From Eledone cirrhosa (lineage: Eukaryota): a stretch of 64,000 bases of DNA. The position numbers and the translations under genes are program-made. The stretch's first letter is position 1. Each line of letters begins with the position of its first letter. The notes under the pieces were generated by a model. That model was given only the letters and a program-made list of their open reading frames with translations, was not told the origin of the DNA and ran no database searches. Location of the stretch: assembly GCA_964016885.1 (NCBI GenBank), contig OZ024743.1:300142001-300206000 (forward strand), read 5' to 3'. Of this stretch, positions 1 through 64,000 are shown in pieces.

Positions 1-3000
1 GCACACTTCTGCTCGGGTTCGAGTAACATGCGCCCGTTTTGATCAGGCAAAGACCGAATTGTGGACTTGTTGCCACGTCCCGCCTCCACCACCCGGGCCC
101 ATTGAACGGCTTTCGTCCCTTCGTGTCTGTCTAAGACACGCGCTCTAGATCTGACAACGCAGCCTCCGTGCTTTGCGTTGAAAAATTGGTCGAGTGCCAA
201 TTTCGCCGCAAGCACGTCGGTTGCGATGCCTGTCCTAAACGCCTCTTCTAGCTTTCTAACTAACTCTCCCTCTACTCTATTTTCCTCTATCACTACTCCT
301 TTGCTAAACCTTATCGATTCTACGGTAATGGCTCTCTTCAGGGTAAATCACCACCTGTTGTTGACGATCGAACCCGTCAACGCACACAACTAATTCGCTA
401 ATCCGGTCTCTGAAAGCTTTGCACGCCGGGAACAACGCGTTCAGGTTCCAGTAGCCGGGCTCTTGCCTATGAAGACTATCTAATTCAACTTGACACATCA
501 CCAATGTGTGGTCTGTGTAGTGGACTACTTTAAATTGTGGACAATCTACACTAGCCTTATCTGTTTCCCTAAAGAATACCCTATCTAAATATGATCTGGA
601 TGACCCGATGCGGTTTGCCCATGTCCACATTGCCACATTCGGATAATCCAGTCTATACCTGTCAGACAGTTCACAACGTCTGAGCAGGTTATTGAGGCTT
701 TTACACCCTCCTGCGCTGTCTACTATCCTCACATAATCCCAGCGTGCATCTAAGATACCGTTCCAGTCGCCCACTAACACTAATGAGCGGGAAGTTCCAA
801 GAAAGGTCTGTAGACGTCTGAATAAATCTGGCCGTCCTGCCCATGTCGGGGCGTAGACGGCTACTAGCCTGAAAGCATTGCCTTCACTGCCGGTCACGTC
901 CAGAACCACCGACTTACCTTCTGGGTCCAGGAAGATGGCCCGTATGGCGAGATCCAAGCCTCTCCGAAAAAACACATCAGCCCCTCCACCTGAACCTGGA
1001 CGCCTGGGAGATGCCGAAGATCGGTGCGAGGGTTTGTGCTTCGGAGATTCTGGTCTCGCTGATGACCACCACATCTATGTCTAGTGACCTGAGGTCGTTG
1101 AGCAGGTGACCCTGATTCCAAGATAACCCCAGGCCACGTACATTTATACTGCCTATTCTAAGTACGGCTATGTTGAATGACAAACGGGATAAGTGAGAAA
1201 GGATCACTTACCTTGATCGTGTGGTGAATGGACAATAGAACTGACCCTTTGGCTGGTCAGGGGTGTTTCCAAGAGGATGTCGGTGTATATGCTCTTGGTA
1301 ACCGACCATCTGAAGTCTCCAACTCCGTTGGGGAATTTTTGCTTTAAAAGTTTGTAATGTTCTATTGCGATTTCAATGATGATTATGCTTGTCGGGAGAG
1401 TTCTTGGTGTCGGTGGGGTGTAGTAGTTTGTTTGTGTGCTGGTTTATATGTTGTAGAAGTTCTTTATTTGCCATGTTTATGGCTGTGTACTTTTTATGGC
1501 TGTGTACCATTTTGTTTCTCTTTTCTTGCTTTTGCTGTTGCGTGTGTGTTTTGTTGTGTTTGCGATGTTGGTGTTTTTGGTGATGCTGGTGGTGGTGTGG
1601 TTGTTGTTGGTGGTGATGCGGTTGTTGTTGGTGGTGATGCTTGTGGTGGTGATAATGATGGTAGGGGTGTTGCTGCAAGTCTCCTTTCAGCTTTTATCCC
1701 TCTTTGTCTGCCTTTGCTTTTGGAGAGTGAAGCTAAGGGTTTTTTCGTTTTTTGTTTTTTTGTGGCAGACCTTTTGCCACTTTCCTCCCGCCTCACAATC
1801 CATGTCAGGACCCCGCGGCGTCCGGGAGGGGCATGAGTTCCACTGCTGTTAGTGTTGGTAGTGGAGCCCCCTACGGCGATTTTACCGCCGGCGTAGCTAC
1901 TGCGACTGTTGGTGTTGCCGCCACTGCTGCCGCTGCTTTAGTTGTCCGTGACCTTGGTATGGGTGCCACGGACGTTGCCATCCTACTCACCATAGAAGGG
2001 TCTTCTGCCTCTGTTTCCTGCACTGCTCTTGTTAGCAGCGGAACAGGCGTCGAAAGGGGGGGGGTCTTATTGGATTCTTCTGCGGGCAGAAGGCCATGAG
2101 GTGATCCTTCCGCCCACTGAGATAGCACTTTGGGCGCCTTCGTTCCACGCTTATAGGGAGATGGAGCCCTTCTACGAGGTCTATGAGGTCTGGGATGGCC
2201 TCGATGCACTCCTGGTCAGACTGTATTAGTATTTGCATACCTATTACTGACCAGTTCTCTCTTCCCATTCTCTGTATTTGTAGTATGGTGGTCTTCTCCT
2301 CTATTCCAGCCAGTACAGACGCGGCCAGCCAAAGTATGGGCACGTAGAGCGGGATCTGGGTCACTCTGACCCTCAAAATTTTCTGCCCGCAGTAGCAGGG
2401 CACCAAGACTATCTCCTCACTCTTTAGGGTTTCCAAACAGTGAGACTTCGCCTCTTGTGGGGTGGCGAAAAGTACGTCTACTGTGACGTACTTTTTATCT
2501 CGGGTGATGTGGGCTTTGCGCGCCCAGACGCACCCCATGGCCATTTGGATTTGAACCTCCATGGCTCTCTCTCCACTCGATGTGACATTTTGCTTACGTT
2601 GCGGTAAGTCACCGTGCGCAGTTGCTGGTCTTTGAAGAAATCGGGTGGAGGTTTCAGGGAAACTCAGTTGTCTTTTCTCGACACCATCGCTCTTGCGACT
2701 GCCATCGCCTCCTCCGTGACTAGCACTGTTTCTATATTTCTGGCTACACCTGCGAAAGAAGTGGCCCCTTTTTCAGCGGCACTATTATTGCTGCCGCCAC
2801 TGGTCTTGTTGTTGGTGTTATTGCTGTTGCTACTGCTACGAACGGTGTTGTTGGTGTTGTTGCTGTTATCACTGTTGTAGTTGATTGTGTTTTTGGTGTC
2901 ACCGTTGTTGTTGTTTTTCGTGCAATTTGTATTGTTGTTGTTGGTGTTGTCGTTGTTTATGTTCTTGTTGGTGGTGTTAATATCGTTGTTGCATTTGTCA

Positions 3001-3411
3001 TTTTTTTCTGTTGTCTGTATTTTGGTTGACGCTGTTATTGTTGTAGTTGGTGGGGTAATATTTTCGAAATTAGTGTTCTCAGTGTTGTCTTTGTTCCCGT
3101 TGTTTGTGGTGGTGTCTGTTGTAACAATGTTTGTAACCCTCATCTCTACTTTTTCACCGTTTCGAGACGACAGCAGATATATTGCTGGGGGGCGTGGCTC
3201 AGCCATGTTTTTCTTTTAAAACAATTTAAAAAAAAAAATTAAATGTTCAAATATTTGGGCTAAAAGGCCCAAATAATTTACTTTCCCCTTCACAGGGCAA
3301 AGTCTAAGGGCTTATATCCCTTACACAACGAGAAATATTTAACAACAAATAATTTTAACAGGCACATAAAGTGACTTACTGGGAGCAAGCAAAAAGCGTC
3401 CGAACAGACCG
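1..3411 (-). mobile_element. Tx1/L1-type non-LTR retrotransposon, 5' half: broken ORF1 (about 3206 to 1208) and ORF2 apurinic endonuclease (1207 to beyond window start)
   Basis: APE motifs GSINVRGL, ISETR, VYAP, LVGDWNGILD, SYLDRVF, TDH and YWNLN across frameshifted ORFs 977..1207 and 304..1074; degenerate zinc knuckle CYLSGRKDHLMAFC in 2032..2562; 5' end abuts (ATA)n at 3412-3440. Confidence 0.9.
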
Positions 3412-3440
3412 ATAATAATAATAATAATAATAATAATAAT

Positions 3441-4560
3441 GTATTTATAGTCAGCAGGGAGAGTAGGGATTTTCAAAAAGAAAACGTGTTAACCAATTTA
3501 GAAAATGACAATAAATTACCAAAAAAATAACAATAAACTTCTCAAATACGGGCTATCTCATCCACGGTTAACATAGGAACCCCAGAGATGGTAATCTCCC
3601 TTAATATCCAAGAGCACTATAGTTACCACTTTCCTTCCGAAACTCTCAGGCCTACAGGCGCATGGTCAGAACAGGAATATTTGCTCGGGCACTCCTTGTT
3701 ATATTCACCCACCTTTTAACAAATGAACTGTGGTGGTAATGATGGTGGTGGCATGGGGACACATCCTTCACTACTCTCATCTTCCTTTCCAGGTGGAACT
3801 TGAAAACGTTGGTGAGGGCTTGGCTGCATTTGAAAGTGTCTGTCTTCCAGTCCTTACAGTCGTGTCATCTACAAAACCTTAAGCAGAGGTAAATTGTCGT
3901 TATTTCTCAGGCCAAGGAGACGGCTGATAGTCCCATCCGGCCAAGGAGACGGCCGATAGTCCCATCCGTCCTACACGCGACTATAGCTGTTTGACAAAAC
4001 ACCACAAGTCAGCAATTCGCGTACACTTGTCGTGTGCGTACAGAACAATTTTGTCGTTCTGCGCAGATCTCGGACGCGTTCGTTTAACAGCATTTCCTTT
4101 CCAGTAGGATTTGTTTCGAACTGTCAATGATCCCACCCCCATCGCTAGCACTGCTATTTCATGGATTTCAAGTATTTATATATTGGTCTTGGACCACATA
4201 TCGCCGTTAAAGTGTGGCTAGTTGAATATTGTCGACACTCAGATTAACCCAGTACTTAATAGGCTTGTTTGGCGTGCTACTTGAGCGTTTGATACTTTCC
4301 CATTTTGGGGTTGTTGTTGTTAGTGTTAAGTATGCTGTTGCCACTGCTGCTGTTGTTTCTGATGCTGCTATATTATTGTGGCTGTTGTTGACGGTGGAGT
4401 CATTTTTGGTTGTTTCTGCAATGACGGTGGTACGGTGGTGATGTTGATGGTCACGTTCTGGCTGCTGCTTTTGTGGCATACACTGCAATTCTGAGTGATG
4501 GTCTCTTCGTGCGAAATAGCTTTGCACCCTTTTGTGAGCGCGGGGTGCAATGTCCCCTTG
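3441..4560 (-). mobile_element. Decayed Tx1-like LINE fragments (ORF2 3' end plus ORF1-like piece)
   Basis: 3785-3860 resembles the Tx1 C-terminal segment at 31590-31670; ends in an (ATT)n tail on the minus strand; 29-bp tandem duplication at about 3910-3968. Confidence 0.55.
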
Positions 4561-5679
4561 ATTTTCTAAAATTTTGAGATGTAATGTATATAAAATTTGT
4601 GATATTTGAGCCTTCGTCTAAAACCTATGGGTCCCCTTTCTGTGTCTTACAGAGCGAGGGACCACTTTAACCCAAACTGTCACCCCTCCTGGAGACAGCT
4701 ACTAGTTAGAATAACACTGGTAGTTGTGTCCCCTTATGCCACTAACCTCATCATGAGGATATTCTTGTAGTTGCACTATTTGTGCCACTGTTCGTGGTAG
4801 TTATGTTGTGTGAATTCTTCTTTATTTTCACTCTTTCGATCCTTTTTTTCAAATTGCTGTTTCATACGCTGTGAAATTTAATAACTATCTAGCTGTTATA
4901 TCCAGTAAAGTGTTTCCATACATCTGACTATGTATTATACATAAAATGCTAACATAATGAATCACACGAATTCCCTATATTCTCACACAACTTCATCATT
5001 CTAGATTACGAGGACCTCTTCATATTGGTTTTCTTTGCTATAATTAATTCGCATACCTTTATATGTGAATATTGGAATATTGAAATGAAAATCAACTTTC
5101 AGGAGAGGATACATAATTAATACAAACATTAACATTCTGATATTTGCAATACTGACAACCAACAATCTACTAAATTGTGAAGCACAAATGTCCATTCGAA
5201 AGAAAAAGGTTTCTTCTTAGCTAGAGGAAAATACACAGGAACCACATATTTTACATCCATGATTGACAGTTTAGAGTCTCAAGGCAAGTAGCACAGCATA
5301 TTTAAATTTTCGATATTCATTTCACTCAGCATAAGAAAAAAAAAGGTTACCTAGGCCGCTAGATATTACTACACCGCAAAAAAGAAAAAGAAACAAACAA
5401 ACAAACAATATTTGCGACGAAACCTTTTTAAATTGTTACAAACTTTGTAACTCTAAAAACCTAACACCAATAAAAATAAAAAAATAAATAAAATATTTGG
5501 TTGGAAATTCTCTGAAGCGATGGTGTAAATCATAATTTAAAACAAATAACTGAACTCTGTTTCATTTATTCAACATTTTCAACCCTCTTGTATATATACA
5601 TATATCTTACTGCTGAATCCCTTCCTAGTGAAACAGGGGAAATTAGACAGGAGTATGCATAATTTTATAGCAAGAAAGC

Positions 5680-6625
5680 AAAGTACAACTCGGAGTTAAG
5701 AAGCGCTCCGCAACAGAGGGTTATACTATAGTTTGAAAACATTCTTTATTGATTGGCAGTCTACGATTGAATGCCTGCTGACTTTGATCAATCAGGTAAT
5801 GGCACATTTGCACATCACAACATGTAACACAGTACAAAATCTTACATAAAGTGTGTTTCAACGAAGAGCATTGGATGAGCTGATGTTCTCTCACGTTTGG
5901 TTATCACTGATAACATGTTTCTGGAGGAAGCTGTCATAGCTTCAGCTGATTTAACACCGTGATGGGGACGAGTATCAAATTACCGGTGATTTTTATCATG
6001 GTTCGGGTGGCTTTTAAGCATGATAATGTACTAGAGCAGTCATTAAATTACCATAAGACAAAGTGGGTCTCATGTTCCCCACGATATATACGACAGCTCT
6101 ATCACAGACGAGACGCATTATCGATTGTTGATAACTTTCTCCTTTTCCCTGGTATATCGTATTTCCCATAGTTTTGCACAAAAGTAGTTCGTCCCATTTC
6201 GACAAAGGATATCCACGAATAAGCTGAATGAGGGCTCTCACATGTAGCTACAACTACTGAACGGTTATGTATGAACAACTGAAGCCGGTATCTCGGAGAT
6301 ATATTCGGTGATATATAGTCACAGTGAAACTAACCAAATGACAACCACTTTGATTCTGGCCCAAACTGGAAAACCATGGTCCCTCATACACGTTAGTTTT
6401 ACTGTTCTAATCAGCAGGGGGAACGTTTTCATCATAGTTGATATCTTTAGTAGGTGGCCAGAAACCTTCATCGCAACGAAAACGAGTACTTCATCTAGAG
6501 TTGCACGATTACTAACTTATTCTACAACTTCAGCACCCCAGATCACATCTCACCATTTCAGTAATTTTAATTTTACAAGGAGCCTAGGAATCACACATAT
6601 CAATTCAGTACCATTTTCCCGTTAG
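5680..6625 (+). pseudogene. Decayed Gypsy-type pol (RNase H/integrase) fragment
   Basis: ADVLSRL-like motif near 5880; integrase-like PWSLIHVSF..IIVDIFSRWPE and GITHINSVPFS in ORF 6308..6625. Confidence 0.7.
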
Positions 6626-6720
6626 AATTTAAAGGTTTATTATACTATGATCATTTCAATGACCGGGTTCCATATGAATCCCGACCCATGGCTTTTTACA
6701 TATTCCTTTGTTATATTCCA

Positions 6721-6778
6721 ATACCTGATGATATCACCGGATTCATATGGAACCCGGGCATTGAAATGATCATAGTAT
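6721..6778 (+). ncRNA. Type-I minimal hammerhead ribozyme (family A) within the 6630-6790 fold-back
   Basis: ATAC-CTGATGA-stem II (CCGG..TTC ATAT GGAA..CCGG)-GAAA-TGATCA (palindromic stem III)-TA-GTAT. Confidence 0.8.
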
Positions 6779-7076
6779 AATAAACCTTTCAAGGATTTAC
6801 ACCTGTCCAGCCTCCTGTTATTTCATTTATAATTAACTCCGTATTCGCACCACCAACTACACAAACTAAGATGGGTGAACTGCACTGCGTTGAGTACTCT
6901 TCACAATATTACACCAGGATTGACCATACGGAATGACCAGTTCTATCCAGTGGTGAACCAACAAACTTAAAGATATATATATATATATATATACTTGGGG
7001 AGGGTCATATTTGTGTAATATTGCCGGAATTAATAACAGAACAAACTCACTGTTTGGTTGGTTTTCGCTTCTCGCT

Positions 7077-7122
<46 letters not shown>

Positions 7123-7193
7123 TAAAATAACAGATTAAAGTTTAATCAAAGAATCGCTGCTTTCACCCTTAACGGGATCTTCTGAAACTCGAC

Positions 7194-8390
7194 GTGTGTA
7201 TGGGCGCCAGTGACTCTGCGGAGGTTACTGATCTTATTGGCCTTTTCCTTCTTTTCTCTATCAAGGACGAATTCCCCAACGCGGGCGGTGGTTTGTACCG
7301 TGACGATGGTCTTTTGACCATGACTAAGTGCGCACCTGGTGCTTGCGACAGGTTCAGAAAAGAACTCACAGCCTTCTTTAAAGGCTTCAACCTCTCTATA
7401 CAGGTTGAGGCCAATCTCTCGGTCGTTAATTACCTCGACGTTACCCTCAATTTATTGAATGGGTTGTATTACCCGTATAGAAAGCCGAATGATACGCTTA
7501 ATTACATAAGTAAGCATTCCAACCATCCTGCCAGCATAACCAAGAACCTGGTAAGAAACGTTTCGTTGAGGCTTTCCCGTCTTTCCACCAACCAGCGCAT
7601 TTTCAACGACCATTCCACTTATTACAATGAAGCTCTTGCTCGAAGTGGATTTGCCGATAAGGTAGCATATACAGAGTACGAAAATGGACCTAGAAGAAAT
7701 AGACCCCGTCGCATTTGTTGGTTTAACCCACCATATAATATGGAGGTGGCCACACCATTAGCTAAGATCTTTCTTTCCCTTATTACGAAGCATTTTCCCC
7801 CTACACATAAATATAGTAAAATTTTTAATAGAAATAATATTAAAATTTCTTACTCTACGACTCCTAACCTTGCACATAACATCACAGCTTCAAATTTAAC
7901 TAAACTAGCTAGCCGTAGGAGCACGTGCAACCCTGTAGTTAGTACTAACTGTAATTGTAGGAATCGGGCTGATTGCCCCCTATCCGGGAAATGCCTCTCT
8001 ACTAACATTGTCAACAAATGTAAGGTTGTAACACCCATGTCCCGTAGGGCCTACATAGGGTTAACCGCCAATAGTTTCAAGCAGCGTCTTTACATGCATA
8101 CCCATTCTTTTCGTTACCCTCTAAGAAGGAATATGACGTCACTTTCAGCTTATATCTGGAGTCTAAAAGACAACCACACCCAATATAAGTTACACTGGGA
8201 GATCCTAGCTAGGGCTAGATCGTATAACGGAAATAAAAGACCATGTGATCTCTGCGTCGCTGAGGCCCTGGAAATACTCTACGCTACAGACCACATCTTA
8301 AACAAAAAATCTGAGGCAGTTTCGGCTTGTAAACATAAATTGCACAAAACCTTCCTGTATTACAGCCCCACGTTATACCCTAACGGATAG
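7194..8390 (+). CDS. PLE reverse transcriptase C-terminal half plus GIY-YIG endonuclease (open, 5'-truncated)
   Basis: MGASDSAE, YRDD, NYLDVTL, YRKPN, SNHP, WFNPPY; linker CNCRNRADCPLSGKC; AYIGLT..FKQR..H; CDLC..E; LNKKSE. Confidence 0.9.
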   Translation: MCMGASDSAEVTDLIGLFLLFSIKDEFPNAGGGLYRDDGLLTMTKCAPGACDRFRKELTAFFKGFNLSIQVEANLSVVNYLDVTLNLLNGLYYPYRKPNDTLNYISKHSNHPASITKNLVRNVSLRLSRLSTNQRIFNDHSTYYNEALARSGFADKVAYTEYENGPRRNRPRRICWFNPPYNMEVATPLAKIFLSLITKHFPPTHKYSKIFNRNNIKISYSTTPNLAHNITASNLTKLASRRSTCNPVVSTNCNCRNRADCPLSGKCLSTNIVNKCKVVTPMSRRAYIGLTANSFKQRLYMHTHSFRYPLRRNMTSLSAYIWSLKDNHTQYKLHWEILARARSYNGNKRPCDLCVAEALEILYATDHILNKKSEAVSACKHKLHKTFLYYSPTLYPNG

Positions 8391-9319
8391 CACGATCTAT
8401 ACGTGGATATTTTACGTCTTGATGTGGGAGCTAAGTATATGTTTTGTTTATTCCTTTACTTATTTGCATAGGTAAGTATATATTATCCATATGTTTTGTG
8501 AAGGTATGTATACCTTCTCGTACGTATATTTGACTGTTATAGCGTATAATTTTTATATATTCTGGTATTTAGGGTTTGGCTATGTGTATACGGGAGTTTT
8601 GCGTCCGCGTGAGTGTGCAGGTTCGTACGTATGGTGGGTGTGTGTATATGTGTACTTCTTGTTTTAGTTGACTTACGTCTCCGAACATTCGTGTATTTAT
8701 ATGTAGGTATGCGTGTGCGCTTGTTATATACGTATTTATTTACTTATATACGTTTATATAATTATTTATTTATTTGCACACAAGCATACACACACACACA
8801 TATTTATATGTGCGTGGTTTTGTATACCCATGGCAAGGTTTTGCGTATGCTTGTGTATGTACGTATCTGTTTGCGTGTATGTATTTATTTGTTTCTATTA
8901 CTTCTGTATTGTACTTATTTACTTTGTTCTTATCTCTGTAGCGGAGATTCATTTGGTCTCCTAGTTAGAATTTTAGTCTACGATTTCTGCTATACCATTT
9001 ACGTGGTTTTGTCTTTGCGTGCTATTGTTCTCCACGCTCCACATATGACTTATTATCTTCGTTTTTTCGTTCATTGCCTGAGAACGTCTCTATGCACCAC
9101 CTAAGAGAACATTAGTCTACGACCTCTTTTATACCATAAACGTGGTTTTGTCTTTGCGCGTACTTGTTTTTCACCGCTCCTATTAATGACGTATCATTCG
9201 TTTTTTCCTGTTCTTTGCCAGCGAACGTTACCACGAACCAAAGTATCGTCTTCCTGTCTTTCCTCCGGTTGCAACGTTTTTTGAAATATCCAGTTCTGCG
9301 TTTACAGATTGACTTTGTT

Positions 9320-9370
9320 AGTTTCAGAAGATCCCGTTAAGGGTGAAAGCAGCGATTCTTTGCTTAAACT
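9320..9370 (+). ncRNA. Hammerhead-like motif of PLE family B with CAGAAGA core; copies at 7139-7189 (-) and 17780-17830 (+)
   Basis: AGTTT-CAGAAGA-TCCC GTTAA GGGT-GAAA-GCA..TGC-TT-AAACT. Confidence 0.7.
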
Positions 9371-9485
9371 TTAATCTGTTATTTTAATAAATATTTGCTC
9401 TACGGTTCTTATATATTTGATATATATTTTCCTTATCGAGCCCTCTTTGGATTTTAGTCTTCAATTTTATTATTATTACTATTAT

Positions 9486-9539
<54 letters not shown>

Positions 9540-9809
9540 GGTTGGATATAAACTCGTGTCGCATTTCAGACATGATGAGTTTGAAGACAATGTTTCAATA
9601 CTGACTATAATATAAGCTTTACATTTGTTTGTTCTAATGCCTCTCTAGTTTTTTCCGATTAATTTAATGCTATATTGCTCAGTATTATGCAATTCTAGCC
9701 CTCTAGAGTGAGAGCTGATCAGACACATATAAGGTATTGAATGCTGCATGAATTCATTAGTGTCCACAGCGACCGACACAGCAAGGAATATTCATACTGC
9801 CTACACGTC

Positions 9810-10078
9810 GACAGGACAATTATAAAACACATGGAGGAACTGGGAAAGCTATCTAAACTTGACCAGTGAGTGTCATATAATCTAACTGCTATCTAACTCC
9901 ATCAAAGAGTTGCCTTATGCACCTCATTAAAGCGTAGACTTATTAATAACCATTTACTGTGCAGAATAGTAACCAGTGATGAAACCTGGGTACTATACAA
10001 TAATATCCAAAGAAAAGTACAGTGAAAAGAGGGAAACCATACCCAAACCTGGACTTCACCCAGGAAATTTATGATATC
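9810..10078 (+). pseudogene. Mariner transposase remnant
   Basis: Translates TIIKHMEELGK..*VSYNL..RIVTSDETWVLYNN..PKPGLHP, equivalent to the WVPHEL and IVTGDEKW motifs. Confidence 0.7.
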
Positions 10079-12119
10079 TGATTCCCAACATGATTAATGA
10101 AATTCGTGGCAGGCATCTCACTAACAGACTGCACATATCTCTCCTGAGCACGTTTGATAAATATTTCAGCGTTAATACTACGGATAGCAGTTTGTACCCA
10201 GTCAATAAAGACTTATTTTACGTTGCAACATTGCTTTTGCAAAAACTGGCGAATATTCGCTTATGCTATGTTGAATATAGTTCATGCTGTCCATTTACGA
10301 CTTTTGTGATTACGAGGAACAAGGCACACTTCCAGTTTTAGGTATGTAAGTTTTGTGAAATATACACATATATCACGTTTAACCATACTTGTACAATCGT
10401 ATTGTTGTTGTTGTATCCGTAAAGCAAAGAATCCTAACATTATTCCTCGAAATATATGTGCTCATTAAATCATATAGTATAATGAACATATTAACATAAA
10501 TTACACAGACGGCCGTCTCAGTAAATCCAATCTGCGTTATATCAGATTGAATGAGTGTGTGAAAATGTCAAGAGGCTTTGTGTGAGTCGCTTTTGAATGG
10601 TGGAGAAAGTTCATAAAAATTTTGCCTCGCTAATGCCAAATCTATTAGATTTTAATTGTCGCCAACAAATATAGTTATCATGAATATATCGATTTTTTCA
10701 GTTGTATTAAAATATTTCCGTTTAAATTTAATGTTTAGCTAATCTTATATAATAGTAAAGACAGGGGCAAAAAGTAAAATATAAAAAAATGTTGTAATAA
10801 TATTTAATTAAAATGAAACAATTAATATAATCACATTTGAAAAATAAAATGCGATACAGAAAATGTTGTTAGGGAATTACGATAAACCAAGTAATGAATA
10901 TTTGCGGTATGGTATAGCTCTCTGTCGATAGCAAATATTGATTTTCTTTTTAATGACACAAAATTAAAATCAGTTGAGTACAATTTACTATATTTAAAAC
11001 ATGTATTTAAAATTGGGAACAATTAAGATATTGTTGAGCTTGTATATTTCGTAAAACTATTAGTAATGAATAGCAGAGGTAGCCTGGTCGAATAGTTAAC
11101 AAGTTTGCTTCGAAACCATGTCCTGAATGACATCTGGAACAAGTGGGATGTGTTATCGAAGCTTCGTGTTGGAAAAAGGTTTTGAACTAGTGTAGAGTGA
11201 AGGTAACTGCTATCCCATTGAATGAAATGTAAATCTATTTTAAGGTGCCAGATTTTAGACAATGCCTTCAGTTGAATTCTCCTGAGAACCGACTGTACAT
11301 GTATCTGTCGAATGTTCGACAATTTGCAAGTTGCTCGATTAATCAAATAATTGAAACACTCATCGTTGAACGAGACGGAGATCCATTTCTTTGCACTTAC
11401 GAGAAAATATGTTGCAGGATGATGCAGCGGAATTTAAAGTTTTTTTGAAGTGTAAATCTGCATAATATACGAGAATATCTCAAAATGTTACTCATATCTT
11501 GTGACAAAACACGATAAAGTGTGAGCAGAGATGATTATAATCAATATATTTGTCCTGGGATTGATACAAATGTTTGTTTCACCATAGTTGTCTAGAATTC
11601 TAGAGAGGGTATATAGAATGTAGTGTCATACATTTATTCTATATAGGTACAAGCCAAGGAAAAGTATATCCGCTGGAATCTAAAAACTCCGTTGAATATA
11701 TATGATGATATTTGGTTGGATATAATTAATTACGAACGTCACCTGATCTGCAAGATAAATATATAATAAAAGAGGGCTGGGGGAGTCAGAAAATATGTAA
11801 ACACTTCAGGTTCAACCAAACCTTCCACAACGCCTACAACATATGATTTTATAATAATGATTTTATTAAACTGAACGTGTGGTACACAGTGCAATACTAA
11901 ATTATCACATGCATAAACGACCGCAACATAAATATTTCTATGCTTTAATATTTGCTTGTCTGAAGGCTGTGGATTTGCGGAATAGATAGAGTGTGGGATA
12001 AAATTACTTGATTTATATAAATACGTTCTGATTTCAAATACATTCGAGGTTAAGTTTGCATTTTATCCTTTAGGGGTTGATACAATAATGCAACAAATTC
12101 CGGAAGGGAGCAAACCTGA

Positions 12120-12612
12120 ACAGTTGGAACCTGGAACATTACAATCATTACAGGAAAGGAGCAGTAAAGAGTGGAGTAGCGGTTCCTTCAACAATGGTCC
12201 GTGGCTCAGATTCTGTAGAATATGGTGGAGGATGGAAATTCCACTATTAAGTGTGATGCTAGAAATGACGGAATGTGTTATTCATTGGATTCCGTTTAGA
12301 GGGAGGATTTGCCTCGTGCAGATTAGGCTGACAATAGGTCTCCGGCGGTGGTGCAGGTTTATGAACCAAAAGAACATTTCGAATATAACTCCTTTCTTAA
12401 TGATGTCACTGCAGCGTTTGATCTATTAACAATTGAGTCATATATCCTTATGGACGACGTCAATACACATGTTGTCACTGACCACCTGAAATGGAAAGGA
12501 GTGATAGGAAGGAATTACGAAACCGATCGTAATACGAATGGAAAGGCCTTGCTGGACTTCTGCTCCAGCAATGGACTCGCTATTATGAACAACTTCTGAC
12601 GACACATAATCA

Positions 12613-12686
<74 letters not shown>

Positions 12687-13880
12687 TATATATATATACT
12701 TAGCATAAGGGGAATCAAGGACAGAGATCAATCATTTATTTTGTTATTGTTTCTGATCTATTCGATTATTCACTGGATGTTCGTGTTAAGAGTAGAGCTG
12801 AGCTGTCAACTGATCGTCTAGTTGTCTTCATCTTGAGTCTATCTACAGCCAAGGACGCCTACAAAACTGGCAGGTCCATGCAGATCTACATCATTAAGGG
12901 GGGAGCATTGGGGGATAATAATGTCAGGACAAGATACTATTGTATCCAATTTCAGAGAACTTCCTGGGCAAACTTAGGATGTTGCGACAGAGAGGAGATT
13001 ATTCAGCGCAGCAGTTTCTGCTTCAGCTGTTAAATACTACCGGTAAAATAGGCTTAGTGTGAAACCGGATGGCAGGAAGACCCCTTGGTTCAATCAAGAA
13101 GTTAAAGGTGCAATCCAAGTAAAGGAGGAGGCTTACAAGCGTGGCTTGGAAATCCGTCCTCTTTCTTGGACTTGATATGCAAGCAAGCATGACGAATCAC
13201 AGCAGAGACAGTAAAGGTGTCCAAAGTTAAGACATGGGAGGATTAGTGGGTTAAGCAGGATTCTGACTTCAGATCAGTAAATAAAGTGTTCTGGCAGACT
13301 ATCCATCGACTTCGTAATAGGAGTCTCTTCACCATAGCTGCTATCAAGGACGCATCTGTGCTTCTTCTCACTTCAGAGCGATGCATTCTTGCGAGGTGGA
13401 GAGAATACATTGCTATTCTCATAGACCCGATCACAACAGCATATTCTGATTTATAGTAGGTGCATTAGGGAGCGATGACAATCTTTCAAATGCAGTCACA
13501 AGAGCAGTTAAACAGCTCAAATGTGGCAAGGCCACTGGGAAGATGAAATCTGATCCGAGAGGCTAGAAGCCTTAAATAGAGACGGCAATATGTGTCTGAC
13601 ACACGTGTGCCGGGTGGCCTGGATCTATGGCAAGGCACATAAGCAATGACAATCGGGAGTGATAATCCTAATTTTTAGAAAGAGAGACAAGAGAGATTGT
13701 TCCAATTACTGGGGCATCTCCTTGTTTAACCTCCCCGGGAATGTCTATGCTAAGTGTCAGGCAAAGAGTTGCAGGGATACTGACGTGAAAAGCTAGCTGA
13801 AGAACATTGTAGTTTTCGCACCACACGCAGCACAGCCGACCAAATATTCACACTGCAGCAGATTTTGAGAAATCGTAGGA
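12120..13880 (+). mobile_element. Decayed RTE-clade LINE (endonuclease to RT N-terminus), interrupted by (TA)n at about 12616-12698
   Basis: GTWNI; DVNTHV..WKGVIGRN..NTNGKALLDFCSSNGLAIMN; KRDKRDCSNYWGISL; RSTADQIFTLQQI. Confidence 0.85.
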
Positions 13881-13929
13881 TAATTAATGACAATGAAATA
13901 AAAGAACATCGTGCCTAAGGAACATATAA

Positions 13930-14420
13930 ACTAGTATTTATACGTTAAAATGGATGTAAAGTTATCCAGCTGATTAATGAGAGCAGAAATTATAAATGGT
14001 TGCATTTTTAAGCCAAAATTAGTGGCATAAAATTCCTGACTAGCAGCATGAAAACTTGTTTGATTCAAGGTATGGATGTTACAGGTAATGAACACTGATT
14101 TAAATTGTTGTTGAGAATTCGTTGTTGAACACCTGATAGATGACCTGACATGCGAACATGATTTACTCACAATGATTTTATCGAACATTTGTTAACAGAA
14201 ATCACTCAATAAAATTCCATCAGCTTTTAATTTTGTGCTTATTGATTTGTGAATATTAACAGTTCCATTTTCATATATTTCTATGCAATCAATAAACAAC
14301 AATTTTAATTCTCCGTTTCTTGTCTCAAAATTAACATCAACAAACAGAATCGCTTGGGCCAATTGCTCATCTTTGCCTGAAGAAAACACTGAATCAAGCA
14401 GATTTCCAGAATATGTACTG
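13930..14420 (-). pseudogene. hAT-family transposase remnant
   Basis: DEQLAQAILFV, GVQQRIL-like and FITCNIHTLN (CxxH-LNL) motifs across ORFs 14192..14389 and 13931..14188. Confidence 0.55.
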
Positions 14421-15147
14421 CTCCGAGTTGATTACAAACACTATATGCTCACGTGACTCCATCTCATGTGTAAACCTATATGGGATTTCAGGAAAAAAGA
14501 TGAAATGTTAGTTTGCTTTTATAATTGTTAAACGATCTAACATTAGAGCACCATACATTGCCAATAACTACAAATTAGATAGGAAATGTCAGAGTATTTG
14601 TTTAAGAAGACGTTCTCAGAAAGAACACGAAATGCAAGAAATGTTGAAGCTAAGATTTGTTTTTTATAATTACAAAACAGTCGCTGTGAATGTCTCTATT
14701 CACTATAATCCTGTTGAGTTACTCTTTGTAACACATCCCCGATGCTAGTTCCGGATTAAGGGCCCGATTCAACTGTACTGCTTCTTGCGTTCCTTTCGAT
14801 TAAATTTCCCATGTTTCATATGAATATGAAAAGCTTTTAGTTTCCCTCAGTATATCATATTCACATAGAACATTGTAATTCATCATTCATTCATTATTTG
14901 TATAACATCTATTCATAATGCACGTAAGTGAAATACAAATGCATAAATGCACCCATGGTACAACTGGGAACCAATCAGTGTTGTAAACTGCTTAAAACGT
15001 GTAAGAATTGTTCTCTGTATCAATAGAGTATTATTCGTTCGAAGTTATTGATTCGCGGAACTATTCGAAATCAAATTTATACACCTTTTGGAGGTGTATA
15101 AAATAACTTCCCTTAGTGTTATTCATAATACACTTGTAAACACAACA

Positions 15148-15569
<422 letters not shown>

Positions 15570-15951
15570 GGAAACGATATTGCGGTATAACCCTTTCAAT
15601 TGATGTATGGACCGAAGATTAAACACAGCCCTTTTGTGTAACGGAAGAAGCATCTCTTGGAGTCTCAAATGACACGTTTGAAAAACAAATAATATAAAAT
15701 ATATAATAAAATGAATACAGTAATTTGAATGACAGTTCATTTCACGACCGATGTTAGGTAATAATGTGTATAAACATCACAGATGTTGAAATTCTAATAA
15801 TTTATAACAATTTCCTACACACATACACATATACAGGTACACACACATACAAACACATGCACATACACACACATGCAAACACATGCAAACACACACAGTC
15901 ACATACACACACACACACACGCATACACACACACACATATATATATATATT

Positions 15952-16090
15952 AGGTGAATGAGAACGTTGGATTAAATGCTCTGTAGTACATTTCCAGGCT
16001 CAGCAATATGAACTCAAATCTCACCGAGGTATACTTTGGTTTTCGTCCTTTCGAAGACCATAAAAATATGCAAGGCTAATACTGCTGTCC
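15952..16090 (+). mobile_element. Degenerate Nin/Deu-domain SINE copy
   Basis: tcaaatctcaccgaggttatactttggttttcgtcctttcg resembles the copy at 19922. Confidence 0.5.
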
Positions 16091-16315
16091 ATTGTTCTTG
16101 TATATCTGTTTCATATTTCGTTATGATTCATTCTCTATCCTTGTCTGGAGGAAATCTGCTGTACTCAGATCTGGTGTAGAGATAGGCATCTCTTAAAAAT
16201 CTCCACTTCCAACGCCATATATCACTCTATTGTCACTACGATTCTACCAAAGGTTAACCGTACACATACACACACACTACATACATACATACATATACAT
16301 ACATACATATATATA

Positions 16316-16538
16316 AATTTCGTGTTTCTAAAGAAATATAGTTTAGGAAGCTGTATCTATGCAAACACCGGAGCTAACGCCCTCTCGTTGTGGCCAGCAG
16401 AAGCAAGGGGGACAACCGTCTATGCACTTCAGGCTTGACTGGCATTCGTAGGTAAGGTCCCTCCTACCGCTAGCTACTGCAGGGCTTCTGAAATGCATAG
16501 ACGGTTTTATAATGCTATGCTTGAAGAGAAATCTTATT

Positions 16539-16545
<7 letters not shown>
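16316..16545 (-). mobile_element. Fragment of HHR family E (same family as 18180-18846) with a degenerate core
   Basis: Reverse complement of about 18705-18846, plus a fold-back gaaatgcatagacgg. Confidence 0.75.
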
Positions 16546-16588
<43 letters not shown>

Positions 16589-16810
16589 GTAAGTATGTAT
16601 GTATACGCACATACATATATGTATACAGACGTACAGTAGTATGTATATATACACATACATGCACACATATATATATATATGCACGTATCGGTTTACCGAA
16701 CATTTATTATAATGCTCGGTTTGTTTGTTTGTAAACAAACAAACAGCCCGAATTACGCCGTACAGTGTTTAGACAACCACGTCACCTTTTTGTTCAACAC
16801 TGACACAGGA

Positions 16811-16853
16811 ACGATGTACTAGTTTCTAGCTTATTAGCTATCGTCAGCATCGT
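16811..16853 (-). ncRNA. Type-I minimal hammerhead ribozyme (family Y) between direct repeats 16585-16722 and 17029-17263
   Basis: Minus strand: ACGATG-CTGACGA-TAGCT AATA AGCTA-GAAA-CTAG-TA-CATCGT; all stems pair. Confidence 0.9.
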
Positions 16854-17083
16854 ATACCTTCCTGCCAGATGGTTGAACGTCTGAAAGTATATACTTTCCA
16901 TATGCATATTAACGGCTGAGCAACCTAATTTGCATATCGAGTGAGTTAAGTCGGCCGGGCACACCGAAAACGATAAATGGAATAGAATAAACGAAATTTC
17001 ATTTCTCACTCTTAGTACGGCACTTAGTTAAATGTAAGTATGCATGTACACGTACATATATATATGTATACAGACCTACAGTA

Positions 17084-17184
<101 letters not shown>

Positions 17185-17299
17185 CATACATGCACATATA
17201 TATATATATATATATATATATGCACGTATCGGTTTACCGAACATTTATTATAATGCTCGGTTTTTATGTTTCGAATGAAACAGTCCTGTAGACGCCTTT

Positions 17300-17937
17300 A
17301 TTATTTGGTCTATACGTTCGTATGTGTGCGGTACAGGCGTTGTGTGGGTACTATATCTGCGTGTGTGTTTTTTATTTTATTTTATTTTAATATTTTATTT
17401 TTTGGTGTACATGCTACTATTTGCATACCCATGGGGAGTGTTTTCGCGCATGATTGTGTATGTACGTATATGGATGTGTGTATATATATATATTTAATTT
17501 CAATTACCTTTTTATATTATTTATTCAATTCTTAACTCTGAAGCCGAGAATCATCCGTTTTCCTAAATAGAATGTTAATCTACGACGTCAGTTATGCTAT
17601 TTATGTGGTTTTGTCTTCGCGTGTAATTGTTTTCACTGCACAAATAATGAAGTATTATCTTCGATTTTTCCGTTCTTTGCCAGGGAACGTTCCCACGAAC
17701 CAAAGTATCGTGTTCCTGTCTTCCTTCGGTTGCAACGTTTTTTGAAATATTTACTTCTGCGTTCACAGATGACTTTTCTAGTTTCAGAAGATCCCGTTAA
17801 GTGTGAACGCAGCGATTCTTTGCTTAAACTTTAATCTGTTATTTTAATAAATATTTGCTCTACAGTTCTTATATATCTGATATATATTTTTAAAAATCGA
17901 GCCCTCTTTGGATTTTAATCTTCAAATTTATAATTAT

Positions 17938-17992
<55 letters not shown>

Positions 17993-18092
17993 TATATGAA
18001 ACAGATTAAAGTTTAAGCAAAGAATCGCTGCTTTCACCCTTATCCTTATCAAGTTGTCTTTGTATTTTACTCTTCAAATTTATTTGTATTAC
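17300..18092 (+). mobile_element. Solo 3' region/pLTR of PLE family B, plus rearranged pLTR fragments at 17999-18092
   Basis: 17575-17940 aligns with 9110-9480. Confidence 0.85.
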
Positions 18093-18380
18093 TATATATA
18101 TATATATATATATATATATTTTTTTAATATAGAAAGGCTTCTAAAGGGCTAGAACTGTTCGGTAGAAATCATCAGGATTATTATAAAGCTATGCTTGAAG
18201 AGAAATTTTATGTCTTTTATATATATATATAAGAAAAAATATTTCTCTTCAAGCATAGCTTTATAAAATATGTAGAGAAATTTCGTATTTCTAAAGAAAT
18301 ACGGTTTTACGAAGCCATAACTATGCAAACACCGGCGCTATGCATTTCAGAAGTCCAGCAGTAGCAAGCGGTGGGAGGGA

Positions 18381-18422
18381 CCGTCCTGACGAAGGACAGT
18401 CAAGCCTGAAATGCATAGACGG
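18381..18422 (+). ncRNA. Type-I minimal hammerhead ribozyme (family E), first of two tandem copies
   Basis: CCGTC-CTGACGA-AGG..CCT-GAAA-TGCA-TA-GACGG. Confidence 0.9.
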
Positions 18423-18702
18423 TTGTCCCCGTTGCTTCTTCTGGACACCACAAGAGGGCCTTAGCCCCAGTGTTTGTATAGCTACAGCTTCCTAAAACCG
18501 CATTTCTTTAGAAATACAAAATTGCTATACATATTGTATAAAGCTATGCTTGAAGCGAAATCTTATTTCTTTTCTATTATAAGCTGAGCCAACTTATGCA
18601 GCTTCATATGCAAATGAGATTAATCACCTCATTTTCATAGAGGAGAAAACTATATATTCTCGACTGTTTTCATGTCCAGCAGTCGCTGAGTAGTAGGAGG
18701 CA

Positions 18703-18744
18703 CCCTCCTGACGAAGGCCAGTCAAGCCTGAAATACATAGACGG
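18703..18744 (+). ncRNA. Type-I hammerhead ribozyme (family E), second tandem copy
   Basis: CCCTC-CTGACGA-AGGC..GCCT-GAAA-TACA-TA-GACGG. Confidence 0.8.
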
Positions 18745-18842
18745 TTGTCCCCCTTGCTTCTGCTGGCCACAACGAGAGGGCATTAGCCCAGGTGTTTGCA
18801 TAGCTACAGCTTCCTAAAACTGTATTTACTTAGAAATACGAA

Positions 18843-19572
<730 letters not shown>

Positions 19573-19921
19573 AATAAATCAATAAAAATACAAACCTGTA
19601 GGTTTGTTATTTTTATTGATTTATTATTTTAAATCGCGACAGGCAAACCGTATTATATTAATTAGTATTTTTCAACCTAGCTAACTTGGTCGTTTGCAAT
19701 GCGAACACATGTATACTTGTATCAGTGTTCACGCCTATCATATATTCATTTGTATTACACGGCTCGAAAACATTCATTTCTTTGAGCTATTTAATTGTAA
19801 AATACTATTTGAGTATATAATCGCTGCTTTCACACTTATCCCTATCGAGCCCCCTTTAGATTTTAGTCTTCAAATTTATTATTAATACTATATATATATT
19901 TACTATATATATATTTATTAA

Positions 19922-20110
19922 GGGCGGTGGATTGGCAGTATCGGTAGAGGGTCGGATGCCATGCTTTCCAGCATAGTTACGTTCCTTTACGATCTGATTT
20001 CAAATCCCGCCGAGGTTGACTTTGCTTTCATCCTTACGGGGTCGATAAAATAAAGTACCAGTAATGCACTGGGTAATTGCTGGCCGTGTGCCTAAAGTAG
20101 AAACAATTAC
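19922..20110 (+). mobile_element. tRNA-derived SINE with Nin/Deu-like core
   Basis: A/B-box-like head (tggcagtatcggtag; ttcaaatcc) and core gccgaggttgactttgctttcatccttacggggtcgataaaataaagtacc; at least five copies in the window. Confidence 0.85.
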
Positions 20111-20128
20111 TATATATATATATATATT

Positions 20129-20248
20129 TTAATATAGAAAGGCTTCTACAAGACTAGAATTGTTTCATTCGGTAGAAATCATCAGAAAGCCCTGATTATT
20201 TCTCCCGAAGGAAACAATTCTAGTCCCGTAGAAGCCTTTCTATATTAA
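20129..20248. repeat. Fold-back element family D with HHR-like core; related copies at 18123-18176 and 62611-62736
   Basis: Arms 20129-20185 and 20192-20248; CTGATGA-T TTC..GAA T-GAAA core; stems I and III unclear. Confidence 0.65.
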
Positions 20249-20450
20249 TATATATATATAGTAATAATAATAAATTTGAAGACTAAAATCCAAAGGGGGC
20301 TCGATAGGAATAAGTGTGAAAGCAGTGATTATATACTCAAATATATTAAATATGTTTACTCTGTTTTGTATTGAATACCTTACTTACTGTGGTTACCCCC
20401 GATTGAAACCGAGATAAAAATATCCAATATATATATATATATATATATAT

Positions 20451-22995
20451 AACGAAGGAGTTGTGGTAAGGAACCAGATGGACCATAACGCACCAGCGTA
20501 CTCAATACTTATGGTAGTAGAGTGGGTAATAGGAAAATGTATGACTCTGGCGGCATAGCTCAAGTCGTTGCGTTGGCTATTTCTTGATTTAATCAGAATT
20601 TTTAGCCTGGTAAATAAATAGCCGAACGTTTCAAGGGGTATTTCCTTATATGGGAATATTGTAGTTGTCAAGATGATTGGTCAACATTTCTTGTAAACAC
20701 AATTAAGTATATCATGACAGTGGTTGGGTGGTGGGGGTGGATGACTTGTCTGTAGAGCAATGAGGGAGTGGGTGGAGCCGGTCAAGCGTTGAAAGTGAAA
20801 TCTATACAGCAAATTCTAAGGATTGTGTATGAAAGTAGGCCAGAGGATGCAGGCGAAAAAGGGTTCTAGAGAAAATAGAGGAGGGACGTTATAGAATAGG
20901 TAAATCAATTGAGATTTGGAGATAATAAAAAAAATAATAGAAAGATATATAAAAATATAAAATTGGATAGTAAGAAGTGATAAAAAACAAACACCGTGGA
21001 GTCTAAAACAGCTGCTATATTTAGTTCGTGGTGCTTTTTAAGCCAATGCTATAGAATAGGTTAATACCTTGAGAATAAGTTTGCAGGGTTATTTTAAATC
21101 CAGAGTCCCGAGACTGGGGATTTAAAATAACCCTACAAGCGTCCCTAACTCGAGTCAATTTCCTGGACGTTACCCTCAACCTCGAAAATGATCTGTACTA
21201 CCCATACAGGAAACCAAACGACAACCTGCACTACAACCACCGCCGATCTAACCATCCTAGAAACATCACCAATAACCTGGTTAAACACATCTCCCTCCGC
21301 ATAACTCATTTCTCTGCTAATGAGCAGATATTCGACGAACAATCAGGCCCTCAAGCGAAGCGGCTTCCGGGAGGAAATATCCTTTTATCCAGCTTCCCTT
21401 AGCGGAACCTGCAGGCGACGCCGCCACTCACGTCACGTGACGGGGTTCAACTCTACCCACAATGCCGAGGTGGCAACACCAATTGGGAAAATCTTCTTTG
21501 GGCTCCTCGAAAAACCATTCCCACCACAACACCGCTACCACAACATAATCAACAAAAACACTATCAAACACTCCTACAGCACCACACCGAACTTCGCACA
21601 AAACATCGTCTCCTCAAACAACAAAACACTCAACCCCTATGGAAGAAATAACCTATACATTAGTGGATAGCCGACCAGGAGGTGTAACTGCTCTGATAGA
21701 TCTACGTGCCCCCTCAATAACAGAGAACGTAACGTGATCTACCAGTGAAACGTGAGGACGGACACCTACAACAAAGCTTATATAGGAATAATCGCTTGTG
21801 ACTTTAAGACCCGGCTCTACCAACACCGACATACGTTCCGAAACCCGGTCCGATGACATGCCACTACACTTTCGGGCCACATCTGGGATCTCCAAGATAA
21901 TAACATAACATACAACTTTACTTGGAGCTTACTGTCCAGAGCTAACTCCTACACTGGAGGACGCCGTCCGTGTAACCTATGCTCGGAGGAAACATTACAA
22001 ATGATGTTTACGAAGGACCAACTCCTAAACAAAAAAGACGAACTGGTAACTGCATGCAAACACCAATTGCGTAGGACTTACATCGCCCTCAAACCCTCTA
22101 ATGACCCGGGTGGGTAGACAATGGCTGATCCCACTTGCCGAATAATATAGGGGAAACACCAGCTTACATCGGTACATGTACTTCTTCTTTTCCTCTCTGT
22201 TTTCTTCTTCTTTTTGTCTCCTCACTTCCTTCCACTCCCGATTTTCTTCCTCTTTCTTTTTCCCCCTTTCGCCTACACCGATGCAGCCCATCGGGCCTCT
22301 GTAGCTTCTGTACACCACCCCAGCAAATTACAGATAGTATTGGCCGAAAACGCAATACTAACTAATCATAGTAGCTGTGTTAGACCCCAGAGATTTTGAA
22401 TTACTTTTTGCTACCCCATTCTATAATTTCAAAAATTCTTATTTAGTATCTTCTATTCTCAACTTATTAACCTATTCTATAGCATTGGCTTAAAAAGCAA
22501 CACCAACTAAATATAGCAGCAGTTTTAGACTCCACAGTTTTTGTTTTTTATCACTTCTTAATATCCAATTTTATATTTTTATATATCTTTCTCTTATTAT
22601 TTTATTGTCTCCAAATCTCAATTCATTTACCTATTCTATAACGTCCCTCCTCTATTTTCTCCAGAACCCCTTTACGCCTATTTCCTCTGGCCTACTTTCA
22701 TACACAATCCTTAGAATTTGCTGTTTAGATTTAACTTTCAACACTTGACCGGCTCCACCAACTCCCTCATTGCTCTACAGGCAAGTTCAGCCACAAAACC
22801 TCCCACCGACTGCCATGATAGACTTAATTGTGTTTACAAGAAATGTTGACCAATCATCTTGACAACTACAATCTTCCCATATAAGGAAGTACCCCTTGAA
22901 AAGTTCGGCTATTTATTTAACAGGTTAAACATTATAATCTAGTCCAGAAATAGCCATCGAAACGGCTTGAGCTCTGCCGTCGGGGTCATATATTT
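20451..22995 (+). mobile_element. Penelope-like element family C, 5'-truncated: inverted pLTR 20451-21065, broken RT/GIY-YIG about 21113-22117, pLTR to about 22995
   Basis: NFLDVTL, YRKPN, SNHP, CNCSDRSTCPL and YIG motifs; 20540-21065 is the reverse complement of 22465-22990. Confidence 0.9.
22891..22986 (+). ncRNA. Hammerhead ribozyme of PLE family C with U3-A8 core (TTGAAAA)
   Basis: ACCCC-TTGAAAA-G..GGCTATTT loop AAATAGCC..C-GAAA-CGGC..GCCG-TC-GGGGT. Confidence 0.75.
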
Positions 22996-23756
22996 TCATA
23001 ATATATATAAAACAATATGGATGCAGTAGACACCTATTAGACCATTAATGTCCAGATTACTCGATATTTGGGGTAGTAGAGTTTGGTAATATAGACATCG
23101 TAGTCCTCTGATGTTGACATCTATTTCAATTGCCAGAACACCGGTGATTCAGTTTGGAACTAGTTTTTGAAATGGCAAGAGCTCAGCCATTGCGATCGCG
23201 ACTCTTTCATATATATATATATATTAATTTCAACAATGTCATTATTCCGCGTGTCATAATTCTCGATTATCATAGGTTCAAACTTAAATTAATATGCATA
23301 ATGGCCATGAGGGAGTGAGGGGGAGTGAGCGGCAAAGTGAGCGTTGTGTTTGGATACAGTATGTATTTGTATCAGTGTAGAGACATGTGTGTGTGTGTGA
23401 TGTGTGTGGAAATAAGAAGGGAAGGAAAGCAATAACTATAAACATGTGTGCGTGTGTATGTACGTGAGCCTATGTTTGTGTGTGTGTGCGTGCAGCATTT
23501 CACAGAAACTAAAAACTATCAACATGTGTGAGTGTGTGCGTGTGTGTAAGTGCACAGGTGCGTGTGTAAGTTTGCGTGCGTGTGCGCGTTACCATGCGTG
23601 TATGTGCGTGTACGTGCGGCATTCCACAATCGCCACGCAGTTTATCTGGATGTGTACCTGTCTGTCAGTCTAACGTACACAGTGTTGTGAAAGGAGTAAA
23701 TAGGGACCTTTTTTTACATTGACGGACATCTTTTATATTAATTATCTATATCTATA

Positions 23757-24103
23757 TCTACATATAATATAAAAGATTGGACCTATCATCATCCTTTGGA
23801 GAAACGTGGAACAACCATGTCTATGCAATGATACACGTTTTACAGTCAAGCAGAAGATGAACTATCTCCTAGAGGTCACTATTCTAGGTGGGAGCACCTA
23901 GAATTGTTCATATACTATGCACAAAGGTACAATGAATAATCTGGTATATCTGGAAGATTTTTTTTACTGTTTTTTTGTATCACACAGACACCACGGATTC
24001 ACCTCATTCTGTAACCAGACAAACATCCAATACAGTCATTTTCTCTTTTACCTCTCTTCTCTTATCATCTTTTTACCCGGGCCAAGCTGGGTACGTCAGC
24101 TAG
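23757..24103 (+). mobile_element. Non-autonomous Helitron
   Basis: A|TCTACATATAATATAAAA start; subterminal hairpin ACCCGG..CTGGGT (24075-24092); CTAG|T end. Confidence 0.7.
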
Positions 24104-25006
24104 TATATTTATATTCTTAGAACATTGAACTTACAAGCACATTTTGCTCTAACAGATTAATGGATGTTTCATAATCATTGCTCTGTATGCTTCAATCTGC
24201 AGTCTTACTTGGATTTAATTGCATAAATTCAGCGATTTTCAGAATATTTTGCTTTGCAATGTAACTTCAATAGATAACTTCTATTTACATCAACATTTAG
24301 AGAGTTATGAATGAATATGCAACTAGAAAATGTCTGAACCACTGCTTCGATATGTATGTGGCCGAACGGACGAGGAAAAGTGTCCTCACATTGTTTTAGT
24401 GACCTGTGTATGTAAAGGGTAGTATAATTTGTCCTAATAATTCAAGACAATTTCCCATGTGGGTTATTCATCAAATACATATTTTTTCAGGAAAAATAAA
24501 GTAAAATATATACGATTTAATTGAAGCACCGATTTCACAGGGCATGCATAGTATTATTTAAGAAACATTTATTTACACATACCTATTCTATGTTTGGTTT
24601 AAATCTAGTGAAATCTCAAGAGAAAACAGAAAATAAAACAGAAACATCAGAGTGAACCCTAATTGCACTGCTCTACCGAATAACATTTACTTAACACTAT
24701 TTTATTCTATTATTACGTAGTAAATCAATACAAGTAAAATATTGATACGTTATGACATGAGCATATTTAGTGAATTTCGGTTTTGTATGAGCGCACTTGT
24801 GTCTATACGTTTGTGTACATCCGTTTATATGTGTGCCTGAAAGTGTTATCATGATTTTGCAAAGAAAATAAAAGTTTCGCAATGTCTTTCAAAACGAATA
24901 AATAAGATCCATTTCCATCGATTCTTTCCATTGTTTGTTCTCTTACTGTAATATTCGAAAAGCTTTCAAATATTGCAGCAAAGAAAGAACCCCCCCCCAC
25001 CCCCAC

Positions 25007-25051
<45 letters not shown>

Positions 25052-25055
<4 letters not shown>

Positions 25056-27316
25056 GCAGCATGGTGTATACATGTTATTGAGACACGAGTAACATAATAA
25101 TGACGTCAACAGCAGAAATTAGAGATGGAATGTATGTTTATTTTTGTTGTAGCACAAATAATGTTGGTTAACTTGTATGGTTGAAGTTACACATAAAATG
25201 AGGTTACAAAAGGGAATGTGCCATTGCGCCGGAAAGCCGGCAGGCCAAGGTGCAAAATCTTACCGTCACATGTACGTGTTGCTGGTTCGAAGTTCCTGGT
25301 GCGAGAGGAAGATTCTTCAAATCTTCGCGGGGAATTTCTACCTCAAGACGCGTAGGGATACATCCTCTTCTACTGGCGCTGATTGGCTGAGCCTAGCCAA
25401 ATCACGCACAGAGAATGTATGTGAGCCCGCGGAATGTAGGTCACTCAATACTCCCCTTCTAGACGGAAGTCGATACAGATTATTGAATCAGCAAGAACAA
25501 AATGCTGAAAGAGCACATCAGTGAAAAAATAATTGAGCAGAAGGATGCATGCAAAAAAAAACATGAGGCGCTAAGGGCTGTGTTGAGCCGCTGTGTCAAA
25601 TGACTAGCTGTTTTGTAGTTTATACGTAACCACCAAAGGTCTAACAGAAAACGAATAAAGTCTGACATGGGCGAAGTTGCTGTTCTTGCATTAAATGTTA
25701 ATGGTAAGTGTTGTACCAGTAGCTGTGGATGAAGCTATTATGGTAGTTTATCAGTGCTGGCAAGAAGATGATGGGTAGGCGAGAAAATGTTGGCCTCCCA
25801 GATGTATTGCCGAATGTGCTAGGGAGCCAGGAAATGGCTGGTTGCTTTGAAGCGAAAAAAAGCAAGTTGAATCTGTAGGTGGGTTGCAGTGTAAATTCCA
25901 TAATTCGGGCATATCCACAGGAGTGGTGGAAATGCTGACAAGTCTAGTTCTATTTGATGTTTTCCCAGTGAGTCGGGTAAGGTAATAAGATGGAGGTTTT
26001 TATGGACGATGAATGTGCAACGAGATGCGAAACTGTTTCAGTTCAGCCGCAATTAGCATTCTCGGTTGCGGTGTCTGTTTGAATCCAGGTGAATTAAGCT
26101 CTATGAGTCGCTAGCATGTGACGGCACCTCAACCAGGTGAAAAGGGATCTCGCAGAATATTACGTTTGAAGAACATATACTAAGAACAACATGTTGGTAG
26201 GTGACAAAGAAATGTATGCATATGCAGGCATGTAAAACAGCAAAGAATGTGAATGAATAAAAACCATGAGCAAGCAAATAGCAAAAGAGCACAAAACAAG
26301 TAAATGCATGCATATTACAAAGAAATATGTGAATGTAACAAACTGGTAATTCAAAGTCAATATAAGGGAGCAGAGAAATAAATGCTCAATTATAAGTTCA
26401 AAGTTTTTCAAAGTCAAATAGTTCACATATCACCAGTGTACAGACTTTCTGACACGAGTTCTATCTGAAAACTGAAAAAGAAGTTTGTTAATGCCACTAG
26501 GGGTTAGATGTATATTGTTTTTGAGAGTTTTCGTGGCCATTTTACCGTCCTGCCACCTTGTGTGACATAAGGTTGTGTTGCTTGTTTGTATTGCAGGAAG
26601 CCGTTTCGAAAGAAAAAAAATGTCTCCGGGCTATAATTTTGAAAATACATGTGAAAGCATAGAAGTAAACAATATGATGTGTGGTGGTTGCGTCGGTAAG
26701 GCTATGAAGCTGCCATATCACTATTCCCTGTTGTTGGTTAGTGGTTAAACAATGTTGTCGTTGCTGCTGCTGCTGTTGTTGTTGTTGATTGTAGACAGGA
26801 CTTGTCGGTAGCCATTTTGAAATTTCCTCGTGGTGAAAAGTTTTTGAAATACTGCTAATTTTTTAAAAATTTTAGAAGGAATATTTTGTATTTAAAATAT
26901 TCCTCACATCAGGTCACCAATTTAGCAGCATGGATTATAAATGTTATTGAGACACGAGTAACATAATAATGACGTCAACAGCAGAAATTAAAGATGAAAT
27001 GTAGTTTATTTTTGTTGTAGCACAAATAATGTTGGTTAACTTGTATGGTTGAAGTTACACATAGAATGAGGTTACAAAAGGGAATGTGCCATTTCGCCGG
27101 AAAGCCGGCAGGCCAAGGTGCATAATCTCACCGTCACATGTACGTGTTGCTGGTTCGAAGTTCCTGGTGCGAGAGGAAGATTCTTCAAATCTTCGCGGGG
27201 AATTTCTCCCTCAGGACGCGTAGGGATACATCCTCTTCTGCTGGCGCTGATTGACTGAGCTGAGCCAAATCACGCACAGAGAATGTATGTGAGCCCGCGG
27301 AATGTAGGTCACTACA
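25052..27316 (-). mobile_element. Non-autonomous LTR retrotransposon: LTRs 25052-25447 and 26921-27316, non-coding interior
   Basis: Direct repeats of about 396 bp; 5' LTR starts TGTAGTG; PBS TGGTGACCTGATGTGA at 26904-26919; PPT AGAAGGGGAG at about 25450-25460; TATA flanks. Confidence 0.85.
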
Positions 27317-27421
27317 TATATATAAGAGATTGCAACATGAATGGACATGTTATTTTTCTCTAAAAACATTTTTCCAATTACACCGCACCCGTCCATTCAA
27401 ACTTTCTAATTTCTCCTTTTA

Positions 27422-27542
27422 TTTTCTGAAGAAGCACTAGCGTCCGAAACATTAATACCCTCTTCCTGCTATTTCAAGCGTTAACTTAATACATTCCTTC
27501 CATATACTGTACCGGTTGTGTTCTTATGTCTGTTTATCTTTT
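27422..27542 (+). mobile_element. Short pLTR-like remnant with degenerate HHR core
   Basis: CTGAAGA..GAAA at 27426-27449 with weak stems; ends at (CA)n(TA)n. Confidence 0.4.
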
Positions 27543-27599
27543 ACACACACATACACACACACACACACACACGCACACACACACGCACACGCACGCACA

Positions 27600-27681
<82 letters not shown>

Positions 27682-28025
27682 AATGTCGGTAGACAATTCC
27701 TAGCCCTTATAGATCTTCGTTTCCCTGAAAGCCATAAATTCCGACAAATATGTAGAAGGCCACTAAATCAACAGTGCAATACTATAGTGGTGATATATCC
27801 GGCAGAAGTGACCTCAACCAACCGGAACCACCTGTACTAATGTCAGAAAGACATGTCTGAGAAATGTGCAACTGCTCTAAATCATTAATGGGATTCATTT
27901 CATGACGCAACAGGAAGTATCTCTTTGCACATAAAACGCTATACAAAGGGCACAGCATAAATATTAATTAATTAATTAACAACAACAACAACAACAACAA
28001 TTATAATAATAACAACAATAATAAT

Positions 28026-31000
28026 CGTTTCTTTATTGGCCACAAGGGCTAACTCGAAGAAAAATATTAGGGACGACACACAACAGTACAGGACGATACA
28101 AAGTGGGTTTTGCTCGTGAAAACAGGTTATAACAAAATTGGGCTAGAAATCAAAAAAATTCAAACAACAAAAAATCACCAAGAGCGCGAAACCTCCGAGG
28201 GTTAGTCGTGGCGAAATCCACTCAAAAAGGCCAATGACAACCTTACCACCAGGGCAAGCGCGCGCTCTCACTTTTCCCACTCCTCAGTCTGCAGGCGTAT
28301 ACTCAGAGCAGGCATTTCACTCGGACCAGACTCGCCACTCTCACCCACCTTTCAACAAACTTACTAGAAGACATCACTTACCTCTCCACCCTGATTTTCC
28401 TCTTCGAGTGAAACTTGAAAAAGTTAATCAGGGATTGGCCGAAGAGGAAAATGTCCGCTTTCAACCCTTTCAACATTGTCCACCACACTATTTCTTTCGC
28501 CACGGCCACCAGGCAGTTGAACACTGCCTGCCCTTCCTCCTTTTTAAAGGAGGATGGTGGGGCTATCTGCACAATGAACTCAGTCGATAACCGGATCTGT
28601 CTTACATGCGATAGAAGCTGTTCGACATAGCTCCACAAGTTAACAATCCTCGGGCACTGAACAGTGCGTGCAGGACGGTTTGCGACGCCCTGCGCGCATC
28701 TCGGATAGGCTCGGTTAACAGCACCCCCGTGCCTGTAGAGCTTATGCCGAACCGGCAACGCTCCCCGGTAGCACTACCACGATAACCTCCATCTCATGCG
28801 ATACATTATATAGAGGCTGGTTAAGGAACCTGGCACGGGTAGAGCGCTGATCAACTTGGATCAATCTAAAGCATTTGATAGGGCCGACCATCGGTACTTG
28901 GGCGCGGTCCTCAAAGTGGCCGGCTTCGGGCCCGATTTCAGGAGCTGGATCGCTGCGATGCACAGCGACATCTGCTCGATTGTGAGGGGGAATGGTCACC
29001 TGTCGCAGCCTTTCAGCATCATGCGCTCGGTCCGCCAGGGTTGCTCCCTCTCGTACACCTTGTACGTACTGGCCCTAGAGCCGTTACTGCACACATTGGA
29101 GACGATGGGGCGGGGGGGTCACGCGACCTGGGATGCGGGACCGTGGTGGCGTCTAGCACCAAACACGTCCAGATGCTTGGCACCGCTCTCAAGGATTACG
29201 AAGCGGTGACAGGAGCAAATATAAACCAAGAAAAGTCGGTGGGCTTGCAACTCGGCATCTGGAGAGGCAAATCCATGCCGTCCAACAGCGTCGTTGTGCG
29301 CTGGACGGAAGGACCGGTTAAATTGCTGGGGGTCTGGTTCTGTCCGGACCTCCAGATGGAGAAAAAACTGAAGCGAGGCTTTTACACTTTCCTGCCCTAT
29401 CTACTAGCCCCATCGTGCATCTAAGATTCCGTTCCAGTCGCCTACTAACACTAAAGAGCGCGACGTTCCAAGAAAGGTCTCTAGCCGTCTGAAGAAATGT
29501 GGAGGTCCTGCCTCTGCTGGGGCATAGACGGCTACTAGCCTGAAAGCATTGCCTTCGCTGCCGGTCACGTCCAACACCACCGACTTACCTTCTGGGGCCA
29601 GGAAGATGGCCCGTGTGGCGAGAACCAAACCTATCTGAAAACGTACGGCAACCCCTCCCCCCGTATCCGCCGGGTTGCCGTGCTTCGGATATTCTGGTCT
29701 TGCTGATGGCCACCATATCTATGTTTAGTGGCCTGAGGTCGTTGAGCAGTTCCCTGCTTCCAAGATGACCCCAGGCCACGTATATTTATACTGCCTATTC
29801 TAAGTACGGCCATGTTGAATAAGAGACGGGGTAAGTGAGAAAGGATGATTTACTTTGATCGTGTAGTGAATGGACAGTAGAACCGTCCCTTTGGCTGATT
29901 ATGAGTTTTCGAAGAGGATGTCGGTGTATATCCTCTGCAGTCTCTAACTGCGTTGGGAAATTTTTGTTTTAAAAGTTTGTAATGTTCTATTTTGATTTCA
30001 ATGATGTTTATGTTTGTCGGGAGAGTTCTTGGTGTTGCTGGGGTGTAGTAGTTTTTTTCTGTGATGTCTGTGTTCTGATTTATATGTTGTAAGAGTTCTT
30101 TATTTGCCATGTTTATGGCTGTGTACTTTTTGGGGGAAGCGTGTTTTGTTGCTGTTTTCTTGTTTTTGCTGTTGGGTGTGTGTGTTTTGTTGTGTTTGCG
30201 ATGTTGGTGTTTTTGGCGATGCTGGTGTTGGTGTGGTTGTAGTTGTTGATGATGCTTGTGGTGGTGATGGTGATGGTGGTGGTGTTGCTGCAAGTATCCT
30301 TGCAGCCTTTACCCCTCTTCGTTTGCCTTCGCTTTTGGAGGGTGAAGATAAGGGGTCTCTCATTTTTTGTTTTTTGTGGCAGACAGTTTTCCACTTCCCT
30401 CGCGCGTCATACTCCATATCGGATTTCGTGGCGTCTGGGAGGCGTATGAGCTCCATAGCTGTTGGTGGTGCTAGTGGAGCCCGCTCCGGCGATTTTGCCG
30501 CCGATGTAGCTACTGCGACTGTTGGTGTTGCCGCCACTGCTGTCGCTGTTTTAGTTGTCCGTGGCCTTGTATGGGTTCCACGGACGTTGCCCTCCTATTC
30601 ACCATGGAAGTGTCTTCTGCCTCTGTTGCCTGCCCTGTTCTTGGTTGCAGCTTATCCGGCGTCGGAAGGAGGGATGCCCTCTTCTGGCTATCTAATTCGG
30701 GCAGAAGGACTGGAGGTGACCCTTCTGCCCACAGATATAGCAGTTAGGGCCCCTTCCTTCAACGATTATAGGGAGCTGGAGTCCTTCTTCGCAGTTTATA
30801 ATATCTGGGATGGCCTCGATGCACTCCTGGTCAGTCTGTATTAGCATTTGCATGCCTATTCCTGACCATTTCTCTCTTCCCATTCTCTGTATTTGAAGTA
30901 TGGTGGTCTTCTCCTCGATTCCAGCAAGTACAGATGCGTTCTGCCAAGGTATGGGCACATCGGGCGGGGCCTGGGTCAATTTGACCCTCACAATTTTCTT

Positions 31001-31568
31001 CTAGCAGTAGGAGGGACACAATAGTATCTTCTCACTCCTTAACGTTCCCAAAGTGTGAGACCAAAAGGTGGCGAAATGTACGTCTACTGTGGCGTACTTT
31101 TTGCCTCGGGAGATGTGGGTTTTGGGCGCGCAGACGCCCACCAAAGCCTTTTGGATTTGAGCCTCCGTGGCTCTCTGCACCCGATGTGACATATTGCTTA
31201 CGGTGCGGTAAGTCACCGTGCGCAGCTGCTGGTCTTTGAAAAAATCGGGTTGAGGTTTCAGGAAAACTCTATTTTCATTCCTTATCACCATGGCTCTTGC
31301 GCCTGCCATCCCCTCCTCCGTGACTAGTACTCTCTCTATATTTCGGGCCGCACCTGCGAAAGAAGTGGCCCCTTTTTCAGCGGCACCATTATTGCTGCCG
31401 CTTCCTCTGCTATTGGTCTTCTTGTTGGTGGTGTTGTTTTTGCTACTGCTACAAACGGTGTTGTTGGTTTTGTTGCTGTTATCACTGTTGTAGTTGTTTG
31501 TGTTTTTGGTGCCACCGTTGTTGTTGTTTTCTGTGCAATTTGTATTGTTGCTGTTGGCGTTGTTTATC
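28026..31568 (-). mobile_element. Tx1-type LINE copy with internal deletions and an inverted RT segment (28777-29371 on +)
   Basis: AATAAA plus (ATT)n tail at 28021-28037 (minus); C-terminal LPVRHKL; plus-strand DQSKAFDR, SVRQGC and KLLGVWF; endonuclease and ORF1 homologous to 690-2950; zinc knuckle CYICGQKGHLQSFC. Confidence 0.9.
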
Positions 31569-33365
31569 TTCTCTTTCCACCATCATCTTCCTTTCCAGGT
31601 GAAACTTGAAGAAGTTGATGAGGGATTGGTCGAAGAGAAAAGAGTCTGTCTTCAGTCCTTTCAGCCTGGTCTACCTTACAAACTCTTTCGCAACTGCCAC
31701 CAGACAGAGGAATATTGCCTGCCCTTCCGATAGCTGGATCCATTCCACACCCGAGTGTAGCAGTTCGACATAACTCCACAAGTCAGTAATGCACGGACAT
31801 TGGGCGAGTGCGTGCAGAACGGATTCGTCGCACTGCGCGCATCTGCGAGGGATTTCTGGAAGTTATCCTTCATCCCCGGCTCGAAAGTCCTCCGGAACAC
31901 ACTGGTCAGTTCGACTTCGTCGAAGCCCAGAGCCTCTCGGAATGCGTCGTCGCACTTCCCCACCACTACTCCTCTATAGACGTTGAGAATGGAAGTTCCA
32001 CTGACCACATTGCCCAGCTGGTAGAGGGCAGTGAGTAACTGGCAACATTCCAGATGACAGTCACCCAGTCTCCGTCTCTTCTTGACCCAGAACTGCAGCT
32101 CAGTCAAAGAGACGAGCTGCAGAAAGGCCTGTCTTATAAACGGCGACCACATCTGTTCACCGTTTAGGCAGAATATTTGGAGATGCCGCAGTCTCAGTGC
32201 ATTTTTGCGCATCATTAACCAAGGCATGTGCAGCCATCTGCGTAGAGGGTGCTGGCATCAGATGGACCGTCTCACTAACTGGACCTGTCCACTCCACAAT
32301 AATTTGAAGAGGAGCCGTTCCAAGTTGGCGAGGCGCGTACGGGGCCAAGGCACGAGGGTCTGTGATAGATTCCTCGCAGCCCATTTCTAAGTGAGTCTGG
32401 CTACTCTGCTCGTTACCTGGTCCCAATTCTTATCTAACTGAGGTCTGGTCCGAACCAAACCCCGAGCAACTTTATCGGTCCCTCCGTGCAGCGCCCAGCG
32501 ACGCTGTTGGACGGCATGGACTTGCCTCTGAAGGAGCCGAGCTGCAGGCCCACCGACTTTTCCGGGTTAGGTTTCTCTCCTATCAACCATTCATATTCCT
32601 CCAATAATGTGCCGACCACCTCAATTTCCCAGGTGTCTGACAACATCACGGTAATATCGTCGGCATAAGCCAACACAGTCTTTAAGCGTCCCGGTTCGAG
32701 CGGGATGCCCTGCAACAGGTCAAGCCTTCGCAGTAAAGGCTCTAGATTCAATACGTAGAGAAGGGAAGAGAGAGGGCACGCTTGCCAGAGCGATCGGGAG
32801 ACCTGAAACGGTTCCAAGAGGTGTGCATTGCAGTTTGTGAAGCCGGGGCCGAAGCCAGCCGCCTTGAGGTACCAATTGTTAACCCTATCGAATGCTTTCG
32901 ATTGATTTAAATTGATCAGAGCCCAAACCGAAGCCATGTTTACACCCTTCCCTATCTATGATGTATCGCATGAGATAGAGTTTGTCATGTATGGACCTTG
33001 TCGGGATTGCGCAACTTTGCGCCTTCCCAACCAAACCCTCGACGACAAGCGCTAACCTCTGCGCTAACACCTTGGCCAAAATCTTAAAATCTGTGTTAAG
33101 CGGAGTTAAGGGCCTCCAGCTGGCTAATATATCCCTCTTGTTCTCGCCTTTCCTTATCAGCATCACTACACCCCATTTTACAGAATTGGAATACTCCCGT
33201 TCTGCTGCCAGTTGCAGTAGAGCGCTTCGAGGAGATCGGAGAACAAGTCTGACATATTTACGTAAAGCTCGAAGGGCAGACATTCGAAACCAGGTGTTTT
33301 GCGCCTTGTGCATCCTGAATTTCGGCTGAAGTAATCGGCCTTTCGCAGCTCTCAGCGAGTGTGAA
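31569..33365 (-). mobile_element. Further decayed Tx1-type ORF2 (RT and C-terminus)
   Basis: CERPITSAEI, KTPG..LPFELY, WRPLTPLNTDFKILAK, QSKAFDRV, YADDITV. Confidence 0.9.
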
Positions 33366-34200
33366 TGCATGTCTCTGTGTTCTTTATATGCACATAAATA
33401 TTAAGTATGCGGGATTTATCCGCACATAATTGAAATTCGTATTTACCCATCTACTCTCCGTACATCTAAAATAGTTGTTGCTTTCAACCAAATGCCTTCC
33501 AAAAACCGATTTAGAGTAGCGTATTCTCTCTTGCTGTTATGGTTTATGAATGCGGAATACATAATAAATCGTATGAGAATATTAATATTATATTAAAAAA
33601 AAAATGATAGATTTATTTTTTAAGAAACAATCTTCTCAATTTTCTTAGAAATTCTACTAGAATTATGGGATGTTTGCATCATAATGTCAGGAATTTCTTT
33701 TCCATTCAATGCAAGATATATATTCTGTTTTATAAAGGAGGATGTTTAACTCAGTTTTCAATTGATCTCGTTCTTACACTCTGAAATCACAACAGTATTT
33801 CTATTGTGGAATTGCAATATTGATTTCTTTTTAATAGTAAAAAGATCAATACTCTAACGGAGCAGTAGATATTCGAATGGAATCCGGTAACTTTATTACC
33901 ACAATGATATGTATTTGACGTTATTCAGATTAGGAAAAATCAGTTTTTGTGAGATTCTCTACGTGTTAATTCAAATTGTTTAAAATAGCGCACCAACTCC
34001 CCTTAAACTGCATAAATATTTTTTGTTCATATTTTTATCCACGTACCTGAATGAAGGGCCAGTTAAAGAGTGCCACCTTTATTATACAGTGATGGACATG
34101 ACTGGCTGATCACCAAAAACATTGTTGACACATTCATGTTAATTCATGAAATGTTATATTGTTTAATGTATCAAACTTTTAATGTTTAAACTATATATAT

Positions 34201-34300
<100 letters not shown>

Positions 34301-34307
34301 TAAGCAC

Positions 34308-34345
34308 TATGCTGATAAGAGCCAGAGCTCGAAATGCATAGACAA
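34308..34345 (+). ncRNA. Degenerate minimal hammerhead beside (TA)n
   Basis: CTGATAA-GAGC CAGA GCTC-GAAA-TGCA-TA; stem I poor. Confidence 0.5.
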
Positions 34346-34477
34346 TTATCCAAGGATGCTTCTGTTGGAATCCGCTTGACGCCGCCGGCTCACACCCTTT
34401 CAATTCATAGCTTGGTTGTCATAATGTTTATTTATTTAACATAGCGGATAGCTTTGAATATACGAAATTGACATACA

Positions 34478-34800
34478 CAGGTAATGACCAAAAGAATACA
34501 ATCGAAATTACAAGCGGCCGAAATGGGATTCCTCGCAAGTGTCTTTGGAGAAAAGTTACTCGATGAAGTGCATAGCTCTGAGATTAGAGAGTCAGTCGAT
34601 GTAGATTCGCTACTTCTTCTAATTGAGAGACAACTATTCCGATACTATGGGCAAGAATCGCAGGACAGATTTTACGTGCAAAACCAACAGAGAAGAGACC
34701 CAGAGGTATACTCTGAGCAAGATTGTTGGATAACCTCCAAAAGCTTTTTTGGTCACGCTTGGGGATCCAGCCGGGTCAGTTGGAGAGGATGCTTCTGGAG
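34478..34800 (+). mobile_element. RTE-clade LINE 3' fragment
   Basis: MTKRIQSKLQAAEMGFL..SSEIRESVDVDSLLLLIERQ, typical of the RTE C-terminus. Confidence 0.8.
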
Positions 34801-34829
34801 GGTTTGAGAACAGATACAGGCAAGAATGT

Positions 34830-35095
34830 AACAAGGGCAGTCTATTTTACATAGGCAGCACTATTCGACTGTTAGATCACCGAATTAAAGAGCATGATAA
34901 CAACTTCTCTTCCTTCCGCAAACTAATAGTCAAATGAGGGAAGCCGGACCATATTACCACCACAATCTTAGCTACCTAACACAGTATAGGGACGCTGAGA
35001 ATTAAGCAATTAAAACCTAGGATCAATAATCGAATTGAAAGAAGTGCACCAGAATGGTCAATTTAAAAGCCTGTATTCCAACATCCCAGTGGCCC
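34830..35095 (+). pseudogene. PLE remnant: GIY-YIG piece followed by an RT motif-A-like piece
   Basis: FYIGSTIRLLDHRIKEH..IKQLKPRINNR, then KSLYSNIPV. Confidence 0.6.
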
Positions 35096-35344
35096 GTTTA
35101 TATATAGACTCACACACACACATGCATATATCACTCACACACACACATATATATATATATTCCTTTTGTACACAATTTCAAAAGCAACCAACACTTATGC
35201 GTTCAACCATATCATTTAAGTCTGTTTTCGATTACTATGATATGTATCGCGAATGAATGTGAGATATAACCTAAAAGCATAAATTTAAGCTCGTAAACAA
35301 ATCGGTTAATTCGGTGATCTTCGATGTTGCAATACTAATGCATT

Positions 35345-35530
35345 ATATTCTTGTGTGGTATAGAGATTCTGCCCTTTACGTTCAGATTTCAAATTCTGTC
35401 TATGTTAGCGTTGCCTTTCATCCTTACGGGGTCGATAAAATATAATACCAGTAAAGACTGGGGTGGATTTAATCGACTTTCCCCACCCCCAGAATTGTGG
35501 CCCCTGTGCATAATGTAGAAATAATTATAT
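35345..35530 (+). mobile_element. Nin/Deu-domain SINE copy
   Basis: gcctttcatccttacggggtcgataaaatataataccag core. Confidence 0.75.
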
Positions 35531-37066
35531 TAGATTACATTAGTATCGACCAATTCCAATTGGTGACACTATGCGGTTCATCCTAGCATCACGGATTTGC
35601 ATCGTGTTCATCAAGACAGAGCCATGTAGTCCAACAACTTCCCGTGAAATCAGTTTAGGGCGACTGCATCTATGAGTTGTATCGGGCGACCATAACAGAA
35701 ATTTCGTAGCAACTTCCCTGTGACACGCTACATGACCAGCATGAATTTGACAACATTTTCCTATCAGAATTGAAATTTTCAGAATTTGGATTTATTTTGT
35801 AATATATCAAACTGTCGACAAAGCAGCTCTATTATACTCTAGATACATGTCTACAGAATTTTTAAAAGATTTATTCTGCGAAAGAACGCACAATTTAAAA
35901 TATGTACTTGTTTACATATATAAATGTGTTTAGATACGCATTTGCTACAACTTCATTTAAATCCTTTACTCTTTCTATTCATATATATATTCATATCATA
36001 CTAAATCGTAATTTCTGCCATTTGAAAACAATATGTAGAAATGATTATAGTTAATAGAATCAATTGTGCAACTATCGCAAGTAGTATTTATATTAAAGAT
36101 CAGTGACGAATGACAGGGTCATGCTTCCCTGGGGGTAACTGTAAGCATAATATAGAATTACGAAACTAAATACGAAAACGTATCAATCTGATAATATGAT
36201 TTTACAAACCATTTCTCTTTGAATGTTAATAGTGGTTTGTTGTTAATTTCATATACGGGGATAAATGCAAGAAGCTTATACTTATTTTTTGAATGAAAAT
36301 ACGAAATATCTAATATCAATGATTTACTCGCAAATCCATTTGTAAAATGGTAAATTTTTAAGACGTCATTCATTCGTTTTATTGGTAACATTGGAGATTT
36401 CTAAATAGAATATTTGAAACCTACTAACTATTTTGGAGTAGAAGACTTATACAAGTGTCGTAGCAAAGATTGTATAGGTCACATGAAATCACTGTTTACA
36501 TTGCCATAATGTCACGATGATTTCAGTTGTGAATAATCGATTAAGTTATAGGTAGTCTTTGATTAGTACTTGGATATTCGATCTGGAGGTAGAAAAATTA
36601 TTTCTAACATAGTAATAAAGTTATTTATGAGCAGAATGAGTGTAGTTGATTGGAATATTTCAAAGTAACTGGTTTGAACCTTTTTTAAAAATAAATTTCA
36701 TAGCTGTTTAGACCCAAATATTCTCCTATCATACCATCCTCTATGTAAAACGGTGATATCGTTTCATTTCAAATACATCTCATGTTCTATATTTAAACTA
36801 ACAGGCTTCATTCCAATTAGATTTAGCTGTTATATCCAGCAGGTGGAGTGAGGCACTAGATATCCTAGTCTACACATCATGAAGCTTGACATTTATGGAC
36901 TAGTCATGTTTGGAACCTATATGATCATATGCTTGATTAAATCGATTTAAACCAGCCACATAACCATGTAGCCCCATTACACGTAAACACACACTACACA
37001 AACAAAGAAGCACACATTCACACACACCCATACATACATACTCACAAACATAAATATGTATGTGTG

Positions 37067-37101
<35 letters not shown>

Positions 37102-37199
37102 GTATACATATATAAGAAAGGCGTAAGTTGCAGAAAGTGCAGTAATCATAAATCATACGCATTGTCAGAGAGTTCACTGGCTCAAAATGTAACATGTGT

Positions 37200-38430
37200 A
37201 TACTAGTTGAAGACAGAACTAGGATATCAATTCATCAACATAAGAAAACAAATACCAGAGGCCTGGGAAACATTCAATAGATTCTGAAATAGTAGAGTCA
37301 AGTCGCACTCTTTGAACTTAAAACAGAACTGCCAGTTGAAATCCTCCATGTAAGAACTAACGATTTCTTGTAAGAATATATACAGAATACACCAGGCACT
37401 GAATGAACTAAGGATCACCACTTTCATCAAATGTTCAAAAGAACAATCTGAGGCAATGCGTTATTGTGAAACTTCCAGAAAGGGCACCTGGCAGACGGTA
37501 AAACCTGATGGTAAATTACATTTATCTCCGTACCAGGAACTGGTCTATTCAATCTCCAGAATTCATTTGCTGTACCCATCCTAGCGCCAAGATTTTCTCT
37601 GTTGAACAGGTCATTGCAAGAACTAAGCAAGATGGATGTAAGGACTCGAAAGATGCTCAGTGTCACTGGAAAATATAACATCAATTGTGATGTGTATAGG
37701 CATAGTTTCTTGGGCAATGAGGGTGGCCGGGATCTAAAATCTATATTATCATCATACTGGACCCGGACAATAATACTGAAGCAACATGTTCAAAAGTAGG
37801 AAAAGGTCAGCAACCATCTGGTCCAGATTTTTTGGCATGGTGATATTAATATTTTTAGGATAAACGCTGATCTAGAAGTGTGCCACGAATTATACCCTCA
37901 TCAGAATTCCTCTCTCAGGAACAGTGGTACACTCTACTCAATGCTCGAACAAAATGGAATAATGAACATATTCACTGAGAGAGTTGTGCGTGGGTTCTTG
38001 AGATAAAAGACACTGACCATAGAGGGGATATGCTATATTAAAAGTCCGATATGGAATGTCGACAAACCTGTCACAACCCACATTGAAGGATATATGTGCA
38101 ATCCAGAAATGAGTAATCTACACGAAGTTTCTACTACAAATTTTAGGGAAGTCATCAATTGACAATAAATACAGACTACGCAAACAACGATTGAAGATGT
38201 TAGCTACATTATTGCCAACGTGGGAAAATGTCTTCTCGTTATTACCTTTGAATGAAGCACGATGTAATGTCTAGAATGGTATTGAATACATAACGGAAGA
38301 TGAAATAAAATCGAATAGGGAGGAATATGTTCAGACACACGGCTCAAATGATTACTGCTCGAAGCTAAAATTAAATACTGCCACAAGATTTAAGCACAAC
38401 CGGCCTAATTTTGTTGTTTGTAATATGCGC
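37200..38430 (+). mobile_element. Decayed R4/Dong-like (restriction-like endonuclease) LINE 3' part
   Basis: FAVPIL; ELSKMDVRTRKML..CDVYR..EGGRDLKSI; EGYMC; KHNRPNFVV (RPD-like). Confidence 0.65.
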
Positions 38431-38899
38431 GCAGGTTCATACATATAATTATGTGTGCTACAGTGTATACACCAACGTGCTCTAGATTTGTGGATAAAGA
38501 AGGTCGCTACTTAAATCATAAGCGACGCATCTATAAACATGTTTAGGATTCAACAGATGAATACTTTGGCAAGAGACGAATGCACTTTCATTTCTTTTCC
38601 TGTCACTAAGATAGTTATCAATCAAACCTGAACTCAAAATTAAGAAAAAGAGAAAAGTATATACGTACTTTTGATTACTTATAGGATATACTCGACTTTC
38701 GCTGAAGATCCTACTAGGTCCGAAAAATTGATTAAATGTGTCTGTTTTGTCTTCAATTGACAGAGAATATCGTATTTCCTTGCATGTATATATTAAAAAT
38801 GTGAATATGTATATACACATTGGTGCAGTGTCTGTACAGATATAACTACATTGTACACTTGGGTTACTTAATGCACTTCTTAATATATATGAATACAAA

Positions 38900-41800
38900 A
38901 AAATTGTGATAAGGAACCAAATGGACCATAACGCACCAGAGTACTCAATTGTTAGGGTAGTAGAGTGGGAAATAGGAAAAAGTATGACCCCGGCGGCAGA
39001 GCTCAAGCCGTTTCGACGGCTATTTCTGGACTAAATTAGAATTTTTAGCCTGGTAAATAAATAGCCGAACTTTTCAAGGGGGTACTTCCTTATATGGGAA
39101 GATTGTCGTTGTCAAGAGGATTGGTTAAAATTTGTTGTAAACACAAATAAGTCTATCGTGGCATTTGGTGGGAAGTAGGGGTGGCTGAACTTGCATGTAG
39201 AACAATAGTGAAGTGAGTGGAGCGGTCAAGCGTTGAAAGTGATATGTATACATCATATTCTAAGGATAGTGTATGAAGTGTGTGTGTGTGTGTGTGGGGG
39301 GGGGGGGTTATAGAATAGGTAAATCGAAAGAGAGTAGGAGACAATAAAAGATACTAGAAAGAAATAAAAAAAATATATATATATAAAATTAGATAGTGAG
39401 AAATGAATAAAGAAATCACAATGCTATCTTACAATTACAGGTTAATAAGTTGAGAATAGAAAATAGAAATTACAAAATAGATACAAACTTAAAGGTTTTT
39501 ATTTAAACATCTGCTATAAGTAGTTAGTAAAACGTATTCGGTCAATTCTATCTTAAAATAACAGGGGTGTGGGAACTGATGCTACAAGGCCTGATGGGCT
39601 GCATCGGGGTAGGCGAAAGGGAAAGCAGACTAGGAAGAAAGTAGGGGGTGGAAGGAAGTGATAGGATTAGACACGGGGAAGAAGGAGACCAAAGAGGAAA
39701 AGAAAAGAGATACATTTACCTATGTAAGCTAGGATTTCCCCTAACTTATTCGGCAAGTGTGTGTATGTGGAGGGGGGGTATAAGTCCTTGTCTACCCACC
39801 CGGGTCGTTATAGGGTTTAAGGGCGAGGTAAGTCCTACGCAATCTCTGTTTGCATGCGGTTACCAGTTCATCTTTCTTGTTTAGGAGTTGGTCCTTCGAA
39901 AACAACATTTGTAATGTTTCCTCCGAGCATAAGTTACACGGACGGCGTCCTCCCGTGTAATAGTTAGCTCTGAACAGTAAGCTCCAAGTGAGATTGTAGG
40001 TTATATTGTTATCTTGGAGGTCCCAGATGGGGCCCGAATGTGTAGTGCCATGTCGCAGGACCAGGTTTCGGAAAGTGTCGGTTTTGGTAGAGCCGGGTCT
40101 TGAAGTCACACGCGGTTAATCCTATATAAGCTTTGTTGGAGGTGTCCGCCCTCACGTTGCACGGGTAGATCACATTACGTTCTCGATCCTAGACCGAGTT
40201 ATACCAAAAGTTAAGCAAAACGTGAGACTTAGCTTATGGAAGTAATCTCATGGTTCAGGAGTATGGAGGACAAACGAGACACAAAATTCATCCAGTTTGA
40301 CATAGAGAGTTACTATGCATCTATTACATTACCGCTGCTTACCGCCTTGGACTTTGCCGAAACACTCACGCCCATCACTGACAGGAAAGAAATATCATTC
40401 TCCACGCCAGGAAGACAGTCCTATTTTTCGACAACTCCAAGTGGATAAAGAGAGCTCCAGACCCCCCTTCGACGTCAGTATGGGCGCGACGGATTCGGCC
40501 GAGGTCACAAATCTTATAGGATTATTCCTTCTATTTAAACTCACCGAAATGTTTACTGCATTCGGCAGTGGATTGTACCTGGATGATGAGCTCCTCACCC
40601 TCAAAGGGTACAACCCCAGTAGTATAGACCGGGTCCGTAAACAAGCGAAAATGATCTGTAACACCCATACAGGAAACCAACCGACAGCCTGCACTACATC
40701 CACCGCCGCTCTAACCATCCTAGAAACATCACCAATAACCTGGTTAAAAACATCTCCCTCCGCATATCTAGTTTGTCCGCTAAAGAGCAGATATTCGACG
40801 AACACGCACCTCATTACAACCAGGCCCTCAAGCGGAGTTGGTTCCGGGAGGAAATATCATTTTATCCAGCTTCCCTTAGCGGAACCAGCAGGCTACACCG
40901 CCACTCACGCAACCTAACGTCGTTCAATCTTCCCCACAATGCCGAGGTGGCAATACCTATCGTGAAAATCTTCTTTAGACTCCTCGAAAAACATTTCCCA
41001 GAACAACACCGCTACCACAACATAATCAACAAAAACACCATCAGACTCTCCTATAGCACCACACCTAACTTCGCAACAAAACATCGTCTCCTCAAACAAC
41101 GAAAAACTCAACCCCTATGGAAGAAATAACCTAGAAATCAGTGGAGAGCCGACCAGGAGGTGTAACTGCCCTGATAGATCCACGTGCCCCCTCAACAACA
41201 AATGTCGAGAACATAACGTGATCTACCAGGGCAACGTGAGGACGGACACCCCCAACAAATCTTATATAGGATTAATCGCGTGACTTCAAGACCCGGCTCT
41301 ACCAACACCGACACACTTTCCGAAACCCGGTTCGGCGACATGCCACTACACTGTCGGGCCACATCTGGGACCTGCAAGATAACAATATAACCTACAATCT
41401 CACTTGGAGCTTACTGTCCAGAGCTAACTATTACACGGGAAGACGCCGTCCGTGTAACTTATGCTCGGAGGAAACATTATAAATGCTGTTTTCGAAGAAC
41501 CAACTCCTAAACAAAGAAAGATGAACTGGTAACCGCATGCAAACAAAGATTGTGTAGGACTTACCTCGCCCTCAAACCCTATAACGACCGGGGTGGGTAG
41601 ACAAGGACTGATATCGCGCCCCCGCACACACACTTTCCGAATATGTTAGGGAAAACCCCAGCTTACATAGGTAATTGTATCTCTTTTCTTTTCTTTTCCT
41701 CTTTGTCTCCTTCTTCCCCCTCTCTCATCCTATCACTTCCTTCCACCCCCTATTTTCTTCCTCGTCTGCTTTCCCCTTCCGCCTACCCCGATGCCGCCCA

Positions 41801-44800
41801 TCGGGCCTTGTAGCATCAGTTGCCCCACCCCTGTTATTTTAAGATAGAATTGGCCGAATACGTTTTACTAACTACTTATAGCAGATGTGTAAAAAACCCT
41901 TTAAGTTGGTATCTGTTTTGTAATTTCTATAAGTTTTTTTCTATTGTCAACTTATTAACCTGTAATTGTAAGATAGCATTGTGATTTCTTTATTCATTTC
42001 TCACTATCTAATTTTATATATTTTTTTTATTTTTTTATTTATTTTTATTTATTTCTAGTATCTTTTATTGTCACCTACTCTCTTTCGATTTACCTATTCT
42101 ATAACCTTCCTCCCCCACTTCATACACTATCGTTAGAATCTGAGGTATACATATCACTTTCAACGTTTGACCGCTCCACTCACTTCCCTATTGTTCTACA
42201 GGCAAATCCAGCCACCCCTACTTCCCACCAGAAGCCATGATAGACTTATTTGTGTTCACAACAAATTTTAACCAATCCTCTTGACAACTACAATCGTCCC
42301 ATATAAGGAAGTACCCCCTTGAAAAGTTCGGCTATTTATTCACCAGGCTAAAAATTCTAATTTAGTCCAGAAATAGCCAACAAAAGGGCTTGAGCTCTGC
42401 CGTCGGGGTCATACTGTTTCCTATTTCGCATTCTACTACACTAAGTATTGTGTACTCTGGTGCGTTATGGTCCATTTGGTTCCTTACCACAATTCCTTTG
42501 TTATTTAGCTCCTATCTCTGTAGTAGAGCACTTTCCGACCCTACCACGCCATATCCCGATTTTTCTATCCAGCTCAAGTTTCTTCACCCGCAGGATGCGA
42601 AAACACAACATCGACTTCTCCACCAAGAACATCCCAGTTCCCCCGAGAAAACTTTTTACCTTCGGATGCTCACGCAAAAAATCGACCTTTTTGTGAAATG
42701 ACTAAGATGGAGAACTTTTTTCTACGATAGATACCGCGTCAATATGGACTTCGACACCAAGGAGAGATTCGGATTCAATACCTACAAATCTCACCCTCCG
42801 AACCCTATGCTCTTACCCTTCGAGAACGACCTTTTCCACCTGGTCAAGAGCATTAAATTCAAACGCAGACACAACAGATTCCTACAACAACTCCGTAGCA
42901 AAATAACAGAGTATGAAAACACCAACGACATCATGGTGCACTCGGACAAAACTGGAAACCTCTACTTCGTTAACCCTGACACATACCACACACTGATCAG
43001 GAGCAGCCTAAATTCCACCTATAAAAAGGCTAACCATTCAACTTTCGAGGACATAAATCGAGATGGACAACAAATTACCTCTAGACTCGGGGTCGCCGAC
43101 CGCACTGAACCCCTAGACCCAGGGACTCCCTACTTCACACTGAAGGACCAATAATCCGACTTCGACCGCAAACCATCCATTAGGCTTATAAACCCAACGA
43201 AGTCGGACATATGGAGCATAAGTAAAAAGATCCTAGACCGAGTTATACCAAAAGTTAAGCAAAACGTGAGACTTAACTTATGGGTCAGCACCCAGGAAGT
43301 AATCTCATGGTTCAGGAATATGGAGGACAAACGAGACACAAAATGAATCCTGTTTGACATAGACAGTCACTATGCATTTATTACATTACCGCTCCTTACG
43401 GCCGCCTTGGACTTTGCTGATACACTCACGCCCATCACTGACCAGGAAAGAAATATCATTCTCCACGCCAGGAAGACAGTCCTATTTTCGACAACTCCAA
43501 GTGGATAAAGAGAGCTCCAGACTCCACCTTCGACGTCAGTATGGGCGCAACGCATTCGGCCGAGGTCACAAGTCTTATAGGATTATTCCTACTATTTAAA
43601 CTCACCGAAATATTTCCTGCATTCGGCGGTGGATTGTACTGGGATGATGGGCTGCTCACCCTCAAAGGGTACAACCCCAGTAGTACAGACCAGGACCGTA
43701 ATCAACTAATCAACTTCTTCCGGGACTGGCGATTTAAAATCACCGTACAAACGACCCTAACCCGAGTCAATATCCTGGTTGTTACCCTTAACCTCGAAAA
43801 TGATCTGTACTACCCATACAGGAAACCAAACAACAACCTGTACCACATCCACCGCTACTGTAACCATGCTAGAAACATGACCAATAACCTGGTTAAAAAC
43901 ATCTTCCTCCGCATATCTCGTCTGTCCGCTAAAGAGCAGATATTCGACGAATACGCGCCTCATTACAACCAGGCCCTCACGCGGAGTGGCTTCCGGGAGG
44001 AAATATCCTTTTATGCAGCTTCCCTTAGCGGAACCAGCAGGCGACACCGCCGCTCCGGAAACGTAACATGATTCAATCATCCCCAGAATGCCGAGGTGGC
44101 AACACCTATCGGGAAAATCTTCTTTAGACACCTCGAAAAACACTTCCCACTACAACACCGCTACCACAACATAATCAACAAAAACACCATCAAACTCTCC
44201 TGCAGCACCACACCTAACTTCGCAACAAAAGATCGTCTCCTCAAACATCAAAAAACTCAACCCCTATGGAAATAATATCCTAGACATCAGTGGAGAGCCG
44301 ACCAGGGGGTGTAACTGCCCTGATAGATCCACGTGCCCCCTCAACAACAAATGCCGAGAACATAACGTGATCTACCAGTGCAACGTGAGGACGGACACCT
44401 CCAACAAAACTTATATAGGATTAACCGCGTGTGACTTCAAGACCCAGCTCTACCAACACCGACACACTTTCCGAAACCCGGTTCGGCGACATGCCACTAC
44501 ACTGTCGGGCCACATCTGGGACCTGCAAGATAAAAATATAACCTACAATCTCACTTGGAGCTTACTGTCCGTGTAACTTATGCTCGGAGTAAATATTACA
44601 AATGCTGTTTTCGAAGGACCAACTCCTAAACAAGAAAGATCAACTGGTAACCGCATGCAAACACAGATTGCGTAGGACTTACCTCGCCCTCAAACCCTAT
44701 AACGACCCGGGTGGGTAGACAATGGCCTATACCCCCCCCCCCCCCCGCACACACACACTTGCCGAATAAGTTAGGGGAAACTACAGCTTACATAGGTAAA

Positions 44801-44982
44801 TATACCTCTTTTCTTTTCCTCTTTGTCTCCTTCTTCCCCCTGTCTCATCCTATCACTTCCTTCCACCCCCTATTTTCTTCTTCGTCTGCTTTCCCGTTCC
44901 GGCTACCCCGATGCAGCCCATCGGGCCTTGTAGCATCAGTTGCCTCACCCCTGTTATTTTAAGATAGAATTTGCCGAATATG
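38900..44982 (+). mobile_element. PLE family C compound locus: inverted 3' part 38900-40185, truncated copy 40185-41600, pLTR 41600-42497, near full-length tandem copy, partial pLTR to 44982
   Basis: 38900-40185 is the reverse complement of the GIY-YIG/pLTR region; tandem direct copies of RT-EN. Confidence 0.92.
42595..44718 (+). pseudogene. Near full-length PLE RT/GIY-YIG ORF with stops and frameshifts
   Basis: MRKHNIDFSTKNIP, HSDKTGN, RLINPTKS, FDI, MGATHSAE, YWDD, CNCPDRSTCPLNNKC, YIGLT..FK, LNKK. Confidence 0.88.
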
Positions 44983-45128
44983 TATAAAGTAAACACAGTA
45001 AACCCGTGTTAAAATTACGAGGGTAGATTACACCACAAATGTTATTTATCATTCAACCTGAATCATATGGGATTTTACAAGATTTGTTACAAGATTTCTC
45101 ATACATACCATATCAATAACCAGTTCAT

Positions 45129-45216
45129 CTCCTGGACAGACTAAAGATTTATTCTGTTTCGCACTGAATGAATCGTGTTTGTAACAAGTAATCCGTAGGC
45201 ATTTCGTCAGCAGGAG
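45129..45216 (-). ncRNA. Type-I hammerhead ribozyme (family F) within inverted repeat 44983-45203 / 45374-45597
   Basis: Minus strand: CTCCTG-CTGACGA-long stem II region-GAAA-CAGA..TCTG-TC-CAGGAG. Confidence 0.8.
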
Positions 45217-45591
45217 ATAAGATTAAATGTTACATAACACCCATAACAATAAACTCACTAAACCTTACACCTCGTGCGTTGAATTCATATGCCGTGCGAG
45301 TGGTTATGCTAGAAATAATAGCCTATTTACACTCATATTTACACAAATAATAGCATATTTACACTATTTAAATGAAATGCATACGGTTTACTTGTTACAA
45401 ACACGATTCATTCAGGGCGAAACAGATTAAATCTTTATTCTGTCTAGGATATGAAATGGTTAATGATATGGTATGTATGAGAAATATTGTAAGAAATCTT
45501 GTAAAATCTCATATGATTCAGGTTGAATGATATATAAGATTTGTGGTGTAATCTACCCTCGTAATTTTAGACACGGGTTTACAGTGTTTAC

Positions 45592-45643
<52 letters not shown>

Positions 45644-45734
45644 GAATTAAACAAGATTCAATGAGTACATCAAAGATTGAGTTTTATAGTACAATGGAAG
45701 CACTCTACAATTAAAAAGTTTTCCACAGTTATTA

Positions 45735-46227
<493 letters not shown>

Positions 46228-46232
46228 TATAA

Positions 46233-46291
<59 letters not shown>

Positions 46292-46292
<1 letters not shown>

Positions 46293-47180
46293 GAATGGTG
46301 TCAGAAAAGTTCCAGGACTGATGTCACAAATGTTTTATTTCAAACCCAAACTTCACACTAAGAGGTTTCTCCTTCAAAGTAATCCACCTGGAGTATGCAA
46401 CTGTGATCTTAGTACTCTGCAGCGATCAAACCTTTTTCTTCATAATTGTATATACATGTCCTCGGTTTCAGGTTGTCAAGCAATGAGCACAGAGCAACGA
46501 ACAAACTTGAAAACTCCGTCAGAAGCACTGGGATTGCTGCAGCAAGTGTATGGAGATGAGACGATGTCACGCTCACGTGTTTTTAATGGTGCAAGAGGTT
46601 TAAAGAAGGGCGCAAGTGTGTGGAAGATGACCCCAGAAGCAGAAGACCCTCAACAACCAGGGCTGAGGTCAACGTTGAGCGCGTCAGGCAGTTGGTGCGT
46701 AGCGATCGTCGGCCGACTGTTCGACTGATGGCAAATGAGCTGGGCATGAATCGGGACAGCGTCTGGAAGATTCTCACTGAAGATTTGGACATGCGGAAAG
46801 TCTACGCGAAGATGGTGCCAAAACTGCTGAACGATGATCAGAAGCGTGTGCAGGTGTGCCAGTACATACTCGAGCGTCTTCAAACCGAACCAGACTTGCT
46901 AGGGACAGTCATCACCGGTGATGAGTAATGGATCTTCGAGTACGACCCGGAGGGGACCCGTTTTGAAGACGTGGACGACATCAAAAAGGCCGTGACGACG
47001 GAACTGCGGAGGATACCGGAAGAATCCTTCCAGGAGTGCATGCAAGCGTGGCTGAAAAGGATGGAAACGTGCATTAGACTCCAGGGGGATTACTTTGAAG
47101 GGAAAAACTCTTAGTGTGAAGTTTGGGTTTAAAATAAATCTTTTGTGACATCAGTCCTGGGACTTTTCTGACACACCTCG
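46292..47180 (+). mobile_element. Internally deleted mariner with intact TIRs and TA target
   Basis: TIR CGA..TGTCAGAAAAGT.CCAGGACTGATGTCACAAA at both ends; [17 protein letters not shown] and VITGDE; jumps to RFEDVDDIK at about 46950. Confidence 0.92.
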
Positions 47181-47189
47181 TATATATAT

Positions 47190-48075
47190 ATTAAATGTAT
47201 ATATTGAGTTAGGAACTCAAACTGTAAAGTTGGGTGCTATTTTTAGCGGTGTGGGTTTGTGAGACTCGCTAGGATGCCATGTGCGCTCTTTTATATTTTA
47301 TATATAGCATACATAGATGTGTCTAGGATACTAATTCATCACCCACTGATGAGCTTGAATTAGTATTTCTATTAAAAATTAACTTTGCGAAAAAACAGCA
47401 AGTTGTCTAGGTGATTGGTAGTTACCACAATTCCGGTTTGTATTTATTTTCCTAATTTTTTCTTAAATTGAGACAAGCGAACCCAATTATCTATAGATAG
47501 TATTCTTTTCAACTTAGCGAATCTGGTCCTTTAAGATTTGAACACGTATATCTATATATCTGTGTTCGTTTTTCTTTTATATTCTATTATAATATACGGC
47601 TCAGAAATATCTCTTTCTTAGAGCTATTTTGTTGTAAGAGACTATTTTGAGGTCCTAACTCAATATATACATTAAATATATTTGACTCCGTTAATTTGTT
47701 GAGCTATTTCAAATGTCGAGTAAACCTGGCTGCTATTTTAGTGGTATGGGTATGTGAGACTCGCTAGGATGCCATGTGCGCTGTTTTATATTTTATATAT
47801 AGCATACATAGATGTGTCTAGGATAATAATTCATCACCCACTGATGAGCTTGGATTAGTATTTCTATTCACAATTAACTTTGCAAACCAACAACAAGTTG
47901 TCTGGGTGATTGGTAGTTACCACATTTCCGGTTTGTATTTATTTTCTTAATATTTTTCTTAAATTGTGACAAGCGAACCCAATTGTCTATAGTTAGTATT
48001 TTTTCACCTTAGCCGATTTGAAAACATATATCTATATATCTGTTTTTGTTTTTCTTTCATATTCTATTATAATAT
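47190..48075 (+). mobile_element. Tandem non-coding element family H (period about 495 bp) with hammerheads at 47338-47415 and 47833-47910
   Basis: ATCACCCA-CTGATGA-GC..GC-GAAA-..AAC..GTTG-TC-TRGGTGAT; second copy has lost GAAA; inverted piece 47190-47222. Confidence 0.8.
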
Positions 48076-48090
48076 ATATATATATATATA

Positions 48091-48922
48091 TACAAATAAA
48101 GATTCAGCGAGAATCGCATTTCGGCGAGCAGGAAAGGCGAAGGGAAATGCAAAAATCAGAAATAATACTGGCAAAGTGCTCAATAGTAAAAAAACAGAGC
48201 TAAACAATGTGTTAAGAAGCCATACAAAACTGAAAAGGTGGTCAAGCCAAAAACCAAATCAAGCTAAACAGGTCAACACAAAATAAATGATAACAAATAA
48301 ATGATAACCAGACCTGGACTCCCGGAATTGCTTTTAAAATCCGATGTAGAGTTTCTGTAACACCTAAATCAAAATACAGTCTGCTTAAAAATATAAGCTT
48401 TGGGTATAATGATCGAACAAGGAATATCACGTTATCAACAGGTATTTCGCTCTGTACCAAATAAGAGAATGACACGGCGGTAAGTTAAACCACTTGTGGA
48501 AATCACAAGAGGAATAACCCCAGATTTTGGCAAAGTAATTCAGTAAGCGTATATCATGCCAAAAAATAGCATAAATAGCACAAATCGAATAAGTTCTCAA
48601 CCGGGTGGTTTTAAAATTAACTTATACAATTAACCTGTCAATAGAAATTATTAACAAGTTAATTGTAAGACACGGGAGACTAATACAAAATAAAGATTCA
48701 GCCAGAATCGCCTTTCGGAGGGCAGGAAAAGAGAAGCGAAACGCAAAAATCAGAAATGATACTGGCAAAGTGCTCAATAGTTAAAAACCAGAGCTTAACA
48801 ATGTGTTAAGAAGCCATACAAAACTGAAAAGGTGGTCAAGAAGGCATTAATCACCCAAGCCAAAAACCAAATCAAGCTAAACAGGTCAAAACAAAATAAA
48901 TGATAAAAAATAAATGATAACC
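48091..48922. repeat. Direct repeat pair 48091-48310 and 48683-48922 between (TA)n tracts
   Basis: Shared aaataaagattcagc..gaatcgc..aaatgataacca. Confidence 0.8.
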
Positions 48923-49057
48923 ATATATATATATATTTATAAATGTATATATATATAACGAAGAAAGTGTGGTAAGGAGCCAGATGGACCATAATGCACG
49001 AAAGTTATCAATACTCTAGGGTAGTAGAGTGTTCCTATATATATATATATATATATA

Positions 49058-51005
49058 TAAAATAAAGTAAAATAAAAAGTCAAATGTTTAAAATATAGCT
49101 TCGTTTATTACTGCTATATATATTTCGGTGACAGCCATCTTTGGCTGTGACCTCTTCAGGCAGTCGGAATTAGTGTGGTATAGACAAGTACATATGTTGT
49201 TGAGGTGTATCATTTTGTCAATACTCTGATATGCCCAGTTCCTGGTTGGGTTGTTATTTCACTGAGGAACTGGAATCATATGAATTCAAACAAACGAATT
49301 TCAATGTCAAAGGGTCACTTCTCCTCTCATTGGTCAGTTGTTAGAACATTCCTCATTCAAAAGTCTATAGAAGTTCGTTCTGAGGCAAGCCAATCTGTAG
49401 TTGTTGTTCTTGTTATTGTTAGGTACATCTGACCTCAATTCTTGTGTTAGCCTGATAAACCTCAGAACCGACTTCTTCGGGACATGCAGACACCTTAGAG
49501 CCGGGCCCTTCCTCAAGATATATGGACAGTAGCAACACAAGATGTGAGCTCCCCTCAAGCAACAGAACATGTAGACACCTCTCGGCCAGACCTCCCTCAA
49601 GCTATATGGGCAGTAACAACACCCTAGGTTGGGAACTCCCCTCAAGACATAGGGAACAACCCAGGCTGAGCAGACACCATGATATCCTAGAGATTGAATC
49701 GGACACAGCCATTATAATTAGGCCAACATCTATATAACACAAACACATTTTAATTTACTTGATTTCTAATTTTCAAATTCCAATTGTAAATCTTGATTTC
49801 TCTTTATTAATTTGTTATTTGTTTTCTGTTCTCTTCGCTGTATCACCTTATATTTATTTTTAAGCTGAGATTAATTATAACACAAACACATTTTGTTTGA
49901 TTATCTTATTCTTTTATTATTATTTTAACATCTTGTCCCCATACTAATCTATCCAACATATTTCTGACCTTGAGATTGGTTATAGCACACACAAACTTTA
50001 TCCTACTTTATTTGAATCTTCATTTTATTTTTCACTTCTTCATATTCATTTTCATTACTTTTTCACCAATTTTTCATTTATTCTTTATTCTCTATTTATT
50101 ATTTATTTTCTGTTTTCTTCAATTATTGCCTTATATTTCTTCATATACATGGAATAACCCCACCCCCACCACCACCACGGGATATGGTGGCAGGAGGGAT
50201 GAAGAAAAAACACACACAAATACTTCTAAATTGTCAGCAGCAGCAAGGCATAAGCTGACCACAACACCAACAACACTACCGAAATAATGGTAAGGTCAAA
50301 TGTACTTAACAATAGCAAACACAAACACTACAGGGAGCCTCACCCCAGAAATAATTTCTATAGACTTCTGACTGAGGAATGCTTTCAAAACTGACCAATG
50401 GGAAGTTTGACATTTTTTTTTTGTTTTGTTATTTTTTGGTTGTTATTTTGTTGCTTTACCACCGTGTTCCTTCTACCACTTTATACATTTTTTAAGCTAA
50501 CTCCAACAATAACAACACTATCAACACAAGAATTGAGGTCAGATGTACCTAACAATAACAAGAACAACAACTACAGATTGGCTTGTCTCAGAACTAACTT
50601 CTATAGACTTTTGAATGAGGAATGTTCTAACAACTGACCAATGAGAGGAGTAGAGGCCCTTTGACACTGAAATTCGTTTGTTTGAATTCATATGATTCTA
50701 GTTCCTCAGTGAAATAACAACCCAACCAGGAACTGGGCATATCATAGTATTGACAACATTATACACCTCAACAACATATGTACTTGTCTATACCACACTA
50801 ATTCGGACTGCCTGAAGAGGTCACAGCCAAAGATGGCTGTCACCGAAATATATATAGCAGTAATAAACGAAGCTAAATTTTAAACATTTGACTTTTTATT
50901 TTACTTTATTTTACATTACTCCAGAATAACCAAACCAAACTGCGCACTTCGTCGAGTGCTCCAGTCTGCATACTGAGGTGTTGGTATACAACCAACATAT
51001 ACTCA
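49058..51005 (+). mobile_element. Non-coding element family J with inverted arms of about 390 bp (49058-49448 / 50523-50913)
   Basis: Highly similar inverted arms; the same peptide ELRSDVPNNN.. is called on both strands; (TA)n flanks. Confidence 0.85.
50807..50861 (+). ncRNA. Type-I minimal hammerhead ribozyme (family J); inverted copy at 49110-49164
   Basis: ACTGC-CTGAAGA-GGT.ACAGCCA AAGA TGGCTGT.ACC-GAAA-TATATA-TA-GCAGT, followed by AATAAA. Confidence 0.92.
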
Positions 51006-51022
51006 AAATCTCTCTCTCTCTC

Positions 51023-51056
<34 letters not shown>

Positions 51057-51059
<3 letters not shown>

Positions 51060-52411
51060 AGGTGTATTATTGGTTGTGTAAAACGGTCTAACAAATTTAT
51101 GTTAGCAATATTAAGTTCTCCACGCTTTTGTATATCTAGATGATGTAAAATGGAGTATAAGTATCAAAATAAAATCTGAAGGCAAGGTAAAATTCCAATC
51201 ATTTTAATCACGACACATGTTTCAATAAGAGATAGATCGATCGTAAAGCTATGATCAATTATCACTGATCTCATCAGGTGAAAATGAATTGTCTTCAAAT
51301 TCTTGATATGAGGGAGTAAATTAGCAATGTTCACACACAGAGTTTATTCCGTCATATGAAGATCCAGTAGTCATAAATACGGCGACTGCTATCAGCTTCA
51401 GTTAGAGTCATAAAACTGTCAAATCTCCATAGCTGCAAAGGACGCTGGACATTAATCAGATCTGCAGAAATACAGTCCGTCACAGTTAATGTGAGTGGGT
51501 ACACACACACTCTACACCCATACACACCGGCTCGAGGTCAAAGAAAAAAAAATATATATATATACACATATCAACACAGCATCAAACCTATAGAACTATA
51601 GAAGGTTACAATTAGTGTGAGTGGTTACACACACACCGAAGCGATGTCAGAAAAAAACAACAAATATAAGAATAAGAATATACCAACACAGCATTCACCG
51701 AAAGTTCGTTTACAAAATAACAAATGCTACATTGGTCAAATCACAATTTGACGATGTAAATTGGAAATATTGGGTTAACCACAGCCCCATACACATACAC
51801 ACACACACACAAGCAAGTAAGTTCAGTTCAGTGTTTTGTTATACATGTATAGATTGAATTGTAACATCCGTATCTTCAATTGTATGTTATGCTATATACA
51901 CATCCGTATCGTCCGAAAAAGTGTATGTCAGGTATATACACATCCATTTGAAGAGCGAGCAATCAGCTCATATCGAACTCAGTATGTACCGCTGTCCCAT
52001 TGAGAGTCTGAGTCCCCAAAACCGTGCGTGCAAGCTACCGCAATGTAGGGCAGCAAGGGGCTCCGTGTAGGGTTGGATATTTGGGTTAATGTGTCAGTAA
52101 ATGCGATTTCCGGTCAAATGGGCCCGTGGGCTTTTAAGATAGGTGTTTCAGTGGTGGAGGTGTGTTATATCCAACACAAAAAATAAAGTAAATAACAAAG
52201 GATAGCAAAACCCAGAGGATGTGTGATAGCAGTCGCCGTATTTCTGACTACTGGATCTTCATATGAGGGAATACACTCTGTGAGTGAACATTGCTAATTT
52301 TCTCCCTCATATCAAGAATTTGAAGACAATTCATTTTCACCTGATGAGATCAGTAATAATTGATCATGTCTTTACGATCGATCTATCTCTTATTGAAACA
52401 TGTGTCGTGAT
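51057..52411 (-). mobile_element. Decayed PLE-like element family K with inverted arms 51207-51394 / 52224-52411 and hammerheads at 51208-51281 (-) and 52337-52410 (+)
   Basis: TCAC-CTGATGA..GAAA-CATGTG-TC-GTGA; weak LPYI and YI..QLKIR remnant on minus at about 51860-52060. Confidence 0.78.
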
Positions 52412-52644
52412 ATATATATATGTGTGTGTGTTAGTGTATCTGTGTGTTTGTATGTGTGTCCTGTGTTGTTTCAGTCTGTGTGTATGTATGTATGAGCGTG
52501 CCTGCGTGAGTGCTTTTGTATAATGGTGAAGTTAATGATAATGTCGGATAGAACTAAACATATGACCATCTGTTAGGAATCTCATTTATTTACATGTAAT
52601 ACATAAAACTACACATACACACACACGACTCGTGTACGTATATA

Positions 52645-52830
52645 TAATTGTTTCTATGTTTGGCACAAGGCCAGCAATTACCTAGTGCATTACTGGTACT
52701 TTATTTTATCGACCCCGTAAGAATGAAAGCCAAAGTTAACTTCGGCGGGATTTGAACTCACAATGGCAAAGGCCTTAACTCGATGCGTTAAAGCATGGCG
52801 TCAGACCCTCTACCGATACTGCCAGTCCAC
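52645..52830 (-). mobile_element. Nin/Deu-domain SINE copy
   Basis: Reverse complement of the 19922 copy. Confidence 0.85.
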
Positions 52831-53969
52831 TATGCGTATGTCTTTGTAGGCCTTGTCGTGTATAAAGAAAAATATTCACCATTGTTGTCAATATCAGTTT
52901 TAATTTGTTATATGCATTTTCTTCTGAGAATCAGGGAACCAGATGTTATAACACATAATAAATATAATCATCTTTAGCAAAATAATCATCATATAAGGAT
53001 AATACAATTCTGCTCTATGAATGGAAAAAAATAATACCAAAGGATACTTGAGTGCTCAGGTTAACATTAATTTATGAAAATGTTTGTCCTTTTTCCATTG
53101 TCATGTGAAGTGTCATATTGTAGGGTGAAAAATTGATTACTCTTTTACAAGCATCAGCAGAATGGTGTTCCAATCTATATTCAAGGATTGTTAATGGCTT
53201 ATGTGGATCACGAACCATTAACAATACGTCTTTTCTGTAAACAAGTTTGAAACTACATGCATATTTTCACTTTGAAAATCTCTTTATGAGTTGACGTGTC
53301 TCGTTAACCGATTTTAATACAGAATCACGTTTACTTCTTTTGTACTTCGTCTTTCTTATGTATATGATGGCTCGGATAATAAGATCAAATATGATATTTC
53401 GCAGGCATTATTTGGAATGATCTTCACTTGAAGCTTAGTATGAATATAAATGTACGATCATTTTATGAAGCAACTCCTAAATGTATTAAATGCAAAAAGG
53501 AAAGAATAGAATATACATTGCAGTCTCTAATTGCCTGCATGCTACATGACAAGTGTTAGTTAGTTTGCATAATATTTGAGCTAGAATGTATGTCCAAAAA
53601 CTGTAAGCGATGCAATGTCTATTAAGACGATATTCATTCATAGTTGCATGCATGGTTTGCAGTGGGTTTAATCTAAATGACTTGAGTAAATGATAGGAAA
53701 TAGCGTAAATAATAAATGAACGACTCTGAAATAAATATGATAAAAGAACTAATTCGATACAATATTACTGAAAACAAAAAGTGGAAGAAGTTTAGTGTAC
53801 GCAGTATAGTTCCGCAGCATAGAAACATCGTAATATATTATTTAAATAGATCTATATTCATGTGTTTTATGAATCAAAATAATTCAATTACTACTCCTAA
53901 AGATGTGAGTATAAGCCACTGGACACATACCCACAAAGGCTTATGCATTTATATATCATTATTTTCCAC

Positions 53970-54152
53970 TGGGCGCTGTATTGGCAGTATCCGTAGAGGG
54001 CCGGACGCCTTGATTTGACGCATAGTTACTGTCATTGTCATTCTGAGTTCAAATCCCGCCGAGGTTAACTTTGCATTTGATCCTTACGGTATCGATAAAA
54101 TAAAATACCAGTAATGTTCTGGGGTTTTGCTGCCAAAAGTAGAAACAATTAT
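53970..54152 (+). mobile_element. Nin/Deu-domain SINE copy
   Basis: gttcaaatcccgccgaggttaactttgcatttgatccttacggtatcgataaaat. Confidence 0.85.
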
Positions 54153-56164
54153 TTTCCACTGGGATGTCATATGTGTATATATATGCATTTTTATATTAGA
54201 GGAATTATATTTCTGAGAGAATCTATTTCTTAGCTAGCTGTATAAAATATATTTTTTTGGTTATAAGCCATAATATTATTTTCTCCTTGAATGGTATGTA
54301 CTGCCTCAGGCATTTTTACTTGAGAAAGAATTGTCTTCATATAATAAATATTATTTTCCATTTTTCTTTCGTTTCCTCATCTCTCCAAAGAAATATTTAA
54401 TTCCTGTAACTCGTTGTAGGATTTATTACCATTTCATAGCATATTAAAATGGAAAATATTATTGCAATATTTATTTACGACATAAAGACATACACTTATT
54501 TATAGCTATTTGAAATATCTAAAAAAAAAAATGTAATCGCTTTACTTTCATTTTTAGATGATTATATTGAACGCATATGTTCACGTGATACACCGACATC
54601 AATTCAGTCATGAAATCATATTCAGTTTAAATTAGTAACTGCAGCTTTCTTGTGTGCAATTAGCTGTTGCTATCGACTTGTATCAAAATGACTGGTACCC
54701 GTGCGTTTCATTTCACGTGATAAAAATAATTTTACAAAATGGCATCAAAGAAAAAAGGCTAGCCAATCCGTTGTTACAAATACCTTATTTTTAATTTTAT
54801 TTTAAATGTATTTCTTAAAAGAAGAGTAATAAGGAATATTAATTCTGCAGACATTGTATAAAATATATCAAACCAGTTCTATCTGTACATTTTCAATACA
54901 TACGCCTCATACATAAACTCTATTCCTATATGATTAATGTGTGCTGTGTTGCTATACGTCAATGATTCCGACCAAAGACGTAACATAGAAGGTGGATTTC
55001 TGAAGATGAAATTCAATATTTCATAACCTAGAGAGAATATTATAAACACTTTAACTGATTTGTATACTATTAACTGTTTTAATACAGACTTACAACAATT
55101 ACGTTGTTATAGAGCAGTTACTGCATAGAGAGTAAAATAGTTTTCAATTACTGTGAATTTGTAGCCTTTTTTGTTTTTCTTACTCTGTCTTTTCAGATCG
55201 AGCAGAATTAATTCTTATTATATAAGAAAGTAATTATATCTTGCTGTATTATAGAAAATATACAGCAAAATTATAAATAAGATGGTATCACCCTTGATAA
55301 AAATCACTATGTATATTGACTTATTTTTTTCTAATAGTCGTTCATAAATCTGTTAAGTTTTTGAACTGAATCTAAATCACAACATATGTAAAGCGTTTAT
55401 AAAAGCCCCACGCTTCCAAAATGATATATATCTGATATTATTATCGTAGGCTAGTTTGGATTTCAACATAAATATTATGTTGCATTACGTGAATAGCAAT
55501 TTTCTTCCCATAGATAAAGATCATAGGGAAAATATGGTAAAAACATCATAGACAAATATTCAAGCAATTTTTTTACAGAAAATACTGGTTTAACGGCATA
55601 TTTTCATTGACAAATTTGGTTTCATATTGCAGCTAATAACATAACTATTTCTGAATTATTTGAAACGAACATATATACTCTGATATATTTGTTTCATAAA
55701 ATTACACTTAGTTTGCAGAATCTATATAACCTGTAGTTATACAGTGCAAATATATAGCAACGAATGATAGCTAAATTATATGCAATATTTAGCAACATAC
55801 CCTCACACGTGTTTGTCCCTGTTATCTTATGTCTGTCTGTCTGTCTGTCTGGGATAGCTTCCGTTTCTTGTCTCACTATCTATATAAGAATATCTGCACA
55901 CATTCTCATAGAAACGCAAAACACACACACATACGCACACACACACACATATACATATGTATATATTTATATACATACATATATGCATACACACACACAG
56001 ACACACACCGAATAAGTATAATATATTCATTCTTAACATTAGGATGCGGTCTCGTAACCAGAAGATTATCGTCTCAATGAGTCAATGGGTCATTGTCATA
56101 GCCGGAGTTCGCTGAAATCCCCTCGCTGAATTTCGTAAAGTGTATATATATATATATGAGCAGC

Positions 56165-56960
56165 TTACACATGTTTTTCGTTTCCGTTATGCGATCTAGC
56201 TTTAGCTAGGATCTCCCAACGTAATCTATATTGGGTGTATTTTTAGTTTAGCAGCCAGAATGGGTGTACATATACAGACACTGTTTGAATCTATTGGAAG
56301 TTAACCCGATGTAAGCCCCGCTAGATGTTACTGTCTCACCTTACATTTGTAGACAATATTACTGGATAGGCATTTCCCGGATAGAGGGCAGTCGTCCCGA
56401 TTCTTACAATTACAGTTAGGATTAGATGGTGGAGTGTTTGTGTTACTACGGTTTGGTAATTTGGCAGTGATGTTATGTGCAAAGTTTTGAGTTGTTGAGC
56501 AAGATATTTTAACAGTGTTTCTATTAAATAATGTATTATATATTTGTGCTAAGGGGAAATGCTTCTTTATTAAATAGAGAAATATCTTTGCTATTGGTGT
56601 GGCCACCTCCATATATATGGTGGGTTACAACATATAATACGTCGGATCTATTTTTTCTAGGTTTATGCTCGTACTTAGTATATTCTACTTTATCACCAAA
56701 TCCACTCCGAGCTAGAGCATCATTATAATATGTGGAATATATATCGAAGTAGATATACTCTTTTGCCGATAGACGAGAGAGCCTCAAGTTCATGGTTATG
56801 CTGGCTGGATGGTGAGAATGTATACTAATGTAATTTAGCGTATCATTAGACTTTCTATATGCGTAGTGCAAGCCATTCAACAAGTTGTGTGTTACATAGA
56901 GGAAGTTTACGACTGAAAGGTCGGCCTCAAATGGAATGGAGAGGTTGACGTCTTTATAAA
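56165..56960 (-). pseudogene. Decayed PLE family B RT/GIY-YIG fragment
   Basis: ORFs 56536..56883 and 56328..56612 match the 7194..8390 protein (YRKSNDTLNYIS, MEVATPIAKIF, CNCKNRDDCPLSGKC). Confidence 0.9.
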
Positions 56961-56982
56961 ACTTTCCTGTAATACAGCTCTA

Positions 56983-57170
56983 AATAATTGTTTCTACTTT
57001 AGGCACAAGGCCAGCAATTATCCCAGTGTATTACTGGTACTTTATTTTATCGATCCCGTAAGGATGAAAGGCAAAGTTAACCTCGGCGGGATATGAACTC
57101 AGACCATAAAGGGCTGTAACACTTTGATGCAAAGCATGGCGTCCAACCCTCTACCGATACTGCCAATACA
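56983..57170 (-). mobile_element. Nin/Deu-domain SINE copy
   Basis: Reverse complement of the 19922 copy. Confidence 0.85.
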
Positions 57171-57271
57171 GCCCTAAATAATGTCCACAGAATAACTTGC
57201 GTTTGTTATCATTGTTAAAACCATAATATTTAATATATATATATATATATAAATAGAGAAAGAGAGAGAGA

Positions 57272-57378
<107 letters not shown>

Positions 57379-57558
57379 AGATATTCTGTGGGACTGAGGC
57401 GGATGACAACCGCTAATCACATGAGTACTCGATTTTATATATCTATATATCTATCTAATTCTCTCTCTCTCGCTGCCGTTCTCTTTCTCACTCACACACA
57501 CACTCTATGTTACTCTCTCATTTCCCCCGCACTCGCGCGCTTCCTTTATCTCTCTGTC

Positions 57559-57608
<50 letters not shown>

Positions 57609-58390
57609 TGTATATATATATATATATATATACCATAAATCAGCTGAACTATGCTTTATATATATATATATATATATATAAAGCATAGTTCAGCTGATCT
57701 ATGGTATAAAATGATCGAAATATTTTATTTAAATTCACTCTTATAATGTTGCTACTCCCTTTTAGATAACTGATTTAATTAAAATCCGATTGATATGTTA
57801 AATGTATTTGAAAATCCTGTAAGATGTTTCTGGGTTCATATGTGTTCTCATTAATATCAATTTAACTTTATGCTGTAATAATTATAGCTATACTTAAGTT
57901 CCACTTTTAGCTCTATTGTCTCTTCAGTGGAGACATTATTTACAACATATGGACAGTCATTTAATGAATATTACCATATCTATATTACATACCAGCACAT
58001 AATACCATATATCTGCTATAGTGCACTTATACTACACGTGTACAAATCCTTTGTTATTTCAAATTTACATCTTTAAGTTATTTCTCTTTATTATAATACG
58101 TTTGTCGCAAACTAGCGTTTTAGCACACTGTACATTGAACTTGAACGGTATCTTCATATTCGTCTAAGTGCCTGAATATTAGGTAACAATTTTGATACCT
58201 CCTATAATCTGGAGATAAAGACATTATTGGGCCTTGAAATCTTAGATAGCGCTTTTGTTCCGTTTATCAACTTAAATAAATAATATAATATCAGCTCTCA
58301 CCTTTGATTGAGAAGTGTTTTCTTTTCTCATTTTACACACCTACATATATTTGTTCCACACACACACATATATATAATGTCTCCCTCTCT

Positions 58391-58454
<64 letters not shown>

Positions 58455-58509
58455 ATATATATATATAAGGTTTATCATTTGTCGACTTTCATACATATGC
58501 TATATTAAT

Positions 58510-60120
58510 TTGTCATGTGTCACCGTATATAACCTCGCAATTTGGACATTTCCATGCAATAAATCAGATTTCTGCTTTCTCATTTCCTATTTTCATGTGC
58601 TTCTATTTCCTCCGGGCTTTGCGTGCTGATAATGATCAAAATGTACAAACTGACATCTACCATAACATAACAATTGTCATTATAGATAGATTCTTTGAAG
58701 CTTATATAGTTGTTCTTCAGATCATACTTTGACGCCGGTAACAATCATTTAAATACGTTGGTTGTCACTTGCTTTGAATAAGCTTTCAATCACTAATTAG
58801 ATCCTTTAGTATATTACTTTAACTCTTTGTGCGAATGGTCTTGGAAATATTTTAATTGTAAACATTGCTTGTCATTACAAAATGTACTATATCTTAGTCT
58901 TGTGATTCTTTTGTTTTCGAACCTTGTGTAAAAGAAGGGAAGAATGTTATTTGTCGTGGTAAATTCCTTTAATACTTGGAAAACTTTCTTCTTTGGTACT
59001 TACAATAACAGTAGTGCCAATCATTCTTGCTAAACAGTATAGGGCATTACGTTAGATGATCAATGAATGCCACAATCTCAAATTCAAGTATCGATGTGAG
59101 TCTGTGTTTTTATAATATATATCTATTGCGATATCTGTGCACTGTGTAATGAAATATGTCCAGAAATGCTAATTTTGAGAAATTGCTCACCTTTGTAAAT
59201 TTTAGGGTTTGCTATAGATTATTCAGGCGGAAGATTAATTCATCTCAAGCATCTACATGGACATTTTTGTTTTATTCATCACAATATCTTCTAGAACGGA
59301 TTATATTGTTTTCTTCTATCTTTTTTATATTGTGGTATAGACATTCTTCTCAATATCATATTATTATGTTTGCACATTTTGAAGCAAACTATGTTGCCAT
59401 GTCTATACCTCTCTGATTTGTATGGAGTATTTTCCATTGAAATTTATTATTCTCAAAAATGAGTATGAAAACATGCAGTCAATGGCAAATCTGGTGGAAA
59501 TAACCTTTCTATGTTTATTCATCTAAAGTTTCACAAATGCCATATGTGAACTAATGGCATAGTGGTTTACATCATCGAAACCAACTAACACATAATTTGG
59601 TTCTGTTGGTTTGGGTGGATGTGAAAACTAAAATCGATCTGATGACATTCAAAACAATGTCTGTAAGTACAGGAGGGTTTCAAAATTGGTATAGTGGCTT
59701 AACACATCAAAGGCAACTAACACAGAATTTGGTTATGTTGGTTTTGGTTGATTTGAAAAAAAGATCGATGTTATCACTTATGAAACAAGCAATGTGAGTG
59801 CAGAATTGTTTCAAAAGTTGTATAGTTGCTTACCACATCAAAACAAAATGAAACAGAATTTGATTTTGATGGTTTTGGTAGATGTAAAACAAAATAGATC
59901 TTATCTTATCCTGTATACAAGTAAGTACAGACTTTCCGAAATGTTTAAATCTTAGTTACATGATTACCAGTATATACTGGTCCAGATAGGATAAGTCAGA
60001 GCTTTACATCTCTTGGTTTTAGTCATTCTACCAATTCATTATATTGTTCTTGCACCGAGTTTTGGATTGTTTTTATTTCTGTGCTTTTATTAGGTCATAG
60101 ATGTTGTTCTCATTCTATTA
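58510..60120 (-). pseudogene. Old decayed PLE (Neptune-like) RT to GIY-YIG
   Basis: Minus strand: LVAFDVLSHYTN; GKYSIQIR..DMAT.FASKCANI; RRYCD; LKFTK..LAFLD; TDSHRYL; NLIYCM..CPNC. Confidence 0.65.
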
Positions 60121-60801
60121 TACATATTTAAGCTGATAGAACTCAATATAGCGCGAAGGTGAATCCGGTTTAGTTTGCCGTTTGAAACAATGTTAAACGT
60201 TCGGTTAGATCAAGCATTGTCGTTATCTTTTTCAAACAGATTTTCTCTAATAACCGATTTTTTCACTTACTTTTTAATTTGTGTTCGATTTGAGATATGA
60301 AGGTGAATCCTTATGGAGAGGCAGAATGAATAGAATTTCGACTAACACATTTCAGAACCAGTGGCCAATCGGTTGCCGGCATTCTGATGACGCGCTAGGG
60401 ATTTCAGTTACTAATGTACTACTGCGTCGCATGCCGCATTCACTGCCATAGGCGGCACGGACTGGTATCGAATTATGTCGATAGATTGGTTATTGATTAG
60501 GTGAGACCCGCTGATAAAGCCTCATAGACTGATTGTGCATTATTTCATAATAAATGCAGAGAGTAGATAGTGTAAGCTCTCTTGCTGCATTACGTGCGGC
60601 TAAAACTTGAGTACGTGTATAGATTTATGTGTGTTGTATTGAAGCAATTAACTTTGTGTCTACTCTGGGATTTAACATGACCGTACCTATTGAGCACGCT
60701 GAGATGCAACAGAGAAACTTACGCTAGTTCCGTCAATTTCCTATTACATACACACACACACATACGCACACACACGCGCACGCGCACGCATACACACACA
60801 A

Positions 60802-60881
<80 letters not shown>

Positions 60882-61887
60882 GTTTGTACATGTACGTATG
60901 CATATATGCTGTAGAAATACCTATTCCGAAACCTGTAAGTAGTTGATCATTCATCAGCCCCCATATATGCTTGCATTGATTCTGAGGAAATTTCATCGTG
61001 TAACCAAGAACTTCGAGGTTTTTCCTTCAGTTAAAATGTATTTTGCCACGTGAATGTTTTTCGGGCCGTTTTAAATTTGGTGGAGTAACTGCTATATTCT
61101 GTCAGGTACGCAGTTGGTGTTTTCTAGAAAGGAAGTTTTCAGACGATGCTTGCAACTCATGAACCATGTTCCATCAATCTGGAAAGCTACATCTCAAAAT
61201 GTCCACCCATCTGACGTTCTAAATACTCCTTGACCCTACTTTCTATCATTCATATACAAACAAAAATTATTTTAACATATGTCCAAGCACATACACAGTA
61301 AATACCCCGCAACACGAAGACAATTATACATCAAGTTATTTGGTTTTTAATTTTTACAAAAAGGTTTTAATACCTGATTGAAGATTTTAAAAAATAAATG
61401 ACACACACGGTTACACACAGACATTTATATTCTGAACTATCTACACAACCTGGCTACGAATATAAAAAAATGTTCTTTTCAAAATGACTCTGGGAATTAT
61501 CTCGCTTGTCAATTTAACGTGTTACTATATATACACACGTTATTCGTAATGTAAAGGTTTCTTTTAATTATATGCTCAGTTTTAATTTGGGAACATATAC
61601 ATACACATCTATTCATATCTAACTGGATGAACCCCCTATTTTGGGGGGACACATGGTTGTGCAACATTTATAATTTTCTGAATTCTCTATACAGTGGAAG
61701 TCATAACTGGACAGGAAAAGCTAAAGTCGCATATACATGATAATTGTGTGAACATAATAAAAACATAAATATGTGTGTGTGTTTGTGTGAATGTGTGTAT
61801 GTGCGTGCAGAGAGTGAGAACACACTAGAGACAGGGAGAAACTGGCACATTAAATTCAGATATAGTCTGCGTAGTTATAATAATATC

Positions 61888-61950
<63 letters not shown>

Positions 61951-62825
61951 AGTCTGAATTAGCACTCGGAATGAGGTGTGTTTACCTGTATGTGTGTGAG
62001 ACTTTCCGTATGAATGCTGCACAATTCATATATGAATATGCCAACTATGAATCTTGCATTGAATTATGTAATACCCAAGAGTATACTGAAAACACAGACA
62101 CACATGTAAAACAGAGATACAACTACACAAATGTAAACTTATACAGGCGCCCACTAACACAAAATTATGCGTAAACACATATTTACAAAAAATCGTATGC
62201 GCACACTATTGTAATAACTATATAGTATATAGTGAAAGTAGTGTGGAAAAGGTTATGCTTCTAATACAAGCATCCAATATATACTGAAACATAGACCATC
62301 ACGTATAATGCGCAACAATCTGAAACATCACCCCTCGGTAATAAGAGGTCATTTACATACGAATTTGATATCTTATTTCATAGTGAAGTCAGAGGTCTAT
62401 CTCAAATTATTATTATAGATACTTCTCATATGCTACCATTGAATATTAACTGCGCGGACAACGATTATACTTGACCATTATGTTATAAAACTCCATTGGA
62501 ATCTGTGCTTTTCTATATATTATTGTGAACATGGCTATTAACTGTTTGTCGCTGACGCACACGTAATTTCTTAGAGATAAGCACAATTATATACATGTAT
62601 ATATATCACGTTTAATATAGAAATGGTTTCTACAAAACAAGAAATGTTTCATTCAAAAGAAATGATGAGGTTTATTGCTGATGATTTCTTTTGAATGAAA
62701 CAGTTCTAGTGCTGTAGAACCCATTTCAATATTAAAATTAATGTTTACAATCTACTAATGTATTGAGTATATTAGTTAGTGTGGTTACCCCCAATTGAAC
62801 CTGGGACTCTCTCACACACACATAC

Positions 62826-62859
<34 letters not shown>

Positions 62860-62866
<7 letters not shown>

Positions 62867-63205
62867 AAAAAGTATGACCCCGACGGCAGAGCTTAAGCCG
62901 TTTCGAATGCTATTTCTGGACTCTACTACCCTAAGTATTGAATACTCTGGTGCGTTATGGTCCATCTGGTTCCTTACCACATTTCCTTTGTTATATATAT
63001 AACAAAGGAAATGTGGTAAATAGGAAAATGTTTAATCCCGACGGCAGAGCTCAAGCCATTTCGACGTCCAGAAATAGCCGTCGAAACGGCTTGAGCTCTG
63101 CCGTCGGGGTTAAACATTTTCCTATTATCCACTCTACTACCCTAAGTATTGAGTACTGTTGTGCGTTATGGTCCATTTAGTTCCTTACCACACTTCCTTT
63201 GTTTT
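62860..63205. mobile_element. Scrambled, partly inverted pLTR tails of PLE family C (HHR 3' half only)
   Basis: Matches 42360-42495 in both orientations; another short piece at 48958-49033. Confidence 0.85.
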
Positions 63206-63214
63206 ACATACATA

Positions 63215-63730
63215 TAACCTGTCGCAAGGTCGGGTCGTCGGCGACTAAACCGGCAACCACACGAAGTTTACTTGGTGGGGAGGGTGATTTTGGACACCCA
63301 GCAGGACAAAAAACAAAATCTGACAAAAGGCGGAAGAACTCATAAAGTCAACGCTCATCCAAAACTGTGTAAATATGTATATACATATGTACATATGTAT
63401 GTATATGTATATGGCTATATGCATGGATGCATGTGTATGTATATGCGCGGGGAAATAGAAATAGTCGGGTTGGACAGCCGATCCCGCGGTTAAACCACTG
63501 GGAGTGAAAGACCCCTAGCCTTTGTCAGGGCATTCTTCTAGGACAAGGCAACTCAGGAAACTGGGATAACTCCGGTATAAAACCTGCGGCTCAGTAGTTA
63601 CCGATGGTATTGATCATTTCTTCTTTTCGGGTTATAGCTACTGTCGCTCAGAGAGTGGGATTGGCTCAGTGCACAGTCTTTCCTCACTTTAAAAAATATC
63701 TTCATGCACAGGCATTACACGATAGAATTA
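63215..63730 (+). mobile_element. Possible LINE (RTE-like) 5' UTR fragment
   Basis: GC-rich non-coding segment, recognised only by general resemblance. Confidence 0.3.
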
Positions 63731-63791
63731 ATAATTATTAATAATGGTATATTGTGCAATGGCCATACTCAATAACGAGGGGGACAGCCAT

Positions 63792-63825
<34 letters not shown>

Positions 63826-63826
63826 A

Positions 63827-64000
63827 GGGCGCATGCCTTAGAGGTTAGAGCATTAGGCTCGCAACCATAAGGTTGCGATTACGATTCAGGATCAGGGTGT
63901 TGCGTTGTGTCCTTGAGCAAGACACTTTATCCCACGTTTCTCAGTTGGAGAAAAGAGTTGCAACATCACTGGTGACAAGTTGTATCGGCCATTGCCTTTA
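63827..64000 (+). mobile_element. tRNA-derived SINE with Meta-like core, running off the window
   Basis: A-box-like head and gttgtgtccttgagcaagacactttat core. Confidence 0.7.

What the first reader, a model, noticed from the sequence alone, without database searches (positions are those of the whole stretch)
22891..22986. PLE family C hammerhead with compensatory U3-A8 catalytic core
Stems I (ACCCC/GGGGT), II (GGCTATTT/AAATAGCC, G-C closing pair) and III (CGGC/GCCG), GAAA and a GUC site are all in place, but the core reads UUGAAAA rather than CUGANGA. The same core occurs at 39071-39077 (-) and 42319-42325, so it is a family trait rather than decay. Established: positions 3 and 8 form a tertiary Watson-Crick pair, so C3-G8 to U3-A8 preserves pairing. 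Canonical motif searches would miss this ribozyme.
Basis: partly seen in the sequence, partly recalled or inferred. Interest (0 to 1): 0.75.

Follow-up and report, generated by a model that had tools for sequence, protein, structure and literature searches.

The report
Penelope hammerhead with loosened core pair
This is a hammerhead-ribozyme motif at the end of an abundant Penelope-type jumping gene; its U-A core pair is already in print, but sister subfamilies spread with a mismatch at that pair, and many short genomic copies begin exactly at the predicted cut site, which likely records partial self-cutting of the RNA in the animal.

Summary
The motif is real: a type I hammerhead (core UUGAAAA 22896-22902, predicted cut 22981|22982) in the pseudo-LTR of a broken, Hydra-type Penelope-like element. 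U3-A8 is a subfamily trait and is already published for natural hammerheads (PMC3088659) and for Penelope elements (PMC4209133). But the pair is not strictly compensated. Of 4,825 genomic matches, the first 100 all have A8, with U3 in 71 and a C3·A8 mismatch in 28. Only 6 of 26 G8 matches are canonical C3-G8. An ORF tree puts C3·A8 lineages between two U3-A8 lineages (one U3 clade rejected, p-AU 1e-21). Position 7 takes all four bases while the other core and stem positions stay fixed. 5'-truncated copies peak at the cut site (485 matches; 80 at +3, 27 at -3), and 13 of 41 inspected have both arms ending there. This count covers sister subfamilies, not the window's own. Best reading: a weak, partly cleaving ribozyme on an element copied mostly from uncut RNA. 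No cleavage assay or RNA data. The scan noted U3-A8, the mismatch and cut marks before, on other DNA.

The parts
22883..23001 (+). Type I hammerhead motif including the distal extension of helix I
   Evidence: Sequence, fold, alignment and pair counts
22896..22902 (+). 5' core U3 U4 G5 A6 A7 A8 A9
   Evidence: family counts
22903..22958 (+). Helix II: G10.1-C11.1, small internal loop, 8-bp helix (9 in most copies), internal loop, second helix (three changes from the family in this copy)
22959..22981 (+). G12 A13 A14 A15.1, helix III with palindromic loop GAGCUC, U16.1, C17; predicted cut 22981|22982
   Evidence: dimer fold -72.3 versus 2 x -29.2 kcal/mol
22940..22945 (+). Place (about -42 to -37 from the cut) where most short copies of the family begin; likely transcription start (inferred)
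   Evidence: 32 of 71 tail-bearing copies start between -35 and -45
22982..23001 (+). Short tail (+1 to +20) ending in a TA run; likely one of two reverse-transcription starts (inferred)
   Evidence: (loose ends at +20 and +100 followed by TA repeats), PMC11167929
21108..22117 (+). 5'-truncated ORF remnant: end of RT, CxCx5C linker, GIY-YIG endonuclease; frameshift and stops
   Evidence: tblastn and translation
22118..22882 (+). 3' untranslated part / pseudo-LTR
20451..21077 (-). Inverted arm of the same insertion, with a decayed hammerhead (core TTGAAAC 20634-20628) and the long tail (+100) ending in a TA run
38895..40185 (-). Inverted arm of a second insertion; U3-A8 core 39077-39071 but GCC at the cut triplet
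40646..44983 (+). Partial tandem: ORF end, pseudo-LTR with damaged hammerhead (core 42319-42325), then a near-whole broken ORF from ATG 42595, 191 nt after the cut site

Best explanation
The motif is a type I hammerhead in the pseudo-LTR of a Hydra-type Penelope-like retrotransposon, and it likely cuts the element's RNA after GUC only weakly or part of the time, so that whole copies would be made from uncut (or re-joined) RNA. Shown: the fold, its place between the ORF end and the next ORF start, fixed copy ends at +20 and +100 past the cut site, a free position 7, a loose 3-8 pair across subfamilies, and a sharp excess of copies that begin at +1 in sister subfamilies. Inferred: transcription starts near -42, inside helix II; the element's protein starts reverse transcription at +20 and +100 on the two nicked strands of a TA repeat; uncut RNA gives copies with the whole ribozyme, cut RNA gives stubs that begin at +1, often as head-to-head hairpins; because copying must cross the cut site, a slow core (U3-A8, C3·A8, U3·G8) is tolerated and may be favoured. 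U3-A8 arose at least once from C3·A8, so it is a repair of a mismatch rather than a direct swap of C3-G8. This genomic copy is a broken, truncated insertion.
For: Selection on the hammerhead shape: across majority sequences of 9 subfamily groups, 0 of 12 core and 0 of 28 stem positions vary against 35 of 85 other positions (positions 3 and 8 left out; Fisher p 8e-8; 5' half alone 0 of 15 against 25 of 51, p 5e-4). Position 7 is A 21, C 15, G 50, U 14 in the first 100 of 4,825 core-blind matches, while U4 and A6 are 100 of 100 and G5 and A9 98 of 100 (counted by eye). Loose 3-8 pair; trees of the untranslated part (88 of 129 copies, core masked) and of the ORF show nested C3·A8 lineages and two U3-A8 lineages. 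Cut marks: 485 matches starting at +1 (25 of the first 100 are extra-G insertions), 80 at +3, 27 at -3. Of the first 41 non-insertion hits, 37 are truncations and 13 have the unselected inverted arm also ending at +1 or -1 with 0-6 filler bases; in the unselected tail sample none of 48 inverted arms ended within 13 bases of the cut. Among hits with tails typical of C3·A8 lineages, 7 of 9 inspected are truncations at +1, 3 of them with letters shared at the joint. Literature: hammerhead mutants did not affect insertion by a Penelope protein in vitro and cutting needed the protein (PMC11167929); Penelope hammerheads cleaved poorly in vitro (PMC4209133).
Against: No cleavage assay and no RNA reads. 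The +1 count used tail letters that exclude the window's own subfamily; for it there is only one contig in each of two runs of one DNA sample starting at +1, and none of about 11 window-type tails in the unselected sample of 71 starts at +1. Tail-only stubs cannot be tied to a core with certainty. A second transcription start or a polymerase stop at the junction could also give a +1 peak; the three patterns differ in how easily random flanks pass. Stems show almost no two-sided covariation (2 of 36 pairs; 221 of 500 shuffles as high): they are invariant rather than covarying, and the 3' half may be conserved as promoter or protein site. No loop-bulge tertiary contact could be recognised. That weak cleavage is favoured rests on about ten master lineages only. 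Two C3-G8 copies are sisters in the ORF tree (94/80), so a small canonical lineage is not excluded.
Confidence: 0.68

Rival explanations
1. Fully compensated, efficient ribozyme: U3-A8 replaces C3-G8 and the RNA is cut efficiently; C3·A8 lineages are passengers that lost the activity.
For: U3-A8 is the commonest state (71 of 100); the youngest, short-branched clade went from C3·A8 back to U3-A8; most both-arm hairpins at +1 carry tails of U3-A8 lineages (12 of 13 among the first 41); U3-A8 is reported active in vitro (PMC3088659, passage).
Against: Copies with the whole ribozyme end 20 or 100 bases past the cut site, so their template was uncut or re-joined; C3·A8 lasted through several nested lineages and also shows +1 stubs; U3-A8 was low in a full double-mutant scan of another hammerhead.
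Confidence: 0.14
2. Catalytically dead fold kept as promoter, protein-binding or priming structure; the +1 peak is a second transcription start or a polymerase stop at the three-way junction.
For: Most short copies start near -42, not at the cut; a mismatch subfamily amplified to an estimated 1,350 copies; cleavage was not needed for insertion in vitro and no reads ended at the site in the anole element; C|G at -1/+1 fits a pyrimidine-purine start (recalled rule).
Against: The peak is one base wide and lies exactly at the predicted scissile bond, while the -42 start is spread over ten bases; filler bases are mostly A or T, not a cap-derived G; position 7 is free while 4, 5, 6 and 9 are fixed, the pattern of a catalytic core, upstream of the -42 start.
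Confidence: 0.13
3. Cleavage followed by ligation to circles: whole copies come from circular RNA, so the ribozyme is efficient in both directions (model proposed in PMC4209133).
For: Explains read-through across the cut site and the partial tandems; stable helices I and III would allow ligation.
Against: No junction or RNA evidence; most short copies start at -42, upstream of the cut, which a circle would not mark; does not explain tolerance of C3·A8.
Confidence: 0.05

Closest known systems
U3-A8 minimal hammerheads of Schistosoma mansoni Cercyon Penelope-like elements (Cervera and De la Pena 2014, PMC4209133; parts 1-2 of 4 read)
   Same: Type I hammerhead in the pseudo-LTR, U3-A8 core, long helix II, short proximal helix I, G10.1-C11.1, palindromic helix III region
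   Different: Here helix III is a stable 4-5 bp stem with a 7-9 nt palindromic loop, helix II is about twice as long with two internal loops, there is no extra base between A9 and G10.1, and sister subfamilies carry C3·A8 and U3·G8
Hydra clade of C-terminal-endonuclease Penelope-like elements (Craig et al. 2021, PMC8557442; section 11, passages and supplement passages read), e.g. Hydra-1_Obim
   Same: RW(K/R), DKT, CxCx5C linker, CxxC and CxH around the conserved E and N, TA-repeat targets
   Different: The 10 Hydra rows of their hammerhead table that I saw all have CTGANGA; Hydra-1_Obim has a different, short canonical hammerhead, so this is another family; unit length 3.1-3.6 kb
Poseidon element of Anolis (Frangieh et al. 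2024, PMC11167929; parts 1-2 of 4 read)
   Same: Two internal reverse-transcription starts past the hammerhead (tail), AT-rich targets, insertion from uncut RNA
   Different: That hammerhead is minimal with C3-G8, and no RNA ends were found at its cut site; here genomic copies pile up at the cut site
Natural core-variant hammerheads (Perreault et al. 2011, PMC3088659; passages read)
   Same: U3-A8 seen in nature
   Different: No amplified 3-8 mismatch family in the passages read

Membership tests
Type I hammerhead ribozyme | Three helices around the core, open helix I | tested here: met
Type I hammerhead ribozyme | Invariant U4 G5 A6 A9, G12 A13 A14 A15.1, U16.1, H17; free N7 | tested here: met
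Type I hammerhead ribozyme | Canonical C3-G8 | tested here: not met
   U3-A8 here; C3-G8 in 6 of 26 G8 matches and 0 of 100 core-blind matches. U3-A8 is an accepted natural variant
Type I hammerhead ribozyme | Watson-Crick pair at 3-8 kept across the family | tested here: not met
   Met in this copy and its subfamily; C3·A8 in 28 of 100, U3·G8 clade
Type I hammerhead ribozyme | Tertiary contact between helices I and II | tested here: inconclusive
   A helix I bulge and helix II loops exist, no known contact recognised by eye
Type I hammerhead ribozyme | Self-cleavage 3' of H17 | not testable with these tools
   Indirect only: peak of copy starts at +1 in sister subfamilies
Type I hammerhead ribozyme | Match to an Rfam hammerhead model | tested here: not met
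   No hammerhead family among 96 matches at E up to 1
Minimal (helix III-less) Penelope hammerhead | Helix III absent or 1-2 bp | tested here: not met
   4-5 bp helix III, 12 of its 15 aligned rows or more paired at each of the 4 inner pairs (14-15 of 15)
Penelope-like element, endonuclease-positive | RT followed by GIY-YIG endonuclease in one ORF | tested here: met
   By motifs in translations; Pfam gave no hit
Penelope-like element, endonuclease-positive | Partial tandems, inverted 5'-truncated arm, tail | tested here: met
Hydra clade | RWK, DKT, CxCx5C linker, CxxC / CxH, no CCHH | tested here: met
   LRWRTFF, HSDKTG, CNCPDRSTC, CNLCSEE, ACKH read against section 11; RWR in place of RWK
Hydra clade | Insertion into TA repeats | tested here: met
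Hydra clade | Canonical hammerhead core | tested here: not met
   U3-A8, C3·A8, U3·G8 instead of CTGANGA; described trait of known members, not a diagnostic of the protein clade
Hydra clade | Placement in the RT phylogeny with reference Hydra proteins | not tested
   Reference proteins were seen only as supplement text; compared by eye
Non-LTR retrozyme | Non-coding tandem monomers | tested here: not met
   All core types are joined to a coding ORF, 85-97% identical in DNA

The most novel reading that the evidence does not exclude
A natural hammerhead with a C3·A8 mismatch, a state expected to be nearly dead, cuts its RNA in the animal (perhaps as a dimer or with the element's protein), and this Penelope family has been held at weak 3-8 states, repairing the mismatch to U3-A8 but never spreading the canonical C3-G8, because too fast a ribozyme would destroy its own template. 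The genome would then hold a nucleotide-precise, subfamily-resolved record of ribozyme activity in vivo.
Probability: 0.3. Interest if true: 0.78.

Novelty: new variant of a known kind. Interest (0 to 1): 0.5.

Why it matters
Whether Penelope hammerheads cut in vivo, and what for, is stated as open in the papers read (PMC4209133, PMC8557442, PMC11167929). This family gives two handles. First, four natural 3-8 states on one almost identical backbone, with a resolved order of subfamilies, which is a ready-made test of how a tertiary pair evolves through a mismatch. Second, several hundred genomic stubs that begin at the predicted scissile bond, which would be a fossil readout of cleavage per subfamily. 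The U3-A8 swap alone is ordinary.

Tried and rejected
Rfam scan: no hammerhead hit. Pfam: no family for four window ORF pieces or the 670-aa frame, bar one weak unrelated hit. Sequencing runs: no RNA holder listed; the possible RNA run laid 0 contigs; no evidence either way on expression. Contig lay on a window-type copy gave only single contigs at +1. Covariation test: not above shuffles for two-sided changes. Rooting with the second Penelope family of the window: outgroup branch 0.7-0.9 changes per column, root among C3 lineages but unsupported; direction of the first change is therefore open. U3·G8 as a stepping stone from C3-G8: rejected for this family, it nests inside U3-A8 in the ORF tree (100/98), although it is the most distant group in the untranslated-region tree. 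Decay as the cause of U3-A8: rejected. One search had a faulty anchor (52 of 71 rows unplaced) and was replaced. Papers not held: Lunse 2016/17 on Penelope hammerhead dimers, Przybilski and Hammann 2007, Nelson and Uhlenbeck 2008, Martick and Scott 2006; they, and the unread supplements of PMC4209133 and PMC9901934, may already show C3·A8 families or rates. Searches for prior reports of a 3-8 mismatch family or of cut-site truncation listed none by title or abstract; most subscription journals are not covered.

Full report
OBSERVATION. The motif is present as described and folds as a three-way junction. In hammerhead numbering: U3 22896 to A9 22902, G10.1 22903, C11.1 22958, G12-A15.1 22959-22962, helix III 22963-22979, U16.1 22980, C17 22981. 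A relaxed descriptor gave 3 hits in the window, this one with the best-formed stems. Rfam gave no hammerhead match.

CONTEXT. The window lies in a 3.0-Gb animal genome; earlier scan notes call it an octopus, which I did not test. The motif sits about 770 bases after a broken ORF remnant (21108-22117) with the end of a reverse transcriptase, a CxCx5C linker and a GIY-YIG endonuclease. At 40646-44983 the same motif lies between an ORF end and the next ORF start (ATG 42595, 191 bases after the cut site), the partial tandem typical of Penelope-like elements. The motifs RWR, DKT, CxCx5C, CxxC and CxH and the TA-repeat targets match the Hydra clade as described in PMC8557442 section 11. Published Hydra hammerheads that I saw in its supplement have CTGANGA (10 rows). 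The focal insertion is head-to-head: an inverted arm (20451-21077) ending at +100 and a direct arm ending at +20, both in TA runs.

THE 3-8 PAIR. Between the window copy's own flanks the genome has 329 U3-A8 matches and 0 C3-G8. With the core left blank there are 4,825 matches; of the first 100 listed (all on one contig, some being two arms of one insertion; counted by eye) all have A8, 71 have U3, 28 C3 and 1 G3, and position 7 is A 21, C 15, G 50, U 14. With one flank type, C3·A8 has 479 matches and G8 has 26: 20 U3·G8 and 6 C3-G8. G8 with the other flank type was not counted. Six in about 480 is what post-insertion mutation at a few percent divergence would give (inference). In a tree of the untranslated part with the core masked (88 of 129 copies with 300 or more bases) the 6 C3-G8 copies need 6 changes, and C3·A8 forms a clade with nested subfamilies. 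In the ORF tree (45 copies plus 2 outgroup rows, five window-type or rearranged rows and short window-type rows left out) and a 21-row subset, C3·A8 lineages lie between the window's U3-A8 lineage and a younger U3-A8 clade (100/100); holding all U3 rows together is rejected (p-AU 1.2e-21; the group was named after I had seen the earlier trees). Whatever the root, at least one step C3·A8 to U3-A8 is needed. U3·G8 nests inside U3-A8. Two C3-G8 copies are sisters there (94/80), so a small canonical lineage near the root is possible. The root itself is unsupported.

IS THE FOLD SELECTED? Across majority sequences of 9 groups (161 of 175 copies), no core position (0 of 12, positions 3 and 8 aside) and no stem position (0 of 28) varies, against 35 of 85 others; subfamilies are related, so the p values are descriptive. 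Two-sided covariation is not above shuffles.

DOES IT CUT? A 22-base piece of the tail has 36,447 matches. Of 71 such copies examined, 48 have an inverted arm, 32 start between -35 and -45, 8 reach -60 or beyond, and 6 start at -1 to +2. Genome-wide, copies whose three upstream bases all differ from the element number 485 at +1, 80 at +3 and 27 at -3. 25 of the first 100 at +1 are extra-G insertions. Of the first 41 others, 4 are indels or internal deletions and 37 are truncations; by eye 6 of these share letters with the inverted arm and are ambiguous. 13 of the 41 have the inverted arm, which the pattern did not select, also ending at +1 or -1 with 0-6 filler bases (the script lists 14; I drop L257, whose filler is 38 bases); none of 48 inverted arms in the unselected sample ends closer than 14 bases to the cut. 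Of 10 inspected +3 controls 6 are ambiguous by script, and several -3 controls look like deletions between two GTC words. So about 250 clean +1 stubs stand against a few tens at most at either control (estimate). Two cDNAs that stop at the same base point to a fixed RNA 5' end, and that base is the predicted 3' product of the hammerhead. These patterns cover the C3·A8 series and the young U3-A8 clade, not the window's own subfamily, for which evidence is slight. A further 21 hits picked by tail type show +1 starts also with tails typical of C3·A8 lineages.

MECHANISM. Copies with a whole ribozyme end 20 or 100 bases past the cut, as with the two internal priming sites shown for the anole element, where hammerhead mutants still inserted and cutting needed the protein (PMC11167929). 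The template must therefore be uncut or re-joined. A slow ribozyme fits this, and fits the literature: Penelope hammerheads cleave poorly in vitro (PMC4209133), and in one full double-mutant scan only G3-C8 rescued the pair (PMC9901934, passages). Helix III with its palindromic loop favours a dimer in silico (-72.3 against -58.4 kcal/mol), a possible switch. The likely role of the cut is to free unit RNA from tandem or read-through transcripts (proposed in PMC4209133; inferred here). That G8A strongly lowers activity in model hammerheads is recalled; the primary papers were not held.

WHAT IS KNOWN. U3-A8 in nature: PMC3088659 (passages). U3-A8 in Penelope elements: PMC4209133. The 3-8 Watson-Crick pair: PMC3884650 (passages). 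Also seen: PMC6765202 and PMC6155905 (passages), bioRxiv 10.64898/2026.07.22.740005 (part 1 of 5). I found no report of an amplified C3·A8 family or of genomic cut-site stubs, with the gaps listed under Tried and rejected. Earlier scan notes reported each piece separately; one gave me the lead to the Hydra clade.

VERDICT. Observation confirmed, interpretation partly supported. The swap itself is known. The family-level picture, a hammerhead that passes through a mismatch and leaves cut-site stubs, is a new variant of a known kind and makes an open question testable. Interest 0.5.

Noticed in passing
window 9313-9375 (+) and 17773-17835 (+): A second Penelope family (ORF piece 7173-8387) has a hammerhead-like arrangement read by eye: stem I AGUUU/AAACU, core CAGAAGA (A at position 4), helix CCC/GGG, GAAA, helix AGCAG/UUGCU, CUU. 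RNAfold did not give this fold.
   Followed up: partly
window 6725, 50812, 52341 (+); 45845, 49159, 51277 (-): Canonical CTGANGA...GAAA motifs with a folded middle, most inside inverted repeats; likely other Penelope families with ordinary cores.
   Followed up: no
window 62828-63203: Cluster of short head-to-head stubs of this family that begin at GTCCAG inside helix II; genome-wide the tail has 36,447 matches against 4,825 for the 5' core.
   Followed up: partly
G000, positions -35 to -45 from the cut site (window 22937-22947): Main 5' start of short copies at TTAGTC, which resembles an initiator element (recalled); it would put the transcription start inside the ribozyme, so the RNA begins with only the substrate half.
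   Followed up: partly
L305, L306 and related loci: The U3·G8 subfamily is close to the window lineage in the ORF but the most distant in the untranslated part, which suggests recombination or fast change of the pseudo-LTR.
   Followed up: no
L264:1-300: The flank of one +1 stub looks like a U6 snRNA fragment (recalled sequence), a possible template switch to a cellular RNA.
   Followed up: no
window 307-4600 and 28100-33400: Fragments of LINE-type elements with endonuclease and RT remnants, 82% identical over 2.3 kb.
   Followed up: no
window 46036-46725: Mariner-like transposase remnant after a TA repeat, judged by eye from the translation.
   Followed up: no
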